A stretch of DNA of 64,000 nucleotides. Origin: Candidatus Yonathbacteria bacterium (GTDB taxonomy: Bacteria; Patescibacteriota; Minisyncoccia; Phycocordibacterales; JACNGX01). Shown here piece by piece: positions 1-64,000 of the stretch. Below the pieces are notes generated by a model, which had not been told where the DNA came from, made no database searches, and worked only from the letters and a program-made list of their open reading frames with translations. The stretch spans positions 34,025 through 98,024 of the forward strand of contig JAAXWR010000002.1 of assembly GCA_013334825.1 (NCBI GenBank), written 5' to 3'. Each line of letters opens with the position of its first letter. The stretch's first letter is position 1. The position numbers were made by a program, and so were the translations under genes.

Positions 1-581
1 CGGTGTGGGGTGGTCCAGCATATCCCGCGGCACTTTGTGCATCGGTAAACAAAGAAGTTGTGCATGGTGTTCCTCGCGCGGACAGGATACTTGAAGAAGG
101 TGATATCATTGGGCTTGATCTTGGACTCACGCATGACGGACTTGTTTCCGATAGTGCTATCACTGTTGCTGTGGGAGAGATTTCTGCGGAGACACAGCGA
201 CTCATGGACGTTACAAAAGAGGCAACATATGCTGGTATCAAGGCAGCTGTCGCCGGCGCGCGTGTAGGTGATATCGGTCATGCGATAGAGGATGTTGTAA
301 AGGAAGCGGGTTTTTATGTTATGGAAGATCTTGGTGGACATGGTGTGGGGCATCATGTGCATGAGGCGCCTGTTATCCCCAATTTCGGTACTCCGGGGAA
401 AGGTCCACTTCTCCATGAGGGGCAAGTGCTCGCTATTGAAGTCATGACTGGAGCGGGGACAGGAAATGGAAGGACATTGAAAGACAAATTTACCTATGTG
501 ACGAAAGACGGGTCAATGTCTGCTCACTTTGAACATACGATTGTGGTAACGGATACGGGAGGGGAGGTGCTGACTAAATAG
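1..581 (+). CDS. map: Methionine aminopeptidase type I, 5'-truncated by the window edge (frame 3, stop at 579-581)
   Basis: Translation matches MetAP-I conserved blocks (…HGVPRADRILEEGDIIGLDLG…, HHVHEAP, metal-ligand context). The ORF runs off the 5' edge. Confidence 0.85.
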   Translation, partial: VWGGPAYPAALCASVNKEVVHGVPRADRILEEGDIIGLDLGLTHDGLVSDSAITVAVGEISAETQRLMDVTKEATYAGIKAAVAGARVGDIGHAIEDVVKEAGFYVMEDLGGHGVGHHVHEAPVIPNFGTPGKGPLLHEGQVLAIEVMTGAGTGNGRTLKDKFTYVTKDGSMSAHFEHTIVVTDTGGEVLTK

Positions 582-927
582 AAAACGTGAAGTAAGCACA
601 CAGATGCGTTTTGAGGTAGGAATATGAATGTAGGGACACTCGAATCAAGAATTAAGGGTTACGAAGTACGAACTTATACGAACATACGAAACTGGACGGG
701 ATGAAGGGTTACGAAGTATGAACTTGTACGCTTGTCCTGCACTCTACGTGGACTGCTGTGCATCCTACGTGGTGCACAGTGCACAGTTCAGGGAACATAC
801 GAATACTACTCAACATGATAGATTCTTCTCAATAGTCCGTGTTCGTATGTTCGTACTCGTTCGTACTTCGTAACCGATCTTGCAACTTAACACTCGCAAC
901 TCACCATTCATTTGGTATACTATATTC

Positions 928-3693
928 ATGGAACAAGGCACGATTGAACGGCAACATTTTACTAATCCTGAAGAAGAGATTGCGTTTTTGCGTAGGCAAC
1001 TTGCTGAACGTGAGTCGTCACTAGAACGCCCTGCGTCTCCTGAAGAACGTGAACAATTTGCTGAAGAAACAGTACGCGCGTATGAAGCGCTTCCTGTTGA
1101 GGAAGTCATTCTCCCCGAACAACGCATGACCCCTGAAGAGACAGAGGGAATTGTGCTTGAGTTATCTCCTGAAAACCATGATAAAACAATGGAAGATTTA
1201 CTCGGTTTTATTATCGAAAAAGGACTCAAAAATACCTTGGGTATTGTAGAGCGCATGAACAACCCGCATATCGCTGATGATTTTCATCGCTTTCTCGTAC
1301 AATATATTCGTCATACACCCGAGTTACCTGATGTTCGTCGTGATGTACGTCTCAAAAAAGCACTTCATATGTGTTTGTATGAAGTAACACTTCCTGATAT
1401 CGGTACACGTGAAGAAGGAAATAAAGCATTTAAAGAAATTATTTCATCTATGGAACAGTTTTATGCGGGCATGATGTCAATTTCCGAAGATAAAGAACCA
1501 ATCCCAGGGAAAGATTTTTTCTCCATAGAAATAGCACAATCCGATGCCCGTTCCGATGTCGTGTTTTATGTTTCCGTACCGACAGAAAAAGCGCTCATGT
1601 TTGAAAAGCACATGGAAGCCGTTTTTCCAAAAGCACGTATTGAAGAAAACAAAGACGACTATAATATTTTTAGTGAAACAGGTGCAGCGGCGGGTGCATG
1701 GGCGCGTCCATCGCGAAGTTCTGTCTTTCCTATTCGTACGTATGACGCATTTGACCATGACCCGCTTGATATCATATTAAATAGTTTTTCTAAGCTCAAA
1801 AAAGATGGTGAAGGTGCCGCAATACAGCTTGTTGTCTCGCCCGCGGGGAATACCTTTGTGAAGCGATACGGGAAGGCACTTGATGATATTCGTAAAGGTG
1901 TGTCAGTAAAACACGCGACTGATGTTCCCCGTGATTTAGGTGGCGATGTTGCCAAAGGTCTCAAGGAAGTGGTGCTCGGTAAAGGACTTCCCAAGAAGCA
2001 TGAAGATGGTATGAAGACGCCTGAAACGGATCAGTCAGCAGTTGAACAGATTTCCAAAAAAGTAGAAAGCACTATTTTTGATACTAATATACGTCTTGTC
2101 GCATCTGCGGAAACAGTGGCGCGCTCAGAGGCAATTCTCGCTGATTTGCAGTCGTCTTTTCATCAGTTTACAAACGCGCAAGGAAACGGTTTTGTGTTTG
2201 TGCGTGAACAAGGACGTGCGCTCAATCGTCTTATCAATGAATACACCTATCGTACATTTGACACGAGTGAGAGCTTTCCGCTCAATCTGCGTGAAATGAC
2301 AAGTATTATACACATGCCTGCGCATCAAGAGAATGCACCGCTGTTGAAACGTGCAAAAGCAGGGAGCGCGCCTGCTCCCATGGAACTTGGAAATGAGGGG
2401 ATTGTGCTCGGAGTCAATCGGTATCGCGGAGATACTAAAGAAATTCGTATGTCACCCGAAGACCGTTTGCGCCATTTCTATGTCATTGGACAGACGGGTA
2501 CTGGTAAAACGACCCTGCTCAAAAACATGATTGTGCAGGATATTAAGAATGGTGATGGTGTGTGTATGATTGATCCGCATGGCTCGGATATTCAAGATAT
2601 TCTTGGACAGATTCCTCCTGAACGCGCCAAAGATGTGATTTATTTTGACCCTGCATATACTGACCGACCGATGGGACTTAATATGCTTGAATATGACACA
2701 CGTTTTCCTGAGCAAAAGACATTTGTCGTGAATGAACTGTTGGCTATTTTCAAAAAATTGTATGGTGCGGTGCCAGAAAGTATGGGTCCTGCATTTGAAC
2801 AGTATTTTCGTAATGCCACGATGCTTGTGATTGAAGATCCTGCAACGGGTAACACACTGCTTGATGTGTCGCGCGTACTTGCTGATGCGAATTTCCGTAA
2901 ACTAAAATTGTCGCGGTGTAACAACCCTATTATTGTGCAATTCTGGAGAGAGATTGCGGAGAAGGCAGGAGGGGAAGCATCTCTTGCGAATATTGTGCCG
3001 TATATCACCAACAAGTTTGACGTCTTTCTCGCGAATGAAATTATGCGTCCGATTGTCGCGCAAGAACATTCTGCGTTTAATTTTCGTGAAGTGATGGATG
3101 GGCGTAAAATTCTTCTCGTCAATCTTTCAAAGGGACGACTTGGAGATGTGAATGCGAACCTCATCGGTCTTATCATTGTGGGCAAAATCTTGATGGCTGC
3201 ACTTTCGCGTGTGGATACTGTAGGACGCGAAACACCCCCGCCGTTTTATTTGTATATTGATGAATTTCAAAATATTACCACCGATTCTATTTCCACGATT
3301 TTGTCTGAGGCACGTAAATACAAATTGTCGCTTACGATTGCACATCAATTTATTGCACAATTAGAAGACAATATTCGTGATGCGGTGTTTGGTAACGTGG
3401 GGTCGCTCGGAGTGTTTCGTGTAGGAACAGAAGATGCGGAGTTTTTGGAAAAACAATTCGAACCTGTCTTTTCGGCGACGGATATTATCAAAATCGACAA
3501 CAGAAATGCATATATGAAAATGCTTGCCGATGGTCGTCCTGTGAAGCCATTTAACATGGAAACACTTGCTCCCGCGGTACCGCGTGTGGATTTGGCAGAC
3601 AAAATTAAAGAGTTGTCATATTTGCGATATGGGCGTGATCGTGCCGAGGTGACAGAAGAGATCATGCGGAAGTATAGAAAAAGCGAAGCATGA
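928..3693 (+). CDS. Large P-loop ATPase of the TraD/TraG/VirD4 (type IV coupling protein, FtsK/HerA superfamily) type, with an uncharacterised roughly 500-aa N-terminal region
   Basis: Walker A 'VIGQTGTGKTT', Walker B-like 'FYLYIDEFQN', and the overall C-terminal architecture resemble T4SS coupling and DNA-translocating ATPases. I take the start at ATG 928 (MEQGTIERQHF), downstream of the repeat block. Confidence 0.65.
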   Translation: MEQGTIERQHFTNPEEEIAFLRRQLAERESSLERPASPEEREQFAEETVRAYEALPVEEVILPEQRMTPEETEGIVLELSPENHDKTMEDLLGFIIEKGLKNTLGIVERMNNPHIADDFHRFLVQYIRHTPELPDVRRDVRLKKALHMCLYEVTLPDIGTREEGNKAFKEIISSMEQFYAGMMSISEDKEPIPGKDFFSIEIAQSDARSDVVFYVSVPTEKALMFEKHMEAVFPKARIEENKDDYNIFSETGAAAGAWARPSRSSVFPIRTYDAFDHDPLDIILNSFSKLKKDGEGAAIQLVVSPAGNTFVKRYGKALDDIRKGVSVKHATDVPRDLGGDVAKGLKEVVLGKGLPKKHEDGMKTPETDQSAVEQISKKVESTIFDTNIRLVASAETVARSEAILADLQSSFHQFTNAQGNGFVFVREQGRALNRLINEYTYRTFDTSESFPLNLREMTSIIHMPAHQENAPLLKRAKAGSAPAPMELGNEGIVLGVNRYRGDTKEIRMSPEDRLRHFYVIGQTGTGKTTLLKNMIVQDIKNGDGVCMIDPHGSDIQDILGQIPPERAKDVIYFDPAYTDRPMGLNMLEYDTRFPEQKTFVVNELLAIFKKLYGAVPESMGPAFEQYFRNATMLVIEDPATGNTLLDVSRVLADANFRKLKLSRCNNPIIVQFWREIAEKAGGEASLANIVPYITNKFDVFLANEIMRPIVAQEHSAFNFREVMDGRKILLVNLSKGRLGDVNANLIGLIIVGKILMAALSRVDTVGRETPPPFYLYIDEFQNITTDSISTILSEARKYKLSLTIAHQFIAQLEDNIRDAVFGNVGSLGVFRVGTEDAEFLEKQFEPVFSATDIIKIDNRNAYMKMLADGRPVKPFNMETLAPAVPRVDLADKIKELSYLRYGRDRAEVTEEIMRKYRKSEA

Positions 3694-3933
3694 ATCAAGA
3701 AGCACGAAGCAAGAATAAACGATGAAGGGAGGGAATAGAAGTTGGGAACATGGAGAAAGAATGATTTCTCAGACATCCGCACGACACGGATGCGGTTCTC
3801 AGAACAAGTAGCGTCTATTTTTTAAGAACTACGAACTACGAACTAAGAACTATGTAGGGTGTATGGCAAGCTTCCAACTCATATGCTATGATACCGGCAT
3901 ATTTATCCGTTATTTCACCAGAGTATTTTACAT

Positions 3934-4542
3934 ATGTCCCACCCTAAAGAAGAACGCACACTTGTTATCATAAAACCCGATGGAGTTCAACGATCTTTGA
4001 TCGGCGAGATTATATGTCGATATGAGAGGGCGGGATTAAAGCTGGTTTCCCTTAAGATGGTTATTCCTGATGAGCAAATAGCAACCAATCATTACATGGT
4101 TGGTGGTGAGGAGTGGCTTGAAAATGTAGGAAAGAAGGCGACCGAAGCCTATGCTCGAAAGGGAGAGAAGCCCCCATTTGCAACACATCGTGAGAATGGT
4201 CTTGCTGTCCTCAAGTCTTGCTCAACATATCTCTCAGCTGGCCCCGTCATTCCGATGGTGTGGGAAGGAAATCAGGCAGTTGGTGTTGTGCGTAAGATTA
4301 CTGGTAGCACAGAACCACTTTCTTCTGATGTGGGAACAATTCGCGGTGATTTTACCGTTGATTCATATAAGATTGCAGATATGGCTCAACGCGCTGTGCG
4401 TAATCTCATCCATGCATCTGGTTCTGTAGAAGAAGCGGAAAAAGAAATTGCTATCTGGTTTAAGGAAAACGAAATAGTTTCGTATCGTCATTTGCAAGAA
4501 GCAATTCTTTATGATGTAAATCTTGATGGTATTATTGAGTAA
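3934..4542 (+). CDS. ndk: Nucleoside diphosphate kinase
   Basis: Canonical NDK N-terminus 'ERTLVIIKPDGVQRSLIGEII…' and active-site His context. A 10-bp perfect-stem terminator hairpin follows at 4572-4596. Confidence 0.9.
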   Translation: MSHPKEERTLVIIKPDGVQRSLIGEIICRYERAGLKLVSLKMVIPDEQIATNHYMVGGEEWLENVGKKATEAYARKGEKPPFATHRENGLAVLKSCSTYLSAGPVIPMVWEGNQAVGVVRKITGSTEPLSSDVGTIRGDFTVDSYKIADMAQRAVRNLIHASGSVEEAEKEIAIWFKENEIVSYRHLQEAILYDVNLDGIIE

Positions 4543-5086
4543 AAGAATAGAAAACAATTATAAACAACAACGGGACGGGGCGAAAGCCCCGTCCCGTATT
4601 CGTATGTTCCCTGTAGCACGTGGGGTGCAGGGCAAGCGTACAAGTTCGTACTTCGTAGCCCGTCTCTAGTACAGCGTAGGGTGCAGGGCAGGGCGTAATT
4701 TTTAATTCAGCATTCATAATTTATACACAGTTTCCTTTTTCTCATGTTGTATCGTGTGTTCGTTCTACGAACTAAGAACTACGAACTACGAACTTGTGTT
4801 CGTCCATGTTCCACTACACCAACTTTTCTCATGCTTGTCATGCTTGCGTATCTTTTTTCGAGAATTATACTGATAGGGGGTTGCTACGGGTATTTTCTAG
4901 GACAAATCGTTTTTTCAGGGAGTCCGATGTTACTGCGCGCTTTGGTGCGTATGTTCAGGACACCCACCTGGCAATACGCTAGGGAATGCCCGGTTTATGC
5001 AACCCCTCAAAAGTCGTCCATCGTTCTTTCCAAGAATGCTGGACGTTTTTTGTTTGTTCTTTTCTTTCCTGTGATATACTTGTTGT

Positions 5087-5533
5087 ATGAAACGCCCTCT
5101 CCTCGGCATTGTGATGCTTGCTCTCGTGTGGTTGATATTCATTTTGAATACTCTCGCATTTGAACATTATTGGTATTGGATATATGAATGGTTTGATATA
5201 CCAATGCATTTTTTGGGAGGATTTTGGGTTGGAGGAACTATTATATGGATACTCGGTACATTTCTTAAACGTCGTTTTGCGTCCACACGTGGCGGATATC
5301 TGTTATCTGTTGTGGGTCTTGCGATGGTCATCGGGCTTCTTTGGGAACTGTTTGAATTTAGTATTGATACGTTTATCACATTTCACATGAATGATATCAT
5401 TGATACGCTTTCTGACCTCTCGATGGATTTTTTGGGAGCAACGGTTGCGCACGTGCTTTTTTCTCGTCAAAAGGATACGCCTGCACTCACTCCCCATGAA
5501 GAATCATCTTCTGTTGATACGCTGTTGGGATAA
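5087..5533 (+). CDS. Hypothetical integral membrane protein (3-4 TM helices)
   Basis: Hydrophobic helices in the translation. No recognisable catalytic motif. Confidence 0.45.
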   Translation: MKRPLLGIVMLALVWLIFILNTLAFEHYWYWIYEWFDIPMHFLGGFWVGGTIIWILGTFLKRRFASTRGGYLLSVVGLAMVIGLLWELFEFSIDTFITFHMNDIIDTLSDLSMDFLGATVAHVLFSRQKDTPALTPHEESSSVDTLLG

Positions 5534-5556
5534 TATATTGGTATCATTATTTTTTT

Positions 5557-6930
5557 ATGTCTTCTACACTTACTCTTACGTTTGCCGGTGGCGCTGGTTC
5601 AGTTACTGGCGCAAATTTTCATCTCACTGATTCTGTGTCGGGTATGCAATGTCTTGTTGATTGTGGACTTTTTCAAGGTGCATCGACGTCACTTCCGAAA
5701 AATGTTGAACCGTTTTCATACGTTCCTGCTGATATCGCATTTCTTTTTGTTACACATAGTCATATGGATCATATTGGACGCATCCCGCGTCTCGTAAGAG
5801 AAGGATTTCATGGTGTTATCCGTTCCACTCCCGCGACGAAGGATCTTGCGTATGAGATGCTGAAAGATAGTTTGTCTGTGCTTCGCTCTGAACAACGGAA
5901 GACTGGCATCGAACCTCCCTATGATGATGAGGACATTGAAGGGGCAATGCGTTTATGGGAAGGTGTTGAATATCATCAAGACATACCTATTTCAGGTGGT
6001 CTTGTTGCTCGATTATATGATTCGGGACATATTCTCGGATCTGCTATGGTATCGTTCACGCGTGAAGGAAGAACACTGGTTATTACTGGTGATTTAGGCA
6101 ACTCTCCTGCACCTATAGTCCGTGATACGGAAGTATTGCCAGAGGCGCACTATCTGGTGATGGAAAGTGTGTATGGCGACCGTAACCATGAAGACCGCGA
6201 TGGTCGTACAGAACTGCTTCGTTCTCTCATCCTTGAAACAGTAGAAAAAAAGGGAACGCTTGTTATCCCCGCATTTTCTTTGGAGCGTACGCAAGATGTG
6301 CTTTTTGAAATCAATAATTTTGTCGAGTCGCATGCGATTCCCAATGTCCCCGTATTTATGGACTCACCGCTTGCAATACGGGTCACGTCTATTTATCGCA
6401 AATATGAACGCTATTATAATGCCGATGTAAAAAGTGTCATAAAGAGTGGTGATGATATTTTCAAATTCCCTCATTTGTCATTTACTGAAACCCGTGAAGA
6501 GTCGGAGCGTATTAATAGTATTCCGGGGCCGAAAGTAGTTATTGCGGGTTCTGGAATGTCCAATGGGGGACGTGTGCGTCATCATGAACGTCTGTATCTT
6601 CCTGATGCAAAGAACACGATTCTTCTTGTGGGGTACCAAGTACCAGGGTCGTTAGGACGACAGCTTCTTGAAGGTGCAAAAAAGGTGCGGATATTTGATA
6701 CTGAAGTACCTGTTCGTGCGCGTATTGCTTCAGTAAATGGATATTCAGCGCACAAAGATATGGATGGACTTATCGCCTTTGCTGCACAAGGAGCAAAAAC
6801 ACTAGAAAAAGTATTTGTGACACTTGGTGAACCGCGCTCTTCGATGTTTCTCGCGCAACGACTTCGTGATTATGCTGATCTCAATACGCATGTTCCTGAG
6901 GATGGTGAAACAGTAACACTCGCACTATAG
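5557..6930 (+). CDS. Metallo-beta-lactamase/beta-CASP family RNA-processing nuclease (CPSF/RNase J-like)
   Basis: MBL motif 'VTHSHMDHIG', beta-CASP region and C-terminal His motifs. At 457 aa it has no KH domains. Confidence 0.8.
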   Translation: MSSTLTLTFAGGAGSVTGANFHLTDSVSGMQCLVDCGLFQGASTSLPKNVEPFSYVPADIAFLFVTHSHMDHIGRIPRLVREGFHGVIRSTPATKDLAYEMLKDSLSVLRSEQRKTGIEPPYDDEDIEGAMRLWEGVEYHQDIPISGGLVARLYDSGHILGSAMVSFTREGRTLVITGDLGNSPAPIVRDTEVLPEAHYLVMESVYGDRNHEDRDGRTELLRSLILETVEKKGTLVIPAFSLERTQDVLFEINNFVESHAIPNVPVFMDSPLAIRVTSIYRKYERYYNADVKSVIKSGDDIFKFPHLSFTETREESERINSIPGPKVVIAGSGMSNGGRVRHHERLYLPDAKNTILLVGYQVPGSLGRQLLEGAKKVRIFDTEVPVRARIASVNGYSAHKDMDGLIAFAAQGAKTLEKVFVTLGEPRSSMFLAQRLRDYADLNTHVPEDGETVTLAL

Positions 6931-6949
6931 GTGTGGTATCATATAGAGT

Positions 6950-7525
6950 ATGAATGATACGCGTATCACGTCTCATACACAAAAACGTCCCACGATTTTT
7001 GTATCGGGACCATCTTCTTCGTGTGATGCTGACACGGCAGGGAAGGGACGTGCGCTTGGACATGCGATTGCACGTGGGCAAGCAATACTTTTGACAGGAA
7101 CGGGGAATGGTTTTGCGAGGTATGTTGCAGAAGGTGCAATGTCCGAAGGAGGAACGGTCATAGGACTATCACCCGCATCAAACGTTGAAGAACATACATC
7201 ATTGTATGGTCTTTCCACGTTGTATCACGATACTATTATATACACAGGATTTGGCTATGCGGGACGAGATATGCTTTTGTCGCGTTCAGCAGATGCCATG
7301 ATTGTGGGATCAGGTGATGTGGCACATGCATATGATATTATGCTTCTCCTCCATGAAAAGAAACCCTGTGGTGTACTTGAGGGACCATGGCTTCTTGATG
7401 ATACACTCAAAGAATTATTTACGCGTTCTGGGCGTACACGTGAGGGAATGGTGTTTTCGCCAGATTCAGAAACGCTTGTCACGCGAATACTCGAAGAGAT
7501 ACGCATGACGCGTATGCGCGCGTGA
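6950..7525 (+). CDS. TIGR00725/LOG-like Rossmann-fold protein
   Basis: Pattern 'IFVSGPSSS…GHAIARGQAILLTGTGNGFARYVAEGA…MIVGSGDVAHAYD' is typical of the LOG/TIGR00725 family. Confidence 0.55.
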   Translation: MNDTRITSHTQKRPTIFVSGPSSSCDADTAGKGRALGHAIARGQAILLTGTGNGFARYVAEGAMSEGGTVIGLSPASNVEEHTSLYGLSTLYHDTIIYTGFGYAGRDMLLSRSADAMIVGSGDVAHAYDIMLLLHEKKPCGVLEGPWLLDDTLKELFTRSGRTREGMVFSPDSETLVTRILEEIRMTRMRA

Positions 7526-7534
7526 GAAGTACCT

Positions 7535-8119
7535 ATGAACGATCTCGACCGTATTGCTGACGATATTCGTCTCTGTCACAAATGCCCATTGGCACAGACA
7601 CGCATATGTGCTGTCCCAGGAACAGGAAGTGGAAAAAGCGATATCGTCTTTATTGGTGAAGCTCCTGGTGCGCGTGAAGACCGTGAAGGATTGCCATTTA
7701 TTGGTGCTGCGGGGAAATTTCTTGATGAAATGCTTGCGGATATTGCGCTCTCTCGTGCCGATGTGTTTGTTACGAACGTCGTGAAATGTCGTCCACCGGA
7801 CAACCGTGACCCGCTTCCTGAAGAAGTGCGTATCTGCACAGAAGCATATCTCTGGAAACAGTTGGAAGTGCTCAAGCCAAAACTTCTCGTGCCACTTGGT
7901 CGGCATGCCATGCACCGTTTTCTCCCAGTAACAGAAAAAATAAGCGAGATACACGGCACGCCTGTTGGTATTACAAACCCTCTGTCAGGAGAGAAATATG
8001 TTGTTCTTCCGCTCTATCACCCCGCGGCAGCGCTCTATAACGGGAGTATGCGGGAAGTACTCAAGCGTGATTTTCGCGAAATACCGAAGATGATTGAAAA
8101 GATGAAATATGAAAAATGA
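7535..8119 (+). CDS. udg: Uracil-DNA glycosylase family 4 (Fe-S type)
   Basis: Motifs 'CHKCPL…', 'GEAPGAREDREGLPFIGAAGKFLDEML' and 'VVKCRPPDNRDP' match family-4 UDG. Confidence 0.85.
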   Translation: MNDLDRIADDIRLCHKCPLAQTRICAVPGTGSGKSDIVFIGEAPGAREDREGLPFIGAAGKFLDEMLADIALSRADVFVTNVVKCRPPDNRDPLPEEVRICTEAYLWKQLEVLKPKLLVPLGRHAMHRFLPVTEKISEIHGTPVGITNPLSGEKYVVLPLYHPAAALYNGSMREVLKRDFREIPKMIEKMKYEK

Positions 8120-8317
8120 AATATGTATAAAAAAGCGCACGAACTGCCGCCCGCACTTTTCCTGAGTAAAAAGGGTAATAATTTCCTAGTCATCCGTAGG
8201 ATCAATCAGAATATATTATAATTATAAAAAATCACATGTATTATTTGTGTATTATTAGATTTTTACTTTTTTGGTTTGAATATGAACTAATTGAGTGGCG
8301 CCATCTGACGCCTTTTT

Positions 8318-8348
8318 GTAAAAAGAAAAACACGCCATCTGGCGTGTT
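8318..8348. terminator. Bidirectional rho-independent terminator between convergent udg (+) and rplT (-)
   Basis: Hairpin AAAAACACGCCA-TCT-GGCGTGTTTTT flanked by an A-run and a T-run. Confidence 0.7.
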
Positions 8349-8384
8349 TTTCTTTTGTCTGAAATTTAAAATAGTGCGTGGCTT

Positions 8385-8732
8385 TTATTTCTTTACAGCC
8401 GTTACAATACGAGCAAATGTTTCTGGGTTTTCATGCGCCATTTCTGAAAGCATTTTGCGATTGAGTGTGCTTCCGTATGCTTTGAGTGCACCCATAAACG
8501 CACTGTAGGACATGCCATGTTCACGAACCGCGGCATTGAGACGTACTTGCCAGAGACGGCGGAAGTCATTTTTCTTGTCGCGACGGTGGGCAAATGCATA
8601 ATTGCCTGCGTGAGCAATCGCTTCACGTGCTTGACGCTCTTTCGTGGAGCGACCAAAGCGATAACCCTTCGTCATTTTCAAGACGTTACGGCGACGCTTC
8701 ATTGAAATGGTACCTCGTTTAACTCGGGACAT
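8385..8732 (-). CDS. rplT: Ribosomal protein L20
   Basis: 'MSRVKRGT…RRNVLK…GYRFGRSTKERQAREAIAHAGNYAFAHRRDKK' is canonical L20. Confidence 0.9.
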   Translation of the reverse strand: MSRVKRGTISMKRRRNVLKMTKGYRFGRSTKERQAREAIAHAGNYAFAHRRDKKNDFRRLWQVRLNAAVREHGMSYSAFMGALKAYGSTLNRKMLSEMAHENPETFARIVTAVKK

Positions 8733-8793
8733 GATAGTAAATTAAATAGTAAACAATAATATAAATAAACGATTTTGTGTTACCTCGTACAGG

Positions 8794-8982
8794 TTAGTCG
8801 AGATTTGACAAGTAACGGCGTTTGGCACGGGTTGTTAAAGCAAGTGTGCGACCTCCTTTCTTTTCGAGTTGAGAGGAGCGTGACGCTTTGGCATTAAAGT
8901 GATTGATGCCCGAACCACGGACGATCACTTTGCCTGTTTTGGTCGTTTTGACCCGTTTTTTGAATGATTTGTTGGTTTTCAT
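8794..8982 (-). CDS. rpmI: Ribosomal protein L35
   Basis: Internal start 'MKTNKSFKKRVKTTKTGKVIVRGSGINHF…' matches L35. The longer upstream ORF extension is non-coding. Confidence 0.8.
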   Translation of the reverse strand: MKTNKSFKKRVKTTKTGKVIVRGSGINHFNAKASRSSQLEKKGGRTLALTTRAKRRYLSNLD

Positions 8983-9013
8983 GATGATATGTAACAATTG
9001 TCCGACTACTGTA

Positions 9014-9559
9014 TCATACTTGTTTACCTTTTTCCAGTACCAGAGAAAGTCCTTTTGGGCTTTTCTTTGCAGGGTCGGCAATGCGGTAGGGTACAGAAAT
9101 AAGTACAAGAATACGGTCGAGGCGTTCTTTGAGGAATTCTTCTTTCATATATTTTGCGCGTCCAGCGAGGAAGAGATCCAATTTAACACGATGTCCTTCG
9201 GATAACCATGCAGAAATACGTTTTGCTTTGAGCGCGAGGTCATGGTCGCCTGTACCGATTTTGACTTGAACCACTTTTGTTTCGGTTGTATGTGCTTTGC
9301 TTTTGACGTCGCGCTGTTTTTTGCTCTGTTCGTATTGGTATTTTCCGTAGTCAGTGATGCGTGCAACAGGGGGAACAGCATTCGGCGATACTTCAATAAG
9401 GTCAAATCCGAGTTCATGGGCTTTGCGTACAGCCTCTAGTGTATCCATGACACCGAAGTTTTCTCCTTCGGGACCAATAACGCGTACCTCAGGAACACGA
9501 ATTTCTTTATTGAGGCGGGTACGTCCCGCGGGAATTTTTTGTGGAGGGTAATCACTCAT
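9014..9559 (-). CDS. infC: Translation initiation factor IF-3
   Basis: '…EIRVPEVRVIGPEGENFGVMDTLEAVRKAHELGFDLIEVSPNAVPPVARITDYGKYQYE…' is IF-3. infC-rpmI-rplT sit in the conserved operon order. Confidence 0.9.
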   Translation of the reverse strand: MSDYPPQKIPAGRTRLNKEIRVPEVRVIGPEGENFGVMDTLEAVRKAHELGFDLIEVSPNAVPPVARITDYGKYQYEQSKKQRDVKSKAHTTETKVVQVKIGTGDHDLALKAKRISAWLSEGHRVKLDLFLAGRAKYMKEEFLKERLDRILVLISVPYRIADPAKKSPKGLSLVLEKGKQV

Positions 9560-9710
9560 CTATTGAAAAAAGCCCGCTTTTCGCAAGCTCTCGTCAATCA
9601 TATAAGAAAGAGAGTAAAGAGTCAATAGCCCCTGCGCCAAGGAGGATGCAGGGCGGGCTTGTTTGGAGTAAGGAAACAAAACAATATGCCGCGCTTCGCG
9701 CGGCATCCGT

Positions 9711-9905
9711 CTATTGTAAATTATATTCCTCATCTCCTTTTAGTGCTTTTTCTCGTAAAGCTCTTTCAGCGTCCTCAGCCGCTTTTCGTTTTCTATACAA
9801 CTCTTCATCTTCTGCTGAGCCGACGAATGCGATATGTGCGTCAATTTCTTCTGCATCGTTCAGCGCATCATGTATAGCTTCATCGTGAAAAGGTTGTGTT
9901 TCCAT
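9711..9905 (-). CDS. Small acidic hypothetical protein (about 64 aa)
   Basis: ORF with a plausible internal start 'METQPFHDEAIHD…'. No homology recognised. Confidence 0.35.
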   Translation of the reverse strand: METQPFHDEAIHDALNDAEEIDAHIAFVGSAEDEELYRKRKAAEDAERALREKALKGDEEYNLQ

Positions 9906-10051
9906 GATATGGGGTGTTGATTGATAATACTGTAGATGATACTTCTGTATATAGTATATATCACGAAACATATCTACGCGCAATATGTTGAATGGTGATA
10001 CTATATACATATACTATGACAGTACGAGACACGCAGATATATAAGCGGAGT

Positions 10052-10939
10052 ATGCCATATATCCTGATAATCATTGTCGCGGGAGGTGCTTTTTTATGGG
10101 GGAGAAATACCGCACCTCCTCTTACTCTGCATGGAGACATTGCTTCACCAATTGATACAGATATATATGTTCCAACAGAAAACATAGCTTCTGTCGCTCC
10201 ACTCGATGATGTATTCATGACAGATAGTCTCGCAGATGAAACACCTGTTCTTGTGGAACATTCTTCTGTTGTATATCCTCACGTGCAGACAGATGAGCGT
10301 GTGTCCCATGAGACATATCGTGTTCTCTCTGTTGTTGATGGTGATACACTTACAGTGGATATGGACGGTGTGTCGCAGACACTTCGTTTGATAGGGCTTG
10401 ATACACCCGAGACGGTTGATCCACGCAAGCCGGTACAATGTTTTGGCAAAGAAGCCTCTCAGAAAGCAAAAAATGTTTTGACAGGAAAGCGTGTGCGTAT
10501 TGAGCGTGACGTAACGCAAGGTGTATATGACAAATATAATCGACTTCTTGCCTATGTGTTTTTGGAGGATGGAACATTTTTCAATGAAATGATGATTCGT
10601 GAAGGATATGGACATGAATATACGTATGCGACACCATATGCGTATCAAACACTGTTTCAGGAAGCAGAACATGATGCACGCGCAAACGGTAGAGGGCTGT
10701 GGGCAGTGGACGCATGCGCGGGAGACACAACGTCTCCACCCACACCAAGTGTAACAACCAGCGTAGTGGTATCTTCTACAACATCAGGATATACATGTGC
10801 TACGAATACCTATAATTGTACAGATTTTAGTACACAAATGGAGGCGCAACACGTATTTGAGGAATGTGGGGGAACAAACAATGATATACATCGTCTTGAT
10901 TCGGATAAAGACGGTCGTGTTTGTGAAAGTCTACCGTGA
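10052..10939 (+). CDS. Membrane-anchored thermonuclease (SNase-like) with a C-terminal Excalibur Ca-binding domain
   Basis: N-terminal TM anchor 'MPYILIIIVAGGAFLW'. SNase core 'VVDGDTLTV…IRLIGLDTPETVDP…CFGKEASQ…RLLAYVF…' is present. The C-terminal 'CTDFSTQMEAQHVFEECGG…DSDKDGRVCE' is an Excalibur-type motif. Confidence 0.8.
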   Translation: MPYILIIIVAGGAFLWGRNTAPPLTLHGDIASPIDTDIYVPTENIASVAPLDDVFMTDSLADETPVLVEHSSVVYPHVQTDERVSHETYRVLSVVDGDTLTVDMDGVSQTLRLIGLDTPETVDPRKPVQCFGKEASQKAKNVLTGKRVRIERDVTQGVYDKYNRLLAYVFLEDGTFFNEMMIREGYGHEYTYATPYAYQTLFQEAEHDARANGRGLWAVDACAGDTTSPPTPSVTTSVVVSSTTSGYTCATNTYNCTDFSTQMEAQHVFEECGGTNNDIHRLDSDKDGRVCESLP

Positions 10940-11046
10940 GAGGTAGATTTTCTAGAAACTACGCTATTGCACGTATTGTCTGTATGGTGTACAACAAGGG
11001 TAGTGTTTTTTGCAAGAACATATAATCCATAAAACAAAGGAAAAAG

Positions 11047-12402
11047 ATGATACAAGTAACAATGTTGGATTCCGGACCTACGTCTGCCGTTGAAGCGATT
11101 TCATTCGGCGCACTTGTGTGCTATCAGGGAGAGATTCCTGAATACGGCAAGAAAATTGATATCCAAAAACGTCTCTTTGAAACAGGGCACCATACGACAT
11201 TTCAACATACATACTGCTCATTCGTTATTGACGGTATTCCTGTTGGCAGTGTGACGTTCGGTCTCCATCTTCACCCGTTCTATAACACGGGACAACGGTC
11301 GGGGAGGTTCTGCTCGGGGATGTTCGCGAACCCGGATCTGGATGCGATACAAGAGTCAATCGCGACATTCTGGTCACTTGAAAAGGATGTTATGGCGGAA
11401 GTCATGGACTATGTCGCATCCGGCTTTGCTGTGTATGGAACATGGTTCGATCGTGCGAAAGAACTGACCGCGACGTATATACAGGAAGACCGCCCTTATG
11501 CTTCGGAGAAGTATGTGACGGCGAACGCGGAGAAGATAGCGCAGGAACAATTGCGCGTGTTTATTCCCGTGATATTTCCCACAGCTCTTGAGTACACTAT
11601 CAATCTATCCACACTTGCCGCGCTCTACGCAAGCGCATGGTCTCCTGTGTTACAGGATGTGACGAAACAGATGGCCGAGAGGGTGCTTGAGAAATGGCCT
11701 GAACTCTCATTCATGTTTGAAAGAGGAAGGAGATCTCTCAGTCATTTTTTCGTCTCCATGGATGATGATATTTATGACAAGAATGCCATTCTCTTTGACC
11801 CAGTCCTCAGCGTGCTTCATGTGGATGATGTTTCTGAAAGTGACATGTTCATTATTTCTGAAACGGACATGCACCCAATCAACCTCCTCCCGTTTTATCC
11901 CACATTCATGGAGTTTGATGTTGCAGAGTTAAAGACAGACGTTGAAATGTCTGTCGCGACACTCGGGCAGAAACAGCGACACAGGACTGTGCGAAGAAGT
12001 TTCCCGAGATTTACCGGGAACTTCTATCTCCCACCCGTTCCTCGCGGTTTGGGACTTGAAAGAGATGCCACACTTCTCATGGAGAAATGGATGTCACTTC
12101 GGATGAAGATACATTCGGACCTTTTCATGAATCTTGCACCGTATGGCGCAATGGTTAGATATCAGGAAATTGCTTCATTTAATTCAGCAATTCATGAAGG
12201 GGCGAAACGTCTGTGCTTATGCGCACAAGAGGAGATTTATCATCTCGCTCGTCAGGAGGAAGCACAGATTTCAAGTACTCCTTTGAGGAAATTTTTTGCT
12301 CCTCCGTGCATGGCGACAGGGAAGTGTGGTGAGGGGGTGCGGTACTGTGGCAGAGACCTCAAGAAACTGCCGGAGGATCCTTTTCCGAAACGGCGGGTAT
12401 GA
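11047..12402 (+). CDS. ThyX (flavin-dependent thymidylate synthase)-like fold protein with an altered dUMP-binding motif, fused to a roughly 235-aa Cys-containing C-terminal region
   Basis: The N-terminal 215 aa align with ThyX: 'HGHETPFEHxxFTFxVxGISRAxxxQxxRHRxxSYxxxSxRY' versus 'TGHHTTFQHTYCSFVIDGIPVGSVTFGLHLHPFYNTGQRSGRF'. RHR is replaced by HLH, and the S-G-R is kept. The C-terminal half has no recognisable homology, with several Cys near the end. Confidence 0.55.
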   Translation: MIQVTMLDSGPTSAVEAISFGALVCYQGEIPEYGKKIDIQKRLFETGHHTTFQHTYCSFVIDGIPVGSVTFGLHLHPFYNTGQRSGRFCSGMFANPDLDAIQESIATFWSLEKDVMAEVMDYVASGFAVYGTWFDRAKELTATYIQEDRPYASEKYVTANAEKIAQEQLRVFIPVIFPTALEYTINLSTLAALYASAWSPVLQDVTKQMAERVLEKWPELSFMFERGRRSLSHFFVSMDDDIYDKNAILFDPVLSVLHVDDVSESDMFIISETDMHPINLLPFYPTFMEFDVAELKTDVEMSVATLGQKQRHRTVRRSFPRFTGNFYLPPVPRGLGLERDATLLMEKWMSLRMKIHSDLFMNLAPYGAMVRYQEIASFNSAIHEGAKRLCLCAQEEIYHLARQEEAQISSTPLRKFFAPPCMATGKCGEGVRYCGRDLKKLPEDPFPKRRV

Positions 12403-12486
12403 TATCCTTTTTGTTAAGTGTTCATTCGTGTGATAACAGGTTCTTCGAGGGCCTGTTTTTTGTAAGAATATAGATACAAACAAAAA

Positions 12487-12504
12487 CGGCCCCGATGGGC
12501 CGTG
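12487..12504. terminator. Bidirectional terminator hairpin between convergent genes
   Basis: ACGGCCC-GATG-GGGCCGT stem-loop with flanking A and T runs. Confidence 0.55.
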
Positions 12505-12510
12505 TGATTT

Positions 12511-13002
12511 TCACCTGTTTTTATGAAGGAACGCAAGGATGCGTTCTTTTTCAGGGTGTTGTTCCGCAATCCTGTAAAAGATGTACGGATTTTTGTAAAG
12601 GTCGAAGTACTCCTCAAGGAGTGCCACGGAGATTGTTCGACCTTTTTGTACGATACGAAACTCCACTTCTTTGAAATGCTCCTCTAACAGTTGTTCTGCG
12701 AATGGGATATCCGAAATAAAAAATAATGTTGATAATCCCATGGGGTATTTGCCCCATTCTCTGAGGCGTTCCTTAAGAGACATCAGACATATGTCGTAGT
12801 ATCTTGCGACATAGACAAATGCCAATGTCACTGTGCCGAGTGTCGGGATCCTTTCTTTGAGAAGTTCGATGATCCGCGCATCGCGCGTTCTCTCGTCTTC
12901 ATCAGGGAGAGGTTCCATGGCACCAAATAGCGTCTCCCATTCTTTTGCGTAGACGGCACCTATGCCTTCTTTTGAAAGGATACGACCATTGCTTGTTTCC
13001 AT
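12511..13002 (-). CDS. Hypothetical protein (163 aa)
   Basis: Intact ORF, convergent with the ThyX-like gene. No motif recognised. Confidence 0.45.
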   Translation of the reverse strand: METSNGRILSKEGIGAVYAKEWETLFGAMEPLPDEDERTRDARIIELLKERIPTLGTVTLAFVYVARYYDICLMSLKERLREWGKYPMGLSTLFFISDIPFAEQLLEEHFKEVEFRIVQKGRTISVALLEEYFDLYKNPYIFYRIAEQHPEKERILAFLHKNR

Positions 13003-13183
13003 TTTTTCTTAGGATTTTGAGGTTGTGGAAAGGACTTTGTTAAGTGGACTATAGCATACTTTTCTGGTTTTGGGAAGGGGTATATCGCAGGAATGCCCGT
13101 TACTGTTTTTTTGTATGAAGCCCTATATTTCAACATGACTTTTTATACACAGGTGTATTTAAAATATTTTTTGATTTGATATT

Positions 13184-13579
13184 ATGAAGTACATGAAGGA
13201 CTTTCTTATGTGGATACAACAAAAAATAACATTGGATAGGAGTATTCATCGTCCCCCTTTTGTTTCTGAAGGTGATATATGGTGGGCATCTATCGGAGAA
13301 AATATTGGTTCAGAAATTTGAGGAAAGAGTTCTCTTTTTTCAAGACCAGTGATTATTTATCGTAAACTTGTTCATGGTTTTTATTTTGTCATACCGACGA
13401 GCACAAAGGAAAAAGAAGGAAGTTGGTATGTCCCATATCAACATAAAGGTGTAAAAAATGTTGCGTGTTTACACCAAGCTCGCGCTGTTGATCATCGCTG
13501 TATTTAAAATAAATTAGGCACATTAGATGATAGGGACTTCGAATTGGTTCGTCAAGGTTTTCATGATTTGTATAAATAA
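13184..13579 (+). pseudogene. MazF/PemK-family toxin pseudogene, single frame interrupted by in-frame TGA and TAA
   Basis: One frame reads 'MKYMKDFLMWIQQKITLDRSIHRPPFVSEGDIWWASIGENIGSEI*GKSSLFSRPVIIYRKLVHGFYFVIPTST…VKNVACLHQARAVDHRCI*NKLGTLDDRDFELVRQGFHDLYK*'. This matches the MazF/PemK pattern (GDIVxVDF…GSEQ/GxRPxLVxS…I/CPIT…) with two internal stops. There is no upstream antitoxin ORF. Confidence 0.5.
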
Positions 13580-13721
13580 CAATATTCCCCGCCCTTATGG
13601 GCGGGGTCGCGGGACAATCCCGAATGTATGTTAAGTGTATATGAGGTATAAAAATTGTGTAACTATTTAAAGGAGTCCATAAATGCGCACAACATTTATA
13701 GGGTATCGACCCCGCAGTTAT

Positions 13722-13821
13722 CCAGCTCCACTTTCATAATAAACACACATGCTATGATAGATTTTTTATCCGAGACGTGAGTATTGTTTATAGATAAAGT
13801 CTTTTATGAAAGTGGGGCTGG
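13722..13821. repeat. 100-nt palindromic element with 16-nt terminal inverted repeats CCAGCTCCACTTTCAT / ATGAAAGTGGGGCTGG (copy 1 of 2)
   Basis: The same termini and the same 100-nt length recur at 58244-58343 with an unrelated interior. The termini resemble tmRNA/tRNA acceptor ends (…CCAGCUCCAC / GGGGCUGG…). Confidence 0.6.
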
Positions 13822-13834
13822 ATGCTCCTGGGCG

Positions 13835-13872
13835 CCGAGCACCACTTTTATAACGATAAAAGTGGTGCTCGG
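13835..13872. repeat. Hairpin repeat CCGAGCACCACTTTT-N8-AAAAGTGGTGCTCGG (family member 1 of 3)
   Basis: Near-identical stems recur at 59017-59052 and 60411-60447. All are adjacent to tRNA or tmRNA sequences. Confidence 0.6.
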
Positions 13873-13873
13873 T

Positions 13874-14186
13874 TCGATACCCCCACGCGAGCCGAGCAGT
13901 CGGCTCGCTCATCTCCACACGCAAAACAACAAACCACCCTTTCGGGTGGGTTGTTTTGGTGTGGAGATGGGGGGTATTGGTCAGGAGTCCGTGAAAATCA
14001 TAGTCGCTTTGCTCCTTGATTTTCTACGGCTCACGACCCTGGCTCGGCGACAAGCACTCGCACGCAAGCGTGCTCGTCTTGTGTACCGCCTCCGCCTTTC
14101 GATACCCCCAGCGAAAAGCTCGCTTTTCGCTTCACATCTCCAATCCATAAAAAAGAAACACCTCTTTAAAGAGGCGCTTCTTTTTT
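13874..14186. repeat. Array of tmRNA-terminus-like modules, each followed by an A-run/hairpin/T-run terminator. Modules: 13874-13921 + terminator 13922-13956; 3'-end copy 13957-13974; 14095-14136 + terminator 14150-14186
   Basis: The motif 'TTCGATACCCCC-A-[short hairpin]-CATCTCCA' occurs twice (its reverse complement is GGAGATG-[hairpin]-GGGGGTATCGAA). A second copy 'CCCCCCATCTCCACACCA' of the authentic tmRNA 3' end 'CCCCCCATCTCCACCA' lies 230 nt downstream of the real one. Confidence 0.5.
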
Positions 14187-14187
14187 A

Positions 14188-14605
14188 TGGTGGAGATGGG
14201 GGGTATCGAACCCCCGTCCAAACGTGGTTTGCGAGTGGGTCTACGCGATGTAGGTTGTTTTTTGGATTTGAACCGATTGTTTTTGAAACAAACAAAACGA
14301 CAATCAGTCGAGTTTCGTCGATTCTCGAGCGTCTGATGAAACGGTCAGATGCTCCAGTCCGATGAGTATGACACCCTCTCAGACATATCGGACGTCAGAA
14401 GAGAGGACGCCGCTTAGGCGAATCGAGACACGAGGTCTTGATTAGGCGAAAGCGGGAGCGAAGGACGGTATTCCAAAGTAGGAAGAGGCAATACCTTTTG
14501 CTTTAAGAGACAAGTTCGCACTTATCGTTTGTGACGGTTTTACGAGTCATCACAGCTCGATCGCGCGCACGGGCAGAGACACGCCTGTCGAAGCCGATCA
14601 TCCCC
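14188..14605 (-). ncRNA. ssrA: tmRNA (ssrA), standard one-piece, 418 nt
   Basis: Minus-strand 5' end 'GGGGAUGAUCGGCUUCGACAGGCG' matches the conserved tmRNA 5' acceptor strand and GGnUUCGAC element. The 3' end 'GGACGGGGGUUCGAUACCCCCCAUCUCCACCA' has a T-arm, a 7-nt acceptor strand complementary to the 5' end (one G·U pair) and an encoded CCA, followed by a terminator. The gene lies immediately downstream of and co-oriented with smpB. A candidate tag ORF after '…CUCUUAAA' is GCA AAA GGU … GCC UAA, giving AKGIASSYFGIPSFAPAFA*. The tag is low confidence. Confidence 0.7.
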
Positions 14606-14670
14606 GCACAACACTTCGCTCAGCGGAGAGGAGTGTTGCGCGGGAAGGACCGCAATGGGGCGGCATGCAC

Positions 14671-15114
14671 TTATTCATCTTTCAAAGATCGACGCATTTC
14701 ACGTTCTGCTTCACGCTTTTTGATAGTTTCGCGTTTGTCGAACTGTTTTTTACCACGTCCGATAGCGACTTCCACCTTGAGAAACTTATGTTTATTATAC
14801 ACTGAAAGTGGGATAACTGTCAATCCATTGGTAGATTCAGCGTCGGAGAGTTGTGCGATTTCTTTTTTGGACAAAAGAAGCCGTCGTGTCCGCGCGGGGT
14901 CATAGGACAGAGGAGTATTGACACTTTGATAGGGCGGTATGGTCATACCGACAATATATGCTTCACCTCCACGCACGAGAACGTGGGCACCTTCAAGTGA
15001 CCCCCTCCCGCCACGAAGAGACTTTACTTCAAAACCGTGCAAATCCAAGCCCGCCTCAAATTTCTCAAGGATGTCATAATCAAAATGTGCTTTTTTGTTC
15101 CGTATCAGAGACAT
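14671..15114 (-). CDS. smpB: SsrA-binding protein SmpB
   Basis: '…KKAHFDYDILEKFEAGLDLHGFEVKSLRGGRGSLEGAHV…' is canonical SmpB. Confidence 0.9.
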   Translation of the reverse strand: MSLIRNKKAHFDYDILEKFEAGLDLHGFEVKSLRGGRGSLEGAHVLVRGGEAYIVGMTIPPYQSVNTPLSYDPARTRRLLLSKKEIAQLSDAESTNGLTVIPLSVYNKHKFLKVEVAIGRGKKQFDKRETIKKREAEREMRRSLKDE

Positions 15115-15238
15115 GCCCGTATCATATCAGAAAATTGTATCTTTGTGCGATTTTCTTTAAAGGCTTTCTTTCTGTTCATATATATGATAAAAAGGAATAA
15201 GTGCTTTTTCTTTGCTAATCTTTTAGAACATTATTTTA

Positions 15239-15646
15239 ATGAAAAACAATGGTCTTTCAAAAATCATATGCGTCATGTTTTTCTTTGTCGCTATACTTTT
15301 TTCTTCTCTGGCTTATGCCAATGAGGTTGAAAAAGGAGAATCTCCCGCACTTGTGGCTGTTGTGGTTGGAACATATCATGGCAGTTCTTTTAAAACAGAA
15401 TTACCGTGCAGGGAGAGAGATGTGGATGGGGCGATTGATTTACTCCAACTCAGTCTGTTTTTGGTAACAACCGAGATGGAGGATGGTGGAGTTTCAGGAG
15501 GGTATATTGAAATCGCTCTTGCGGGTGATTATCGCGGGGAACGTTTCACCATGACTGTTTCTGGGGAACGCGATATCGCGGTCACAAAAATCATCGAGCG
15601 TTTGAAAGAAAAAATTACGCTCATTCGTAAAAAGATTATTGTATAG
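15239..15646 (+). CDS. Small secreted hypothetical protein with an N-terminal signal peptide
   Basis: Signal-peptide-like N-terminus '…FFFVAILFSSLAYA|NEVEK'. A terminator hairpin AACCGCCC-ATGA-GGGCGGTT plus T-run follows at 15645-15685. Confidence 0.5.
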   Translation: MKNNGLSKIICVMFFFVAILFSSLAYANEVEKGESPALVAVVVGTYHGSSFKTELPCRERDVDGAIDLLQLSLFLVTTEMEDGGVSGGYIEIALAGDYRGERFTMTVSGERDIAVTKIIERLKEKITLIRKKIIV

Positions 15647-15708
15647 TGAACCGCCCATGAGGGCGGTTTTTTTTGCGGGTTTTTCTGACACGTATTTTGT
15701 GTTAGTAT

Positions 15709-17706
15709 GTGCATATGCAACATAAATCTTCTCAACCAAAAAAAGGCGGTAAGGCACCATTTTCTCCGCGTCGTCCACAAATGCCTCTTTCTCCAAAAGG
15801 GCAAGGGGGTGGTAAGTCTCCGCGCAAGACTCCCGTGACTGGTTCGCAATTTGCCAACAATATCATTGGCACGGTGCTTATCTTTGCCGTGTTGATGTCT
15901 TTATATTCTTTTTTGTCGGGAACAATGAAAGAAGAAAAGGACATGACTCTCTCAGAACTTGCTGCGGATGTGCGTGGGGGCACTGTTACCTCCATTGACG
16001 TAGAAGGAGATGTGCTCACGGTGATGCGTGTTGAAGACGAAGCAACGTATACCGCAAAGAAAGAAGCAGAAACATCACTTTCAGAAAGTCTCGCGCTCTA
16101 TGGTGTGACTCCCGAACAACTTTCCGCGGTGAAACTGACTGTTAAAGACCCGTCGGGTTTTGCGTTCTGGGCGCTCAATCTCTTGCCATTCCTCTTGCCT
16201 GTTCTCTTTTTGGTGTTCCTTGTTTGGTATATGTCGCGACAAGTAAAAGGGGCAGGTATGCAAGCAATGTCTTTTGGACAATCAAACGCGCGTATTATTG
16301 ATCCAAATGATAAAAATCAGCAAGTGAGATTTAAAGATGTTGCGGGTGTAAAGGAAGCAAAAGAAGAATTGACTGAAATCGTAGACTTTCTCAAAAATCC
16401 AAAAAAGTTTTTGGATATTGGCGCACGTGTACCGAAAGGAGTTCTCCTCATGGGTGCTCCAGGAACGGGTAAGACACTCCTTGCGCGTGCGGTAGCAGGG
16501 GAAGCCAATGTGCCATTCTTTATTATTTCTGGTTCTGAATTTGTGGAGATGTTTGTGGGTGTTGGTGCAAGTCGTGTACGTGATTTATTTAAAATGGCAA
16601 AACGTGCGGCACCTGCGATTATCTTTATTGATGAAATTGACGCGGTAGGACGTGCACGCGGTGCAGGTATGGGTGGAGGGAACGATGAACGTGAACAAAC
16701 ACTCAATCAGATTCTTGTGGAGATGGATGGTTTCGAACCGCAAGAAAAAGTGATTGTCATGGCGGCAACGAATCGCCCTGATGTGCTTGACCCTGCACTT
16801 CTTCGCCCCGGACGTTTTGATCGTCGTGTTGTACTTGATCTTCCTGACCGTGCCGACAGAGAAGAGATACTTGGTATCCACGCACGCAAGAAACCACTTG
16901 CCGAAGATGTGAATATGAAAGTTATTGCGGAACGTACACCAGGATTTTCGGGTGCAGATTTGTATTCGCTTATGAATGAAGGTGCCATTCTTGCTGCACG
17001 TGAAGCGCGCACACAAGTTGCGCAATTTGACCTTATTCGTTCTATTGAAAAGGTCATGCTTGGACCTGAACGCAAGAGTCGTGTCATTTCTCCGAAAGAA
17101 AAAAAGATTACCGCATGTCATGAAGCGGGACACGCTATCGTCGCATCCGTGCTTCCTGATGCTGATCCTGTACACAAGATTTCCATTATCGCACGTGGTC
17201 ATGCGGGTGGATATACACTCAAGTTGCCTGTGGAAGAACGTAAACTACAGTCACGCAAAGAATTTTTGGATGACTTGGCAGTATCTCTTGGTGGATATGC
17301 CGCCGAAGAAATGAATTTTGGAGATGTGACGACGGGACCTTCGCATGACTTGGCAGTTGCCGCGGCACTCGCGCGTGATATGGTTGCACGATATGGTATG
17401 TCAGAAGCCATTGGGCCCGTTGCGTTTGAAGGGCGACGTGGAGGGCGAATTGTTTTTGGACAAGATACGGGAGAAAATGATTATTCAGAACAGATTGCCG
17501 CAAAGATTGACGGAGAAGTGACGGTAATGATTACCGAAGCACTTCGTCGCGCCAAAGAAACGATTACGACACATAAAAGAGCGTTTGACGCAATTGTTGC
17601 GCGGCTTCTTGATGCCGAGACGATTGAACGTGAAGAATACGAACAGATTCTCATTGCGCATGGTATTGCCCTCAAAAAAGCTGAAGAGATTGATATTGTT
17701 GCGTAG
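15709..17706 (+). CDS. ftsH: ATP-dependent zinc metalloprotease FtsH
   Basis: AAA+ module ([29 protein letters not shown]), second region of homology, and zinc-binding HEAGHA. Confidence 0.95.
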
Positions 17707-17797
17707 TCATAGTATATGTATTGCGTAATACGCAAAGAGATTTGCGCTGGTATGCACAACATAGAGCAATAGCTACTGTTGATAAAGGACGTCATTT

Positions 17798-18103
17798 ATG
17801 ACACAGCATTTTACTCGTACAAAAGAAGATTTTGTTTGTGAACACTGTGGTATAGAGGTGTCAGGAGATGGGTATACCAATCACTGCCCTGTGTGTTTGT
17901 GGAGCAAACATGTTGATGTCCATCCAGGAGATCGCGCGTCTCTCTGTGGTGGTATGATGCGTCCCCATGAACTTATTGTGTCTGGAGGGCAGCAAACGAT
18001 TCTTCATGTGTGTGAGCGATGTGGACACCACAAACGAAACAAAACATCGGATGATGATGATACCGATGTGCTTATTCTTCTTTCGACACGAACTCTTCGT
18101 TGA
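17798..18103 (+). CDS. RNHCP-domain zinc-ribbon protein
   Basis: The 'YTNHCPVCLWSKH' motif and flanking Cys pairs (CEHCG… CERCGHH) fit the RNHCP domain family. Confidence 0.65.
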   Translation: MTQHFTRTKEDFVCEHCGIEVSGDGYTNHCPVCLWSKHVDVHPGDRASLCGGMMRPHELIVSGGQQTILHVCERCGHHKRNKTSDDDDTDVLILLSTRTLR

Positions 18104-18104
18104 C

Positions 18105-19220
18105 ATGCTTACTATTCTTGTCTTTGCCATCGACACGCTCACTGATACGGAATATCCATTATCTATGCGCATTGCAACATATGCTCAAGTAGCAGATGTG
18201 GTGTATGTTGTTGTCCGTGCGGGTGTACATCTAGAAGTTCCTTCCCATGTGAAGCTCATTCCCATCGAAGGAAATTCTTGGTATGTGCGTATGTATCGCG
18301 CGTTTCGTGGGGGATATGCTGTCGCACGAACATTCGTTTCGAAAAAAGGACAGTGTATTATTGTTGCAGAAAGTCTTTATGCAGATGTTATGCTTGCAGG
18401 ACGTGTTGCAAAAAAGACAAACATACCATTTGAATTATCTTGTGGTGGTCTTGATATTCTTTCAACAAACGTATTGTTAAAAGGGTGGAAGCGATATTAT
18501 TTTTTTCGACAACTTTCTCGTGTGACGTCTGTACGTGTTTTGTCTCTTCGTGAAAAAAATAATTTAAGCACATTATATCCTCATCTTCCAGAAGCAACGG
18601 TTGTCCCTTTTCCTGTTTATATAGAGAAGCATCTCGTTTCGCAGGTTTTTGAAACGCGAATGATACTTGGGTATGTTTCTGGTAAAAAAGAAAGAGAAAT
18701 GTTTTTGCGCGCATGGAAACATATTGTCAGTAGATATCCTGATGCGCATGTGTCGGTTATTGTTTCTGGTGATGAAAAAACTTCTTTTGTTGGAGAGATA
18801 TATAAAAAAGGATTCAGTGATAGTGTTGTCGTTGTTCTTTCATCTGATAGAGTAGCACTTCGTGATATATATACACGTGCGATACTCTTTTTGCATATGT
18901 CAGATCCTTGCGCGTTTGGAACGCACCTTATACAAGCAGTGTATGATGGGATACCCTCGGTATCTTCAGATGTGGGTGTGATGCATGGGGTGCTGACTTC
19001 CAATGATATATTTGTGTGTCCCGCGTATGATGCTGATTGTTTTGCCAAGCATACACTTTTTCTTCTCGATAATCCTCAGATTCATATATCACTTGCGCAA
19101 TCAGCCATGCGTGCAGGAGAACAGTTACCCCTTGTTATTACGGATAGAAATCGAAATATAGAAATACGAAGAGCTTTGTGGGATATGTTAATAAGGGGTG
19201 TGAAAGAAAGAGAAGTATAG
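18105..19220 (+). CDS. Glycosyltransferase family 1-like protein
   Basis: C-terminal GT-B features '…LFLHMSDPCAFGTHLIQAVYDGIPSVSSDVGVMHGVL…'. I take the start at ATG 18105, one nt after the RNHCP gene stop. Confidence 0.55.
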   Translation: MLTILVFAIDTLTDTEYPLSMRIATYAQVADVVYVVVRAGVHLEVPSHVKLIPIEGNSWYVRMYRAFRGGYAVARTFVSKKGQCIIVAESLYADVMLAGRVAKKTNIPFELSCGGLDILSTNVLLKGWKRYYFFRQLSRVTSVRVLSLREKNNLSTLYPHLPEATVVPFPVYIEKHLVSQVFETRMILGYVSGKKEREMFLRAWKHIVSRYPDAHVSVIVSGDEKTSFVGEIYKKGFSDSVVVVLSSDRVALRDIYTRAILFLHMSDPCAFGTHLIQAVYDGIPSVSSDVGVMHGVLTSNDIFVCPAYDADCFAKHTLFLLDNPQIHISLAQSAMRAGEQLPLVITDRNRNIEIRRALWDMLIRGVKEREV

Positions 19221-19533
19221 AATAACTTGCATTATTTTTTATTTCTGCTATAATACAGTGGTGAGTGCTGTAAAGGCGCTTCCAAAAACAACGAATGTCT
19301 GCGTAAGTCCCGCCCTTGGGCGGGATTTGCGTATCTCATCCTCTGGTAAATGGGTTGCCCTTTTTTTTCTTCTCACATATACTATATCGGTGCATATGTT
19401 ATGTCGACGTTCTGCTTGAACACGGCCGACGGTTGCACTCACATAAGACATTTGTTTTGGAGCTCGCCCCGTCGGCCATGTGCGCGCGGAACGCGGTTTC
19501 TGACACGAACAACAGACATCATCACGATGTCTG

Positions 19534-20493
19534 TTGTTTTGTTTGTTTGCGATGTATCATACACATATGAACACATACGATTCCCATGTGTATAAGAGTG
19601 GATATTGTGAGCTTGGCGGTGGAAATCGTGCTTATGTTGAATGTTTTGGTAATAAACATGCACAACCGATGTTGTTTTTACATGGTGGACCAGGAAGTGG
19701 TTTTTCTGATAGTCATAAAAAGTTGTTTGATCCAGAGCGTGACAATGTCATTTTCTATGATCAGCGCGGAGCAGGAAAAAGTATTCCTTTTTGTACCATC
19801 TCAGAAAACACGACTGACAATTTGGTTGAAGATATTCCGCGCATTCTCGCGTATGCAGATGTTGATAGCGCATATGTTATTGGTACATCATGGGGTGTCG
19901 CACTCGCACTTCTTTTTGCTATGCGGTATCCAAAACGGGTGAGTGGACTTTTTCTGGCAAGTGTTTTTTTGGCGACAAGAAAAGAAAGTCGTCATTTTGT
20001 TGATGGAAGTATTGCAAGTATATATCCAGATGCATGGGCGCGTTTTATTGCCCCTGTTCCAATTTCTGCTCGAGATGATATGGCAATGTGGTATTGGCAA
20101 CATATGACAAATGGAATAGAAAAAGAAAAAGAAATGCTTGCAAAGATATGGACAGCGTATGACTTGTCGATTTCTTCTGGTGTGATGGATCAAGAAAAAA
20201 TTGAGCGAGTACTTGCCACCATATCATATCGTTCACTCGCAGTGCTTACAGCACATTATATTGTGCATGACTTTTTTCTTCCTGACGGATATATTGAATC
20301 AAACATATCTCAAGTACCAGCAGTTCCTGTGACCATCATACACGGGAAAGAAGATGCAGTAACAGATTCTGTTGTTGCGTTGAAATTGCATTCCTTGATA
20401 CCCGAATCAGATCTCGTGTTGATTGAGGCAGGGCATGGTTCATCTGTGATGTTCAACTCTATACGAGAGTATATCGCAAAAATTTCAGCATAA
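19534..20493 (+). CDS. pip: Proline iminopeptidase (alpha/beta hydrolase, S33 family). The true start is possibly at a downstream ATG
   Basis: 'LHGGPGSG' PIP signature, nucleophile 'GTSWG', and a C-terminal catalytic His region. Confidence 0.75.
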   Translation: MFCLFAMYHTHMNTYDSHVYKSGYCELGGGNRAYVECFGNKHAQPMLFLHGGPGSGFSDSHKKLFDPERDNVIFYDQRGAGKSIPFCTISENTTDNLVEDIPRILAYADVDSAYVIGTSWGVALALLFAMRYPKRVSGLFLASVFLATRKESRHFVDGSIASIYPDAWARFIAPVPISARDDMAMWYWQHMTNGIEKEKEMLAKIWTAYDLSISSGVMDQEKIERVLATISYRSLAVLTAHYIVHDFFLPDGYIESNISQVPAVPVTIIHGKEDAVTDSVVALKLHSLIPESDLVLIEAGHGSSVMFNSIREYIAKISA

Positions 20494-20499
20494 AGATAG

Positions 20500-20690
20500 G
20501 ATATATTTTTTATTTTATCTTTTTGCTTTTTATAGTTCATAGTTTATCGTTTATATTTTTCTTTTTATAGTTTATCGTCCATTATTTTTAATTTTAGTTT
20601 TTATTTTTTCTTTTTATAGTTTATCTTTTTTATTTTATTTTTTATTTTAAAAAAGTTATCCACATTTTTTTCAAAAAAAATATTGTCATC
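20500..20690. repeat. AT-rich imperfect tandem repeats (units like CTTTTTATAGTTTATCGT) in the upstream region of the histone-like gene
   Basis: Several repeated units are visible. They are in reverse-complement orientation relative to the R4 purine-rich word repeat seen elsewhere. Confidence 0.6.
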
Positions 20691-20811
20691 GTGCGCAATG
20701 TGTACGATAATAGAAAGAGAAAAAGTTTTTTCGTAAGAAAAAATTTTTCCGAAAATATTTTTCAGACCATGTGGTCGACATTATTAGAGATAACTTTGTA
20801 TGACTATCATT

Positions 20812-20967
20812 ATGGCAGCAGCAAAGAAGAAGATCGTAAAGAAGGCGGTAAAGAAAGCAGCCCCGAAGAAGGCCGTTAAGAAGACCGTCAAGAAGGTTGC
20901 AAAGAAGACCGTTAAGAAGGCGGTAAAGAAAGCAGCCCCGAAGAAGAAGGTTGCGAAGAAGAAATAA
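20812..20967 (+). CDS. Lysine/alanine-rich histone H1-like DNA-binding protein (51 aa), not in the ORF track
   Basis: ATG GCA GCA GCA AAG AAG AAG … reads MAAAKKKIVKKAVKKAAPKKAVKKTVKKVAKKTVKKAVKKAAPKKKVAKKK*. A strong terminator AAAAACCCGCTC-GTTTGA-GCGGGTTTTT follows at 20985-21015. Confidence 0.6.
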   Translation: MAAAKKKIVKKAVKKAAPKKAVKKTVKKVAKKTVKKAVKKAAPKKKVAKKK

Positions 20968-21061
20968 TCTTCATCCCACTTCGGAAAAACCCGCTCGTTT
21001 GAGCGGGTTTTTCCGTGTATGATGTAAGCATGCATGAAAAGAAAGTCTATGGTACCATGGA

Positions 21062-23569
21062 ATGATTATGACATTGTTTGATGTATTATCGGGTGACACA
21101 CCCGCAAGAAAACTCAAGAAATTTGAACCATTTGTCACGCGCGTGAACGTGCTTGAAGGGGATATGAAAGCCCGTTCCGATGAAGCATTACGTACATATT
21201 CTTTAGAACTTCGTGAGCGCCTTTTGCAGGGAGCGACAACGGACGAGATAACTCCGGAAGCCTTTGCGCTCGTGCGTGAGGCGGCACGACGGACGCTTGG
21301 ACAACGACATTACGATGTGCAACTTCTCGGAGGAATGATTATGCACAAAGGAGGTGTCGCTGAAATGCGCACAGGTGAAGGAAAGACATTGGTCGCTACA
21401 TTGCCGACGTATCTGAACGCACTTTCCGGAAAGGGGGTGCATGTTGTTACCGTGAATGATTATCTCTCACGTCGTGACGCCGCGTGGATGGGACAGGTGT
21501 ATCATGCACTCGGACTTTCTGTGGCAGTGATTAATCATGACGCATCATTTCTCTATGATCCGACGCATACCGAACTTGATACTGAACGTGACGAAACAGG
21601 TTCATTTAAAGTAGTGCGTGAATTTCTCCGTCCTGTGTCACGCAAAGAAGCGTATGCGGCGGATATCACCTATGGAACAAACAATGAATTTGGTTTTGAT
21701 TATTTGCGTGACAATATTGCGTATCGCGCGGAGGACATGGTGCAGCGTCCCCATCACTATGCGATTGTGGATGAAGTAGATTCTATTCTTATTGATGAAG
21801 CACGTACGCCACTTATTATTTCCGCAAAAGCAGAGGGAGCAGGTGCAATGTATGCGCAGTTTTCTGCTATTGCGCGTACACTTCTACGTGATGAGGACTA
21901 TACGGTAGATGAAAAGTTTAAAGCCATTCAACTTACTGACGCAGGGATTGAAAAAGCCGAACGTGCGTTAGGGGTTGAAAATATTTATACAGACAAAGGT
22001 ATTGTCCATGTGCATCATTTGGAAACCGCGGTACGTGCCAAGGCACTCTTTGAACGTGACCGTGATTACGTGGTGCGCGATGGACAAGTGATTATTGTCG
22101 ATGAGTTTACGGGGCGATTGCAACCGGGAAGACGGTGGTCTGAAGGACTTCATCAGGCGGTGGAAGCAAAAGAAGGTGTTCCCATCCAAAACGAATCACG
22201 CACCGTTGCGTCTATTACCTTTCAAAATTATTTTCGTTTGTATGAGAAGCTTGCGGGTATGACAGGAACGGCACTTACGTCTGCTGAAGAATTGTACAAA
22301 GTGTATGGACTTGATGTTATTCCTGTTCCTACCAATAAAAAACCACAACGTATTGATAGTAATGACTTAATTTTCCAAACGGAAAAGGGTAAATTCAAAG
22401 CGCTCGCACGCCGTGTCAAAGAATTGCAAGAACAAGGACAGCCGGTGCTTATCGGTACGGTCTCAGTTGAAAAGAATGAACTTCTTTCAGCGTATTTGAC
22501 GAGAGAGGGGATTAGGCACGAAGTTTTGAATGCCAAACAGCACGAGCATGAAGGAGAGGTTGTCGCGCAGGCAGGACGTAAAGGGTCTGTTGTTGTCGCG
22601 ACGAATATGGCGGGTCGTGGTGTCGATATTAAACTCGGTGGTAATCCGGGAAGTGATGATGCGTACGCGGAGGTCAAAGCACTTGGTGGTTTGTATGTTA
22701 TTGGTACAGAACGACATGAAGCACGACGTATTGATGATCAGTTGCGTGGGCGCGCGGGGCGTCAAGGTGATCCAGGTTCCACACAATTTTACGTCTCCCT
22801 TGAAGACACGCTTATGCGCGTATTCGCGTCTGATGCCATCAAGACGATGATGGGACGTTTTGGCATTCCCGAAGATGAACCGATTGAAAATAAGATGATT
22901 ACTCGTTCACTTGAAAGCGCGCAAAAGAAAATTGAAGGATTTAACTTTGATGCACGAAAGCGTGTTCTTGAGTTTGATGATGTGATGAATAGACAACGAA
23001 CCGCTATTTATGGTGCACGTCGGGATTTGCTTTTGGGAGATAAAGCTCAAGTGGAGATGTATTATGCTGATATTGTCACTGCACATCCCGAGGTGGGTGG
23101 TATTATTGAAGAGCGAAAAGCGCTTTTGGGTGAAGATGTGTTTTGGGATATGGCACGCCGTGTGGCGCTTCAGACAATAGACATGTTATGGATGGAACAT
23201 TTGGAAGCAATGGATCATCTACGGGGAAGTGTGAATCTCCGCGCATATGGACAACGTGATCCGCTTGTTGAATACAAGAAAGAAGGACTGCGCATGTTCC
23301 ATGAACTTGAAGCGGGTATCAAAGCTGAAATCGCAGGGCTCTTACCCAATGTGGGAGCGGGAGCATTTAAGAGAGAAGAACAAAAACTACAAGAAGCGCA
23401 TGCTGACGTGTCGCTTGTTGCGGCGGCTGGCGCTCCAGCCGCCGCACAACAGTCAATGGCGTCCATTCCACGTCCCAGCGAACCAACACATATCGAAGCA
23501 AAAGCTGAACGTAATGACCCATGTCCATGTGGTAGTGGGAAGAAGTATAAGAAATGTTGTGGGAAATAA
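21062..23569 (+). CDS. secA: Preprotein translocase ATPase SecA
   Basis: DEAD-motor motifs (MRTGEGKT…, DEVDSILIDEARTPLIIS), HSD/HWD regions, and a C-terminal zinc finger 'CPCGSGKKYKKCCG'. Confidence 0.95.
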   Translation: MIMTLFDVLSGDTPARKLKKFEPFVTRVNVLEGDMKARSDEALRTYSLELRERLLQGATTDEITPEAFALVREAARRTLGQRHYDVQLLGGMIMHKGGVAEMRTGEGKTLVATLPTYLNALSGKGVHVVTVNDYLSRRDAAWMGQVYHALGLSVAVINHDASFLYDPTHTELDTERDETGSFKVVREFLRPVSRKEAYAADITYGTNNEFGFDYLRDNIAYRAEDMVQRPHHYAIVDEVDSILIDEARTPLIISAKAEGAGAMYAQFSAIARTLLRDEDYTVDEKFKAIQLTDAGIEKAERALGVENIYTDKGIVHVHHLETAVRAKALFERDRDYVVRDGQVIIVDEFTGRLQPGRRWSEGLHQAVEAKEGVPIQNESRTVASITFQNYFRLYEKLAGMTGTALTSAEELYKVYGLDVIPVPTNKKPQRIDSNDLIFQTEKGKFKALARRVKELQEQGQPVLIGTVSVEKNELLSAYLTREGIRHEVLNAKQHEHEGEVVAQAGRKGSVVVATNMAGRGVDIKLGGNPGSDDAYAEVKALGGLYVIGTERHEARRIDDQLRGRAGRQGDPGSTQFYVSLEDTLMRVFASDAIKTMMGRFGIPEDEPIENKMITRSLESAQKKIEGFNFDARKRVLEFDDVMNRQRTAIYGARRDLLLGDKAQVEMYYADIVTAHPEVGGIIEERKALLGEDVFWDMARRVALQTIDMLWMEHLEAMDHLRGSVNLRAYGQRDPLVEYKKEGLRMFHELEAGIKAEIAGLLPNVGAGAFKREEQKLQEAHADVSLVAAAGAPAAAQQSMASIPRPSEPTHIEAKAERNDPCPCGSGKKYKKCCGK

Positions 23570-23660
23570 CTATACCGTCAAATTATTTTTTTACATTGAA
23601 TATAAAGGGTATATTGGTGTGTGGACAAAACAGTTGACAAAAAGTGCATTCGTGATATAA

Positions 23661-23900
23661 TTGACATATTATCAATTAAGTTGCTTAATACTTATGCAAT
23701 TTGGATTTTCACCAGAAGGAGAAAAATTAACTCCTTCAGAAGAACTTACTCATCTTATTGATACGTACGGTGATTTAGACTCTGTACCTGATGAAATAAA
23801 AATGCGTATCGTAAATGATTTGAAAGCAGTTGGAGACGAACGGTCTCTTGAGCAAATTGTTCTTGATATGCAAGAAGAGAACTTGATGAATGCCGCATAA
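23661..23900 (+). CDS. Small acidic hypothetical protein
   Basis: ORF only. Followed by a terminator-like hairpin at 23918-23955 and a TATAAT box at 23966-23971. Confidence 0.3.
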   Translation: MTYYQLSCLILMQFGFSPEGEKLTPSEELTHLIDTYGDLDSVPDEIKMRIVNDLKAVGDERSLEQIVLDMQEENLMNAA

Positions 23901-23985
23901 ATACTACATGCTCAAAAAACGCGCTCGTCACGAGTGCGTTTTTTGTTTGTCCTTTCGCCTTCATGTAGCGTATAATAGAGATACA

Positions 23986-25293
23986 ATGTATCACATCAAA
24001 AATCTCGACACATTCACCGCGACGAAGTTGCGCGCTGATGCGTGTGAAATACTAGAAGCAGGATATGCGGCGATTGATACGCGGGACGTGGTAAAGAAAA
24101 ATGTTCACATGGATGGAGAAACCCTTCGTATCATGGATGCAAGTTTTGAATTGTCCGCATATGAACGTATTTTTGTTATTGCGTTTGGAAAATGTGCCGC
24201 TGATGCTTCGGTAGAACTTGAGCACATTCTTGGAGATTATATTACCGAGGGTATTGTCATTGATATACGGAGTGGCACGCCTCTTAAGCGATTGTCGTTT
24301 CTTGCAGGAACACATCCGTTGCCATCTTTGCAAAATGTTGTTGCGACAGAACATGTCGCGTCGCTGTTGTCTGAAGCAACGGAGAAAGATTTGGTATTGG
24401 TGGTTGTGTCGGGCGGTGGGTCATCGATGCTCTGTCTCCCGAGCGATATGACTTGTGAAGTGCTTTCGTTAGTGACGGACGCACTGATGAAAGCAGGTGC
24501 GACCATTGGTGAAATAAATACCGTGCGTAAACACACGTCCAAGATTCAAGGGGGACAACTTGCAACTCTTGCATATCCTGCGACTGTTGTAGCTTGTCTT
24601 TTCTCTGATGTGCCAGGGGATGACGTGTCTATGATCGCTTCTGGTCCAACTGTCCTTGATACGACTACGAGAGAAGATGCCGCGGCGATTTTGGCGAAAT
24701 ATAATGTGATGCGTGTATGCGCGCTTCCGCATTGTGAACTTATTGAAACACCCAAAGACCCAAGCATCTTTTCTCGTGTAACCAATTTGACGATACTTTC
24801 TAATCGCGCAATGCTCGTTGCCATGCGCAAGCGTGCGGAAGTGCTTGGATATCGTGCGTTTGTCGCGCATACAGCACTTGAAGGAGAAGCATCTGATGTG
24901 GGAACATATATTGTTGATGAAGCATCACGTGAAAAAACATGTATGGTATATGGAGGAGAAACGACAGTAACAATTCCAGAGGGTGTGGTAAGCGGAAAGG
25001 GTGGTCGCGCGCAAGAAGTAGCGCTGTCTGCTCTTATCCGTATGTCGGAAGAAGGAACAGTACATGAAACACTTATTGCTACAGTTGCATCTGATGGATG
25101 GGACAATACAGACGCAGCCGGAGCGATTGTTGATGGTATTTCGGTGGCACTCGCGCCTATCCTTGCTGGTTCTCCAGAGGTATATCTTACTCGTCATGAT
25201 ACGTATGGATTTTTTGAGCGCACGGGTGATCACATTATTACAGGACGTACGGGAGCGAATGTGTCGGATGTCTATATGACACTGACAGGATAG
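23986..25293 (+). CDS. Glycerate kinase, MOFRL family (glycerate 2-kinase/hydroxypyruvate reductase-type)
   Basis: 'FGKCAADA…LVVVSGGGSSMLCLP…HTSKIQGGQLA…FSDVPGDD…GGETTVTI…GKGGRAQE…ASDGWDNTDAAGAIVDG' matches the DUF4147+MOFRL architecture. Confidence 0.7.
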   Translation: MYHIKNLDTFTATKLRADACEILEAGYAAIDTRDVVKKNVHMDGETLRIMDASFELSAYERIFVIAFGKCAADASVELEHILGDYITEGIVIDIRSGTPLKRLSFLAGTHPLPSLQNVVATEHVASLLSEATEKDLVLVVVSGGGSSMLCLPSDMTCEVLSLVTDALMKAGATIGEINTVRKHTSKIQGGQLATLAYPATVVACLFSDVPGDDVSMIASGPTVLDTTTREDAAAILAKYNVMRVCALPHCELIETPKDPSIFSRVTNLTILSNRAMLVAMRKRAEVLGYRAFVAHTALEGEASDVGTYIVDEASREKTCMVYGGETTVTIPEGVVSGKGGRAQEVALSALIRMSEEGTVHETLIATVASDGWDNTDAAGAIVDGISVALAPILAGSPEVYLTRHDTYGFFERTGDHIITGRTGANVSDVYMTLTG

Positions 25294-25557
25294 AGAGAGA
25301 AGAAGTATGTGGTAGCACATAAAAGAAATAATTTCTTTTGCGCATCTTGTACACCCTCTACAGAAAGTTCTTAGTTCGTAGTTTGTAGTTCTTAGAGCGA
25401 CGGACGACGACTTGTGGGATTTTTGTTTTTAGTTTTTTATCGTTTGTCGCTTATAGTTTTCTTTTCGATATTTCATATTCCTCATCTATTGTTTGTTTTA
25501 TCAACAGAAAAAAGAAGAAGAGTGCGCGTGAACATGTTATGATAGAAGTATTATCAA

Positions 25558-28002
25558 TTGTCTCGCATATTGTGTATGAAAAAAGAAAAACAACTTCCCA
25601 TTGTGTTGTGGTTTAAAGATGTCGGCAATGACGATGTTGCTCTTGTCGGTGGAAAAAATGCGTCATTGGGAGAAATGTATAATATTCTTACGCCACAAGG
25701 CGTGCGTGTCCCGAATGGGTTTATTGTGACTGCGCATGCATATGACTTGTTTATCAAAAGCACAGGTCTCGCCGAACTCATTACCAAAGAATTGAAAGGA
25801 CTAAATACAAATGATGTCGCACTCTTGCAAAGAAAAGGCAAAAAGATTCGTACCGCATTCATGCGCAAGCGTATGCCAAAGGTGATTACTGATGAAATTA
25901 GAGTTGCGTATCGTACACTCTCGCGTACATATGACATGAAGCATGCTGATGTCGCAGTGCGTTCCTCCGCGACCGCCGAAGACTTACCAGGAGCATCGTT
26001 TGCAGGAGAACATGACACCTATCTCAACGTCCGTGGAGAAGAATATGTTATTCGTGCGGTTAAACGTGCGTTTGCGTCGCTCTTTACTGATAGAGCGATT
26101 TCCTATCGTGTGGACAAGGGATTTAAGCATGGCGATGTCAAACTTTCTGTTGGCATACAAAAGATGGTACGCAGTGACCGTGCGTGTTCGGGAGTTATGT
26201 TCACCCTTGATACAGAAACGGGATTTCGTAATGTTGTTGAAATATCATCTGCGTGGGGACTTGGTGAAATGGTCGTGCAAGGAAAAGTAACACCTGATGA
26301 ATATGTCGTGTTCAAACCATCACTCCGTGCGGGGAAAAATGCCATACTCAAACGTACTAGAGGAGAAAAGAAAACAAAAATGATATATGGTGAGACGCGT
26401 GGAGAGCCGACGCGTATTGTTCGCGTACCTGAGGCAGATATGTCAGTACTCACTCTTACTGACGAGGAAGTTATCATACTTGCGAAGTGGGCACTTATTA
26501 TTGAAGACCATTATTCTCTTCGCGCCAAAGAAGACCGCCCTATGGATATGGAATGGGCGAAGGATGGTGTGTCGGGAGAACTCTTTATTGTGCAGGCACG
26601 TCCCGAGACAGTACAAGCAGAGAAAGCAAAGAAAGGGCTTTCATATACGGAATACATGCTGGGCAAGACATCAAAAAAACCTATTGTAGAAGGTGTTGCT
26701 GTAGGAACAAAAATTGCTTCAGGATGCGCGCGTGTTATTGTGGACGCACGTCGTCTCGATGAATTTAAAGAAGGAGAAGTGCTCATTGCTGCGATTACTG
26801 ATCCGACATACGAGCCGATTATGAAAAAAGCAGCCGCTATTATCACGGAAAAAGGAGGACGTACATCACATGCGGCGATTGTATCACGTGAACTCGGTAT
26901 TCCTGCGGTTGTGGGAACAGGGAATGCGCGTAAAAAAATTGCGACAGGCGATATTGTTACTGTTGATACATCATCGGGAGACGTGGGACGTATTTATGAA
27001 GGACGTATTCCATGGCGAGAACATACCTATGACCTCAAGAAAGTTCCCACAACAAAAACGCATATTTGTCTCAATGTCGGTGATCCGGAGAGCGCGTTCA
27101 AAAATAGCTTCTTGCCACATCGCGGTGTTGGGCTTGCGCGTGAAGAGTTTATCATTGCCTCGCACATTGGCATTCATCCACTTGCACTTATTGATTATGA
27201 TAAGCTGACTGATTGGAAATTGAAAAAGAAGATAGATGAAAGGACGGAAGGGTATGATGATAAGACAGCATTCTTTGTTGATAAACTTGCTGAGGGCATC
27301 GCACATATCGGTGCGGCATTTTGGCCGGAACAAGTGATTGTGCGCTTTTCTGATTTCAAGACGAATGAATACAGAGCACTTCTCGGTGGAGAACTGTATG
27401 AACCGGAAGAGGAGAATCCTATGATTGGATGGCGTGGAGCGTCACGATACGCGCACCCGGATTATCGTGAAGGGTTTAAGCTTGAAGTAGAGGCGATAAA
27501 ACGGGTGCGTGATGATATGGGTATTGATAACGTGCATGTCATGGTACCGTTTTGTCGGACGCCGGAAGAAGGAGAAAAGGTTGTGGAACTTATGGAAGAG
27601 TATGGTTTGGGACGTAGTAAAAAGAAGCAGGGACTCAAGATATATGTGATGTGTGAAATTCCGACCAATGTCATCCGTGCAGATGATTTTCTTGATATCT
27701 TTGACGGTTTTTCTATCGGGTCAAACGACCTTGCTCAACTGACACTCGGACTTGATCGTGATTCCGCAATTATTGCGGGTATCGGTAATGAAAATGATGA
27801 GTCAGTCAAGGCACTTGTTTCGCAAGCGATTAAGTCATGTAAGCGACGCAAGAAATATATTGGTTTTTGTGGACAAGCTCCTTCAGACTATCCAGACTTT
27901 ATGCGTTTTCTTGTTCAAGAAAAGATAGAAGCGATATCACTTAATCCTGATACGGTCATACCGATGACCATAGAAGCAGCAAAAGCGGAGAAGAGAAAGT
28001 AG
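25558..28002 (+). CDS. ppsA: Phosphoenolpyruvate synthase (pyruvate, water dikinase)
   Basis: Conserved PEP-synthase N-terminus 'VALVGGKNASLGEMY', phosphohistidine domain 'GGRTSHAAIVSRELGIPAVVG', and a C-terminal PEP-utilising TIM barrel. Confidence 0.9.
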   Translation: MSRILCMKKEKQLPIVLWFKDVGNDDVALVGGKNASLGEMYNILTPQGVRVPNGFIVTAHAYDLFIKSTGLAELITKELKGLNTNDVALLQRKGKKIRTAFMRKRMPKVITDEIRVAYRTLSRTYDMKHADVAVRSSATAEDLPGASFAGEHDTYLNVRGEEYVIRAVKRAFASLFTDRAISYRVDKGFKHGDVKLSVGIQKMVRSDRACSGVMFTLDTETGFRNVVEISSAWGLGEMVVQGKVTPDEYVVFKPSLRAGKNAILKRTRGEKKTKMIYGETRGEPTRIVRVPEADMSVLTLTDEEVIILAKWALIIEDHYSLRAKEDRPMDMEWAKDGVSGELFIVQARPETVQAEKAKKGLSYTEYMLGKTSKKPIVEGVAVGTKIASGCARVIVDARRLDEFKEGEVLIAAITDPTYEPIMKKAAAIITEKGGRTSHAAIVSRELGIPAVVGTGNARKKIATGDIVTVDTSSGDVGRIYEGRIPWREHTYDLKKVPTTKTHICLNVGDPESAFKNSFLPHRGVGLAREEFIIASHIGIHPLALIDYDKLTDWKLKKKIDERTEGYDDKTAFFVDKLAEGIAHIGAAFWPEQVIVRFSDFKTNEYRALLGGELYEPEEENPMIGWRGASRYAHPDYREGFKLEVEAIKRVRDDMGIDNVHVMVPFCRTPEEGEKVVELMEEYGLGRSKKKQGLKIYVMCEIPTNVIRADDFLDIFDGFSIGSNDLAQLTLGLDRDSAIIAGIGNENDESVKALVSQAIKSCKRRKKYIGFCGQAPSDYPDFMRFLVQEKIEAISLNPDTVIPMTIEAAKAEKRK

Positions 28003-28004
28003 GA

Positions 28005-28340
28005 ATATGAAAAGTAAATGCGGAACAAACGCGGAAGCTCGCGGAACGGACGCGGAAGAAACAAGAAGTATGAATCACGGAATGAGAATTAAGCTCGCCC
28101 TGCACCCTACGTTGCCTGCTGTGCATCCTACGTGGCTTGCTGTGCATCCTACGTGGTGCACAGTGCATAGTGCTGGGGAATATACGAATGATGAAGAAAA
28201 AAGGTAGACGATGAAATAAGAAAATAGAAATATGAAGACGAAAACTATAAATGGTAAAAAGAAAAAATAAAAATGGTAAACTATGAACTATGAAAAACAT
28301 ACTAAAAATAAAAGCGGACATAGTGTCCGCTTTTTCTGTG
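28005..28340. repeat. Composite intergenic repeat element (copy A). Order: 'gcggaa' words, a multi-hairpin block (CCCTGCACC-CTACGT-…GGTGCA…), 'acgaa' words, a purine-rich R4 block (GATGAAATAAGAAAATAGAAATATGAAGACGAAAACTATAAATGGTAAA), and a bidirectional terminator AAAAGCGGACA-TAGTG-TCCGCTTTT at 28309-28336
   Basis: The same modular order recurs at 41777-42115 and 56207-56530. Partial versions occur at 600-880, 4600-4700 and 31310-31560. Confidence 0.7.
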
Positions 28341-28362
28341 TTCGTGTCACAGACTACCAGGT

Positions 28363-28746
28363 CTACCAGGTATATACTCGATATACTCCTGTTTCTTTAG
28401 GTATCTTTACGGGAGGTGGTCTCAGACTCTGTCCAGAAAGCCGAACGAGTTTTTTCACGATGGGGTGGGTGGTGTCCGCATCGGTAACAGTTCCGATGTA
28501 GGGGTCTCCGCTGAATATAGTATGACCTGACACAGGGTCAGATGATGTCAGTCTCATATTTCCCCACTCAGTGAAAGCTTCCCTTTTTTTATCCTCCATG
28601 GAAGACACATGGGGGAGTTTCAAGAACTTCGTCCGCACACAGAGTCTTCCAGCAGAATCTTTTACAATACCGTCCTCATCTCTTTTTGTTTCTGTCCAGA
28701 TGAGATACCAGTCGCAAACAGTTGCTCGCTTTTCTTTTTTTGACAT
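28363..28746 (-). CDS. Hypothetical protein (127 aa)
   Basis: Intact ORF convergent with ppsA. No motif recognised. Confidence 0.4.
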   Translation of the reverse strand: MSKKEKRATVCDWYLIWTETKRDEDGIVKDSAGRLCVRTKFLKLPHVSSMEDKKREAFTEWGNMRLTSSDPVSGHTIFSGDPYIGTVTDADTTHPIVKKLVRLSGQSLRPPPVKIPKETGVYRVYTW

Positions 28747-29131
28747 GTTTCTATATCGTTTTACGATTGAAGAGAGATTTTTTTACAAATTTTTTTCGTG
28801 GTATCTGCTCCGCAGACACTCTTGTGAAAGAAGGTATCTTTTTCGTATTCGCCATAACTTTCTTCATGAGAGTATCATGAAGATAAGAGATTCCTACGAT
28901 ACAAAATATGAGCCGTTGTGTAAATACAGAGTCTTTTTTCATAGGATTGTATGTTTATATTTCCAAATTACTGTTCCGTTGTCTGTTGTATCACACTATG
29001 ACTAGTCAAGGCAAGTGTGCCTATGTTATGGACTATCCATTCAGTGTTCGGCAGTGCATGATATCTTACGTAGCTTGTGTTTTTGGGACAATATCGTTTT
29101 GTGTTATACTATAATGGTTATTTCCTAATAT

Positions 29132-30154
29132 ATGCATTATATGAAGATTATTAGTTTCTCCAATGAAGAGTGGGAAAAAGACTTTCTTTCAAAGCATCTT
29201 CCCGCACACACATTCATCTTTGTGGATGGGTTTATGCAAGACCGTACCGATGTCTCTGACCCAGATGCAGAGATTGTTTCTGTGTTTGTGAGTTCACATG
29301 TGGGCGCTACGGAGATGGATCGCTTTCCGTCACTGAAGTGTATCGTGACGCGTTCGACAGGGTTTGACCATATTGACCTTGCCGAAGCTCTGAAGCGCGG
29401 CGTTGTCGTATCCAACGTGCCAACATACGGTGAGAATTCAGTTGCAGAGATGGCGTTCGCGCTTCTCCTTGCGCTCTCGCGTCGTATTTATGATAGTTAC
29501 AAGCAGGTTGTTGAGACGAGTAGTTTTTCACCAAAAGGGCTGACCGGCTTTGATTTGAAAGGCAAGACATTGGGTGTTGTTGGGACAGGACATATTGGTG
29601 TGTATGCGATTAAGATCGGCAAAGGATTTGGTATGGATATTGTCGCGTATGACCCCTTCAAAAATGATGCACTTGCGAATGAACTTGGCTTTCGGTATGT
29701 CGGTTCGTTTGATGAGCTTCTTGGTATGTCTGATGTTATTACACTCCACGTGCCACATAACGAGCATACGCACCACATGATCAATATGGATAATATCGAG
29801 AAGATCAAGAAAGGTGCCGTTCTCATCAACACCGCGCGTGGGCCAGTGGTAGAGACCATCGCAATGGTGAAAGCGCTTGAAGAGGGGATACTTGCGGGAG
29901 CAGGGCTTGATGTGCTTGAAGAAGAAGATTTTCTTCTCGATGAAGATGCACTTCTCCATATGGAACATCCGAATGGTGAGAAACTTAAGAACGTACTCGC
30001 CAATCAATATCTGATTGACCATCCACGTGTCATTGTGACACCACACAATGCGTTTAACACCAAAGAAGCACTCGAACGCATTCTTGCAGTAACTGTTGAA
30101 AACATTGAAGCGTGTGTAAGTGGAGCGCCGAAGAACGTCGTTAAAAGTTCTTAG
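29132..30154 (+). CDS. D-isomer-specific 2-hydroxyacid dehydrogenase (D-lactate/glycerate/hydroxypyruvate reductase-like), NAD-binding
   Basis: 'GKTLGVVGTGHIGVYAIKIGKGFGMDIVAYD' Rossmann motif and catalytic R/E/H context '…INTARGPVV…PHNA…'. A terminator AGCGGGGCGTGGGACC-TTCG-GTCCCACGCCCCGCT follows at 30188-30223. Confidence 0.85.
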   Translation: MHYMKIISFSNEEWEKDFLSKHLPAHTFIFVDGFMQDRTDVSDPDAEIVSVFVSSHVGATEMDRFPSLKCIVTRSTGFDHIDLAEALKRGVVVSNVPTYGENSVAEMAFALLLALSRRIYDSYKQVVETSSFSPKGLTGFDLKGKTLGVVGTGHIGVYAIKIGKGFGMDIVAYDPFKNDALANELGFRYVGSFDELLGMSDVITLHVPHNEHTHHMINMDNIEKIKKGAVLINTARGPVVETIAMVKALEEGILAGAGLDVLEEEDFLLDEDALLHMEHPNGEKLKNVLANQYLIDHPRVIVTPHNAFNTKEALERILAVTVENIEACVSGAPKNVVKSS

Positions 30155-30322
30155 TTCGTAGTCCTTGGTTCGTAGAGACGAAAAGCGGGGCGTGGGACCT
30201 TCGGTCCCACGCCCCGCTTGCGCTTACAGTCTATAACCTATAAGCTATAAGCTATTCACCTACAGCCTAATCTCCTCACATACTAACCTCCTAATCTCCT
30301 ATTCTCCTAACCTCCTATCATT

Positions 30323-31303
30323 ATGGCATTTACCGACGAATATCAATTTGAATCAAAAGCGGGCAAGGGCGGCGATGGCGTCGTTCGTTGGCGTCATGAA
30401 AAGTCTCGAGAGTTCGCAGGCCCTGCCGGTGGTGATGGTGGTCGGGGTGGTGATGTATATATACGCGCGGTGCGTGATATCGCGCTTCTTTCCAAGTATC
30501 GCAATAAAACACGATTTGATGCGGAGGACGGACATCCAGGAGAAAAGAAGAGTATGAAAGGAAAAAATGGCGAAGATTTGTATATTGAATTGCCAGTCGG
30601 CTCTGTGGTTACTAATCTTGATACGCACGAAATCTTTGATCTCACGCATGAAGGCGATACGTTCATGGTTCTCGCGGGTGGGCAAGGAGGATACGGTAAT
30701 GAGAACTTCAAAAGTTCACGCAATATCACACCCAAACAAGCGACCACGGGAAAGCCAGGGCAAGAAGGACGTTTCGCGGTTGAGCTCCGTCTCATTGCAG
30801 ATATTGGTCTTATTGGACTACCGAGCGCGGGCAAGTCTTCACTCTTGAATGCGCTCACGCACGCAGATGCGAAAGTTGGTGCCTACGATTTTACCACACT
30901 CGAGCCAAACCTTGGTGTGATGTATGGTATTGTGCTTGCGGATATTCCCGGACTCATTGAAGGGGCATCAGAGGGAAAAGGACTCGGACATAAATTTCTT
31001 CGTCATGTACGCCGGACGCATATTTTGGCGCACTGTGTCTCGTGTGAACATGATGATATCACAAGCGCTTACCATACTATCCGCGAAGAATTAAAACGAT
31101 ATGATGAAACGATGTGTGAGAAACCAGAGATACTCATTCTTACCAAGACAGATATGTGCAGTCCTGAAGAACTTTCGGAAAAAATAAAAGAAGCAAAAAA
31201 GCTTTCTCAGCATGTGGAAACAGTAACACTGTATGATGATGAATCAGTGAAATATATTGGTGGTGTATTTGCACGACTTGAGAATGAGAAACTAGGAATA
31301 TAA
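30323..31303 (+). CDS. obg: GTPase Obg/CgtA
   Basis: Obg fold N-terminus 'FTDEYQFESKAGKGGDGVVRWRHEKSREFAGPAGGDGGRGGDVYI…' and G-domain 'GLPSAGKSSLL'. Confidence 0.9.
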   Translation: MAFTDEYQFESKAGKGGDGVVRWRHEKSREFAGPAGGDGGRGGDVYIRAVRDIALLSKYRNKTRFDAEDGHPGEKKSMKGKNGEDLYIELPVGSVVTNLDTHEIFDLTHEGDTFMVLAGGQGGYGNENFKSSRNITPKQATTGKPGQEGRFAVELRLIADIGLIGLPSAGKSSLLNALTHADAKVGAYDFTTLEPNLGVMYGIVLADIPGLIEGASEGKGLGHKFLRHVRRTHILAHCVSCEHDDITSAYHTIREELKRYDETMCEKPEILILTKTDMCSPEELSEKIKEAKKLSQHVETVTLYDDESVKYIGGVFARLENEKLGI

Positions 31304-31563
31304 ATATAGGAAAGAGGTTAGAGGTGATAGGGGCGGACAGGAATGTAGGAGAGAGGTTATAGGTTATAGGGACGAACACTCGAATCAAGCGTGCCCTGCA
31401 CCCTACGTGGTGCAGGGAATTAAGGGTTACGAAGTGCGAACTTGTATGCTTGCCCTACATTTCGCGTGGTGCTAGGAAACACACTTGAAACGGGACGGGA
31501 ATCAAAAGATATGAAATCAGGAATATGCTGTGTATCAAATAAAAAACCGCACGACAGTGCGGT

Positions 31564-31848
31564 TTATGATATGTTCGCTAATGCGCGGGCAGCATATATT
31601 TCCTTTTGGACATGTTCGGGAAGCATAATCATGTCGTAACGAAAGTCAGCGACCAAAGGATGTTCGTATCGCTTATTCTCTGGACAGGACATGAATGCCT
31701 CATCAGCCTTAAGCATACCATCTATGATATTGTCAACGGCTGTGTAGAGTGGACCTACCTTGTTCACTTCTTGTTCTTTGTATGCCTTGCAACGAAAGAT
31801 GGGAACAAGTAAATCGTGCCCTCTTTTAAAAGTCATTTGAGTTTCCAT
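31564..31848 (-). CDS. Hypothetical protein (94 aa)
   Basis: ORF only. Confidence 0.35.
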   Translation of the reverse strand: METQMTFKRGHDLLVPIFRCKAYKEQEVNKVGPLYTAVDNIIDGMLKADEAFMSCPENKRYEHPLVADFRYDMIMLPEHVQKEIYAARALANIS

Positions 31849-31989
31849 AGCGACTATGTTTGATTGATGGAAAGTATGTACTTATGCAACACTATCTTTT
31901 TTTATTGACGGTGTCAATATCTTTTAAATTTTACGCTCTTTTATTCAGTTTTTCGTATATTTATATACTTACTATGTTATACTATTTGC

Positions 31990-32865
31990 ATGAAACAATT
32001 TCCTCCCGCATACGATGTTGCTATTGTCTATGACGGCGATTGCCCTGATGGTTTTGGTGGCGCATGGTCTGCATGGAAAATCTTTGGTGATGAAGCGACA
32101 TATATTCCTGGGCGATACGGTGAAGATAAATCGAAAGAGCTTGCGGGTAAGCATGTGTATTTTATTGATTTTTGCTATGAACCGAGGGATGTGATTGTTG
32201 CGCTTCGTCCCCACGTGCAAAGTATTACGCTTATTGATCATCACAAAACGCGTGCCGATATGGTGGATATGCCCGAAATAGACGATGCACTTATTGATAT
32301 GGAACAATCGGGAGCAGTTCTTGCGTGGAAATATTTTCATGAAGGACAACCAATACCACAAGTGTTGCAACATATTCAGGATTTTGATTTGTGGCGTTGG
32401 CAGTTGTCTGATACCGATGAGGTGGTAGAGATGCTTTCAACGTACCCATTTGATTTTTCTCTTTGGGACGGCATTATCGCATCCTTTGAAACAAAAGGAA
32501 ATGAGATGGAACAGTATCTTGCTGAAGGTCGGGCTATCGTGCGTAAACGTGATGACAGTGTGGCGCGTATTGTGGATGATGCGGAGGATGTGGTGTTTGA
32601 AGGTATTCCGTGTCTTCTCGCCAACAGCCGCGCTCACGTGTCGCATGTTGGTGCGGCGCTTGCGAAAAAGATGCCACCTATCGGTATCATTTGGTCACGT
32701 CGTGATGAACAGCTTATTTGTTCGCTCCGTTCCGACGGAAGTGTGGATGTGTCAGAGCTTGCCAAGCGGTATGGGGGAGGAGGACACAAAGTCGCAGCGG
32801 CATTTCGTATCCATGATCCAGAGTTTACAAAACTTGCCGAATTGTTTGGGAAGAAGGAGCGATAG
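31990..32865 (+). CDS. DHH-family phosphoesterase (NrnA-like nanoRNase/pAp phosphatase)
   Basis: DHH motif 'LIDHHKT' and DHHA1 'GGGGH' near the C-terminus. Confidence 0.75.
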   Translation: MKQFPPAYDVAIVYDGDCPDGFGGAWSAWKIFGDEATYIPGRYGEDKSKELAGKHVYFIDFCYEPRDVIVALRPHVQSITLIDHHKTRADMVDMPEIDDALIDMEQSGAVLAWKYFHEGQPIPQVLQHIQDFDLWRWQLSDTDEVVEMLSTYPFDFSLWDGIIASFETKGNEMEQYLAEGRAIVRKRDDSVARIVDDAEDVVFEGIPCLLANSRAHVSHVGAALAKKMPPIGIIWSRRDEQLICSLRSDGSVDVSELAKRYGGGGHKVAAAFRIHDPEFTKLAELFGKKER

Positions 32866-32985
32866 GAGATTAGGAGATTAAACGCTAGGAGATTAAAACG
32901 AAAAACGATAAACGATAAAAAGAAAAAGCCTCGAGCATGACTTGTCGTGCTCGGCTAAAACAAAAAAAAGCGACCGTGAGGTCGC

Positions 32986-33804
32986 TTACGCTTTTTCAAT
33001 ATATCCTTTTTCTTCCGCCCATCTGAACCATGTGTTGGACAGTATCTCGTGTTGATGGGCATTCTCTTCATCGTACTCTTTGATACCCAGAGGTTTTTCT
33101 TCAGTGACGAGAAAAAGGAATGCGAGGTGTTTTGTTTTAAGTACCCGTCGTTTTCCTGTTTCTTCGTCAAGAAGGATGATGCGAGACACTGTTTGCTCGT
33201 TAAGTGCACTTGCCATATGTATGACTTTCAGACTGAACGAGTCGTGTTTCATAAAACAGTCTTCGTTGTCAGGAGTTCGTCTCTCCCACTGGTTGAAACG
33301 AAAGCGGAATATGTCATCAGGACTTTTCGAGAGTATGTCATAGACTTCTCTCATAGATAGTAGAGTGGTCGTCGTTCCTTCTTCTTTCGGTTTCGTGACC
33401 ATCTTTTTGTACTCTAATGCGCCCCATAGAGGGAAAGAAAGTATTCTCCCATAGAGAAGTATAAAGTATGATGTTCGTACTTCACCCGCGGAGAGCTGTT
33501 CTTCCGCATCTCTAAAAGAACGATAGGTATATTCCCATCCGTAGCCCGCCTCTAGTGATAGAAGATTGACGAGTATCCATAGGCAAAGAATACTTATTTC
33601 TATTCCCTGACGATAAGGAATAGATGGGGTAGTAAATACAATGACGACTATGCATAATACACATATGCTTACCGCTATGTTTATGTAGAGGGCAGAAAGA
33701 AAAGACGGAAGTGGCAATGCCTCGGCGCTGTGTTTCATTTGCTGGTGTTCCATACTGTTCTTGTGTTTTATGGTGAAAGGTAACTCTGTCGGTGAGAATA
33801 CCAT
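32986..33804 (-). CDS. Hypothetical multi-pass membrane protein
   Basis: Several hydrophobic helices in the translation. Confidence 0.45.
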   Translation of the reverse strand: MVFSPTELPFTIKHKNSMEHQQMKHSAEALPLPSFLSALYINIAVSICVLCIVVIVFTTPSIPYRQGIEISILCLWILVNLLSLEAGYGWEYTYRSFRDAEEQLSAGEVRTSYFILLYGRILSFPLWGALEYKKMVTKPKEEGTTTTLLSMREVYDILSKSPDDIFRFRFNQWERRTPDNEDCFMKHDSFSLKVIHMASALNEQTVSRIILLDEETGKRRVLKTKHLAFLFLVTEEKPLGIKEYDEENAHQHEILSNTWFRWAEEKGYIEKA

Positions 33805-33957
33805 GCAGAGAACAAAAAAGGAAGTAAATATAAAAAGAGGAAAAAAAATGGGAATGTGTTATAATCAGCATATTGGCAGATGCAACAGAAAACTCGTCGC
33901 GTCTACCGAGAATTCTCTATTCTCTTGATTCTTACTTCCTGATTCTTTTTTCTCGTT

Positions 33958-35373
33958 ATGCCGTATCGTCCCGTTATTGGACTTGAAATACATGCAGAAC
34001 TTCATACACAGACGAAGATGTTTTGTGCGTGCAAGAATGATGCTGAGGAGACGCGCCCAAATGTAAATATTTGCCCTGTGTGTATGGCACACCCGGGTAC
34101 TCTTCCGGTGATGAACAAGAAGGCAGTGGAGCACGTACTTCGTGTGGGGACAGCTGTTGGGGGAATGCTCGCAACACAGTTTACCGAATTTGACCGTAAA
34201 AATTATTTTTATCCCGACATCCCAAAAGGGTATCAGATAAGCCAATACAAATATCCACTGGTATCTGGAGGGATACTTGCTGGCGTAGAGATTACACGTA
34301 TTCATCTTGAAGAAGATACCGCGACGTCTAAACATAATAAAGGCGATTATTCCCTGATTGATTATAATCGCGCGGGAGTCCCTTTGATGGAGTTGGTGAC
34401 AGAACCAGTGATTGCGGATGCCGAAACAGCGATGCGTTTTGCAAAAGAGCTTCAACTTCTCTTGCGGTATTTGGGCGCGAGTGAGGCGAATATGGAAAAA
34501 GGGCAAATGCGCGTAGAAGCAAATATTTCTGTATATAAAGAAGGTGATGACCGCCTGTCCGGCACCAAGGTAGAAGTAAAAAATCTTAATTCGTTTCGTG
34601 TGGTTGGGAAAGCTATCGCGCATGAAATTGAACGTCAAATCACAGTAATTGAACGTGGTGAGAAAGTTGTACAAGAAACACGCGGATGGGATGAAAATAA
34701 AGGAGAAACATTTTCTCAGCGCAAAAAAGAATCTTCACATGACTATCGGTATTTCCCGGATCCTGATTTGCCGAAACTTGATATTTCAGAAATCACAGAA
34801 TTTGCGACATTTGTTCTTCCTGAATTACCGTGGCAGAAACGCGAACGGTATGCGCGAGAGTATGGCATTAAGGCAGAAGATATTGAAAGTTATGTTACGG
34901 ACACGATCCTCGGTGCATATTTTGAACGCATTGCAGACATTCTCGAAGGGGATACGCAAGCTGTCTTACTTGCATCCAATTATATTACGTCTGATATCAT
35001 TGGGCTTATGCAAGTCTCGGATGGGGACATATTGAGTCGGATTACGCCCGAATCACTTGCGTCGCTTGTTGGTATGGTTGCTGGTGGGGAGGTTTCGTCA
35101 CGTGGAGCAAAAGATATATTGAAAGTGATGTCAGAACGCGGAGGAGACCCTCGAATGATTGCGAGTGAGCACAATCTTTTTCAAAAGAGCGACACAGAAG
35201 CACTTGGCGTTATTGTTGATGACGTGATTGCTGGTAATACACAAGCTGTTCTTGAATATCGTGCGGGTAAAATCGCATCACTCCAGTTCTTGATAGGGCA
35301 AGGAATGAAAGCAAGTAAAGGCTCGGCAAATCCGTCAGTCCTTAAGGAACTATTTGAAGAGAAATTGAAATAG
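33958..35373 (+). CDS. gatB: Asp/Glu-tRNA amidotransferase subunit B
   Basis: 'MPYRPVIGLEIHAELHTQTKMFCAC…' and the rest is canonical GatB. Confidence 0.95.
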   Translation: MPYRPVIGLEIHAELHTQTKMFCACKNDAEETRPNVNICPVCMAHPGTLPVMNKKAVEHVLRVGTAVGGMLATQFTEFDRKNYFYPDIPKGYQISQYKYPLVSGGILAGVEITRIHLEEDTATSKHNKGDYSLIDYNRAGVPLMELVTEPVIADAETAMRFAKELQLLLRYLGASEANMEKGQMRVEANISVYKEGDDRLSGTKVEVKNLNSFRVVGKAIAHEIERQITVIERGEKVVQETRGWDENKGETFSQRKKESSHDYRYFPDPDLPKLDISEITEFATFVLPELPWQKRERYAREYGIKAEDIESYVTDTILGAYFERIADILEGDTQAVLLASNYITSDIIGLMQVSDGDILSRITPESLASLVGMVAGGEVSSRGAKDILKVMSERGGDPRMIASEHNLFQKSDTEALGVIVDDVIAGNTQAVLEYRAGKIASLQFLIGQGMKASKGSANPSVLKELFEEKLK

Positions 35374-35459
35374 ATAGTAAAAATAAAGAAGTATAGCGGG
35401 ACAGAGTCCCGTCGTAATTTCGTTTTATAAAAAAACGGCGCGTTGCGCCGTTTGTAACA

Positions 35460-35702
35460 TTAGCTCATCTTGGGAGAAAAAGGACCTTGCCCTGCTTCCA
35501 AGAATGGGCATAATTTCGCAATCCCTTTTCTTAAGAATTTTTTTCCTTTCCCAGAAAGTATGACAACATTGTCGACTTCTCTTGATGCAATAAGAGTCGT
35601 AAGAAAGTCTTGATATGTTTGGGGATTAGTAAATTCTTTATACATTCCATGAAGAGAATCACAGAAAGTAAAAAGAACACGGTATGTTTTCAATGTTTCC
35701 AT
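35460..35702 (-). CDS. Small hypothetical protein (80 aa)
   Basis: ORF only. Confidence 0.3.
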   Translation of the reverse strand: METLKTYRVLFTFCDSLHGMYKEFTNPQTYQDFLTTLIASREVDNVVILSGKGKKFLRKGIAKLCPFLEAGQGPFSPKMS

Positions 35703-35881
35703 GAGACACCTCGTTTTTTTGTTGTACGTTACCAGTTTTTATTATACCCAATGTATATACAGAAGATATGGTATACTGTGTACAAGGTTTATGCTGGTTT
35801 TTGTTTGATGTCAAGTTTCTCGCATACTAACCCCCTAATTTACCAATCTCCTGATATCCTAATTTACTAACCTCCTACCTT

Positions 35882-36922
35882 ATGTCTACTACTATTGCTA
35901 TTAATGGATTTGGTCGTATTGGTCGTGCGTTTTTCAAACTCGCATTTGCGCATCCTGAAATTAATATTGTTGCTGTGAATGATTTGGGTGATGTTGATAA
36001 TCTTGCATACCTTCTCAAATACGATACCGCGTATGGGCGAAGTGGATTTGAGGCGACGGTGATTGATGGGGGACTTCTTGTCGTTCATGATGGTATCGAG
36101 AAAGAAATTCGCCTGTTTTCAGAAAAAGACCCGAGCATGTTGCCGTGGAGAGATCTTGATATTGATATTGTTATTGAATCAACGGGTGTCTTTGATAGTT
36201 ATGAAAAATCAAAAATGCACCTTGAGGCAGGAGCGAAGCGTGTCGTGATTTCCGCGCCGGTGAAAGATAATCCTGCTGATGCGGGCATTGAAGGAGGGAC
36301 GATGCTTATGGGTATCAATCATGAGGACTTGGCAACGGCGCGTATCAGTTCAAATGGTTCTTGTACAACAAACGCAGCCGCGCCACTTATCCAGATACTT
36401 CATGAGTCAATCGGTGTGGAAAAAGCGCTTCTTTCTACCGTGCATGCGTATACCGCAACACAGGGTATCGTAGACGGTCCTGCGCGTAAAGATTTTCGTC
36501 GAGGTCGTGCCGCGGCACAAAATATTGTGCCTGCTTCTACCGGTGCAGCAATTGCCACAACACAGGTAATCACAGATTTGGAAGGTAAGTTCGATGGTGT
36601 CGCCATGCGTGTTCCTGTTATTGTTGGTTCGATTGTGGATATTACATTTATTGCTTCTCGCTCAACTTCTGCTGAAGAAGTGAATGATATTCTGCGCGTG
36701 GCTGCTGCGTCAGACCGTTGGGAAAACATCTTTGGTGTGACGGAAGAAGAAATTGTTTCTTCAGATATTATTGGTAATCCCTATCCATCTCTTGCTGATT
36801 TATCATTTACCCGTGTGGTAGATGGTAATCTTGTTAAAGTGCTTGCATGGTATGATAATGAAGCGGGTTACACCAATGCACTTTTGCTCCACGTACTCGA
36901 AAGCGGAAAATATATTGGGTAG
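35882..36922 (+). CDS. gap: Glyceraldehyde-3-phosphate dehydrogenase
   Basis: 'IAINGFGRIGR' NAD motif and the catalytic 'SCTTN' cysteine motif. Confidence 0.95.
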   Translation: MSTTIAINGFGRIGRAFFKLAFAHPEINIVAVNDLGDVDNLAYLLKYDTAYGRSGFEATVIDGGLLVVHDGIEKEIRLFSEKDPSMLPWRDLDIDIVIESTGVFDSYEKSKMHLEAGAKRVVISAPVKDNPADAGIEGGTMLMGINHEDLATARISSNGSCTTNAAAPLIQILHESIGVEKALLSTVHAYTATQGIVDGPARKDFRRGRAAAQNIVPASTGAAIATTQVITDLEGKFDGVAMRVPVIVGSIVDITFIASRSTSAEEVNDILRVAAASDRWENIFGVTEEEIVSSDIIGNPYPSLADLSFTRVVDGNLVKVLAWYDNEAGYTNALLLHVLESGKYIG

Positions 36923-37026
36923 AAATTACAAGTTTCAAGAACGGTTACGAATAATGAGTATGTAGAAAATAGCCATCTTTTCCTTTCCTAATCTCCTAAT
37001 TTCCTAATCTCCTAACATACTAATTT

Positions 37027-37494
37027 ATGATTCTCCACATTGCTGCCGATCACGCTGGTCATGCTCTCAAAGAATACTTGGTATCTGTTTTTCGCAAAGA
37101 AGGATATGAAGTCACGGATCATGGGGCACATGCCTATAATAAAGAAGACGATTATCCCGATTTCATATATCCTGCTGCACGGGCGGTCGGAGAAGCATCT
37201 CTTAAGAACGAGGATGTACGCGGTATCATTATTGGTGGTTCCGGGCAAGGAGAAGCAATGGTCGCCAATCGTGTGCTGGGAGTACGTGCTGCAGTATGGT
37301 ATGGAGGGGATCGTCATATTCCATTATTGTCACGTGAACATAATGACGCGAACATCCTTTCTCTCGGCGCACGCTTTATGGATAAAACACTCGCTGAAGA
37401 TGTGATAAAAGAGTGGCTTGCCATGCCGTTTTCAAACGACGACCGACATGTGCGGAGGATTAAGAAGATAGACGGGGACGTGAATAATGAATAA
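37027..37494 (+). CDS. rpiB: Ribose-5-phosphate isomerase B
   Basis: 'MILHIAADHAGHALKEYL…GIIIGGSGQGEAMVANR' matches the RpiB/LacAB family. Confidence 0.9.
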   Translation: MILHIAADHAGHALKEYLVSVFRKEGYEVTDHGAHAYNKEDDYPDFIYPAARAVGEASLKNEDVRGIIIGGSGQGEAMVANRVLGVRAAVWYGGDRHIPLLSREHNDANILSLGARFMDKTLAEDVIKEWLAMPFSNDDRHVRRIKKIDGDVNNE

Positions 37495-38023
37495 TGAATT
37501 ACGAATTATGAATATTGAAGCAAAAGAATTTAAACAGCTTGTCGATCTGGTGTATAGTGCCCATCAAGAACATAATACGCGCAAGGACTATAGACAGGAG
37601 GGCACAGTACCGTTTGTTGTACATCCTTTGTGGTGTGCACTCACTCTTCTTAATGATCAGCGTATTCCGTTTGAGGAGCGTCGCATCGGATATCAAGCAC
37701 TTCTTTTACATGATGTGTTAGAGGATACGGATATGGATATACCAGAGGATATTTCTCGTGAGGTTGTTGCGTTAGTGCAAGAAATGACACATGCCTCATG
37801 GGATGACGAACAAAATATCTCAGGTAAAAGTCATATCGTAAAATTATTGAAGCTCACAGACAAAATTGCCAGTATGTATGATGAGACAGTCCGTCCAGAC
37901 CCAGTTCGTCGACGACAATGGAAGGAATTAATAGAGCGTTTGTTGGCTGATGTTGAAGTACACTATGGAAATATCCGATTAGTGACACTTGCAAAAGCGA
38001 TTCTTGCCGATACAGATTGGTAA
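37487..38023 (+). CDS. HD-domain phosphohydrolase (small, standalone)
   Basis: HD signature 'H…LLHDVLEDT'. Overlaps rpiB by 8 nt. Confidence 0.65.
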   Translation: MNNELRIMNIEAKEFKQLVDLVYSAHQEHNTRKDYRQEGTVPFVVHPLWCALTLLNDQRIPFEERRIGYQALLLHDVLEDTDMDIPEDISREVVALVQEMTHASWDDEQNISGKSHIVKLLKLTDKIASMYDETVRPDPVRRRQWKELIERLLADVEVHYGNIRLVTLAKAILADTDW

Positions 38024-38057
38024 CCGTACTCGTCTATTCATAATTCTTTATTCACGT

Positions 38058-38768
38058 ATGTCTCTCGAACTCATTCCAGCCATTATTCCTGAAAGTCTCG
38101 ATGATTTATCGCGTAAACTTTCTCTTGTTGAGGGTCTTGTTCCTGTTGTCCAAATTGATATGGTAGACGGTATCTTTGCGCCCCATGCGCGCAAAAGTTG
38201 GCCGTTTGCTGACGTGAATGGTATGGGGGAGTTTCGTCGGATCGGTGCAGAAGAAGACGGACTTCCTTTTTGGGATAGCTTTTTCTTTGAAGCAGATCTT
38301 ATGGTGCGAGAACCAGAACGTATGCTTGAAGATATTATTGCGGCAGGTTTTGGTCGTGTTGTTGTTCATTTGGGAAGCACAGAGCAATTTCGTGATATTG
38401 TTGAACGTCTTCGCGCGTTTGATGTAGAGACAGTTATCGCGCTCTCTCTTGAGGATGATCCCGCAGATATCGAAATCTACGCGGATGATATTGATGCAAT
38501 ACAGTGCATGGGTATTAGCCGTATCGGTGCACAAGGACAACAGACGGATGAACGTATCTATGAACGTGTGTCCACATTGCGAGCAATGTACCCTGACCGT
38601 ATAATAAGTGTAGATGGTGGCGTAACGCTTGCGAATGCGTCACTTCTTATCGGAGCTGGTGCTGACCGACTTGTATCAGGTTCGGCAGTGTTTGGTGCTG
38701 ACGACATAGGAAAAGCAATTGCTGATTTTTACACGATTGAGGACCGAAGCGAAGAACTTTTTTCATGA
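38058..38768 (+). CDS. rpe: Ribulose-phosphate 3-epimerase-like TIM-barrel protein
   Basis: '…VQIDMVDGIF…' and the C-terminal 'ISVDGGVTLANASLLIGAGADRLVSGSAVFGADD' match RPE signature regions. I take the start at ATG 38058. Confidence 0.7.
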   Translation: MSLELIPAIIPESLDDLSRKLSLVEGLVPVVQIDMVDGIFAPHARKSWPFADVNGMGEFRRIGAEEDGLPFWDSFFFEADLMVREPERMLEDIIAAGFGRVVVHLGSTEQFRDIVERLRAFDVETVIALSLEDDPADIEIYADDIDAIQCMGISRIGAQGQQTDERIYERVSTLRAMYPDRIISVDGGVTLANASLLIGAGADRLVSGSAVFGADDIGKAIADFYTIEDRSEELFS

Positions 38769-39628
38769 AACCTCTTACTGATGACAATGTACGCGATCTC
38801 ACAGAGCGTGCTCGTGCGATACGCGAAAGTATTATCGACATGCTTCTTTCTGCTGGGTCTGGACATACCGCGGGACCTTTGGGGATGGCGGATATTTTCG
38901 CGCTCATGTATTTTCATGTGTTGCGTCACAAGCCAAAAGATCCGTTGTGGTCTGCACGTGATAGAGTCATTCTTTCCAATGGACATATTTGTCCAGTGTT
39001 GTACGCGACCATGGCACATGCGGGATATTTCCCTGTGCAAGAATTGACTACATTACGCGCATTTGGTTCGCGTTTGCAAGGACATCCTCATCGTGAATGG
39101 CTACCAGGAATTGAGACAAGTTCGGGACCACTTGGCTCTGGACTTTCACAAGCGATTGGTATGGCGCTCGCCGAACGTATGGACAGAGGGCGTGCGAGTG
39201 ACACGTATTTTTATGTGTTTATGGGTGATGGGGAACTTGACGCGGGACAAGTATGGGAAGCGGTGATGCTTGCCGGTAAAGAACGTCTTGCCAATATCTT
39301 GGTTATTATTGACCGCAACAATATTCAAATTGATGGATATACATGGGATGTGATGCCACTTGAGCCACTCTACGAAAAATGGGAGAGTTTTAATTGGCAG
39401 GTACAAGAAGTCGATGGGCACAACTTTGAAGCAATGAATGACGCTATTGGTAAAGCACAGTCCGCATATGGTATGCCGTCAGTTATCATCGCGCATACAA
39501 TTCCTGGGAAAGGAGTAGATGGATTTGAGAAAGATTATACATGGCATGGGAAACCACCAAATAAAGAAGAAGCAACACGCGCGCTTGAAGAATTGCGAAC
39601 GCTGGGAGGAAAAATAGCCGAAGATTAA
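38765..39628 (+). CDS. tktN: Transketolase, N-terminal (thiamine-diphosphate-binding) subunit
   Basis: 'GHTAGPLGMADIFALMY…SNGH…GSGLSQAIGMA…FMGDGELDAGQVWEA' is the TPP-binding half of transketolase. Confidence 0.9.
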   Translation: MKPLTDDNVRDLTERARAIRESIIDMLLSAGSGHTAGPLGMADIFALMYFHVLRHKPKDPLWSARDRVILSNGHICPVLYATMAHAGYFPVQELTTLRAFGSRLQGHPHREWLPGIETSSGPLGSGLSQAIGMALAERMDRGRASDTYFYVFMGDGELDAGQVWEAVMLAGKERLANILVIIDRNNIQIDGYTWDVMPLEPLYEKWESFNWQVQEVDGHNFEAMNDAIGKAQSAYGMPSVIIAHTIPGKGVDGFEKDYTWHGKPPNKEEATRALEELRTLGGKIAED

Positions 39629-39820
39629 ACGAAGTTTCAAGTTGTTAGTTTCAAGTTGCTAGATTGGTTACGAAGTACGAACGAGTACGAACATACGAAC
39701 ATAAACTCACCAATATAGTTGTCCATGTTCAGTAGCGTTCGTATGTTCCCTAAACCGCGTAGGGTTCAGGGCAAGCGTATAAGTTCGTACTTCGTAATCT
39801 AATATTATTTACTGTACTAT

Positions 39821-40228
39821 ATGGATATCATCACCCAAAAAACTGAAGAACCAATTATTATTCTTGAGACAGAAACTACTTCTTCGCTTACTCCACCGAT
39901 TTCCTACGATGATTTTATGTCTGTTGATATTCGTGTTGGCACTATTATTGAAGCGAGTTTGTTTCCTGAAGCGCGCAAGCCGATGCATAAATTCGTGATT
40001 GATTTTGGCCAGGATATCGGTCTCCGTCGCTCATGTGGACAAATTACTCAAAACTACACCCCTGAACAATTGGTGGGCAAGCAAGTTTTAGGTGTGGTGA
40101 ATTTTCCTGAGAAACAAATCGGTCCCTATGTATCGCAAGCACTCACCTTAGGGTTTCGTGACTTTGAGAACGGTGTTGTCTTGGTAACACCAGAACATGC
40201 AGTGCCAAATGGAGAACGGTTGATGTAA
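39821..40228 (+). CDS. tRNA-binding domain protein (CsaA/Trbp111/EMAP-like OB fold)
   Basis: '…VDIRVGTIIEA…HKFVIDFGQDIGLRRSCGQITQNYTPEQLVGKQVLGVVNFPEKQIG' matches the Myf/CsaA tRNA-binding domain. Confidence 0.7.
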   Translation: MDIITQKTEEPIIILETETTSSLTPPISYDDFMSVDIRVGTIIEASLFPEARKPMHKFVIDFGQDIGLRRSCGQITQNYTPEQLVGKQVLGVVNFPEKQIGPYVSQALTLGFRDFENGVVLVTPEHAVPNGERLM

Positions 40229-40240
40229 GTAATAAAAAAG

Positions 40241-40284
40241 AAAATTTTCAATTTCTAATTTTCAATTTTCAAACAATTTCTAAT
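40241..40284. repeat. Left inverted repeat flanking the four-helix-bundle gene cassette
   Basis: 'TTTTCAATTTCTAATTTTC' (40245-40263) is identical to the reverse complement of a 19-mer within 40721-40753. Confidence 0.65.
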
Positions 40285-40312
40285 ATAGAAATTTGAAAAA
40301 TGTATCAAACAT

Positions 40313-40669
40313 ATGCAGTACGATCTTGAAAACAGAACAAAAATTTTTAGCAAGGAGGTGATTATGTTCTTAAAACGTTTACAGAAGGATGAAATAAATA
40401 GACATATCATTTCTCAACTTGTTCGTTCGGCGACTAGTGTCGGTGCGAATTATTGTGAAGCAAATGGTGCTAGTTCACAGAGAGATTTCAAACATAAAAT
40501 ATTTATCTGTAGAAAGGAAATTCAAGAAACAAAATATCGGTTAGAATTAATTGCAGAATCGAATAAAGACGAAAAAGATAGTGTTGAAAAATTATGGAAA
40601 GAAGCTCATGAATTAACTCTCATTTTTAATAAAATATCAACAACACTAAGGGAACGCACTGAAAAATAA
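40313..40669 (+). CDS. Four-helix-bundle protein (TIGR02436; the '23S rRNA intervening-sequence protein' family)
   Basis: '…EINRHIISQLVRSATSVGANYCEANGASSQRDFKHKIFICRKEIQETKYRLELI…' is the family signature. Confidence 0.8.
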   Translation: MQYDLENRTKIFSKEVIMFLKRLQKDEINRHIISQLVRSATSVGANYCEANGASSQRDFKHKIFICRKEIQETKYRLELIAESNKDEKDSVEKLWKEAHELTLIFNKISTTLRERTEK

Positions 40670-40720
40670 ACTGAATATGTTTTGTGAAGCTTGAATCATT
40701 GATACATTGAAATATTGTTT

Positions 40721-40753
40721 GAAAATTAGAAATTGAAAATTGAAAATTAAACC
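40721..40753. repeat. Right inverted repeat flanking the four-helix-bundle gene cassette
   Basis: Reverse complement GGTTTAATTTTCAATTTTCAATTTCTAATTTTC matches the left repeat. Confidence 0.65.
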
Positions 40754-40786
40754 AAACACTATCATATTTGTTATACTATATATATT

Positions 40787-41776
40787 ATGTTTACCCCTTC
40801 TCTCAAATTAAATCCAAATCTTTTTGCCGATACCATTGAGCGTGTACCGACGCGCTTTGGTTTCGGTGATGGACTGGTTTTAGCAGGAAAGAAAAACACG
40901 CGCGTGGTTGCGTTGTGTGCCGATTTGACTGCATCTACCAAGATGGATGGATTTGCAAAAGCGTTTCCTGAAAGATTTATACAGATGGGGATTGGAGAGC
41001 AGTCTATGGCGAGTGTTGCTTCGGGACTTGCAGCAGCGGGAAAGATTCCGTTTTTTGCTTCGTATGCAATGTTTTCTCCAGGACGTAATTGGGAGCAGAT
41101 CCGTACAACGATTTGCTATAATAATGTGAATGCAAAAGTGGTTGGCGCACATGCAGGTGTGTCGGTGGGTCCCGACGGAGGAACACATCAAGCGATTGAA
41201 GATATTGCACTTATGCGTGTTATTCCGCATATGACTGTTGTGGTGCCATGTGACGCACACGAAGCACACAGAGCAACGCTCGCCCTTGCGGAATACAATG
41301 GACCGGCGTATCTTCGTTTGACACGTGAACCAACGCCTCTCATGACGACTTCCGATACGCCTTTTGCTATCGGTAAAGCGCAGATTTTCTTCGAACCAAA
41401 GCGCGGAGTAAAAAAGACTATTGGTATCATTGGAGCGGGACCAGTCTTATATGAAGCACTCTTGACAGCAAAGGATTTGGAGGGAGAAGGTATTGGTGTA
41501 TCAGTTATGAATCTTGCAACCATTAAACCACTTGATGAAGAAGCGGTGCTTTCGTTTGCCAAAGCACATAAAGCGCTCGTGACTGTTGAAGAACATCAAA
41601 TTGCTGGCGGGCTCGGATCAACGATTGCGGAATATCTCTCATCCGTGTATCCAATGCATATTGTGCGTATTGGTGTACGCGATGCCTTTGGTCAATCGGG
41701 TACACAAAAAGAACTCATCGCGCACTATGGAATGGATAAAGAAAGTATCAAACGTGAAATACGGAATGTGAAATAA
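40787..41776 (+). CDS. tktC: Transketolase, C-terminal (pyrimidine-binding plus C-terminal domain) subunit
   Basis: '…GIGEQSMASVASGLAAAGKIPFFASYAMF…HAGVSVGPDGGTHQAIEDIALMRVIP…' is the Pyr-binding half. Confidence 0.9.
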   Translation: MFTPSLKLNPNLFADTIERVPTRFGFGDGLVLAGKKNTRVVALCADLTASTKMDGFAKAFPERFIQMGIGEQSMASVASGLAAAGKIPFFASYAMFSPGRNWEQIRTTICYNNVNAKVVGAHAGVSVGPDGGTHQAIEDIALMRVIPHMTVVVPCDAHEAHRATLALAEYNGPAYLRLTREPTPLMTTSDTPFAIGKAQIFFEPKRGVKKTIGIIGAGPVLYEALLTAKDLEGEGIGVSVMNLATIKPLDEEAVLSFAKAHKALVTVEEHQIAGGLGSTIAEYLSSVYPMHIVRIGVRDAFGQSGTQKELIAHYGMDKESIKREIRNVK

Positions 41777-42115
41777 GGAATACGAATGTAGGAAATAGGT
41801 TAGAGGTGGTAGGGACAGATATTCGAATCAAGTGTGCCCTGCACCCTACGTGGTGCAGGGAATCATGAAGCAAGAATACGAGAGGCGAATAAAAAAAATA
41901 TGAGCATACGAATAACGAATGTGTACGAATATACGAATGACAAAGAAACGATAAATTATAAAAAAAACTATAGACAATGAAATAAGAAAATAGAAATATG
42001 GGAAGAGAAAACTATAAATGGTAAACGATAAAAGAAAAGAGTCGTATTCGTACATTCGTACGTATTCGTTATTCGTAAGCATTCTTGAAACTTGCAACTG
42101 ACAACTTAAAACTCG
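41777..42115. repeat. Composite intergenic repeat element (copy B)
   Basis: Contains 'ggttagagg' words, the palindrome CCCTGCACC-CTACGT-GGTGCAGGG (41837-41860), 'acgaata' words, and R4 'GAAATAAGAAAATAGAAATATGGGAAGAGAAAACTATAAATGGTAAACGATAAA'. The module order is the same as in copies A and C. Confidence 0.7.
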
Positions 42116-42116
42116 T

Positions 42117-42791
42117 CTAATGTGCTACCGCATACGCTTTTACTTCTCGTGCGCCTGCGGCGCGGAGAGTTTTGCGCGCTTCCGCTATTGTTGCTCCTGT
42201 TGTGGTGACATCATCGATAAGGATAACCGTTCTTCCTATAATGCGTGATGAATGAGATACAGTAAATGCGTCGATGAGGTTTCGTAATCGCTCACTTTTG
42301 TTTGCAAGCGACATTTGTGGTTTTGTGTCACGGGTTTTTATAAGGATATCGGTTGCAAGTACAAGATTTGAATCAGAAAAAGAAGTAACAAGAGCGCGTG
42401 CAATGTCTTCAGTATGATTGTATCCGCGTGTCTTTAGTCGTGCGCGAGAAAGGGGTATAGGTATGACGAGCATTTCTTCGTTACTGCCGACAAGCGACTC
42501 TTCTGCTATATCCTCTGCAATCATGTCATAGAGCGCTTCTGCACATACGGGTGCGACGGCGCGAATTCCTTCGTATTTAAGATTCCAAATGATCCGATGT
42601 ACCGTAGGGTGTCTATACGACCATACGGCGCGCACTTCTTTGTCGGCAGAGGGTTCAGCAGGAGGGATAGACGCTCGACAAGTATCACATAAAAAGGTCC
42701 CAATTTTTCCACAACCAGTACATTGTGATGGAAACAATGCTTCGCATATAAAATTTATGATAGGGCGTATTACGTTTTTGGTCAGTTCCAT
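42117..42791 (-). CDS. comFC: ComF family protein (ComFC-like phosphoribosyltransferase domain), competence-associated
   Basis: N-terminal Cys4 zinc finger 'CTGCGKIGTFLCDTC', and a PRTase motif 'VILIDDVTTTGAT'. It diverges from pilM, with a TATAAT box for pilM at 42795-42800. Confidence 0.8.
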   Translation of the reverse strand: MELTKNVIRPIINFICEALFPSQCTGCGKIGTFLCDTCRASIPPAEPSADKEVRAVWSYRHPTVHRIIWNLKYEGIRAVAPVCAEALYDMIAEDIAEESLVGSNEEMLVIPIPLSRARLKTRGYNHTEDIARALVTSFSDSNLVLATDILIKTRDTKPQMSLANKSERLRNLIDAFTVSHSSRIIGRTVILIDDVTTTGATIAEARKTLRAAGAREVKAYAVAH

Positions 42792-42810
42792 GGTATAATC
42801 ATCGCATAGT

Positions 42811-43959
42811 ATGGCTGATATATTCAAACAACTCACAGGGGATTTCTTTAAGAAAAAAGCGGAAAGCGTTATTGGTGTTGATATTGGTTCAGCGTTTATA
42901 AAAGTTGTTCAATTAAAAAAGAAAAATGGAAAGGCTATTCTTGAAACATATGGTGAGCTTGCGCTTGGTCCATATGGTGGTGTGGCCGTTGGGCAGGCAA
43001 CACAACTTCCTCCAGAAAAGATTGCTGAAGCGCTTGCTGATGTTATACGCGAAGCAAATATTACAACAAAAAACGCCGGTCTTTCATTGCCACTTCAGTC
43101 AAGCCTCCTTTCATTTATGAAGATGCCACCGCTTGATGATAAGAAACTTGCTGAGATGATTCCTATTGAAGCAAGAAAATATATTCCTGTTCCAGTATCT
43201 GAAGTATCTTTGGATTGGTGGATTCTTCCAAAAAGAGAAGAGGATGTCATGCTCGGAGGAGTTCCGTCTATGCCTGGAGCAATAAAAGGTGTTTCACCGA
43301 AAGAAGATAAACAGCTTATTGATGTGCTCGTCGTCGCGATTTTGAATGAGACGATTCATGATTTTCGCGATGTTGTCGCTCGTGCAGCATTTGAAAATGC
43401 ATTTTTTGAATTAGAAGTATTTAGTACGGCGCGAAGTACTTTTGGTGCTAGTGCGTCTCCTGTGATGGTCATTGATATGGGTGCACGAACGACAAAAATT
43501 TCTATCCTTGAATACGGTATTATTCGTGCACAGCATATCGTTAATAGGGGATCTCAAAATATTACTGTTGCCATTGCGGATTCTGTCGGTGTTCCTGTTG
43601 AGCGTGCAGAACAATTAAAAAGAGAGTTCGGCCTTCTTGGTACAGGGAAAGAAGGACATATCACTGAGACAGCGCAGCTTGTCGTTGACCATGTTCTCAA
43701 TGAGGCAGAAGCAGTTCTCCTTAATTATGAACGGACACACAATAGAATGATTAAACATATCGTTCTTACTGGAGGGGGTGTTCTTTTGAAAGGGTTGTAC
43801 GAAGCAGCAGATAAAGCGTTTGAGACAGAAGTGACATATGCAGACCCATTTAAAAAGACTGAAGCCCCTGCTTTTCTTAAGCCAGTACTTAGTGATGCAG
43901 GTCCCGAATTTGCAGTTGCTGTTGGTCTTGCCCTCCGAAAACTCGAAGAACAAGAATAG
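42811..43959 (+). CDS. pilM: Type IV pilus assembly protein PilM (actin-like ATPase)
   Basis: 'VIGVDIGSAFIKVVQL…' N-terminus and an FtsA-like fold. Confidence 0.85.
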   Translation: MADIFKQLTGDFFKKKAESVIGVDIGSAFIKVVQLKKKNGKAILETYGELALGPYGGVAVGQATQLPPEKIAEALADVIREANITTKNAGLSLPLQSSLLSFMKMPPLDDKKLAEMIPIEARKYIPVPVSEVSLDWWILPKREEDVMLGGVPSMPGAIKGVSPKEDKQLIDVLVVAILNETIHDFRDVVARAAFENAFFELEVFSTARSTFGASASPVMVIDMGARTTKISILEYGIIRAQHIVNRGSQNITVAIADSVGVPVERAEQLKREFGLLGTGKEGHITETAQLVVDHVLNEAEAVLLNYERTHNRMIKHIVLTGGGVLLKGLYEAADKAFETEVTYADPFKKTEAPAFLKPVLSDAGPEFAVAVGLALRKLEEQE

Positions 43960-44039
43960 TCTTGGTTGGTTTCTTCCTCAATCCACATTTTTCTGCTTTC
44001 TTTCCTTTCTAAAAAAGTGCATAATAATGATATTGTTAT

Positions 44040-44636
44040 ATGGTCACGGCTTCTCAAACATCATTCATCCCCAAGCAATCGTTTGATCAGGTGAAGAAAA
44101 AACGTAACACAGGGACATGGTTACTCGTCTCTCTCTCTGGGTTTGTGTTAGCTCTTTCTCTTGTTGCTGCTGCCGGTGTATTTTTTTATGAGCGTATGCT
44201 TACAACGGATGTTGCTGACATGCGAGACCGTCTTGAGCGCATGCGTTCAGCGTTTGAACCTACACTTGTACAAGAATTAAAGCGTCTTGATGAACGTCTG
44301 AGTACGCTCAATGCGGTGTTGGGAGGGCATGTTGCTTTTTCAGAATTTTTTTCTGTTCTTGAACAAAATACATTGCAGACTGTACGCTTTCGTCAGTTTA
44401 CTTATCAAATGAATACAGAAAATGGAGCGGAAGTTACCCTCTCTGGAGAAGCAACAAGTTATTCTTCCGTTGCATTACAATCAGACGTCTTTGGAAAGAA
44501 CCGTTATTTTCATGATCCTATATTTTCTGATATGACATTGGACAATAAGGGAAATGTAACATTTAATGTGACATTTATTCTTGATGATGAACTTATCAAG
44601 TATGATGTAGCGGATGCAGTAAATATTTCTTCTTAA
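44040..44636 (+). CDS. pilN: PilN-like pilus assembly protein
   Basis: Single N-terminal TM then a coiled-coil/periplasmic region. Its position after pilM fits. Confidence 0.65.
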   Translation: MVTASQTSFIPKQSFDQVKKKRNTGTWLLVSLSGFVLALSLVAAAGVFFYERMLTTDVADMRDRLERMRSAFEPTLVQELKRLDERLSTLNAVLGGHVAFSEFFSVLEQNTLQTVRFRQFTYQMNTENGAEVTLSGEATSYSSVALQSDVFGKNRYFHDPIFSDMTLDNKGNVTFNVTFILDDELIKYDVADAVNISS

Positions 44637-44641
44637 ATTGT

Positions 44642-45178
44642 ATGATGCGATTCCTTACAACACTTGTATTTCTAGCCGCTGCGGGAGGTGTGTTTTTTGC
44701 TTTTACAACAAATCATTATGATACTGTTCGCGAACTTCAAGCAGAACAAAAAGAACTTACTGCGGCATCAGAAAAGATGCGTGAACTCAACGAAATGCGT
44801 TCAGATCTTCTCTCTCGTTACAATGCTTTTTCACAAGAGGATCTCGAGCGTTTGGAAAAAGCGCTTCCTGATAACGTCGATAACGTAAAACTTGTACGTG
44901 ATATTGACGGAATTGCTGCACGGTATGATATGACAGTGCGAAATATTATGATTCAACTTGGTGGTGAGACACCGGGCATCATCTCTTCTGGTGATAAAAC
45001 ATATGGTTCGCTTACGCTCTCTTTCGCTGTTTCTGGCCCGTATAAGACGTTTGTTAATTTCCTCCGTGACTTGGAACGCAGTCTCCGCATTGTTGATGTG
45101 ATTGATGTGTCATTTAATGCAGAAGAGAAAGATTTGTATGAATATACGGTAACACTTCGTACCTATTGGCTTAAATAA
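44642..45178 (+). CDS. pilO: PilO-like pilus assembly protein
   Basis: N-terminal TM, coiled coil, and a C-terminal ferredoxin-like region. Its position fits. Confidence 0.65.
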   Translation: MMRFLTTLVFLAAAGGVFFAFTTNHYDTVRELQAEQKELTAASEKMRELNEMRSDLLSRYNAFSQEDLERLEKALPDNVDNVKLVRDIDGIAARYDMTVRNIMIQLGGETPGIISSGDKTYGSLTLSFAVSGPYKTFVNFLRDLERSLRIVDVIDVSFNAEEKDLYEYTVTLRTYWLK

Positions 45179-45183
45179 ACAAT

Positions 45184-45561
45184 ATGTTTGAAATATTTTT
45201 TAAAAATAAAAAAATTATCTTCGGTGTCCTTGCTGTTATTCTGGCATTTGTTGCGTATCAAATGTTGTTTGTTTCGGGAAAGAGTACAGATGAGGGGACA
45301 TCTGTTCTTATTGAAGATCAGGGAGATCTTTCTGCCGAAGATCAGACGACACTTCAAATGTTGTCAGATATGCAAACAATAAAATTAAATGCAACAGTAT
45401 TGCAAAATCCAGCATTTATTAGTTTACAAGATTTTAGTATACCACTTCAAAATGAGCCACAAGGACGACGAAATCCTTTTGCTCCGATTGGGACGACAAA
45501 CGATATCTCTACTGCTGACACATCTGATAAGACGGTGGTAAAGACAGGGTTGACCCAATGA
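45184..45561 (+). CDS. Small membrane-anchored protein in the pilus operon (possibly PilP-like)
   Basis: N-terminal TM. Position only. Confidence 0.4.
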   Translation: MFEIFFKNKKIIFGVLAVILAFVAYQMLFVSGKSTDEGTSVLIEDQGDLSAEDQTTLQMLSDMQTIKLNATVLQNPAFISLQDFSIPLQNEPQGRRNPFAPIGTTNDISTADTSDKTVVKTGLTQ

Positions 45562-45610
45562 TATCTTGTTAAATGATATGTAGTGTCGTTGCGTAGAGAC
45601 TTTTCCTCTT

Positions 45611-47329
45611 ATGGCTTTTCTTGATTTTTTGTTAAATAAAGGTGCAATTTCATCTTCCGTAGCGGACGATGTTCGCATGCGTGTTGAAACAAAAGGAGAA
45701 CAAATGGATTCTGCTCTTGCTGCACATGGTATGAATCCGGATACGATGCTTGGATTACGAAGTGAATATGCGGGCATTCCTCTGCGCGCAGTTGAAGAAA
45801 AAGACGTGTCATTTAAGGTGCTTGAATATGCACCCGAAGAATCAGCTCTGCATTATAAATTTATTCCTCTTGCTGTTGAGAAAGGTATTCTTGAGATAGG
45901 AATTGTTGATCCAGATAATATTGGTGCACGTGACGCGATACAATTTATTGCGAGTAAACTTGATATTCCTTATAAATTATTTTTAATATCAGAATCAGAT
46001 TTTACAGAAACAGCAAAGAAATACAAAGGATTATCTGGAGAAGTGAACAAGGCATTGTCAGAACTTGAAACAGAACTTGATGGCGATGATGAGACTGTCG
46101 CTTCGCTAGAGGCAAAAAGTGATGATATCTCGCAAACACAAATTATTGAAGATGCTCCTGTAACAAAAATTGTTGCAGTTATATTGCGACATGCAATTGA
46201 AGGAAATGCTTCAGATGTTCATATAGAGCCACTCGAAGATAAAGTGAGAGTTCGTTTTCGCGTTGATGGTCTTATGCATACCAGTTTGGTATTACCCGCA
46301 AAAGTCCAAAGTGCCGTTGTTGCCCGTATAAAGATTTTAACGACAAGCATGAAGCTTGATGAAAAACGTAAGCCACAAGATGGACGTTTTTCGGCACACA
46401 TTGAGGGACGTAAGGTAGATTTCCGTGTCTCAACATTTCCGACGTATTATGGTGAGAAAGTTGTTATGCGTATTTTAGACACTGGAAAAGGAGCACTCAA
46501 GCTAGAACAGCTTGGCATGCGTCAAGAAGATATTGCAATTGTACGCGAAATGCTTGATCGTCCGTATGGTATCATCCTTCTTACTGGTCCGACGGGTTCT
46601 GGAAAAACGACGACATTGTATTCAATGTTGAGTGAAGTTGATCGGGACAAAAAGAATGTTGTTTCTTTGGAAGACCCTGTTGAATACAACATGCCGGGCG
46701 TGAGTCAGTCACAAGTACGTCCTGAAATTGATTATACTTTTGCAAATGGTTTACGTAGTATTCTCCGTCAAGATCCAGACATCATTATGGTTGGAGAAAT
46801 TCGTGACAAAGAAACAGCACAGCTCGCTATTCAAGCTGCACTTACAGGGCATCTTGTCTTCTCTACCATTCACACCAATACTGCATCAGGTGTTATCCCT
46901 CGTCTTATTGATATGGGTGTAGATCCGTTTCTTATTGCTCCAACACTTGCTCTTGCGATTGGGCAACGTCTCGTCCCTGCTATTTGTAAGGGGGCAAAAA
47001 AAGAACGTCTTATTGAGGGTGGTATTCGTGAAATGATTTCTCAACAAATTAAAGATCTTCCCGCAGAACGACAGATGCTTTTTTCTGAAAAAACATTTGT
47101 CCATGACGCTGTCCCAACCGCAGATTGTCCTTCTGGGACTCGAGGTCGGTTGGGAGTGTTTGAGTTACTACGCGTGGATAGAAGTGTAGAAGAAGTTATC
47201 TTGACGAAGCCTGTTGAAGAGGAGGTATATAAAGCAGCGCGTATACAAGGAATGTTGACCATGAAAGAAGATGCTCTTCTCAAATCATTTGACGGAAGCG
47301 TTTCTTTCGAAGAGGTAAATATGCTGTAA
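45611..47329 (+). CDS. pilB: Type IV pilus assembly ATPase PilB (GspE family)
   Basis: Walker A 'GPTGSGKTTTLYSML', Asp and His boxes, and the N1/N2 GspE regions. Confidence 0.9.
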   Translation: MAFLDFLLNKGAISSSVADDVRMRVETKGEQMDSALAAHGMNPDTMLGLRSEYAGIPLRAVEEKDVSFKVLEYAPEESALHYKFIPLAVEKGILEIGIVDPDNIGARDAIQFIASKLDIPYKLFLISESDFTETAKKYKGLSGEVNKALSELETELDGDDETVASLEAKSDDISQTQIIEDAPVTKIVAVILRHAIEGNASDVHIEPLEDKVRVRFRVDGLMHTSLVLPAKVQSAVVARIKILTTSMKLDEKRKPQDGRFSAHIEGRKVDFRVSTFPTYYGEKVVMRILDTGKGALKLEQLGMRQEDIAIVREMLDRPYGIILLTGPTGSGKTTTLYSMLSEVDRDKKNVVSLEDPVEYNMPGVSQSQVRPEIDYTFANGLRSILRQDPDIIMVGEIRDKETAQLAIQAALTGHLVFSTIHTNTASGVIPRLIDMGVDPFLIAPTLALAIGQRLVPAICKGAKKERLIEGGIREMISQQIKDLPAERQMLFSEKTFVHDAVPTADCPSGTRGRLGVFELLRVDRSVEEVILTKPVEEEVYKAARIQGMLTMKEDALLKSFDGSVSFEEVNML

Positions 47330-47358
47330 AAGATATAAATATAGAGTATACTACTCAT

Positions 47359-47766
47359 ATGTCTACAACAACAGAACAATCACAACTAGCAATGCATACC
47401 GCACTTATTGTCGATGACGATAAGTTTCTTCTTGATATGTATGTACTTAAATTCAAACAGAGTGGATTTGAAGTGACTGCATGCTTGGGTGCTGAAGATG
47501 CGCTTGAGCGTTTACGTGCCGGTCTTCAGCCCGACGTCATTTTGACAGATATCTTGATGCCTTCAATGGATGGATTTTCCTTTTTAGAGCGCATGAAAGA
47601 AGAGAAACTTGCATTGCATGCGAAAAAGATCGTTCTTTCGAATAAAGGAGAAAAGCCAGATATTGATAGAGCGGCATCTTCAGGTGCTGTTGGATATGTG
47701 ATAAAAGCCAGTGTTATTCCTTCAGAAGTGGTTGAAAAGGCACGTACAGTTCTTGGTTTGAAATAA
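47359..47766 (+). CDS. Single-domain response regulator (CheY-like receiver, PilH-like)
   Basis: 'LIVDDDKFL…PDVILTDILMPSMDGFSFLERMK…' carries the phospho-acceptor Asp context. Confidence 0.8.
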   Translation: MSTTTEQSQLAMHTALIVDDDKFLLDMYVLKFKQSGFEVTACLGAEDALERLRAGLQPDVILTDILMPSMDGFSFLERMKEEKLALHAKKIVLSNKGEKPDIDRAASSGAVGYVIKASVIPSEVVEKARTVLGLK

Positions 47767-47939
47767 ATAAAAATACCCATAAATCGACGTTTATTGATAA
47801 AAAGTGGATAACTAATCCACACCCATTGTTCTTTTTGTTATCATTTTGTTATAATAAAATGGCTTCAAACGCAGCAAGGCGTGTGGGCTTTTATCAATAG
47901 GTCGTTATTCGTTTTAATCAAATTTTATCCTTATATCTT

Positions 47940-48422
47940 ATGAAAAATAGTAATCGAGGTTTTACCCTCATTGAACTTCTTGTTGTTATTGCCATTATTG
48001 GTATTTTGTCTTCCGTTGTGTTGGCATCACTCAACTCCGCTCGTGAAAAGTCACGTGACGCAAAACGTGTCTCTGATATTAAACAACTTCAACTTGCGTT
48101 GGAACTTTATTATGATACCAATCAGGAATATCCTGATGTATTAACAAGTCTTGCATCTACATATATTGCTAATGTGCCAACAGATAACAGTGTACCCTAT
48201 CTGTACGACAATTTAACATCTGCCGGTGCGGCGTGTTCAGCAGCCTCAGGTGTTTGCTCAACATACCACCTTGCAGCGAACCTCGAACAAGAGACCACTC
48301 ACGCGGCATTTCAAGGAGATGCTGACTGGAACAACACCCCAGTTGATAGCATCACAGAAGAAGATGGTACGGGATGTACCTCAAGTGCTGCTGGTTATGG
48401 ATGTTATGATGTTCGCAACTAA
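47940..48422 (+). CDS. pilA: Type IV major pilin
   Basis: Class III leader plus 'GFTLIELLVVIAIIGIL' N-methylation/cleavage motif. Confidence 0.8.
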   Translation: MKNSNRGFTLIELLVVIAIIGILSSVVLASLNSAREKSRDAKRVSDIKQLQLALELYYDTNQEYPDVLTSLASTYIANVPTDNSVPYLYDNLTSAGAACSAASGVCSTYHLAANLEQETTHAAFQGDADWNNTPVDSITEEDGTGCTSSAAGYGCYDVRN

Positions 48423-48508
48423 GAAACATCTTTGAACATGATAATAGGGATTTTTCCCACAGTCAAAAACCTCCGCTTACGGAGGTTTTTGGTGTATACT
48501 ATATAAAC

Positions 48509-49348
48509 ATGGTTGACATAATATTTCTTTTAATAAATGTGAGTATATTTTTATTCGGAGCTATCATTGGAAGTTTTCTGAATGTGGTTATTTTGCGATA
48601 TGGTTCTGGAAAATCGATTATAAAAGGAAGATCTTCTTGTGGAACTTGCGGCGCGCATCTTTCTTGGTATGACATGGTACCTATATTGGGGTATATTTTT
48701 CTTCGTGGGCGTTGTAGGTCATGCGGTATGAAAATAAGTCGACAATATATATTTGTAGAGATAAGCACGGGAATATTGTTTGTTTTTATTGCACAACTTT
48801 TTCTTCCTTATATTTTCAGTGGAACAGTTCCATTAATATTTCCTCTCATTGATACAATATTATTATGGGTTGTGGTGTCGCTACTTGTTATCATTACAGT
48901 CTATGATATGAGACACTTCATTATTCCTGATTTGTTTGTATATTTGTTTGCTGCAATGTCTCTTGTATATATCTGTTTTCCCGCCCTGTATATGGGGATG
49001 TGGACAATGTGGTGGGGAGATATTATTGCGGGACCTTTATTTGCTATACCGTTTGCACTCATATGGCTATTTTCACGAGGAACATGGATGGGGCTTGGAG
49101 ATGCAAAATTAGTTCTTGGTATAGGATGGCTTCTTGGTGTTTGGGGAACTATATCTGCTCTTCTTATTGCGTTTTGGACTGGCGCATTGTGGGGACTTTT
49201 TCTTATTGGTATACAAAAAAAGGGTGTATTGTGGGGAAGAAAAAAAACATTTACAATGAAAAGCGAAATACCTTTCGGACCATTTCTTATTATGGGAACT
49301 TTACTCGTACTCCTCTTTCATATTGATATAGTAAGTATTCTTTTTTGA
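48509..49348 (+). CDS. pilD: Prepilin peptidase PilD (A24 family)
   Basis: N-terminal Cys4 'CGTCGAHL…CRSCG', then a polytopic membrane domain with catalytic Asp regions. Confidence 0.85.
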   Translation: MVDIIFLLINVSIFLFGAIIGSFLNVVILRYGSGKSIIKGRSSCGTCGAHLSWYDMVPILGYIFLRGRCRSCGMKISRQYIFVEISTGILFVFIAQLFLPYIFSGTVPLIFPLIDTILLWVVVSLLVIITVYDMRHFIIPDLFVYLFAAMSLVYICFPALYMGMWTMWWGDIIAGPLFAIPFALIWLFSRGTWMGLGDAKLVLGIGWLLGVWGTISALLIAFWTGALWGLFLIGIQKKGVLWGRKKTFTMKSEIPFGPFLIMGTLLVLLFHIDIVSILF

Positions 49349-49358
49349 CAGATATAGT

Positions 49359-50057
49359 ATGTACATTTCTTTGTTACACCGAGCTTCACCATCTTATCAT
49401 AAGGCATTTACCCTTATAGAACTTTTAGTTGTTGTTGGTATTTTTACTCTTATGACAGGACTGGTTCTTGCAAATTATCCACGGTTTGATTCACAAATTG
49501 TTCTTGAGAATACTGCACATGAAGTCGCCATTGAGGTACGTCAAGCACAAAGTTACGGTCTTGGTGTTCGTGAGTCTGTGACGGATGCAGATGCATTTCC
49601 GGGGTATGGCATACACATTCCTTCGCTCATAGGAGGTTTTTCACGTAGTGTCTTTATGTATGCCGACATACCATCACTTGGCTCTGAAGATGGTGATATG
49701 CGATATGCGGGTGGAAATACATGTGTTCCTGGTTCAGGAGAATGTGTGGAGATGTTGACGCTACGTAATCACCGTATATACGCTATTTGTGGTAATATGA
49801 AAGCCAACCTCGGAGCGATTGCTCCCTTCCGAAAAACAACAGATATCGTGGCATCAGGGGCTGCTGCATATTGTAATAAAGATTCTCTTGATGTGACATT
49901 TACGCGACCTGATCCAGATGCTGTGATGATCGGATATGTGGGAGGTTCTGAAGATTCTTCAGCACCGTATAGTGATGCAGAAATAGTTATTGCGACTACG
50001 GGTGGTGATGTGAGAACTGTTGTTATATGGTCAACAGGACAAATTACAGTGGAATAA
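49359..50057 (+). CDS. Minor pilin/pseudopilin (prepilin-type N-terminal domain)
   Basis: 'KAFTLIELLVVVGIFTLM' motif. Confidence 0.65.
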   Translation: MYISLLHRASPSYHKAFTLIELLVVVGIFTLMTGLVLANYPRFDSQIVLENTAHEVAIEVRQAQSYGLGVRESVTDADAFPGYGIHIPSLIGGFSRSVFMYADIPSLGSEDGDMRYAGGNTCVPGSGECVEMLTLRNHRIYAICGNMKANLGAIAPFRKTTDIVASGAAAYCNKDSLDVTFTRPDPDAVMIGYVGGSEDSSAPYSDAEIVIATTGGDVRTVVIWSTGQITVE

Positions 50058-50075
50058 TATAAAATTTTATATACT

Positions 50076-50624
50076 ATGTTTTTTAAGTTTTCATCAACAA
50101 AAATAAATTCCCATACTCGTCCTCAAGGAGGATTTACATTAGTAGAAATGATTGTTGCGGTTGCAATTTTTGCTACCGTTGTTCTTGTTGCAGTTGGGGC
50201 ACTTCTGTCGATTATTGACGCAAACAGGAAAGCGAATGCACTTCGTGTTGTTATGGAAAATCTCAATTTTGCGATGGAGAGTATTGCCCGTGATGTGCGT
50301 ACGGGAGATACATATTCCTGTTCAGGATTGGGAGATTGTTCGGGAGGAGATTCACTTTCCTTTAAAGACCAAGATGATTTACCAGTATCATACACATTAT
50401 CAAATCATGTATTATTACGAGTGGCAGGAGGGGAGTCAATTGCTGTAACCTCGCCATCTGTATATGTTGAGGATGTAAGTTTTTCTGTGACAGGATCATC
50501 TTCTGGAGATGGTATTCAACCGCGGGTTCTGATGACAATTGTTGGGTATGCTGGATCGTTTGGAAAAAATCGTTCATCATTTAGTCTACAGACAACGATT
50601 TCACAACGTGACACAGATTCTTAA
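50076..50624 (+). CDS. Minor pilin/pseudopilin
   Basis: 'GGFTLVEMIVAVAIFATVV' motif. Confidence 0.65.
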   Translation: MFFKFSSTKINSHTRPQGGFTLVEMIVAVAIFATVVLVAVGALLSIIDANRKANALRVVMENLNFAMESIARDVRTGDTYSCSGLGDCSGGDSLSFKDQDDLPVSYTLSNHVLLRVAGGESIAVTSPSVYVEDVSFSVTGSSSGDGIQPRVLMTIVGYAGSFGKNRSSFSLQTTISQRDTDS

Positions 50625-50633
50625 TATGTTTTT

Positions 50634-51173
50634 ATGATGTCTATACGTACAAATCATTTTCACGTGAATCATACTGGCTTCTCACTTATAGAAACACTGG
50701 TTGCTGTTTCTGTGCTTATGCTTGCTGTTGTTGGTCCGTTAACGATTGCATCAAAAGGTCTTATATCTGCTCAGTTTGCACGTGATCAAATTATTGCATT
50801 CCATCTTGCGCGTGAGGCAACAGAGCTTATTCGTAATACTCGAGATACAAATATGCTTCCTGACATTGCTGTTCCAGAAAACTGGTTGAGTGGAATGGAA
50901 GCTTGTATGGCACCAAGTGTGTGTCGTGTTGATGGACTTTCAACATCATTTTCTTCTTGTCCTGGAGGAGTGTGTCCGCATCTTAAAAAAAATAATGCTG
51001 GTGTGTATGGATACGATTCAGGATGGACAAATACTCCATTCGTTCGATCTATCAGTATCACAGAAATTGTTCCAGGTGTCGAAATTGCTGCAAATGTAAG
51101 CGTTGAATGGCAGACAGGCTTTTTAAATAAAGAATTTACGATTACAGAGCACTTCTTTAATTGGCGTCAATAA
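50634..51173 (+). CDS. Minor pilin/pseudopilin
   Basis: 'TGFSLIETLVAVSVLMLAV' motif. Confidence 0.65.
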   Translation: MMSIRTNHFHVNHTGFSLIETLVAVSVLMLAVVGPLTIASKGLISAQFARDQIIAFHLAREATELIRNTRDTNMLPDIAVPENWLSGMEACMAPSVCRVDGLSTSFSSCPGGVCPHLKKNNAGVYGYDSGWTNTPFVRSISITEIVPGVEIAANVSVEWQTGFLNKEFTITEHFFNWRQ

Positions 51174-51719
51174 ATGTATATGAAAAATATTTCTGTTTAT
51201 CATCAAATATATGTAAAAAGAAAACAAGGATTTGTTCTCTTATTCGCAGTACTTGTCTCGGGTATTTTACTTGCTATCGGTTTAGGTATTTTTACGATTA
51301 CATATAAAGAATTATTACTTTCATCATCTGACAGAGAATCTCAGATAGCATTCTATGCAGCTGACTCAGGAGGTGAATGTGCACTCTATTGGGATGTTGT
51401 ACATCCCGGGTATGAACGAGGAATTTTTGGTCGAGTAACAGATACTGCTGTTTCTCCTGCGATTTCTGGAATAGGGAACGCACTTTGTTCAGGAGTAGAT
51501 ATAAATAATACATGGACAACGACGGGTTCTGGGGTGAGTCCTATTGAAACAGTATTCACTATTGGTTTTGAAAATGGATCATGTGCTGAAGTGACCGTTG
51601 TAAAAAAATATGATGATATCTCTGGAGAAAGTATAACGGAAGTTGATTCACGTGGTTTTAATACATGTGATGAAGGAGCAATGCGTCGTGCGGAACGTGG
51701 GCTTAGGATAACCTATTGA
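51174..51719 (+). CDS. Minor pilin (PilX-like)
   Basis: 'QGFVLLFAVLVSGILLAIGLGIF' N-terminal helix. It is the last gene of the pilin block. Confidence 0.55.
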   Translation: MYMKNISVYHQIYVKRKQGFVLLFAVLVSGILLAIGLGIFTITYKELLLSSSDRESQIAFYAADSGGECALYWDVVHPGYERGIFGRVTDTAVSPAISGIGNALCSGVDINNTWTTTGSGVSPIETVFTIGFENGSCAEVTVVKKYDDISGESITEVDSRGFNTCDEGAMRRAERGLRITY

Positions 51720-53771
<2,052 letters not shown>

Positions 53772-53808
53772 TAAAACATAAAGATGTATCATCTGTAATG
53801 AATGAATT

Positions 53809-54108
53809 GTGTATGCTATACTATCGTCCATGGACACAGACGCAATGAAACGACTGGCACTTCTCTGTCGTATTGACATGTCGGAAGAAGAATTGGAAAC
53901 ACTCCGCGCGGAAATGGAGCATATTCTCGGTTATGTTGAAAAGGTGAGTGAACTTGCGCCTGCTGAGCGAGCGCTTGAAGTAGGAGTCCATCACAATGTC
54001 ATGCGTGAAGATGGTACTCCGCGTGCGAGTGGTATGTATACGGAAGCACTTCTTTCTGCTGCTCCAGCACGGGAAGGTGATTTTATTCGTGTCAAAAAAA
54101 TTCTCTGA
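53809..54108 (+). CDS. gatC: Asp/Glu-tRNA amidotransferase subunit C
   Basis: '…LALLCRIDMSEEELETL…EHILGYVEKV…' is GatC. The stop TGA lies 1 nt before the gatA ATG. Confidence 0.85.
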   Translation: MYAILSSMDTDAMKRLALLCRIDMSEEELETLRAEMEHILGYVEKVSELAPAERALEVGVHHNVMREDGTPRASGMYTEALLSAAPAREGDFIRVKKIL

Positions 54109-54109
54109 T

Positions 54110-55546
54110 ATGGATATACTGCATGCTTCAATCAAAGAATTGCGTACGGCTCTTGATGCGCGGGACATCACCGCAGTCATGATTGCTGAGGCGTTTTTGT
54201 CGCGTATCAAAGAAGTTGATACTGATATACATGCATTTCTCGAACTATACGATGATGTATTGGAACAAGCGCGTCATGCCGACACGTTGATTGCCGCAGG
54301 AAATATCCATCCGCTTACGGGTATTCCTGTCGCACTCAAAGACAATCTGTTAATCGTGGGCAAGCACGCATCATCAGCATCAAAGATTCTTGAAGGATAT
54401 GTCGCGCCATATGATGCGCATGTTATCACACGTCTTAAGGATGAAGGCGCGGTTTTTTTGGGTCGTACCAATATGGATGAATTTGCGATGGGTGGCTCAA
54501 CAGAAAACTCTGCATATGGACCGACAAAAAATCCACACGATATGTCGCGTGTGCCGGGGGGATCGTCAGGTGGGTCAGCTGCCGCGGTTGCCGCGCGCAT
54601 GGCGCCTCTTGCGCTCGGGAGCGATACAGGTGGTTCCATTCGTCAGCCAGCATCATTTTGTGGCATTGTTGGACTCAAACCTACCTATGGTGCCGTGTCG
54701 CGCCGTGGTGTGATGGCGATGGGTTCGTCACTTGATCAGATTGGTCCGTTTGGACGTACGGTTGCTGATACCAAAGCGTTGTTTGCTTGTATTAATGGAT
54801 ATGATGCTGAGGACAGCACGTCTGTCTCTGAAGAGACTCGTCGCATGATGTGTGGTGATGTTCGTACGACGGGAGCAATGCGTATTGGTGTCCCTGAGTC
54901 ATTTGTGTATGGAGAAGGAGTGGACGAAGATGTGAAAGAAAACTTTCGTGCAACACTTCGCACACTTGAGACGGCAGGACACAGTATTGTTCCCATTGAA
55001 CTCCCTACATTTCCGTACGCGCTTGCTGTGTACTATATCATTATGCCTGCTGAAGTATCGACTAATCTCGCGCGTTTTGACGGTGTGCGTTATGGACTCT
55101 ATGTCTCAGGAAATGATTTACTTGAAGACTATATGAAGACGCGTGGTACGGGATTTGGCAAAGAGGTGCGTCGTCGTATTATGCTCGGGACGTATGTACT
55201 GTCTGCCGGATATTATGACGCATATTACAACAAAGCAAATGAAGTGCGTGAGGCATTGCGTGCCGAATTGGTGCAGGCGTTTAGTGAGGTTAATGTGATT
55301 GCGACACCCACATCACCGACACCAGCATTTCGTATTGGAGAAAAAGCATCCGATCCACTGCAGATGTACTTGGCGGATATCTTTACCGTGCCGGTGAATA
55401 TTGCGGGTGTGCCGGCAATTTCTGTTCCTTCAGGAACAGTGATGCGTGACGGGCAAGCACTTCCGCTTGGCATGCAGTTTATCGCGCCACATTTTGCTGA
55501 AGAGACACTCTTTTCTATTGCGTCAGAAGTTGAACGTCTCGCATAA
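54110..55546 (+). CDS. gatA: Asp/Glu-tRNA amidotransferase subunit A (amidase)
   Basis: Amidase signature 'GGSSGGSAAAVAA…GSDTGGSIRQPA'. I take the start at ATG 54110. Confidence 0.95.
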   Translation: MDILHASIKELRTALDARDITAVMIAEAFLSRIKEVDTDIHAFLELYDDVLEQARHADTLIAAGNIHPLTGIPVALKDNLLIVGKHASSASKILEGYVAPYDAHVITRLKDEGAVFLGRTNMDEFAMGGSTENSAYGPTKNPHDMSRVPGGSSGGSAAAVAARMAPLALGSDTGGSIRQPASFCGIVGLKPTYGAVSRRGVMAMGSSLDQIGPFGRTVADTKALFACINGYDAEDSTSVSEETRRMMCGDVRTTGAMRIGVPESFVYGEGVDEDVKENFRATLRTLETAGHSIVPIELPTFPYALAVYYIIMPAEVSTNLARFDGVRYGLYVSGNDLLEDYMKTRGTGFGKEVRRRIMLGTYVLSAGYYDAYYNKANEVREALRAELVQAFSEVNVIATPTSPTPAFRIGEKASDPLQMYLADIFTVPVNIAGVPAISVPSGTVMRDGQALPLGMQFIAPHFAEETLFSIASEVERLA

Positions 55547-55555
55547 TTTTTTCCT

Positions 55556-56206
55556 ATGGCTGAAACAGGAGGACCATTTATCAATCTTGAATACGTGTTT
55601 TACAAAGTCTACACGTGGATATTTGGTGTACCCTCTGGGACGGGAGAAACAGGAACGTTGGGAGGAGACGGAGGGGCAGGAACGATTTCCATGGGGGACG
55701 GGGGGCTTGTGAACACAGGGAATGGAGTTGATATAGAGATGCTTGTTGAAATATTAAAAAATATTCTTGGCTTTATTACGCTTCTGCTTATTATTGGACT
55801 TGGTTTTATTATTGTACGCATTTGGGAACTTCATAAGGAGATGAAGAAAAAGCCCACATTTGCTGAACCAGAACATGTTGAAAAGACAAAAGAAAATGAA
55901 CGATGGGAAGTCGTCCGCATGCACGTTGCATCGAGCGTTCCGTCTGATTGGCGTATGGCGATTATTGAAGCGGATAATATTCTTGATGACATGGTAAAAC
56001 GTATGGGATACGAGGGAAAAGATTTGGGTGAACGGTTGCGTGCCGTGGAGCCGAGTGATTTTCTGAGTATTCAAAGTGCGTGGGAGGCACACAAGGTGCG
56101 CAACAAAATTGCTCATGAAGGGTTGGGATTTGAGATATCTCAACGCGAGGCAAAACGCGTGATTGATTTATATGAACAGGTGTTTCGGGAGTTTGAGTAT
56201 ATTTAG
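55556..56206 (+). CDS. Hypothetical membrane-anchored protein with a Gly-rich N-terminus, one TM helix, and a C-terminal alpha-helical domain carrying an Rx4H (HEPN-like) motif
   Basis: TM 'ILGFITLLLIIGLGFIIV', and a C-terminal '…SIQSAWEAHKVRNKIAHEG…' with R-x4-H spacing. The HEPN assignment is tentative. Confidence 0.4.
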   Translation: MAETGGPFINLEYVFYKVYTWIFGVPSGTGETGTLGGDGGAGTISMGDGGLVNTGNGVDIEMLVEILKNILGFITLLLIIGLGFIIVRIWELHKEMKKKPTFAEPEHVEKTKENERWEVVRMHVASSVPSDWRMAIIEADNILDDMVKRMGYEGKDLGERLRAVEPSDFLSIQSAWEAHKVRNKIAHEGLGFEISQREAKRVIDLYEQVFREFEYI

Positions 56207-56530
56207 ATGTGAAATGAGAAAATAGAAATGAGGAATATGGGATGGGTTACGAAGTACGAACTTGTACGCTTGCCCTGCACCCCACGTGGCGTGCTGTGCA
56301 TCCTACGTGGTGCATAGTGCTAGGGAACATACGAAACGAGACTAGAAGCAAGAATCAAGAAGCACGAATAAAGAAGAAAACGATGAAATATGAAAATAGA
56401 AATATGAAATATGAAGATGAAAACTATAAACGGTAAACGATAAAATGAAAAAGTTAAAAAAAAGAAAGACAGTGTTCAATACAATGTAAAAAAATAATCC
56501 CGCGGCTTCCGCCGCGGGATTATGAGTTAC
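56207..56530. repeat. Composite intergenic repeat element (copy C). Includes a terminator AATCCCGCGGC-TTCC-GCCGCGGGATT at 56496-56525 that serves the minus-strand gene 56527-56700
   Basis: The module order is the same as in copies A and B. The R4 block 'GATGAAATATGAAAATAGAAATATGAAATATGAAGATGAAAACTATAAACGGTAAACGATAAA' is present. Confidence 0.7.
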
Positions 56531-56700
56531 TTGGGCAAGGGCATTCGGCGCTTTGCAGAAAACCATGCCCAGTATTTACTCATCCCTGTCCCATCAGGAA
56601 CAAGGATATATTTTTCATGGCGCAAGCACCTTGAACAGGTGCGCGTATGACCGGAAGTCATCCAGTCGTGTATCCCAAGAAAACATAAGATTTTTCCCAT
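56527..56700 (-). CDS. Small zinc-ribbon protein (57 aa), phage-type C-x-x-C … CxRCG family
   Basis: 'MGKILCFLGIHDWMTSGHTRTCSRCLRHEKY…'. It is a paralogue of the next small gene (shared C-F-x-x-H-x-[WY] … C-x-[RK]-C-G pattern). Confidence 0.45.
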   Translation of the reverse strand: MGKILCFLGIHDWMTSGHTRTCSRCLRHEKYILVPDGTGMSKYWAWFSAKRRMPLPK

Positions 56701-56730
56701 AATGTAGCTCCTCATGATGTTTTGTTTTAA

Positions 56731-56834
56731 GAAAGAACTAAAACTTTTTGAGTATTCGATTCACAGAGAATCAAATCCTCAAAAAGTTGCCGGAGGAGGG
56801 GAGAAAAAATTTCCTCTCCTCCGGCTGTGGCTAT
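56731..56834. repeat. Direct repeat 1 (about 103 bp): a stop-codon-plus-terminator cassette shared by two minus-strand genes
   Basis: Near-identical to 57105-57207. It contains the palindrome CCGGAGGAGGGGAGAAAAAATTTCCTCTCCTCCGG and ends exactly with the stop codon (cta) of gene 56831-57073. Confidence 0.75.
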
Positions 56835-57073
56835 CCCGGGTTTTCTATTCCTACGCAACGGAACGCCGCTGCAATCTCCTCATGGTGGACATTCTGGGAC
56901 TCCTCCCTGAATGTCCACTTTATTTTTCCACATTTTTCGCAGCGGGACATCACTGCGAATTGTGAAACATGTGCCCTGTAAACGAACGACAAGCGTCCTT
57001 CTATCAGGGCTGGACATTCAAATTTGTCCACAAGAACCCTCTTGGTTTCCGTATATTTGTGTTTAAAACACAT
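56831..57073 (-). CDS. Small zinc-ribbon protein (about 80 aa), paralogue of 56527-56700
   Basis: 'MCFKHKYTETKRVLVDKFECPALIEG…MSRCEKCGKIKW…'. The start is inferred at the internal Met. Confidence 0.4.
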   Translation of the reverse strand: MCFKHKYTETKRVLVDKFECPALIEGRLSFVYRAHVSQFAVMSRCEKCGKIKWTFREESQNVHHEEIAAAFRCVGIENPG

Positions 57074-57104
57074 AATAAGCTCCTTTTTATTATTTTCTTT
57101 TTTG

Positions 57105-57207
57105 AGAAGAACTACAACTCTTTGAGTATTCGATTCACAGAGAATCAAATCCTCAAAAAGTTGCCGGAGGAGGGGAGAAAAAATTTCCTCTCCTCCGGCT
57201 GTGGCTA
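57105..57207. repeat. Direct repeat 2 (about 103 bp), the same stop-plus-terminator cassette at the 3' end of the DEDDh exonuclease gene
   Basis: About 96% identical to 56731-56834. It ends with the exonuclease stop codon. Confidence 0.75.
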
Positions 57208-57723
57208 TTTGACGAGGTGGCGGTACACCGCCGCTGCGACAGCGGAGTCGTAGAGCGGATTGTGTGTCCCGCCCTCAAACTCGCCGACCGATAGTCCGTG
57301 CTTGGCGACAAACTTGTCCACTGAGGTGGGGTCTGCGCCGGCAGCCTGCAGATTTCCGCTGACATCGTAGAGCGGGAACGGGCCGTCCCAGTCCCCGATG
57401 AGGTCAAGCTCATGCATGTCGCGCAAGAGTTTGGCCTCGACGATGTAGCCCATGTGGACCACGACGTCGGCCTCACCCTTGTTCGCCATGTAGAACGTGG
57501 CAAAATCACGGAGCATTGAAGAGTAATCCTCGTGTGTCACCGTGATACCCTGTACCTGGGGCAGGGTGTTCTCACGGCTCCACTGGTCGGTTACAACCGA
57601 TTCAGGAAGCCGCGCCTCAAAGCGGGCGATCTCGACACCGTTCTCGTCGTAGACGAGGGCGCCGATTGCCCACGCCTGTCCCCAGAGACCGTTGGTCTCC
57701 GCGTCAAAAGAAAAAATTTTCAT
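57205..57723 (-). CDS. DEDDh-family 3'-5' exonuclease (oligoribonuclease/epsilon-like), GC-rich
   Basis: Exo I 'FDAETNGL', Exo III 'HNPLYDSAVAAAVY' (H-x4-D). The gene's GC content (about 60%) is clearly above the window average of about 45%. Confidence 0.7.
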   Translation of the reverse strand: MKIFSFDAETNGLWGQAWAIGALVYDENGVEIARFEARLPESVVTDQWSRENTLPQVQGITVTHEDYSSMLRDFATFYMANKGEADVVVHMGYIVEAKLLRDMHELDLIGDWDGPFPLYDVSGNLQAAGADPTSVDKFVAKHGLSVGEFEGGTHNPLYDSAVAAAVYRHLVK

Positions 57724-57929
57724 ATTTCTTTAGTTGTGGCCACATGTGTGACCGTTTTAAAAAATCTTGATTTACTTTTCAAATCCCCTGTGGGTGCAAT
57801 AAGATATCTTTTTCTATTATAGCATATATCACATATATTGTCAATCATTTCTGCTTGCGCTGTTTGGGGTGATGTGGTAATATATTTTTGCAAAGCCGAC
57901 AGGGCTTTTTCATTTATTGATAATCATAT

Positions 57930-58000
57930 AGGGGGGTAGAGAAGTAGTATCTCGGGAGGCTCATAACCTCCAGACCTAGGTGCAATTCCTGGCCCCCCTA
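57930..58000 (+). tRNA. Candidate tRNA with CAT anticodon (Met/fMet/Ile2-lysidine class), atypical T-loop
   Basis: Fold: acceptor AGGGGGG/CCCCCCT, D-stem GAGA/TCTC, anticodon stem GGAGG/CCTCC with loop CTCATAA, T-stem CTAGG/CCTGG with loop TGCAATT, discriminator A. A strong terminator follows at 58008-58045. Confidence 0.45.
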
Positions 58001-58167
58001 CACCCAAACTCAAAAACGACACTATTTGTGTCGTTTTTGAGTTTTAGGGCGCAAGTTGTCTTTTTCCATAATTCATTATTCATAATTCACATCCCGTTTT
58101 CTTGATTCGAATAATGTATTAAGTAAAAGTTGAGTCTTCTTGGGAAAAGTGATATTCTGTAGTCCGT

Positions 58168-58244
58168 TGCCGGGGTAGCTCAGTTGGTTAGAGCATAGCA
58201 CTCATAAAGCTAAGGTCGTGGGTTCGATCCCCACCCCCGGCACC
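58168..58244 (+). tRNA. tRNA-Met (CAT) elongator-type or tRNA-Ile2 (lysidine)
   Basis: Cloverleaf: acceptor GCCGGGG/CCCCGGC, D-arm GCTC-AGTTGGTTA-GAGC, anticodon loop CTCATAA, T-arm GTGGG-TTCGATC-CCCAC, discriminator A. A G1-C72 pair argues against the initiator type. Confidence 0.85.
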
Positions 58245-58343
58245 CAGCTCCACTTTCATGGATGACGCATGTAGTATGCTTGCGTTTGTTGTTGCGACTA
58301 TAATTTTTGGTGATTTATCTTCTGTTATGAAAGTGGGGCTGGG
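58244..58343. repeat. 100-nt palindromic element, copy 2, with termini CCAGCTCCACTTTCAT / ATGAAAGTGGGGCTGG, abutting the tRNA-Met 3' end
   Basis: The termini and the length are identical to 13722-13821. The interior is unrelated. Confidence 0.6.
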
Positions 58344-58603
58344 CGAAGTGGGGCAGAGCATACGTTTATATAAGTATTTTTTCCGCAATATTCCCCCAGC
58401 ACTATGTACCACGTGGATGCACAGCAGGCCACGTGGTTGCACGGCACACTACGTGAGATGCCGGGCAACTGCGTAGTATTTGTGTAAGTTCCGCGTGTTT
58501 CTGCGTTCATTCCGCATCGCTTCCGCGTCATGCAAAACTTGCGTTTCTCCTCATAATATAGTACCCTATGGTGCATCGTCCCAAGTGGGCGAAACACTAC
58601 ATT

Positions 58604-58762
58604 ATGTCACAAGATAGACTCATCAAATTGACCTGCACCGAGTGCAAACGCGTCAACTATTGGTCCAGTAAAAACAAAAAGACCAATACTGACAAGCTTG
58701 AACTCAACAAATACTGCAAGTGGTGCAATAAACAGACGAAGCATAAGGAAGCGAAGAAATAA
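58604..58762 (+). CDS. rpmG: Ribosomal protein L33
   Basis: '[52 protein letters not shown]' is an L33 zinc ribbon. I take the start at the internal ATG of the longer ORF. Confidence 0.8.
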
Positions 58763-58798
58763 TCCGTATATCACGGAGATTCTTCGTACAAGTCCCAT

Positions 58799-58875
58799 GC
58801 GGCCGTGGTGTAGCCCGGTTAACACGTCGCTCTGTCACAGCGAAGATCGCCGGTTCAAATCCGGTCGGCCGCGCA
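58799..58875 (+). tRNA. tRNA-Asp (GTC)
   Basis: Acceptor GCGGCCG/CGGCCGC, D-arm GTGT-…-ACAC, anticodon stem TCGCT/AGCGA with loop CTGTCAC, T-arm GCCGG-TTCAAAT-CCGGT, discriminator G. A terminator follows at 58876-58917. Confidence 0.85.
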
Positions 58876-58917
58876 TAACAAGAAAGGGCTGGCTTTTGCC
58901 AGCCCTTTCTTGTTATG

Positions 58918-59125
58918 TCTATCGCGAGCCGACTGGATTTGAACACGTAGGGGGTCGGGGGCGGCGGAACGCCCCCGTGAAGGAGGTTACGTGGAACCGT
59001 GGGTTCTACGAGCGCACCGAGCACCACTTTCATAAATGAAAGTGGTGCTCGGGAGCAGTGAATATTCCGGTCGGCCGCGCATAACAAAAAGAGGTTGGCT
59101 TTTGCCAATCTCTTTTTGTGTATAC
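58918..59125. repeat. tRNA-fragment mosaic and att-like scar: an inverted tRNA-Asp-like T-arm/acceptor fragment (58920-58945), a GC hairpin, a CCGAGCACCACTTTCAT-AA-ATGAAAGTGGTGCTCGG hairpin (59017-59052), then a direct duplicate of the tRNA-Asp 3' end plus terminator (59064-59122)
   Basis: 'TCCGGTCGGCCGCGCATAACAAgAAAGggcTGGCTTTTGCCAgccCTTTCTTGTTAT' at 58860-58917 recurs as 'TCCGGTCGGCCGCGCATAACAAaAAGAggtTGGCTTTTGCCAatcTCTTTTTGT' at 59066-59122. Confidence 0.6.
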
Positions 59126-59165
59126 TGATTTTCCACAAACATACGAGTGATGTATACTTATCAGT

Positions 59166-60227
59166 ATGTTGAACCTCAAAGACATTACTCTTCTTGGTAT
59201 TGACTGTGTTGATTTGGACCGTCTCAAACTTGCGGCAGATATTTCATGCAAGGATATTTCTTTTGGTGCGGTAAAATTGCTTTCCTCAATTCCCGATGAT
59301 GATTCTCGGGTTGTTCCTATTCGTCCTATTAGTTCATCTAAAGAGTATTCAGATTTTTGTATCAAAGAGATGCACAGATATGTTGATACGAAATATGTTC
59401 TTGTTTTTCAGTATGACGGTTTTGTCTTGAATCCAGACGCCTGGTCCGACACGTTTCTTGCGTATGATTATATTGGTGCTCCATGGTATCATCTCGGGGA
59501 CCTTCATGTCGGAAACGGGGGTTTTAGTTTGCGAAGCAAGCGCCTTCTTTTGTGGTTGGCAGAAAATTATACACTTCCTAAGGTGCGTATTCATCCTGAA
59601 GATGTCTTTATTGCGCATTTTGCAAGACCTTTTCTTGAGAAAGAAGGTATGGTGTTTGCGCCTGAAGATGTTGCATTGACATTCGCATGTGAGGGTAATG
59701 AACGTACTGTTGTTTGGAATGGTCAATTTGGGTTTCATGGAATAGCATATACCGATATTTCAAATTGGCTTTCACAACATGTTGAGTACCAAAAGCAATT
59801 ATCATATCCACTTGATGATTATGCGACACTGATGAAAAAATATCCCGTATATACCGGACACGTGCATACATTTCGTTTTGGAACATATGATTTAGAAAAT
59901 TATAAGCGTCTTTCGGAAGGGGTGAAGCGGTATGAGATAAGGGTTACCAAAGAAAAGCATCATGACTGGTCGCGTGTGCACGAAGGAGACACGATTGTGT
60001 TCAAGCGGTCTGGAGTTTCTTTTGCTACGTTTCCCATTCCCGCATTTGAGAGAACGGTCTCTCGTCTGGAACGTTTCTCGGGATTGCGTGAGTTAAAGAA
60101 TAAGTATCCTGATTTATCGATTACACCACCTTTTGATTTAATTCCGCGGCGCATGCGTTTTCTGGTAAGATATATGCCGACAATGTTTTTACCCAAACAT
60201 GAAGAATATACGGTTTTTTGGTTTTAA
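59166..60227 (+). CDS. Hypothetical protein with an uncharacterised N-terminal domain (possibly nucleotide-diphospho-sugar-transferase-like) and a C-terminal ASCH-like beta-barrel
   Basis: C-terminal 'EGVKRYEIRVTKEKHH…EGDTIVFKRSG' fits the ASCH GxKxxExR motif. The N-terminal 'YDYIGAPW…GNGGFSLRSKR' block has no secure assignment. The gene is flanked by tRNA genes. Confidence 0.5.
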   Translation: MLNLKDITLLGIDCVDLDRLKLAADISCKDISFGAVKLLSSIPDDDSRVVPIRPISSSKEYSDFCIKEMHRYVDTKYVLVFQYDGFVLNPDAWSDTFLAYDYIGAPWYHLGDLHVGNGGFSLRSKRLLLWLAENYTLPKVRIHPEDVFIAHFARPFLEKEGMVFAPEDVALTFACEGNERTVVWNGQFGFHGIAYTDISNWLSQHVEYQKQLSYPLDDYATLMKKYPVYTGHVHTFRFGTYDLENYKRLSEGVKRYEIRVTKEKHHDWSRVHEGDTIVFKRSGVSFATFPIPAFERTVSRLERFSGLRELKNKYPDLSITPPFDLIPRRMRFLVRYMPTMFLPKHEEYTVFWF

Positions 60228-60282
60228 ATAGTAAGAAAGAAAAGTTGATAATATCTCTCAAATATAGTACGCTGATACGCAA

Positions 60283-60358
60283 GCCAAGATAGCTCAGTTG
60301 GTAGAGCACATCCATGGTAAGGATGAGGTCTCGGGTTCGATCCCCGATCTTGGCTCCA
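60283..60358 (+). tRNA. tRNA-Thr (GGT)
   Basis: Acceptor GCCAAGA/TCTTGGC, anticodon stem CATCC/GGATG with loop ATGGTAA, T-arm TCGGG-TTCGATC-CCCGA, discriminator T, CCA encoded. Confidence 0.9.
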
Positions 60359-60410
60359 GCAGGAGCCAAGAACACAACATGCATTTATGCATGTTGTGTA
60401 GGGGATCGAA

Positions 60411-60447
60411 CCGAGCACCACTTTTGCCATTGCAAAAGTGGTGCTCG
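60411..60447. repeat. Hairpin repeat CCGAGCACCACTTTTGC-CAT-TGCAAAAGTGGTGCTCG (family member 3), preceded by GGGGATCGAA and palindromic hairpins
   Basis: The same stem as at 13835-13872 and 59017-59052. The preceding 'GGGGATCGAACCGAGCACC' mirrors 'GGGGGTATCGAACCGAGCACC' in the tmRNA-scar region. Confidence 0.6.
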
Positions 60448-60560
60448 ACATCCAGGAGTACTTGGTGAAATGTGAGCTCTGCGAAACTTTCCTCGTGATT
60501 CTTGCTTCTCGTCGTTTTTCATTCTTGATTCTTAATTCGTACTTCTTAATTCTCGTCTGC

Positions 60561-60633
60561 GCCACCTTAGCTCAGTTGGTAGAGCGATCGCTTCGTAAGC
60601 GATAGGTCCCCAGTTCAATCCTGGGAGGTGGCT
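60561..60633 (+). tRNA. tRNA-Thr (CGT)
   Basis: Acceptor GCCACCT/AGGTGGC, D-arm GCTC-AGTTGGTA-GAGC, anticodon stem ATCGC/GCGAT with loop TTCGTAA, T-arm CCCAG-TTCAATC-CTGGG. Confidence 0.85.
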
Positions 60634-61128
60634 CTCGAAAATAATTTATATTTCTATATGTTTGTCACTGGTCAACGATATCGAATTTCACGAAAACTTA
60701 AGTGGTATTTTTTGTTGAAAACATTTCTTATCCTTATGTTACTTTCTTTATTTATAGCGATTTTTTCAGAGGAAGATACATATACTATAATTACGTCATT
60801 TATTCCGTTTGCACTGTTTATATGGATTTATTTAGCGATAAAGTATCGATATGTTTTTCTTACAATAGAAAAGGATGCACTCATTATAAATTCGGGAATA
60901 ATATTAAAACGTTCAATGTTAATTCCTTTCGATACTATTCAAAATATCAATGACATACGAGGCCCTGTATCTTCGATGTTTAATTTTGTGAAAGTAAGAA
61001 TATGGACAGCGTCTCCTTCTCAAATATATATTAAAAATGGAAATAGTAATAATCGCCCAAATGGGGTTTTGTGGCTTGAAACAAAAGATGTTGAAGATTT
61101 AAGACACATACTTTCGTTACACAAATAA
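60628..61128 (+). CDS. Membrane protein with a bacterial PH (bPH_2/YdbS-YdbT-like) domain
   Basis: Two N-terminal TM helices, then '…IEKDALIINSGIILKRSMLIPFDTIQNINDIRGPV…VKVRIWTAS' typical of bPH_2. Confidence 0.5.
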   Translation: MALENNLYFYMFVTGQRYRISRKLKWYFLLKTFLILMLLSLFIAIFSEEDTYTIITSFIPFALFIWIYLAIKYRYVFLTIEKDALIINSGIILKRSMLIPFDTIQNINDIRGPVSSMFNFVKVRIWTASPSQIYIKNGNSNNRPNGVLWLETKDVEDLRHILSLHK

Positions 61129-61163
61129 CAAGTGGTTCTCTCACACGTCAGTCCCATGCTGGC

Positions 61164-62213
61164 GTGTGTTTTGTTTCATTTCGGTATATGATAGTAGGTA
61201 TGCATAGTGTTCGTACACTCCTCTTATTTGGCATGTTAGGGGCTATTCCTGCTCTTCTTCTCGCTCGTCCTGAGTTGGTCGTGTCTCCTATCCAACGCAT
61301 GAAAATAGAGAAGAAACCCTCGCAAGTAACCCTTGTCGCGGTGGGAGATGTAATGTTGTCGCGTGCCGTTGCTGAACGTATGCGCGCACATGGTGTTGAC
61401 TATCCTTTTTCTGAAACGAGAGACAGTATTATTGAAGCAGACATTGCATTTGCAAATCTTGAGACCCCTCTTGTCACAGGAAGAACGATTGCGTACGGTG
61501 AAATGACATTTCGTGCGGACCCCGAGTCTGCGGGCGCGCTCGCGCGCGCCGGTTTTGACATTGTGTCTCTTGCTAACAATCATACGACTAACTTTGGTCC
61601 TGAAGGACTTCTGGCAACATTTCGTTACCTTTCAGATGTAGGTGTGTTCTTTATAGGAGCAGGAAAGAGTAGAGATGAAGCGTACGCGCCTGTACTCATT
61701 GAAAGGAATGGTACGACATTTGCATTTCTCGCGTATACATACGCTCCCGATACATACGGGTTGGGAAGTTCTCCAGATCTTCCTGGTCTCGCAGGACTTG
61801 ATACAGAACGCATGATACAAGCAGTTCGTACGGCAAAAGAGTCAGCAGATGTCGTCGTGGTATCTATGCATGCGGGAGATGAGTATGCGACGGAACCGAG
61901 TGACGTGCAAAAGGAATTTGCACATGCAGCAATTGACGCAGGTGCATCGCTTGTTATTGGGCATCATCCTCATGTTCTTCAACCATCCGAGCGGTATCAT
62001 GATGGTCTTATTTTGTATAGTCTTGGTAATTTTATTTTTGATCAAATTACTCCCGAAACGCAACAGTCGGTTATTGCGCGTGTCACATTCACTGACGGAG
62101 TGATAACGGAGACTTCATTTCTTCCTGTTATTATTGAAGATCTTTCCCGTCCGCGTATCCTTGAGGGAGAAGAAGGGGAGACAATAGTAAAAAGAATTGG
62201 AAATAGGGATTAG
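61164..62213 (+). CDS. CapA/PGA_cap-family metallophosphoesterase
   Basis: '…LVAVGDVMLSR…ANLETPL…NNHTTNFG…VVVVSMHAGDEY…LVIGHHPHVLQP' is the CapA signature. Confidence 0.7.
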   Translation: MCFVSFRYMIVGMHSVRTLLLFGMLGAIPALLLARPELVVSPIQRMKIEKKPSQVTLVAVGDVMLSRAVAERMRAHGVDYPFSETRDSIIEADIAFANLETPLVTGRTIAYGEMTFRADPESAGALARAGFDIVSLANNHTTNFGPEGLLATFRYLSDVGVFFIGAGKSRDEAYAPVLIERNGTTFAFLAYTYAPDTYGLGSSPDLPGLAGLDTERMIQAVRTAKESADVVVVSMHAGDEYATEPSDVQKEFAHAAIDAGASLVIGHHPHVLQPSERYHDGLILYSLGNFIFDQITPETQQSVIARVTFTDGVITETSFLPVIIEDLSRPRILEGEEGETIVKRIGNRD

Positions 62214-62378
62214 GTTAGAGGAGATAGGTTATAGAGACAGACTGGAATCAAGAACACGCATTTGTTATTCGTAAACACGCCCGATTCGTATTTTTCTCGG
62301 CATCATGCACTGCGTATCATGTAGGATACATGAACGGTAGGCTAACAACTGACAGCTAATTCTGTTATACTATCGTTC

Positions 62379-63272
62379 ATGGATGGTATGCCTGCGACAA
62401 AAGAAGAGCGTGAAATGCGTATTGCCGAAATTGATGCTGCCATGATGCAAGCTGATTTTTGGTCGGACAAAGACCGTGCACAGGCGATGATACGAGAGCT
62501 TCAAGCGCTCAAGGATGCGCTCGAAGGACTTTCCAAGTATGACAAACGAGGTGCGGTTATTTCATTTGTTGCTGGCGCAGGAGGAGACGACGCGGAAGAC
62601 TTCGCGCGCATGCTTGTTGATATGTATGTTCGTTTTGCAGAGAATCGTGGTTGGACACTTACCATTCTTCATCGCAACGATAATGACAATGGAGGTATTC
62701 GTAATCTTACGGCAGAAATTGACACTAAGCATGCCTATGGAACATTGAAAAATGAATCAGGTGTTCATCGTCTCGTGCGCATGTCACCATTCAATGCCAA
62801 AGGACTGCGGCATACGTCGTTTGCACTGGTGGAAGTGACACCAAAAGTAGAAAAAGAAGATGCGATTGATATACGCCCCGAAGACCTCTCTATTGAATTT
62901 GCCCGTTCTTCTGGCCCCGGTGGACAGAATGTTAATAAGCGCGAAACCGCTGTTCGTATCGTACATATACCGACCAATATTGCTGTGCATGTTGAAACAG
63001 AGCGGAGTCAAGAACGTAATCGTGACAAGGCAATGGAAGTTCTTGAAGGAAAACTCTTTAAAAAACAAGAAGAAGATAGAAAACGCGAACTCGCGGGTCT
63101 TTCACCTAATAAAACGATGCAAATCGAATGGGGGAATCAAATTCGCTCATATGTGCTTCATCCGTATAAAATGATTAAGGATCATCGTACTGGGGTAGAA
63201 GTGCGCGATACTGATAAAGTGCTTGGTGACGGCGTTCTGGATGAGTTTCTTGACGCCGAGAAAGACTTATAA
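62379..63272 (+). CDS. prfB: Peptide chain release factor 2 (SPF motif), N-terminally short, with no recognisable programmed +1 frameshift site
   Basis: 'RMSPFNAKGLRHTSFA' (SPF), 'GPGGQNVNKRETAVRIVHIPT' (GGQ). The ORF begins at the position equivalent to just after the E. coli frameshift site. An in-frame TAA lies 36 nt upstream. Confidence 0.8.
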   Translation: MDGMPATKEEREMRIAEIDAAMMQADFWSDKDRAQAMIRELQALKDALEGLSKYDKRGAVISFVAGAGGDDAEDFARMLVDMYVRFAENRGWTLTILHRNDNDNGGIRNLTAEIDTKHAYGTLKNESGVHRLVRMSPFNAKGLRHTSFALVEVTPKVEKEDAIDIRPEDLSIEFARSSGPGGQNVNKRETAVRIVHIPTNIAVHVETERSQERNRDKAMEVLEGKLFKKQEEDRKRELAGLSPNKTMQIEWGNQIRSYVLHPYKMIKDHRTGVEVRDTDKVLGDGVLDEFLDAEKDL

Positions 63273-63499
63273 CATAAGCCTCTTGCCTGTGCATTTCGTC
63301 CCACGCTCTTTTTGGTGTATACTTATATGAGTAAGATAGTATATTAGTAAGTAGTACGTTAGTATACGAATATGAAAATATATGAGGGTTACGGATGGGA
63401 TGGATTATTTTTTTGTATTCTTTATCTCTTTGCATACTAACCTCCTAATTTCCTATCATACTAACTTCCTAATCTCCTAACATACTAACCTCCTACCTT

Positions 63500-64000
63500 A
63501 TGATTCGCTTCGACAATGTTTCAAAAGAATATCGCGACAATGGTAACAGCATCACGAATGCACTCTATGACATCACGCTTGGAGTGGAGCAGGGCGAATT
63601 TGTTTCTATTGTGGGACATTCTGGTGCGGGTAAGACAACGCTTCTTAAAATGCTCCTTGCTGAAGAATCACCGTCTACGGGTGCGGTGTTTTTTGAGGAA
63701 GTCGATATTCACGGCCTTTCAAACAAAGAGATACCCCAACTTCGTCGCCGTATCGGGACAGTCTTTCAAGATTTCAAATTGCTCCCCAATAAAACAGCAT
63801 ATGAAAATATCGCATTCGCAATGGAAGCCGCGGGTCGTAGTGATGAAGAAATTGCTGCTGATGTGCCACAAGCACTTGAGCTTGTTGATCTCGGAGACAA
63901 GGTGTGGAACTTTCCCCACCAGCTTTCTGGGGGTGAACGTCAGCGCATTGCCATTGCACGTGCCATCATCAACCAACCTGATTTACTTATTGCTGACGAG
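63500..64000 (+). CDS. ftsE: Cell-division ABC transporter ATP-binding protein FtsE (3'-truncated by the window edge)
   Basis: Walker A 'GHSGAGKTT', Q-loop, ABC signature 'LSGGERQRIAIARA', Walker B 'LLIADE'. It is not in the ORF track because no stop lies within the window. Confidence 0.85.
   Translation, partial: MIRFDNVSKEYRDNGNSITNALYDITLGVEQGEFVSIVGHSGAGKTTLLKMLLAEESPSTGAVFFEEVDIHGLSNKEIPQLRRRIGTVFQDFKLLPNKTAYENIAFAMEAAGRSDEEIAADVPQALELVDLGDKVWNFPHQLSGGERQRIAIARAIINQPDLLIADE

Follow-up and report, generated by a model that had tools for sequence, protein, structure and literature searches.

We find that three intergenic stretches of a 64,000-nucleotide piece of a Candidatus Yonathbacteria contig (the window throughout this text) are copies of a mosaic intergenic repeat family of BIME-, BOX- or Correia-like type, and that this family belongs specifically to a single lineage of Parcubacteria akin to Yonathbacteria. 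Each copy is ~330 bp long (28003-28345, 41777-42116 and 56207-56526), and all three lie between convergent genes, upstream of terminators. A sequence-only reading of this DNA had described the same order in each, from purine-rich words through a hairpin block and ACGAA words to a purine-rich block called R4, and we find that order where it was described. In a three-way alignment, the mean column identity of the composites is 63% and the word regions align loosely, while hardly any variation is seen in the hairpin core and R4. The repeat is real, ordered and modular, and not low-complexity sequence. The well-conserved modules that the composites share are the hairpin and a ~60-nt A/G-rich block (R4), with degenerate word arrays between them. 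The earlier count of at least three full copies stands for these three, though it overlooked a fourth, reversed composite at ~58390-58535 that is 73% identical to 28003-28185; all nine partial or reversed pieces listed at that time carry modules of the family. Dispersed module pairs in the window are 88-96% identical, and nine additional copies are found in metagenome contigs of the same lineage. As a whole, the explanation that we favour, with a confidence somewhat better than even, combines this mosaic repeat family with a proposed mode of spread and a putative role at RNA 3' ends. The coordinates of the features are collected in Table 1.

Table 1. Modules of the repeat family in the window. 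Whole-spacer fold z scores are relative to mononucleotide shuffles; bit scores are those of the hairpin covariance model.
Feature	Position	Strand	Remarks
MITE-like form	642..880	+	whole-spacer fold z -5.6
Two reversed hairpin units	4595..4700	-	after ndk terminator; 35.8 bits
Reversed R4-like heptamer arrays	20504..20650	-	
AGTTCKT heptamers, then reversed R4-like block	25366..25482	-	upstream of ppsA
Copy 1, purine-rich words	28003..28096	+	71% purine; TRF period 10-11
Copy 1, expanded hairpin block	28097..28174	+	MFE -38.7, z -2.3
Copy 1, R4, A/G-rich, with GAAATAA-type heptamers	28198..28273	+	
Intrinsic terminator, bidirectional	28310..28334	.	closes copy 1; serves convergent gene 28363-28746(-)
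AGTTCKT heptamers, conserved terminator, CTATAAG heptamers, CTAAYCTC octamers	30146..30322	+	
GGTTAGA words, simple hairpin, TACGAA unit, degenerate hairpin	31304..31520	+	downstream of obg; 49.5 bits
MITE-like form, reversed	39629..39810	-	whole-spacer fold z -4.4; 39.6 bits
Copy 2, GGTTAGA/GGTGGTA purine-rich words	41777..41830	+	82-88% identical to 31282-31420
Copy 2, simple hairpin CCCTGCACC-CTACGT-GGTGCAGGG	41831..41866	+	9 bp, 6-nt loop; z -3.9; 47.9 bits, E 1.6e-10
Copy 2, inverted TACGAA-word pair	41904..42080	+	arms 41904-41938 and 42046-42080; 35 nt, 89% complementary
Copy 3, purine-rich words (TGAAATGAGAAAATAGAAATGAGGAATATG)	56207..56240	+	
Copy 3, TACGAA unit with expanded hairpin block	56241..56335	+	41.9 bits
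Copy 3, GAAGCAA heptamers, then R4	56344..56452	+	
Copy 3, terminator-like hairpin	56494..56523	-	fits terminator consensus on minus strand only
Reversed composite: GCGGAA words and triple hairpin block	58390..58535	-	upstream of rpmG; 25.9 bits, E 1e-4; period 20

The three composites vary the same plan. In copy 1, four GCGGAA words (~28019-28057) are followed by words of the type GAAnnAn; in the hairpin block, CCCTGCACC-CTACGT... is followed by a 21-nt unit (..GCTGTGCATCCTACGTGG) in duplicate, then by heptamers of the form TGCAYAG, and the block closes in ..CTGGGG (TRF: period 21, 2.7 copies, 91% matches; covariance-model match at 28134-28169, 44.7 bits). In copy 2, R4 (41964-42041) is enclosed by the inverted pair of TACGAA words, and the predicted fold of the whole spacer has an MFE of -84.7 (z -8.3 against mononucleotide shuffles). 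The hairpin-bearing unit of copy 3 shares 90% identity with 703-782 and is the 96% complement of 4617-4664. The composites had also been said to end in a terminator, which applies fully to copy 1 only: copy 2 has no canonical terminator, a 35-bp inverted TACGAA repeat around R4 being found in its place, and the hairpin that follows copy 3 has its U-tract on the minus strand only and thus serves the convergent gene 56527-56715(-). We rejected a CRISPR array as an account of the 21-nt units, since these follow one another directly, with no spacer between them, and cas genes are absent.

BOX elements of Streptococcus pneumoniae are modular repeats of the form boxA-boxB(n)-boxC. Our composites resemble them as ordered modular elements of a few hundred bp, placed in spacers near gene ends, with a variable tandem module and a stable predicted fold. 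Unlike BOX, to which they have no sequence relationship, they have 21-nt and 7-nt units within a hairpin, along with arrays of words, as their variable modules, and they contain an unstructured block rich in A and G.

The hairpin is a GC-rich, 9-bp stem with a 6-nt loop, CCCTGCACC-CYACGT-GGTGCAGGG, 24-28 nt long with its (G)CTTG flank (GCTTG or GYGTG on the 5' side, AAY on the 3' side). A covariance model places it at eight sites in the 64 kb (E <= 1e-4), five on the plus and three on the minus strand, all of them intergenic and none in coding DNA. The sequence CCCTGCACCCYACGTGG, allowing up to 3 mismatches, has 14 matches where 0.06 are expected, and GCTGTGCATCCTACGTGG has six against an expectation of 0.02. 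The stems vary in a compensatory manner, both sides having changed at 5 of the 9 pairs (22 cells vs 3.2 in shuffles). Within the window this hairpin is not an intrinsic terminator, as AAT or AAC follows it and no U-tract; in some other genomes a T-run follows the identical hairpin. Comparison of units reveals that the hairpin is a discrete 28-nt insertion in a ~41-nt unit of TACGAA words, the filled unit being equal to the empty one plus 28 nt, or plus 57 or 63 nt for the expanded forms, in which the hairpin has grown internally through 21-nt and 7-nt tandem duplications. In the window, the copies adjacent to stop codons all have one orientation, and the reversed copies are promoter-proximal.

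TACGAA units also occur as inverted pairs, with stems of 35-41 bp, and these give the MITE-like forms of Table 1. In the form at 642..880, a TACGAA unit that is empty (657-697) precedes one that is filled with a hairpin block (707-803), and after a spacer comes an inverted unit (835-875); the outer arms are 41 nt long and 85% complementary. In the form at 39629..39810 the reversed filled unit (39799-39738) has as its pairing partner an empty one (39666-39706 in plus-strand reading). Terminal inverted repeats around an element of less than ~300 bp are the mark of a MITE, and comparable ones are present in the related loci L098, L101 and L104/L106. By inspection, no common direct repeat that could be a target-site duplication flanks five complete copies, and neither the window nor ~140 kb of contigs from the lineage contains an autonomous parent IS by motif and covariance-model context. 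Long double-stranded stems in mRNAs that contain Correia elements (CREE/NEMIS) of Neisseria are cleaved by RNase III. The forms at 657-875 and 39666-39800 (~140-220 bp) are like Correia elements in their terminal inverted repeats (GGTTACGAAGTACGAAC...) and in their insertion polymorphism between strains, and their transcripts would contain long double-stranded stems of the type that is a substrate for RNase III. They differ from Correia elements in having no TA or other target-site duplication and no evident promoter elements, and in that their inverted repeats are word arrays that also occur singly.

The word repeats are not peculiar to the three loci; intergenic DNA in general shows a period of 7. 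Its self-identity at lag 7 is 0.344 vs a baseline of ~0.28, the signal at lags 7, 14 and 21 is confined to intergenic DNA, and coding DNA shows period 3 only. Arrays of period 7 or 14, as found by TRF, have a density of 3.75 per 10 kb in this DNA, of 3.3 among close relatives and of ~1.1-1.4 elsewhere, with consensus units that include GAAGCAA, GAACTAC, CTACGAA, AGTTCGT, TGAATAA and AATTTTC. The arrays gain and lose entire units: from copy to copy the 3' arm of the hairpin has a variable number of TGCAYAG heptamers, and against the L106 ortholog the difference is about one unit (a gap of 6 nt). The single match to the DnaA box, TTATCCACA, is what chance would give.

STRR are the heptamer repeats of cyanobacteria. 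Intergenic heptamer repeats of the unit TAACTGA are found in Beggiatoaceae, Cyanobacteria and Bacteroidetes (PMC4679880). The arrays described here are like both in being tandem 7-nt (here also 8-nt) repeats that are restricted to spacers, vary in copy number between strains and often stand directly before start codons that have no Shine-Dalgarno motif. In contrast to them, our arrays use many degenerate words (GAAnnAn, TACGAAn, AGTTCKT, CTAAYCTC), include no TAACTGA unit in the TRF consensus, are strand-asymmetric relative to gene ends and are joined with hairpins into composites. Such arrays might be binding sites, the 7-8-nt words for a single-strand binder of the cold-shock-domain, S1 or KH type and the GCGGAA words for a DNA-binding regulator. 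This would agree with a strict periodicity that is kept despite variable word sequence, and with the 11-10-11-nt spacing (about one DNA turn) of four GCGGAA words, which three of the copies keep (28019-28057, 58480-58535(-) and L101). It would also agree with the G-free CTAAYCTC octamers of 30146..30322 that adjoin the obg ATG in a genome from which Shine-Dalgarno motifs are nearly absent, the setting that has been proposed for TAACTGA repeats (PMC4679880). The words are nevertheless too heterogeneous for one specific binder, no candidate protein emerged, and strains vary freely in how many units they have: the heptamer array at 25366..25482 differs from its counterparts in L093 and L094 by an exact 7-nt indel. 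We regard binding-site arrays as quite improbable.

R4 is a ~60-75-nt block whose 24-nt core, ATGAAATAWGAAAATAGAAATATG, occurs in three exact copies and one near copy (none expected) and is predicted to be unpaired. It had been described as homopurine, and triplex or H-DNA had been suggested on that ground; its purine content is in fact 75-79%. The strand asymmetry behind this suggestion is strong, the pyrimidine-word arrays having 1 G in 55-79 nt, but in R4 purines run uninterrupted for at most 5-12 nt, no long mirror-repeat tract is present, and purine runs of at least 12 nt are common all over the coding DNA of the window. Non-B DNA formed from homopurine-homopyrimidine blocks is thus effectively refuted by composition, and we give it next to no probability. 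We also considered coding potential in the minus-strand ORFs that run over R4 (27956-28321, 41846-42097 and 56342-56566) and rejected it, because the three copies differ by gaps of 6-7 nt that break the frame. The elements give long spurious ORFs on the pyrimidine-rich strand, and masking them is advisable for gene callers.

Now we consider how the family behaves among relatives. Relatives with a ppsA that has 96% or 84% identity to the one here do not carry the composite in the spacer that is orthologous by position: downstream of ppsA the spacer measures 360 nt in the window, as against 130 nt for L093 and 121 nt for L096, the latter two having neither hairpin nor R4, and the fast-evolving convergent gene that follows ppsA is in the same position in all three. 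A MITE-like copy lies between rpiB and rpe in L098, where the window has an HD-domain ORF, and a ~110-nt module distinguishes L100 from L105 although the identity between these two is ~99%. Absence from orthologous spacers and module differences between nearly identical strains indicate a dynamic mosaic repeat and not a fixed 3'-UTR RNA. This bears directly on the view that each composite works as one conserved unit, for instance as a discrete regulatory RNA, be it an sRNA derived from a 3' UTR or an element acting in cis, with R4 as seed or protein platform and the hairpins as scaffolds. The recurrent order, the terminator at the end of copy 1, the near-invariant and apparently unpaired R4 core and the strong conservation of one orthologous copy (see below) would suit such an RNA; what speaks against it, beyond the empty orthologous spacers, is that module order and number vary among copies and strains, that 3 of the 8 hairpin sites are reversed, that copy 2 has no terminator and that no promoter consensus stands out. 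The 3' segment of R4, GAAAACTATAAAYGGTAAA, is absent as an exact match from all 106 fetched loci. At gathering thresholds no Rfam family matches the window or the hairpins of four other loci, the window yielding only tmRNA and tRNAs, and a scan of 27950-28400 by E-value gave nothing at gathering score and only matches at chance level. In the form in which it was put forward the discrete sRNA is not supported, and we judge a regulatory RNA of either kind improbable.

Among the readings offered earlier, the best fit is instead a REP/BIME-like element, given a dispersed hairpin in both orientations, mosaic modules, presence/absence differences and compensatory stems. By definition, a REP is a short (20-40 bp), imperfect palindrome with many extragenic copies per genome, and the gene of its cognate RAYT, a Y1/HUH transposase, usually stands between REPs; in a BIME, REPs follow each other at regular spacing in alternating orientation, with defined linker motifs between them. 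REP and BIME of Proteobacteria are repetitive extragenic palindromes tagged with GTAG or CGTC (PMC3733652, PMC2817692), the criterion for a REP being an unpaired tetranucleotide of this kind at one end of the stem (PMC3733652). The family hairpin is like these in being a short, GC-rich extragenic stem-loop that is dense (8 sites in 64 kb), located at gene ends, strain-variable and assembled into composite mosaics. It is unlike them in that it has no such end tag, GT[AG]G occurring only inside the 6-nt loop, which is itself conserved; in that, within the window at least, its units are nested or tandem in one orientation where those of a BIME alternate regularly; and in that no RAYT is found among 60 window ORFs scanned against Pfam, nor any transposase or integrase. 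The products of these ORFs are mostly housekeeping proteins, type IV pilus components and small proteins of unknown function.

A further difference from REP is that the hairpin sequence recurs in several phyla: the identical hairpin is found in Planctomycetes, Deltaproteobacteria and several CPR lineages. In other phyla, neighbouring hairpins have opposite loop orientations; within the window, nested or tandem units have the same orientation and are linked by word arrays. Across phyla the orientation of the hairpin relative to flanking genes is ~7:7 on a crude ORF map, which argues against a strictly strand-specific RNA role of the hairpin itself. An all-against-all BLASTP of ORFs at 30 loci in other genomes found no protein family recurring beside hairpins; the full 24-nt hairpin has no match in IMG/VR viral contigs, and BLAST of the hairpin dimer against plasmids and phages gave chance matches only. 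As DNA or RNA, the hairpin sequence turned up only in unrelated primers in the literature, and we found no earlier description of such elements in publications on CPR with REP or MITE. It is conceivable, if rather unlikely, that (G)CTTG-CCCTGCACC-CYACGT-GGTGCAGGG is an undescribed cross-phyla nucleic-acid signal for a widely distributed factor, combined in this lineage, poor in Shine-Dalgarno motifs, with heptamer arrays into strongly constrained functional intergenic modules that would not be junk; the hairpin would then be like a REP that lacks the tag and in which loop and ACC/GGT closing pairs are both conserved.

The elements could be purely selfish or neutral, without a function for the host: hairpins of a non-autonomous, MITE-like family would accumulate in spacers together with the debris of replication slippage, and would be near gene ends only because insertions are tolerated there. 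The clean 28-nt insertion, the two orientations with no bias across phyla, the differences in presence and module number between close strains, and the lack of a linked protein family or an Rfam match are all in keeping with this. The counterweight is that stems are maintained through compensatory changes, that orientation in the window follows position relative to the genes, and that one copy is strongly conserved: 642-900 is 98.8% identical to its ortholog in L106 (a single strain pair, both metagenome assemblies), whereas identity in the genes on either side is 90.7% overall and 75-77% for third codon positions. We rejected concerted evolution or gene conversion as the cause of this figure, because paralogous copies are 80-96% identical, below the orthologs. 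Conservation of spacers is not general, since the gap-rpiB spacer evolves faster than its flanking genes (82.5% vs 95%). On this evidence we consider selfish or neutral DNA a possible but minority explanation.

Returning to the mosaic repeat family, we propose that its modules arise by slipped-strand duplication and may be copied between spacers through a non-autonomous mobile mechanism or through recombination at shared words. In favour of slippage are the confinement of the lag-7 signal to spacers, the density of TRF arrays, the exact 7-nt indel and the varying number of TGCAYAG heptamers. The long composites, located between a stop codon and the terminator shared with the convergent gene, would be co-transcribed as 3' ends of mRNAs. 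Their hairpins and long stems could then act as RNA structure modules, as a block to 3' exonucleases, as double-strand processing sites or as insulation of neighbouring units, and antisense read-through might be terminated more readily on account of the G-poor antisense strand. We infer from this arrangement that the family may function as an RNA 3'-end or processing structure. Such a role fits less well with the lack of U-tracts after the hairpins in this genome, with the three reversed, promoter-proximal hairpin sites and with the balanced orientation across phyla, and a mobile mechanism fits less well with the absence of a visible target-site duplication and of a transposase among the ORFs scanned.

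Genomes of the Candidate Phyla Radiation are small and thought to be streamlined; that one of them carries dense, fast-rearranging repeats means that its spacers are neither minimal nor static. The heptamer periodicity, the filled and empty states of the hairpin insertion and the identical hairpin across phyla offer experimental handles on how such repeats originate and spread. If the elements do shape transcript ends, they would constitute an unrecognised layer of expression control in an organism in which initiation led by Shine-Dalgarno motifs appears to be lacking.

The three long composites, which lie downstream of ppsA, the transketolase C-terminal half gene and the 'HEPN-like' gene, read as a sequence-only reading had described them, namely as one recurring intergenic architecture of ~300 bp, and we find that this observation is real and the element modular. 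Both the hairpin motif and the unit inside it occur 100-300-fold over shuffled expectation, and the 24-nt core of R4 (an A/G-rich block of ~60-75 nt) has three exact occurrences where 0 are expected. A three-way alignment gives a mean column identity of 63%, with the hairpin core and R4 as two near-invariant blocks and loosely alignable word arrays between them. The hairpin covariance model finds eight window sites, every one intergenic; one belongs to a fourth composite, missed by the earlier reading, with GCGGAA words and a triple hairpin block in reversed orientation upstream of rpmG. The element is well supported as a lineage-specific mosaic intergenic repeat family.

Coordinates of family features and neighbouring features (window positions unless an L number, a fetched locus from relatives, metagenomes or other genomes, is given)
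Feature	Position	Strand or orientation
Composite, copy 1	28003-28345	
Composite, copy 2	41777-42116	
Composite, copy 3	56207-56526	
Hairpin covariance-model sites	750, 28134, 31388, 41831, 56288	plus
Hairpin covariance-model sites	4603, 39742, 58396 (fourth composite)	minus
Empty TACGAA units	657-697, 39666-39706	
Empty TACGAA unit	835-875	reversed
Forms within inverted empty TACGAA units	657-875, 39666-39800, L098, L101	
GCGGAA/GCAGAA word sets	28019-28057, L101 ~830-870	
GCGGAA/GCAGAA word set	58480-58535	minus
Stop-free frames	27956-28321, 41846-42097, 56342-56566	minus
MITE-like copy, rpiB-rpe	L098 411-615	
HD-domain-like ORF	37509-38023	
Conserved spacers	642-900 (MITE-like copy), 3694-3933	
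Region compared with these	L106:8628-12555	
Identical 24-nt hairpin	L006, L015, L018, L025, L030, L031, L034, L037, L040, L043, L053, L056, L058, L067, L071, L084, L086, L089-L092	
tRNA 5'-half duplication	L071:680-1122	minus
tRNA 5'-half duplication	L090:296-390, L067	
CTAAYCTC arrays	30259-30322, 35827-35881, 36972-37026, 63421-63499	
'HEPN-like' gene	55556-56206	
Gene-poor stretch	13003-14187	
Second hairpin family	13835-13871, 59017-59053, 60411-60447	
115-nt direct repeat	56720-56834, 57094-57208	
Lysine/alanine-rich ORF	20784-21035	minus
'23S rRNA intervening sequence protein' gene	40313-40669	
AATTTTC arrays	40243-40277, 40714-40748	

A period-7 signal runs through the whole intergenic DNA (self-identity 0.344, 0.310 and 0.296 at lags 7, 14 and 21 vs ~0.28), and coding DNA in the window shows period 3 only. 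TRF reports many degenerate period-7 or -8 arrays with differing consensus words; its period 7 plus 14 arrays are ~3x as dense in the window and close relatives as in other CPR or non-CPR loci. The family hairpin, CCCTGCACC-CYACGT-GGTGCAGGG, has a 9-bp stem and a 6-nt loop, and pairing is preserved in variants such as CTGTGCATC/GGTGCACAG and CCATGCACC/GGTGCATGG; among the sequences counted, only both-side changes are informative because they were chosen for pairing. The TACGAA unit (~41 nt, GGTTACGAAGTACGAACTTATAC then GAACATACGAA) exists in 'empty' and 'filled' forms whose sole difference is a clean 28-nt insertion (GCTTG plus the hairpin), or one of 57 or 63 nt with an expanded hairpin. Hairpins are expanded through 21-nt tandem units (91% matches at period 21) and, in the 3' arm, also by TGCAYAG heptamers, whose count differs among copies. 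Inverted empty units enclose forms of ~140-220 bp, and in copy 2 inverted TACGAA units enclose R4. R4 itself is a row of GAAATAA-type heptamers, unpaired in RNA fold prediction; at only 75-79% purine, it effectively excludes the H-DNA once proposed. Whole-spacer RNA folds are much stabler than mononucleotide shuffles (z -5.6, -4.4 and -8.3). Modules probably originate through slipped-strand duplication, with copying between spacers. Separately, tandem CTAAYCTC octamers, C-rich and near G-free (1 G in 55-79 nt), directly adjoin the ATG start codons of four genes (obg, gap, rpiB and one at 63500), a setting like that of TAACTGA repeats upstream of starts in Beggiatoaceae.

Each long composite lies between convergent genes (3/3). 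Copy 1 terminates in a bidirectional terminator, the terminal hairpin of copy 3 has a U-tract on the minus strand only, and copy 2 has no canonical terminator. Stop-codon-adjacent copies in the window carry the purine-rich/CYACGT strand in sense orientation, and the three reversed hairpin sites lie in co-directional spacers, each in the promoter-proximal half. Given this strand asymmetry, transcripts of the antisense strand would be poor in G and rich in C and U, plausibly a candidate Rho substrate. Long stop-free frames on the composites' pyrimidine-rich strand are strand-asymmetry artefacts, which would be called as spurious genes. Four features together suggest that the composites are RNA structure modules similar to those of REP/BIME, BOX or Correia elements and that they might act in 3'-end protection, processing or insulation: their location inside presumptive 3' ends, stems that have been maintained, long double-stranded arms and one strongly conserved ortholog. 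Rival readings that may still hold are purely selfish DNA, a discrete sRNA and protein-binding arrays. Four GCGGAA/GCAGAA words adjoining hairpin blocks keep an 11-10-11-nt spacing, roughly one DNA helical turn, and this word set could be a DNA-binding array.

Comparison with relatives bears on how stable the family is. A fast-evolving convergent small gene (matches at E 1e-6 and 3e-7), found in every genome compared, marks the ppsA-downstream spacer as orthologous by position. This spacer is 360 nt long in the window, against 130 nt in L093 (ppsA 96% identical in amino acids, 87.7% in nucleotides) and 121 nt in L096 (84%); in both relatives it holds some A-rich words and terminators and neither hairpin nor R4, and the covariance model finds no hairpin across ~63 kb of such relatives. 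Where spacers can be aligned, the indels between them are exactly 7 nt long or of other word-sized lengths. Between rpiB and rpe, L098 carries a MITE-like copy (~190 nt, bounded by inverted TACGAA units) where the window has an HD-domain-like ORF; the L098 strain is 90-96% identical to the window, and both variants come after the same GAATAAT/GAATTAT heptamers. Two loci that are ~99% identical (L100, L105) nevertheless differ in a ~110-nt module. These spacer differences, the L098 replacement and the L100/L105 module indicate that structural turnover is fast. When metagenomes were scanned, the internal unit turned up on nine contigs, each belonging to a single JGI sample series, with family modules combined differently.

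Unexpectedly, two spacers are highly conserved. The MITE-like copy is 98.8% identical to its L106 ortholog across 253 nt, in one pair of assemblies only, and the next spacer is 98.2% identical; flanking genes reach 90.7% overall (75-77% at third codon positions), and a 100-nt identity profile rises to 0.98-1.0 at both spacers. The two flank a type IV coupling-protein-like gene, whose segment 2703-3002 is just 71-73% identical. Within-genome homogenisation is ruled out as the cause, since paralogous copies are less alike (80-96%) than the orthologs; this leaves purifying selection or inter-strain recombination limited to spacers. Such conservation has exceptions, since between gap and rpiB the spacer is 82.5% identical vs 95% for its flanking genes.

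Beyond the lineage, scanning a single genome per species for an exact 17-mer gives 92 loci, near chance expectation, of which ~30 extend into the complete hairpin (chance per locus ~1/16,000). These span several CPR classes, Pirellulales and other Planctomycetes (one genome with five loci), Syntrophaceae and other deltaproteobacterial MAGs, and some gammaproteobacterial MAGs. Sibling hairpins nearby, often in opposite loop orientation, have a co-varying outer stem but retain ACC/GGT as closing pairs and a loop of ACRTNG type; YTTG is a frequent 5' flank. No protein family is linked to these loci, and orientation relative to flanking genes is ~7:7 on a crude ORF map. The two REP super-families are defined by a terminal GTAG or CGTC tag (PMC3733652); the family hairpin differs in having neither. 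It has no Rfam family and no record in searchable literature, and it was not found in viral, plasmid or phage collections. The 60 window ORFs scanned against Pfam (chiefly housekeeping, type IV pilus and uncharacterised small proteins) include no transposase or integrase. At some outside loci a duplicated tRNA 5' half, broken within the anticodon (after ..GGACTTA), directly precedes a hairpin pair, followed in L071 by an open reading frame and a complete tRNA-Leu(UAA); this looks like the scar of an insertion into a tRNA anticodon loop.

The host DNA is bacterial (GC ~43%), with nearly every gene on the plus strand, one tmRNA and five tRNAs. The ppsA product, PEP synthase, shares 84% identity with a Candidatus Yonathbacteria MAG homologue and 63-67% with many other Parcubacteria/Paceibacteria homologues, the closest matches (96%) being short JGI metagenome contigs. 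The labels given earlier to ppsA and the transketolase C-terminal half are reasonable; the 'HEPN-like' gene has no Pfam match. GGAG/GAGG/AGGA at -6 to -16 precedes only 2/54 starts (window-wide, upstream 40 nt checked) and at many starts a -10 box resembling TATACT/TATAAT lies 6-17 nt ahead of the ATG, which suggests Shine-Dalgarno-independent, partly leaderless initiation. A 1.2-kb gene-poor stretch beside the tmRNA resembles decayed ORFs. A second hairpin family (CCGAGCACCACTTT..AAAGTGGTGCTCGG) adjoins tRNA T-arm-like fragments close to tRNA genes, and a 115-nt direct repeat (93% identical, including hairpin GCCGGAGGAGGGGAGAAAAAATTTCCTCTCCTCCGGC) sits downstream of two small minus-strand ORFs. 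A small lysine/alanine-rich ORF of 12/24-nt tandem repeats (AAGAAGRCNGTN), without Pfam match, resembles a histone-H1-like basic protein. The transketolase is split, its N- and C-terminal halves being separated by a tRNA_bind-domain ORF and the '23S rRNA intervening sequence protein' family gene, itself between inverted AATTTTC heptamer arrays (35 nt, 89% complementary).

The composite fits best with elements of the REP/BIME-BOX-MITE kind, as a new form of them carried by a CPR genome. The element's importance could rise through two puzzles: a hairpin that recurs across phyla and an ortholog whose conservation is unusual.

Follow-up and report, generated by a model that had tools for sequence, protein, structure and literature searches.

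A four-helix-bundle protein gene enclosed by inverted heptameric arrays in a split transketolase operon of Candidatus Yonathbacteria: a probable hairpin cassette of the 23S rRNA intervening sequence kind

In a window of 64,000 nucleotides (the whole stretch of DNA analysed) from a genome of Candidatus Yonathbacteria (CPR), positions 40243-40748 probably represent an ORF-bearing hairpin cassette of the kind known from 23S rRNA intervening sequences (IVSs), lodged here in a spacer of an mRNA operon. The cassette is 506 bp long and carries, in the sense orientation of the operon, a gene (40313-40669, +) for a four-helix-bundle (4HB) protein of 118 aa. The order of genes in the operon is rpiB-[HD]-rpe-tktN-csaA-[4HB]-tktC and, as a preliminary description of this DNA had it, the two halves of transketolase are separated by two unrelated genes, all ORFs and families being borne out by HMM matches. 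The gene tktN (38765-39628, +) encodes the N-terminal, thiamine-diphosphate-binding subunit (PF00456, 203 bits), tktC (40787-41776, +) the pyrimidine-binding plus C-terminal subunit (PF02779, 129 bits; PF02780, 91.5 bits), and csaA (39821-40228, +) is a CsaA-type tRNA-binding-domain gene (PF01588; TIGR02222, 129.9 bits with a cutoff of 119.65; NF007495, 160 bits with a cutoff of 117). Four related contigs (L001, L092, L094 and L095) have the same split, with csaA again lying in this position; the gene order is kept in them and the tktN orthologues are 79-97% identical. The split transketolase and the intervening csaA are conserved features of the lineage; they constitute the host context and lie outside the mobile unit. 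The tktN-csaA spacer is occupied by an ORF-less long hairpin of a 'TACGAAC' class (39668-39797), with 22-nt arms (39668-39689 and 39776-39797) that are 86% complementary and a predicted RNA fold of -54.7 kcal/mol (z = -7.8); sister copies are found in the window at 657-875, 4640-4797 and 41904-42080, and this repeat family is distinct from the arms of the 4HB cassette.

The 4HB protein had been placed, from the sequence, in the family known from 23S rRNA intervening sequences (TIGR02436/PF05635, S23p, '23S rRNA intervening sequence protein'), and this placement holds, with scores above the curated HMM cutoffs (58.1 bits versus 33.8 for PF05635, 77.1 versus 24 for TIGR02436) and a profile match to PDB 2RLD (E = 7.6e-16). 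The AF2 monomer model comprises four helices (pLDDT 89.9), and Foldseek superposes it on BT_0352 (2RLD) and Xcc0516 (2GSC) with TM scores of 0.75-0.82. The conserved family motif (G)xxRxxxSxxxNxxE (PMC3936711) is represented by R38, S42, N46 and E49; in our alignment A2, the last three are invariant and R38 is nearly so (90% or more), while the leading G is not conserved. The protein is basic (pI about 9.1; median across cassettes 9.45), and its ORF has pN of 0.05-0.06 versus pS of 0.62-0.82, and dN/dS of about 0.05, indicating strong purifying selection.

Inverted repeats of about 20 bp had been noticed around the gene. The 64 kb indeed contain exactly two copies of the 19-mer TTTTCAATTTCTAATTTTC, one at 40245-40263 (+) and one at 40721-40739 (-), with 0.10 matches expected and two copies in 0/100 shuffles, and the full inverted repeat (40243-40277 and 40714-40748) extends to 35 nt, 89% complementary with a 23-nt perfect core. 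The earlier characterization of the arms as low-complexity DNA is apt as far as their AT-richness and repetitiveness go, but they are structured, ordered arrays rather than vague low complexity. The left arm (40243-40277, +) reads AATTTTC, AATTTCT, AATTTTC, AATTTTC, AAACAAT, i.e. four heptamers of the form AATTT[T/C][C/T] (AATTTNN) followed by an inner anchor heptamer, and the right arm (40714-40748, +) mirrors it as ATTGTTT, GAAAATT, AGAAATT, GAAAATT, GAAAATT; TRF reports a period of 7 and 4.3 copies at both 40243-40272 and 40719-40748. Further inside lies a directly readable, perfect inner inverted repeat of 10 nt, its left half AATGTATCAA (40299-40308, +) immediately upstream of the 4HB start codon and its right half TTGATACATT (40699-40708, +) pairing with it in the predicted fold. 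In the minimum free energy RNA fold of the whole spacer (-102 kcal/mol, z = -2.7), the arms pair to close the structure, so that a long predicted stem encloses the ORF. The GC content of the cassette is 25-34%, compared to about 45% in the flanks.

This architecture is that of the ORF-bearing IVSs of Leptospira, Coxiella burnetii, Brucella and Haemophilus (Ralph & McClelland 1993; Warrier et al. 2016, PMC4990558), whose hairpins, with inverted terminal repeats of about 28-35 bp, likewise hold an S23p/PF05635 ORF in the loop. They also measure about 430-510 nt in total, have tandem heptameric repeats beside the stem (GACAGAT in Coxiella), lie in sense within the host transcript (as the cassette presumably does) and have long been suspected, like the cassette, of being mobile. 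The best-described case, that of Coxiella, combines a 28-bp terminal-repeat stem, an S23p ORF, heptameric repeats and excision by RNase III (PMC4990558). Unlike the IVSs, which interrupt the 23S rRNA gene (at helix 25 or 45), the cassette resides in an mRNA operon spacer outside rRNA genes and its whole arm is built of heptamers; Rfam models detect no rRNA in the window, conserved rRNA motifs are present in 0/91 cassette loci, and the neighbours are protein-coding. The ORF of the Coxiella IVS is, moreover, decaying and probably untranslated, in contrast to the strongly constrained ORF of the cassette.

Kindred heptameric repeats are represented by the STRR heptanucleotides of cyanobacteria. 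The inverted heptameric SSR pairs reported by Rehm et al. (2015, PMC4692102), GGGAATC in Xanthomonas and GGGGAYT in Nostoc, agree with the cassette arms in having 7-nt units, mostly about four in tandem, in intergenic positions between co-directional genes and often as convergent pairs, and in X. campestris the start of XCC0516, the gene whose 4HB product has the PDB structure 2GSC, is overlapped by a GGGAATC array of four units (supplement of PMC4692102). Those repeats were studied as G-quadruplex formers, whereas the cassette pair encloses a specific conserved gene and its heptamers are AT-rich and hence not expected to form a quadruplex; term searches of the text of PMC4692102 returned no link to S23p or an IVS protein.

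The preliminary description envisaged a small unit bounded by inverted repeats that carries the 4HB gene and accounts for the scatter of such genes, an idea that would have to be abandoned if other copies lacked the flanks and the repeat were unique low-complexity sequence. The opposite is clearly the case. When a flanking inverted-repeat score of at least 40 is taken to denote arms, 64 of the 76 homologous 4HB genes from across CPR lineages have them (median score 50); shuffled flanks score 18 at the median and 30 at most. Control genes from the same loci also have a median of 18, with 8/209 reaching 40, but three of these eight are further PF05635 genes, and without such genes the control rate is 5/206. 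The association of gene and arms is thus both specific and general. The AATTTNN arm type is common to many CPR lineages and follows the gene subfamily rather than the host. Among 12 distant homologues (33-43% identity) on plasmids of Cyanobacteria and Chloroflexota, from Nostoc, Dolichospermum, Aulosira, Planktothrix, Pseudanabaena, Gloeocapsa and Chlorohelix, tandem-heptamer arms are found in 10, built of other units (TAATTCG, CAATTCG, AAATTCA, AGGTCGG, ACGATTT, AAGGATG, TTTTAGA and CTTCCGC). The ORF has a lower GC content than its flanks in 75/76 loci, and cassettes between co-directional neighbours are inserted in sense in 61 cases out of 62.

A comparison of the tktN-tktC spacer in relatives, which had been suggested as a check, finds the site on the tktC side filled, empty or otherwise filled: the cassette is present in the window and in L001, a HIT gene in L092, an empty 87-nt spacer in L094 and an unrelated hairpin in L095. 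By blastn, window positions 38058-40227 correspond to L092 1211-3407 and 40742-41877 to L092 4003-5145, the flanks being 90-93% identical at the nucleotide level and the segments in between unrelated, so that the HIT gene replaces the cassette. The genome-specific segment (40228-40741, +) equals the cassette minus its last heptamer; that heptamer (40742-40748) is common to L092 and resembles GAAGATT at the empty site of L094. Comparison of these sites points to a unit gained, lost or swapped at fixed spacer positions, with breakpoints inside the heptamer arrays. Elsewhere, 4HB proteins with 97, 95 and 92% identity are encoded amid unrelated flanks, the homology breaking off right at the arm ends, one contig (L027) has two copies, A and B, with 90% identity that reaches no further than the arms, and an ORF-less derivative (L001:1929-2064) keeps the inner inverted repeat. 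The comparative evidence indicates that the gene moves jointly with its arms across CPR lineages and contexts, and that the unit duplicates within genomes and leaves ORF-less hairpins behind.

It may be argued that no dedicated mobility is involved, the 4HB gene being a vertically inherited host gene, the hairpins generic intercistronic RNA structures that process, stabilize or insulate transcripts, and the apparent movement ordinary gene gain and loss. The cassette is indeed syntenic at the tktC site in the window and L001 at dS above 1 with dN/dS of about 0.05, which would allow long vertical persistence, unusual for a purely selfish insert; 4HB genes are nearly always sense-oriented in operons; and ORF-less heptamer hairpins occupy spacers between atp genes and between ribosomal protein genes, period-7 arrays being the dominant class of tandem repeats in the window. 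We nevertheless regard this explanation as unlikely, given the near-identical copies whose homology gives out at the arm ends amid unrelated flanks, the two swaps that set the window apart from L092 within 7 kb despite such similar flanks, the arm-bounded duplicate within one genome, the AT-skewed composition in nearly all hosts and the dependence of arm type on gene subfamily instead of host.

Another improbable interpretation is a MITE- or IS-like DNA transposon, in which the heptamer arrays are terminal inverted repeats to which a transposase from another locus binds, with the 4HB gene as a passenger. Such an element would explain terminal inverted repeats, ORF-less derivatives, multiple copies in differing contexts and homology reaching to the arm termini, and the invariant heptamer cores suggest recognition by a protein. 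However, none of the junctions compared (those of L027 copies A and B, of L063/L072 and of L064/L065) shows a target-site duplication, although AT-rich ends could hide very short ones, and inspection of neighbours in 91 loci with 3-kb flanks revealed no transposase or integrase, the 4HB ORF itself having no transposase domain, so that mobility is judged here from the distribution of the unit. Furthermore, the cargo family and the architecture are constant across phyla while the arm sequence changes completely, which is not expected of a passenger, and the 61:1 sense bias is unexpected for a transposon with symmetric ends unless selection filters the insertions. MITEs, REP/BIME and intergenic palindromes are also short inverted-repeat elements in operon spacers, and the ORF-less heptamer hairpins resemble them; they differ from the cassette in that its arms are tandem heptamers rather than unique terminal repeats, its junctions show no target duplication in the pairs compared and its loop holds a conserved non-transposase gene.

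CPR genomes are rich in diversity-generating retroelements (DGRs), and the 4HB protein could conceivably be the accessory variability determinant (Avd) of such an element. No family is linked to DGRs more often than PF05635 (PMC10053308), and the 4HB model, like Avd a small, basic four-helix bundle, superposes on Avd structures 4DWL and 8UB7 with TM scores of 0.70-0.75. The possibility is nonetheless very remote: pentameric Avd binds structured RNA jointly with a reverse transcriptase, whereas the cassette comes with neither a reverse transcriptase nor template and variable repeats (its neighbours being rpe, tktN, csaA, tktC, a phosphoribosyltransferase gene and pilM), a crude regular-expression scan for DGR-type reverse transcriptase motifs was negative in the window and the 91 loci, the bAvd Pfam model does not match the window protein, and sequence identity to Avd is 8-11%. 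As for the inverted repeat being a chance feature of AT-rich, low-complexity spacer DNA, AT-rich and repetitive arms would suit this idea, but it is ruled out by the expectation for the two exact 19-mers, the flank shuffles and the control genes, and AATTTNN arrays are missing from csaA loci L092-L171 of other organisms.

Comparison of the arms indicates that they, like the protein, are under purifying selection. In the CPR subfamily, heptamer positions 1-5 are nearly invariant. Opposing arms are 88.9% paired compared to 84.2% in shuffles, with the caveat that arms were chosen by maximal pairing, which inflates the percentage, and double-sided changes number 68 versus 28.8 in shuffles, 0/500 shuffles reaching the observed value in either measure; arms also pair better with their own partner than with those of other cassettes (29.0/35 versus 26.7/35, p < 2e-4). 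Among mismatches, G-U is not in excess over A-C (100 versus 88, p = 0.42), and a sense-strand RNA stem is hence not favoured over a symmetric site at the DNA level. Since the cores do not co-vary freely but are invariant, and positions 6-7 often lack a pairing partner, sequence-specific recognition fits at least as well as base pairing.

Under the hairpin-cassette explanation, the unit would be transcribed by read-through of the host operon, as no promoter or terminator is evident within it, and its arms would pair into a stem of about 30-35 bp. By analogy with the IVSs of Coxiella and Leptospira, RNase III may cleave the stem and so release the cassette RNA from the polycistronic transcript; the ORFs of the 64-kb window, which is part of the genome, include none with an RNase III signature motif. 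The basic, Avd-like protein, presumably pentameric (homopentamers are known from the literature for 2GSC and Avd), may be a nucleic-acid binder, its most plausible target being the heptamer arms or stem of its own cassette. The unit would spread with no duplication of the target, most likely because heptamer arrays or hairpins already present in operon spacers recombine or are exchanged with one another.

More tentatively, the TIGR02436/PF05635 protein and the inverted arrays of about four heptamers could constitute a single two-part system shared by CPR, Cyanobacteriota, Chloroflexota, Xanthomonas and rRNA IVSs, in which a pentameric Avd-like protein recognizes array hairpins, whose spread or processing it drives or maintains, the ORF-less hairpins being non-autonomous derivatives. 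If so, this gene-plus-arms package of many phyla would link three puzzles formerly held apart, explaining how ORF-bearing rRNA intervening sequences arose, why heptameric repeats are over-represented in the intergenic DNA of bacteria and why 'four helix bundle protein' genes are dispersed among operons and defence loci. Heptamer hairpins likewise flank an HD-like ORF of the window (37508-38023) as well as ordinary genes, and the arms are thus not exclusive to 4HB genes.

The four reading frames of the preliminary description were borne out, in position and family, by profile matches: tktN (38765-39628; PF00456), a tRNA-binding csaA gene (39821-40228; PF01588, plus above-cutoff matches to TIGR02222/NF007495), a gene for a four-helix-bundle (4HB) protein of 118 amino acids (40313-40669; PF05635, 58.1 bits with a cutoff of 33.8; TIGR02436, 77.1 bits with a cutoff of 24) and tktC (40787-41776; PF02779 and PF02780). 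No second gene of the 4HB family was found elsewhere in the 64-kb window. A protein identical to that of the window 4HB gene (100%) is annotated in Candidatus Yonathbacteria, a lineage of the CPR/Parcubacteria. There is nothing unusual in the split of the transketolase, and the presence of csaA between the tkt halves is a conserved trait of this lineage. The csaA-tktC spacer of one related contig (L094:3455-3475) holds ATTGCTGAAGATTAAACG, a copy of the tktN 3' end of the window that reads as the C-terminal 'IAED*', and the window itself has a 14-nt near-repeat, GAAGATTAAACGAA and GAAAATTAAACCAA, at 39620-39633 and 40742-40755, that is, at the tktN 3' end and in the spacer before tktC. Taken together, these repeats suggest that csaA itself was inserted between the tkt halves by an event in which the end of tktN was duplicated.

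The inverted repeat of about 20 bp first noticed around the 4HB gene is present, its 19-mer occurring exactly twice in the window, once per strand (0.10 expected); the arms, described at first as low-complexity sequence, are in fact ordered heptamer arrays, and the full repeat (40243-40277 and 40714-40748) measures 35 nt, with 89% complementarity and a perfect core of 23 nt. In register, the left arm reads AATTTTC AATTTCT AATTTTC AATTTTC AAACAAT, an order mirrored in the right arm. A further, perfect inverted repeat of 10 nt (40299-40308 and 40699-40708) adjoins the 4HB reading frame on the inside, and the GC content of the whole cassette is 25-34% against a background of about 45%.

An alignment of close homologues was used to scan a single genome of each species and yielded 80 loci out of at least 583 matches. 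The loci come from a broad range of CPR lineages, among them Moran-, Magasanik-, Kuenen-, Falkow-, Doudna-, Shapiro-, Gracili-, Portnoy- and Buchananbacteria, with the proviso that the taxon labels of some MAGs in the set look unreliable. Other copies of the gene carry the same kind of flanking repeat: an inverted-repeat score of at least 40 was obtained for 64 of the 76 full-length 4HB genes (median 50), and shuffled flanks, with a median of 18 and a 95th percentile of 24, never exceeded 30. As a control, 209 further genes from these loci were examined; their median was likewise 18, and only eight scored 40 or more. Three of these eight proved to be additional PF05635 genes of other subfamilies, i.e. 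a blind rediscovery of the association, and the remaining five are ordinary genes (e.g. rpsG, rpsJ and atpF) with a complete ORF-less hairpin on each side. Among 44 arm pairs, non-redundant and anchored, positions 1-5 of the four heptamers are AATTT with almost no variation in both arms, and positions 6-7 are variable; the inner heptamer reads AA[A/T]CAAT. Arms pair better with their own partners than with those of other loci (29.0 versus 26.7 of 35; permutation p < 2e-4). In an alignment of 30 sequences, whose arms were selected by maximising pairing, 88.9% of the cells are paired compared with 84.2% in shuffles, and double-sided changes number 68 compared with 28.8; none of 500 shuffles attained the observed values.

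The association extends well beyond these lineages. A tblastn search against plasmids retrieved 4HB homologues with 33-43% identity, and inverted tandem-heptamer arrays flank 10 of the 12 that were inspected, with units that differ among them: TAATTCG in Nostoc flagelliforme (arms of 35 nt, 100%) and Dolichospermum (33 nt, 100%), CAATTCG and AGGTCGG on two plasmids of Nostoc punctiforme, AAATTCA in Aulosira (35 nt, 100%), ACGATTT/GGGATTT in Planktothrix, AAGGATG and AGATTTT in Chlorohelix, TTTTAGA in Gloeocapsa and a CTTCCGC-like unit in Pseudanabaena. Clear heptamer arms are absent from the other two homologues, both from Bacteroidota (weak in Bernardetia, L172; none in Chondrinema, L179). 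A co-directional gene lies directly downstream in 11 of the 12 cases, nine homologues being placed between two annotated co-directional genes, and among their neighbours are helicase/methylase, DUF1156/Swt1-HEPN, RND efflux subunit and cas1 genes. The constants of the family are thus the 7-nt period, about four to five units and mirror symmetry, the unit sequence not being conserved, and the comparison shows the 4HB gene and its heptamer arms to be a single package conserved across phyla.

Comparison of related sites further shows this package to be one that evidently moves between operon spacers. Among relatives with the tktN-csaA-tktC order, the csaA-tktC spacer occurs in cassette, empty, HIT-gene and hairpin states. 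Contig L001 has the order rpe-tktN-csaA-4HB-tktC of the window, with a 4HB protein 86% identical and neighbours, except rpe, 76-91% identical; in L094 (80-86%) the spacer is empty and 87 nt long; in L095 (72-79%) an unrelated 27-bp hairpin occupies the cassette site; and in L092, the closest of them (96-97% protein and 90-93% nucleotide identity), a HIT-family gene replaces the cassette. The breakpoints between the window and L092 fall at 40227/40228 and 40741/40742, the right one within the right heptamer array. The HIT gene itself (L092:3463-3897) encodes 144 amino acids (PF01230, 88.9 bits), and no convincing inverted repeat was found to flank it.

Near-identical cassettes also occur in unrelated flanks (97% identity in the locus pair L064/L065, 95% in L063/L072 and 92% in L012/L003). 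Homology is bounded exactly by the outer arm ends in L063/L072; in L064/L065 it begins at the left arm and on the right runs into the start of a similar downstream gene. Locus L027 harbours two 4HB cassettes 1 kb apart (646-990 and 1957-2295) that are each other's closest relatives (proteins 90% identical), their similarity being limited by the arms and one copy lying between histidine-kinase and response-regulator genes, and one Moraniibacteriota MAG has three divergent 4HB copies. An ORF-less hairpin at L001:1929-2064 matches both cassette ends, inner repeat included, and further ORF-less hairpins with the same arms were found in L018, L042, L044 (between atp genes), L059, L061, L071 and L091. 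In the Moraniibacteriota locus L044, successive spacers around two putative ATP-synthase-like genes each contain an ORF-less hairpin of about 115 nt (5143-5258, 5747-5866 and 6266-6330), whose AATTTTG/AATTTCG heptamer arms abut stop and start codons. The GC content of the 4HB reading frame is below that of its flanks in 75 of 76 loci (31.9% versus 42.0%). No target-site duplication was found at the junction pairs examined (the L027 copies, L063/L072 and L064/L065). The suspicion that the unit is a mobile cassette thus gains support from the site polymorphism, the near-identical copies in unrelated flanks and the ORF-less derivatives. Its movement may proceed by exchange between heptamer arrays already sitting in spacers.

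Substitution patterns show both the protein and the arms to be evidently under selection: pN is 0.05-0.06 against a pS of 0.62-0.82 in three 4HB pairs, including that of the window and L001 at the same site, and the arms are conserved far above the level of synonymous sites. Cassettes with co-directional neighbours are in sense orientation in 61 of 62 cases, with median gaps to the neighbours of 62 and 66 nt; in the window cassette the search for a promoter of its own returned only weak 9-of-12 matches (8 versus 4.0 ± 2.2 in shuffles), and no terminator was found. The sense bias, the short gaps, the weak promoter-like matches and the missing terminator together point to a cassette that would be expressed by read-through from the host operon.

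In the operon transcript the arms would then pair into a stem of about 30-35 bp, which RNase III may cut, as it does in rRNA intervening sequences (IVSs). The 4HB proteins are basic (median pI 9.45), and the Avd-like protein may bind nucleic acid, perhaps the arms of its own cassette. An RNA stem and a symmetric binding site acting at the DNA level fit the sequence data alike: arm mismatches have no wobble bias (100 G-U versus 88 A-C), the TC/CT heptamer variants yielding one of each. Within the subfamily the AATTT cores do not vary and positions 6-7 are often unpaired, which suggests that the arms serve sequence recognition as much as pairing.

Among the closest known systems is the 23S rRNA IVS of Coxiella: its terminal repeats form a 28-bp stem, the loop contains an S23p ORF, tandem heptameric repeats (GACAGAT) lie on its 5' side, and RNase III excises it; an old hypothesis regards such IVSs as mobile elements whose ORF serves mobility (PMC4990558). 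The cassette likewise bears an ORF but differs by its location in mRNA and by its heptamer arms. Since an IVS is defined by its position inside 23S rRNA, and no rRNA is present in the window or in the cassette loci, it is not a true rRNA IVS; it is best filed with the ORF-bearing IVS kind as an mRNA-resident form, and by analogy probably works like one. PF05635 proteins are also known as Avd-like partners of diversity-generating retroelements (DGRs) (PMC10053308), and PF05635 genes occur inside cas loci (PMC3936711). A DGR component is contradicted by the lack of a reverse transcriptase beside the gene and by a negative motif scan for this enzyme in the window and 91 loci. Phage and defence origins can be dismissed, as no relatives occur among IMG/VR viral contigs, phage records gave only two partial weak matches and PADLOC returned no match.

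To our knowledge, no function has been assigned to the S23p/IVS protein family since 1993, and what is understood of its homologue Avd is confined to DGRs. Intergenic repeats with heptameric units, in most cases four of them and often arranged as inverted pairs, have for their part been described as an unexplained oddity of Xanthomonas and Nostoc (PMC4692102). Rehm et al. described GGGAATC arrays in Xanthomonas, mostly of four units, with 70-75 convergent pairs, between co-directional genes, and gave no function for them; term searches of their text found no mention of the 4HB/S23p family (PMC4692102). In their supplementary table a 4-unit array covers the start codon of XCC0516 (PMC4692102), which is the 4HB protein of PDB 2GSC, the structure matched by the model of the window protein (TM ~0.8). 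Our literature search found no paper joining the S23p/4HB family to heptamer inverted repeats, and the link appears to be unreported. Two puzzles, that of the protein family and that of the repeats, thus meet in one unit. A vague annotation gives way to two hypotheses open to testing, namely that the protein binds the arms and that RNase III excises the cassette from mRNAs, and the wider link between the family and heptamer arrays is directly testable as well. The gene-plus-arm architecture provides a rule for recognising such cassettes, which for CPR genomics are a frequent reason why near-identical operons differ in gene content.

The window contains other repeats of related design. The same architecture, with other cargo, is seen in a second cassette at 37479-38055: its 171-aa ORF (37508-38023) has a weak HD_4 match (E = 0.0046), its left array (37479-37513) reads GTGAATA ATGAATA ATGAATT ACGAATT ATGAATA, and the complement TATTCAT AATTCTT TATTCAC is found at 38035-38055. 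In L092 (90-93% identical) the left array is kept and a TACGAAC-class hairpin replaces the gene, and in L001 just a remnant of the ORF 3' end is left. Hairpins of the TACGAAC class occupy a number of intergenic spacers, among them those on either side of the tkt genes: long ORF-less examples with stems of TACGAAC/ACGAATA-type repeats of 7-8 nt are situated at 657-875, 4640-4797, 39668-39797 and 41904-42080, several hairpins of this class share an inner hairpin (CCCTGCACC...GGTGCAGGG), and the one at 39661-39800 has a fold of -54.7 kcal/mol (z = -7.8).

Tandem repeats of period 7 and about four copies dominate the short tandem repeats of the genome. Six strict period-7 arrays occur in the window, compared with 0-1 for periods 5, 6 and 8-11 and none in shuffles, an excess that mirrors the unexplained heptamer over-representation of Xanthomonas and Nostoc. 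Examples of period-7 arrays are at 3685-3715, 3826-3852, 4765-4794, 8098-8125, 25366-25395, 30146-30175, 32895-32927, 56344-56444 and 60521-60553. A 48-nt hairpin (AACTTTTTGAGTATTCGATTC...GAATCAAATCCTCAAAAAGTT) occurs twice immediately before a tRNA cluster, with 325 nt between the copies (56742-56789 and 57115-57162), and TTATGAAAGTGGGGCTGG with its complement recurs at 13720-13823, near the tmRNA gene (14188-14605), and at 58320-58343 and 59017-59040, among tRNA genes (57930-60634).

Follow-up and report, generated by a model that had tools for sequence, protein, structure and literature searches.

A repeat of the tRNA-Asp 3′ end in Candidatus Yonathbacteria bounds a conserved, gene-free unit of a candidate new family located behind tRNA and tmRNA genes

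Results

The repeated tRNA-Asp 3′ end encloses a folded unit

The window, i.e., the whole 64,000-nt stretch of DNA analysed here, out of a 389-kb contig, carries a cluster of five tRNA genes, on all of which ARAGORN and Rfam agree (Rfam scores of 59-71 bits). The order is tRNA(CAT) (57930-58001), tRNA-Met(CAT) (58168-58246), rpmG (encoding L33; 58568-58762, Pfam E 1e-18), tRNA-Asp(GTC) (58799-58874, + strand), the ORF of a 353-aa protein (59166-60227, + strand), tRNA-Thr(GGT), with its CCA encoded (60283-60358, + strand), and tRNA-Thr(CGT) (60561-60634). This is the order of tRNAs and rpmG given in a first-pass annotation of the same DNA, whose tRNA-Asp call was also right.

As that annotation had proposed, the 3′ end of tRNA-Asp is duplicated together with the terminator that follows it. 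The first copy (X0) comprises the last 15 nt of the tRNA (58860-58874) and 8 nt beyond, and the second (X1, the direct repeat or DR) lies at 59066-59088 (+ strand). Both are identical over their first 22 nt, TCCGGTCGGCCGCGCATAACAA, a sequence that occurs exactly twice in the window against 0.01 occurrences expected, and 58860-58913 and 59066-59119 share 83% identity across 54 nt. Each copy runs into a terminator-like hairpin, T1 (58874-58917, + strand), with a perfect 20-bp stem and a U-rich 3′ side, and T2 (59080-59122, + strand). The differences between T1 and T2 (compared over 59080-59119) are mostly paired changes, so that both still fold. T2 matches the most distal terminator of the relatives, and is therefore probably the ancestral terminator of tRNA-Asp.

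Between the repeats, T1 is followed by an inverted copy (IR, 58923-58944, + strand) of the tRNA-Asp T-loop, the 3′ strand of the T-stem and the 3′ strand of the acceptor stem, which carries one bulged A and one G·U and is 94% complementary to tRNA-Asp 58853-58869 over positions 58928-58944. T1 thereby forms the centre of a long palindrome made by the tRNA-Asp 3′ end and its inverted copy. Three internal hairpins come next. The stem sequence of the first (58957-58976, + strand) varies among relatives with its pairing retained, four pairs bearing compensatory changes; the second, GUGGAACC GUG GGUUCUAC, together with a GGAGG-like stretch (58983-59009, + strand), is kept in sequence in the five of five Asp-type units compared; and the third, CCGAGCACCACTTTCAT..ATGAAAGTGGTGCTCGG, is a REP-like palindrome with a perfect 17-bp stem (59017-59052, + strand), the position of which is taken by a sequence-unrelated hairpin in the relative L150 and by a long-loop version in unit 2 of L003. 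The DR pairs with the IR and closes the unit. The inverted fragment and the palindrome had both been noticed before, and the duplication is indeed att-like, the direct repeat being placed as at an att site. The first-pass annotation went further and regarded the segment as an element reduced to about 200 bp; this is not supported, as a unit of ~200 bp is the normal form, which recurs at tRNA-Thr, tRNA-Met and tmRNA genes.

The same layout recurs behind other tRNA genes and the tmRNA gene

Units of this kind are short (120-320 nt each), gene-free and strongly folded, and they lie directly 3′ of several tRNA genes and of the tmRNA gene. Each comprises four parts. The first is a hairpin, terminator-like or otherwise; the second is the 3′-terminal 20-25 nt of the neighbouring t(m)RNA in inverted form, in many cases interrupted between the acceptor part and the T part by a 9-bp hairpin with a CUGC loop; the third consists of two to four further hairpins; and the fourth repeats the 3′-terminal 14-31 nt of that t(m)RNA in direct orientation. 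Pairing of the two copies gives a multi-hairpin domain, closed by a helix whose sequence is that of the acceptor and T stems of the tRNA itself. In the window this layout was found behind tRNA-Asp, tRNA-Thr(GGT) and, twice, the tmRNA gene, and in relatives behind tRNA-Met, Asp and Thr, with homologues of the Asp unit behind tRNA-Asp down to 74% PrfB identity. At tRNA-Gln of L016 there is a direct copy only, and the proximal inverted copy is absent. A copy of the gene's own last 14 nt within 600 nt was observed downstream of 25 of 132 t(m)RNA genes and upstream of none, and an inverted T-loop copy downstream of 13 and upstream of 3 of 97 non-redundant genes. When the units were compared with Rfam 15, no family reached the gathering score; only tRNA and tmRNA pass, and the rest stay far below.

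The inverted copy of the tRNA-Thr(GGT) 3′ end (60362-60413, + strand) matches covariance model R1 and consists of an acceptor part (60362-60371) and a T part (60401-60413) with a hairpin (60372-60399) between them; this unit lacks the distal direct repeat. A second copy of the REP-like palindrome (60411-60448, + strand) occupies the place that hairpin hpA has in relatives. The hairpin element previously noted after this tRNA is present and belongs to the same palindrome family as 59017-59052. In the case of the tmRNA gene (14188-14605, - strand), the repeats that lie downstream, i.e., at lower coordinates, are copied from its 3′ end. Unit 1 (13962-14187, - strand) comprises a terminator (14146-14187), an inverted copy with a hairpin inside it (14098-14145), a pair of cargo hairpins (13986-14097) and a direct copy of the tmRNA 3′ end (13962-13985); unit 2 (13836-13961, - strand), which is without a distal repeat, comprises a terminator (13922-13961), an inverted copy split by a CUGC-loop hairpin (13872-13921) and the REP-like palindrome (13836-13871).

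The arm of this palindrome has seven matches in the window with one mismatch allowed (0.25 expected), six of which are the arms of three hairpins, and four intergenic copies were found in two other Patescibacteria MAGs, away from any tRNA. A long-loop relative, CCCAGCTCCACTTTCAT-N67-ATGAAAGTGGGGCTGGG (58243-58343, + strand), lies directly after tRNA-Met(CAT), and its second copy, CCAGCTCCACTTTCAT..ATGAAAGTGGGGCTGG (13722-13822), at the far end of the tmRNA array. The first-pass annotation had named, as a ground for giving up its own reading, a second copy that belonged to a functional structured RNA or terminator shared by unrelated loci. Half of this was found: it is the palindrome that occurs at unrelated loci, and the second copy lies in a conserved folded element.

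Fold, strand and conservation of the units

The fold of the Asp-type unit is maintained through compensatory changes. With the predicted partners 95.4% of the cells are paired, against 38-49% with the partners slid, seven pairs show compensatory changes, and the covariation score was reached by none of 500 shuffles; in hairpin hp0 the changes are compensatory at 8 of 9 pairs, each of these covariation tests resting on only five to nine distinct sequences. The tRNA-sense strand gave the better fold in 14 of 15 units, and G·U pairs numbered 77 in the sense folds against 36 in the antisense folds, an excess of which the G-rich composition of the sense strand could be a partial cause. Furthermore, CUGC-loop hairpins are nearly restricted to the position at which the inverted copy is split, and always have the tRNA sense. 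The arms follow their tRNA: in L020 and L033, where the T-loop of tRNA-Thr differs, the inverted copy bears the matching change, and in L020 the direct copy bears it too.

Identity at four-fold sites between the lineages of the window and of L014 is only 40-44%, whereas the whole Thr unit is 88% identical between L003 and L014 and its 89-nt core 96-98%, a constraint above synonymous sites that was measured on Thr-type units, not on Asp units. Orthologous Thr units are thus conserved far above synonymous sites, and are therefore unlike a dead scar; on these figures, a dead remnant drifting neutrally was rejected. Compensatory changes in a conserved fold and constraint above the neutral level, i.e., the generic marks of a structured RNA, are both found.

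In units of the Asp, Met1 and tmRNA types, a single long quasi-palindrome, with the terminator loop at its centre, runs from the tRNA end through the terminator to the inverted copy, as might be left if the units were functionless products of DNA metabolism at strong terminator hairpins. The terminator palindrome would then have been extended into the tRNA end by fold-back or template-switch replication, giving rise to the inverted copy, slippage or unequal crossing-over would have given the direct repeats and the arrays, and quasi-palindrome correction would match the arms to the tRNA, a matching that requires no selection. The identical tandem copies of L033 (3 × 133 nt) and L048 (2 × 171 nt) are consistent with such an origin. 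However, the cargo hairpins lie outside the tRNA palindrome and are 88-98% conserved where synonymous sites are saturated, and the internal modules (the CUGC hairpin, and hpA with its invariant CGAG) occupy the same relative positions behind different tRNAs, which is not expected from independent local accidents. We consider this origin unlikely. The reading that we prefer, with a probability of roughly 45%, is that the repeat at 58860-59122 bounds a member of a family of conserved, gene-free, structured tRNA-tail units, presumably acting as RNA.

Genes inserted at tRNA 3′ ends

An ORFan bPH_2 gene (GC 0.29) lies in the window at the 3′ end of tRNA-Thr(CGT), between GGTGGCTCTC and AGTGGTTCTC, and is missing from the close relatives L003/L004. 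At tRNA-Asp of L034 there are two units; behind each lie an AT-rich accessory gene, RibD_C/DHFR-like in one case, and a repeat ending in CCGCGCA. In L023, Fic and ParE genes lie between units. As the bPH_2 insertion and the gene-bearing arrays of L034 and L023 show, tRNA 3′ ends are real insertion points in this lineage. In addition, a 152-aa gene of L150 begins exactly at the inner end of an inverted copy.

All these genes, including that of L150, speak for the main rival of an RNA, in which the units would be miniature integrative cassettes that lack an integrase, or the attachment sites of cassettes. Small circles or single strands in folded form would be inserted at the 3′ ends of t(m)RNA genes by a recombinase whose gene lies elsewhere, so that the direct repeat would be the crossover product and the gene-free units empty cassettes; the tRNA end, the hairpin and the inverted copy would be a folded att site that mimics the double-stranded end of a tRNA gene. 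Every complete unit is bounded by a direct repeat of the tRNA 3′ end, always downstream, the units form tandem arrays of which the copy number varies between strains of 90-96% protein identity, and the ancestral terminator is the distal one in every array, as expected if insertions adjoin the tRNA; the conserved, strand-biased structure is compatible with a folded-DNA site too. Against it, no recombinase gene adjoins the arrays, either by motif or among the called genes, and searches of phage, plasmid and viral collections gave no match to the units. Units resemble their orthologues far more closely than their paralogues (62-72% identity inside one genome), the opposite of what ongoing transposition or cassette turnover would leave. 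Moreover, the T-loop portion of the inverted copy is complementary to the tRNA and not to the stretch of the element that precedes the direct repeat, and circles of 120-300 bp would be very small for double-strand recombination. A cassette is thus a possible explanation, to which we give less credit than to a family of structured, RNA-like tRNA-tail units.

The 353-aa protein and the absence of an island

The first-pass annotation had explained the repeat as the footprint of an integrase, with the 353-aa gene as possible island cargo. In its full form, i.e., a tyrosine-integrase prophage or island in tRNA-Asp, deleted to about 200 bp, with this gene as a leftover, that explanation can draw on the resemblance of the direct repeat to an att site and on recombinase-bearing elements that use tRNA genes in relatives, where a large serine recombinase and a lone Cas1 lie directly after tRNA-Gln(CTG). 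The occupied island that was to be looked for in relatives did not appear, neither island nor integrase being found at 38 metagenomic loci with the same tRNA-Asp end or in syntenic relatives, and no integrase-bearing island was found at any of the 132 t(m)RNA genes. A crude regular expression detected no tyrosine-recombinase motif in any locus, and none of the 132 genes has a repeat of its 3′ end more than 600 nt away. In addition, the unit has structured and conserved homologues in other lineages, with the constraint measured on Thr-type units, and equivalents behind further t(m)RNA genes, so that the integrase footprint was not borne out.

We regard the 353-aa gene as a neighbour of the Asp unit. 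It is widespread in Patescibacteria, where it occurs between rpoC and dnaG as well as in further housekeeping contexts, its GC content is outside the ten lowest of the 55 genes, and no tRNA-end repeat lies on its far side; all of this goes against cargo. However, the content of its slot differs among relatives, and the gene may therefore still be cargo. Taken together, a remnant of a prophage or island is already largely refuted, and we hold it to be very improbable.

The protein itself, which is conserved in Patescibacteria, joins a GT-A domain to a putative ASCH-like one. The N-terminal domain matches DUF5672 (PF18922), of GT-A glycosyltransferase fold, above the Pfam cut-off. As for the ASCH-like C-terminal domain proposed earlier, the motif GVKRYEIR (GxKxxExR) is there and some homologues are named ASCH by JGI, but the domain matched neither a Pfam family at E<=10 nor any PDB sequence. 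Its structural model (pLDDT 91) best matches PH0355, PF0470 and a Z. mobilis ASCH domain with probabilities of 0.96-0.99, TM scores of 0.42-0.57 and E-values of only 0.007-0.03, which points weakly to an ASCH-like domain at the level of the fold.

Discussion

The architecture of the units, their recurrence, the covariation-backed fold, the constraint, the co-change with the tRNA and the changes in copy number are best read as those of a new family of tRNA-tail units, located immediately behind tRNA and tmRNA genes of Candidatus Yonathbacteria and of Patescibacteria related to it. The unit would act as a single-stranded nucleic acid of tRNA sense. The putative RNA would most likely be read through from the tRNA gene, its tRNA-like closing helix may give it tRNA-type ends or stability, and arrays may grow and shrink through recombination between direct repeats. 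Units of the Asp, Met1 and tmRNA types are separated from the tRNA by a strong terminator-like hairpin, and promoter/terminator scans, which were uninformative, gave no convincing promoter for the units, so that transcription of these three types would need read-through. Arms that copy the adjacent tRNA and a directly repeated tRNA end are not accounted for by an RNA role alone. Both features are typical of site-specific insertion and, like the accessory genes between the units of L034 and L023, they count against an RNA.

Comparison with known systems

Casposons are Cas1-dependent transposons that insert at tRNA 3′ ends. As with casposon inserts, a copy of the tRNA 3′ end flanks the units on either side, the 14-16 nt of the Asp units matching casposon target duplications, which are of 14-15 bp, and a lone Cas1 gene lies beside tRNA-Gln in relatives (only in L155-L158). 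However, the two ends of the insert do not form terminal inverted repeats, neither Cas1 nor a polymerase was found in the units or the window, and the repeat length of the units ranges from 14 to 31 nt. Despite the duplication-like repeat, we therefore do not class the units as casposons.

The palindrome CCGAGCACCACTTT..AAAGTGGTGCTCGG and its long-loop form resemble REP, REPIN, BIME and MITE elements in being short, intergenic and multi-copy, also away from tRNAs. Judged on the 59017-59052 hairpin, the palindrome has these properties without being bound to one locus; here it is only one exchangeable module of the unit, and the tRNA-matched arms have no counterpart in REP elements.

Crossover by integrases reportedly takes place at particular sublocations in tRNA genes. 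As at tyrosine-integrase att sites, the direct repeat runs from inside the T-loop to the end of the t(m)RNA, the tRNA gene is intact, repeats lie on the 3′ side only and accretion is in tandem. In contrast to integrated elements, the units are of 120-320 nt with neither an integrase nor any other gene inside, they always have the inverted copy of the tRNA end, and their interior is conserved and structured, not decaying. Tycheposons of Prochlorococcus reportedly occur, with integrase-less satellites, in tandem at few tRNA genes with partial tRNA repeats between them, and their content, as here, varies among strains. They are kilobase-sized and carry genes and recombinases, unlike the units, and we know of no description in them of an inverted tRNA-end copy or of a conserved hairpin set.

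Integron attC and CTX-phage attP(+) are recombination sites made of folded single strands. The likeness lies in an imperfect inverted repeat that forms a hairpin mimicking a double-stranded target, in structure conserved above sequence, in strand bias and, for attC, in cassette arrays that include gene-free cassettes and toxin-antitoxin genes; as at an attC-type boundary, the tRNA end (or the direct repeat), the hairpin and the inverted copy fold together. On the other hand, no IntI or Xer-type gene is linked to the arrays, and the core sites GTTRRRY / RYYYAAC, read from the sequence, are absent in attC order, the only GTT-type motifs of the units being the T-loop and its complement, in reverse order relative to attC. 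The targets, furthermore, are various t(m)RNA ends with matching arms, and orthologous units are conserved while paralogues have diverged.

tRNA-like modules and 3′ trailer RNAs are represented by the mascRNA of MALAT1 and by E. coli 3′ETS-leuZ. They differ from the units in that the latter are tandemly repeated and copy the 3′ strand of the neighbouring tRNA exactly, plus its complement, with cargo in place of the T-loop. What they would have in common with the tRNA-tail units is a non-coding RNA beside, or ending in, a helix that imitates the acceptor/T domain of a tRNA, to which RNase P, RNase Z or the CCA-adding enzyme could be recruited.

A repeat, an inverted copy and a palindrome follow the tRNA-Asp gene

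The five tRNA genes of the cluster were called concordantly by ARAGORN and Rfam, in the order that the first-pass annotation had proposed, and the rpmG (L33) gene and the ORF of the 353-aa protein (59166-60227) were also borne out. Both programs also call a tmRNA gene, which lies in another part of the window. The first tRNA(CAT) (57930-58001) is 72 nt long and has an unusual T-loop (GGTGCAATTCCTGG), and the ~165 nt upstream of rpmG (58355-58520), which are missing in the close relatives L003 and L004, contain 20-nt tandem repeats with CCACGTGG palindromes that could be binding sites.

The 3′ end of tRNA-Asp had been described as duplicated, and indeed TCCGGTCGGCCGCGCATAACAA, i.e., the last 15 nt of the gene and the next 7 nt, occurs exactly twice, at 58860 and at 59066 (2 exact copies in the window versus 0.01 expected by chance). 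A long terminator-like hairpin follows each copy, and the differences between the two hairpins are mainly paired substitutions, so that both still fold. Between the copies lie a 22-nt inverted tRNA-Asp fragment (58923-58944), which comprises the T-loop, the T-stem and the acceptor 3′ strand, and a palindromic element (59017-59052), which is the last of three hairpins there. The distal end of the unit reads ...GAGCAGTGAATAT + TCCGGTCGGCCGCG, and its proximal hairpin reads CATAACAAGAAAGGG... Hence, the initial observation was correct in every detail. Its reading as the ~200-bp remnant of an island found no support: neither an island nor an integrase was found, and the structure is a recurrent, conserved and structured non-coding unit, whose arms are copies of the 3′ end of the t(m)RNA gene next to it and which forms strain-variable tandem arrays. 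Asp-type units, i.e., those that follow tRNA-Asp, also carry a GGAGG stretch with a GTG or ATG 4-5 bases on and a short ORF beginning MEP(W/R/C)V (window 58983-59039, and L003, L014 and L020). The Shine-Dalgarno-like stretch is itself conserved, but the ORF was rejected as a gene: no two relatives agree in its length (9-43 codons) and end point, so that it is probably not coding, and the conserved part falls on a hairpin.

The same layout recurs behind other t(m)RNA genes

With one mismatch allowed, the palindrome arm GAGCACCACTTT has 7 matches in the window versus 0.25 expected, six of which are the arms of three hairpins: those in the Asp unit, after tRNA-Thr(GGT), and ~320 nt past the tmRNA 3′ end. 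An inverted copy of the 3′ end of tRNA-Thr(GGT) itself, split by a hairpin into acceptor and T parts, is located at 60362-60413. The tmRNA array (13836-14187) consists of a terminator, a split inverted copy, two hairpins and a direct copy, after which come another terminator and another split inverted copy. Directly 3′ of tRNA-Met(CAT) (58168-58246) there is a long-loop relative of the palindrome, and the same element closes the tmRNA array. The inverted and direct copies each match their own preceding t(m)RNA rather than a common sequence. The folded element is found after t(m)RNA genes of at least four kinds, namely tRNA-Asp, tRNA-Thr, tRNA-Met and tmRNA.

The PrfB sequence of the window is the same as in an NCBI MAG of Candidatus Yonathbacteria bacterium, and an exact match to a protein of this organism came from SRR11449211 and SRR11449212. 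Syntenic loci were gathered by searching for homologues of two proteins, PrfB and the 353-aa protein, and by scanning metagenomes for the final 29 nt of tRNA-Asp. The relatives nearest to the window are L003, L004, L048 and L050 (90-96% protein identity), followed by L150 (PrfB 87%), by L014, L024 and L151-154 (PrfB 77%, GatA 82%), by L020 and L155-158 (PrfB 74%), and by many further relatives at 62% or less. Close relatives differ in unit copy number. Behind tRNA-Asp, the window has one unit, L003 two, and L150 one complete and one truncated; behind tRNA-Thr(GGT), the window has one, L003 two and L048 three, two of them identical; and behind the first tRNA(CAT), the window has none, L003 one and L150 two. 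In addition, three identical 133-nt units lie 3′ of a tRNA-Met in L033, and about 30 of the 38 metagenomic loci with an identical tRNA-Asp end are without a unit. A copy of the last 14 nt was found within 600 nt downstream of 25 of 132 t(m)RNA genes, upstream of none, and at a greater distance than 600 nt in none of the 132. Of 97 non-redundant genes, 13 have an inverted T-loop copy 36-79 nt downstream, whereas 3 have one upstream.

The units fold, covary and favor the tRNA-sense strand

When folded, the inverted and direct copies of every complete unit form a closing helix around two to four hairpins. For the Asp type we aligned five distinct units (the one in the window, two from L003, and those of L014 and L020), for which RNAalifold predicted 48 pairs; 95.4% of the alignment cells were paired, versus 38-49% when the partners were slid. 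Compensatory double changes were observed at seven pairs, and the covariation score was reached by 0 of 500 shuffles. In the third hairpin G:C, C:G and A:U were all seen at one position, and in L150 a hairpin of unrelated sequence takes its place. The inverted copy of the Thr, Met1 and tmRNA types is divided into its two parts by a 9-bp hairpin (hp0), which has a CUGC tetraloop and compensatory changes in 8 of its 9 pairs. Next comes a second hairpin (hpA), which is closed by a GGC/GCC stem and contains a CGAG that is invariant; a K-turn in the hpA internal loop was considered and discarded, because the consensus was not fitted. A search of both strands of 411 kb revealed ten distinct CUGC-loop hairpins whose stem is 7 bp or longer; for at least seven of these, a t(m)RNA gene of the same orientation lies just upstream. 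Furthermore, a covariance model of both hairpins gave 19 and then 9 matches, every one of them within such unit arrays. Passive growth of a palindrome fits the units poorly.

The tRNA-sense strand gave the better fold in 14 of 15 units. G.U pairs numbered 77 on this strand versus 36 on the opposite one, and the per-pair tables of the Asp alignment hold 19 G.U cells versus 6 A.C cells (which are G.U on the other strand); as the sense strand is G-rich, this bias is suggestive, not decisive. The inverted copy, which spans the whole T-loop, pairs with the tRNA at least as well as with the direct repeat, which begins mid-T-loop. A reading of the units as minus-strand tRNA-like genes or tRNA pseudogenes was rejected: ARAGORN and Rfam called none, and the inverted copy loses the T-arm pairing.

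Orthologous units are more alike than paralogous ones

Four-fold synonymous sites are 40-44% identical between the lineages of the window and of L014, i.e., essentially saturated. Even so, L003 and L014 share 88% identity over the whole Thr unit; for its 89-nt core the figure is 96-98% among L003, L150 and L014, and 78% against L020. Units behind different tRNAs of the same genome are 62-72% alike. Orthologous units are therefore far more alike than paralogous ones, which points to a long residence at each locus under purifying selection; neither a recent spread nor a decaying scar fits this pattern. The tRNA-Thr T-loop itself varies (TTCAAAC in L020, TTCAATC in L033), with the matching change in the inverted copy and, in L020, also in the direct copy. 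The same comparison bears on the main rival explanation, which takes the units for cassettes without an integrase, or for attachment sites, that are recombined in trans via a folded mimic of the tRNA-gene end, since that explanation predicts similarity among paralogues, not among orthologues.

Insertions at tRNA 3′ ends

In the Yonathbacteria lineage, tRNA 3′ ends receive insertions. A 166-aa bPH_2 ORFan (60628-61143), whose GC content of 0.29 is the lowest of the 55 genes in the window (mean 0.435, sd 0.045), sits between tRNA-Thr(CGT) and its terminator, flanked by GGTGGCTCTC and AGTGGTTCTC; it is missing in L003 and L004, and its sole database match is itself. In L034 (whole locus, 1766 nt) two units follow tRNA-Asp, each succeeded by an AT-rich gene and a repeat ending CCGCGCA; one of these accessory genes is RibD_C/DHFR-like and the other encodes an AT-rich membrane protein. 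In L023 (6500-9233) the genes for Fic, a ParE toxin and a small partner are interleaved with the units of a tRNA(CAT). Directly 3′ of tRNA-Gln(CTG) there is a large serine recombinase with Resolvase, Recombinase and Zn ribbon domains in L152 (15828-17243), L153 (15797-17326) and L154 (15828-17243), which is missing in L151, and at the same place a lone Cas1 in L155 (15629-16642) and also in L156-L158, near which no Cas2 was called. This tRNA gene may be in use by an element of the casposon type or of another kind.

Such gene-bearing examples, as well as the repeat, the inverted copy and the arrays, are accounted for if the units are cassettes or attachment sites, but there is no recombinase to point to. 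The genes called in the relatives placed none next to a unit array, and no tyrosine-recombinase box motif was detected by regex in six frames of all loci, a crude scan that is not proof of absence. Within the available flanks, no further repeat was found at a distance that could mark the far end of a larger island. A classical decayed prophage fits poorly: viral scans with the Asp cargo, with the Asp pattern of tRNA end, hairpin and inverted copy, and with the Thr palindrome gave no matches, and blastn of the units against phage and plasmid records returned nothing relevant. A loose viral scan with the hpA motif gave 98 matches, which were judged to be chance or coding matches. Rfam, run with gathering and with permissive E-values on the window regions and L003, reported only tRNA and tmRNA, and no account of such units was found in the literature that we searched. 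The gene content of the window was judged from translations; the product of the gene at 40313-40669, which has the second-lowest GC content in the window (0.31), we take by eye to resemble the four-helix-bundle proteins of 23S rRNA intervening sequences.

The 353-aa protein between the Asp array and tRNA-Thr(GGT)

The 353-aa protein matches DUF5672 (Pfam, E 8.8e-22). Its C-terminal part had been called ASCH-like. The motif GVKRYEIR is present, and the C-terminal 132 residues, modelled alone (pLDDT 91), best match PH0355, PF0470 and a Zymomonas ASCH domain with a probability of 0.96-0.99, but with a TM score of only 0.42-0.57 and an E-value of 0.007-0.03; Pfam and PDB sequence searches did not match ASCH. 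The designation is thus plausible, although its support is weak. Patescibacteria have many full-length homologues, whose genes are flanked by rpoC and dnaG, follow a tRNA-Tyr gene, or lie in other housekeeping surroundings. In L005 (876-2096, a relative at 67% identity) the DUF5672/ASCH-like fusion gene lies 70 nt past tRNA-Tyr, a second case at a tRNA 3′ end. The GC content of the 353-aa gene is outside the ten lowest of the 55 genes. What lies between the Asp array and tRNA-Thr(GGT) differs: it is this gene in the window and in L003, a different, 152-aa gene in L150, whose start is the exact inner end of a second inverted copy, and no gene in L020 and L155. This variation among relatives makes it possible that the 353-aa gene was acquired by insertion.

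The palindrome is not the tRNA-specific part

The stem sequence of the palindrome, CCGAGCACCACTTT(T)..AAAGTGGTGCTCGG, is conserved across unrelated Patescibacteria MAGs, with copies at 13836-13871, 59017-59052 and 60411-60448 of the window, and in L010 (6995-7028), L011 (2203-2239), L012 (3991-4024) and L013 (5787-5816). In those MAGs it stands alone after ordinary genes (e.g., directly 3′ of an rpsG-like gene in L013), and has no U-tract. A scan of the genome collection found only four intergenic copies, in two other MAGs and none of them near a tRNA, which indicates that the palindrome is not the tRNA-specific part. It behaves like a REP-type element or a protein-binding hairpin. A long-loop version (CCAGCTCCACTTTCAT, a 67-80-nt loop, ATGAAAGTGGGGCTGG) is present at 58243-58343 and 13722-13822 of the window and in L003 (3770-3877); it looks like a tiny inverted-repeat element, of which the short palindromes could be a collapsed form.

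Interpretation and comparison with known systems

Taken together, sequence constraint, covariation, strand bias and a constant loop orientation favor an element that functions as a single strand in tRNA sense, most likely as an RNA made by read-through from the tRNA gene. Its closing helix reproduces the acceptor and T stems of the neighboring tRNA, and could confer tRNA-type processing or stability, while the arrays would change via recombination between repeats. This reading is weakened by the terminators in front of units of the Asp, Met1 and tmRNA types, and by the direct repeat, which an RNA role does not itself explain. More broadly, we tentatively assign a chance of roughly one in three to a new system of the Yonathbacteria lineage, in which structured modules have arms "programmed" with a particular t(m)RNA 3′ end and serve either as trailer RNAs that mimic a tRNA acceptor or as integron-like attachment sites for gene capture, with a recombinase in trans, folded tRNA-end mimics and cassette arrays 3′ of many t(m)RNA genes.

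Partial tRNA repeats are routinely taken as integrase scars, whereas the repeat described here is part of a conserved folded element; on either reading, automatic island finders that use tRNA-fragment repeats would mis-call these loci. Patescibacteria have tiny genomes with little spare DNA, and to our knowledge the Candidate Phyla Radiation has few known regulatory RNAs. As RNAs, the units would represent a new tRNA-linked structured RNA family in this radiation. If they are recombination sites, they would show how such reduced genomes take up single accessory genes (toxin-antitoxin, Fic, DHFR-like, ORFans) at tRNA ends when the element itself has no integrase.

By the defining tests of each known family that can be tested, the units fall outside it, and we regard them as a novel form of tRNA-linked repeat element whose class is uncertain. 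They match no Rfam family, and differ from casposons in having neither Cas1 nor terminal inverted repeats. They have the tRNA-end repeat in common with integrase att sites and tycheposon arrays, but differ from integrase islands in that no integrase was found. With attC and CTX attP they share a hairpin-forming inverted repeat, although they are without the IntI and the core sites of integron attC. One exchangeable module is similar to REP elements, and the tRNA-like helix recalls tRNA-like processing modules.
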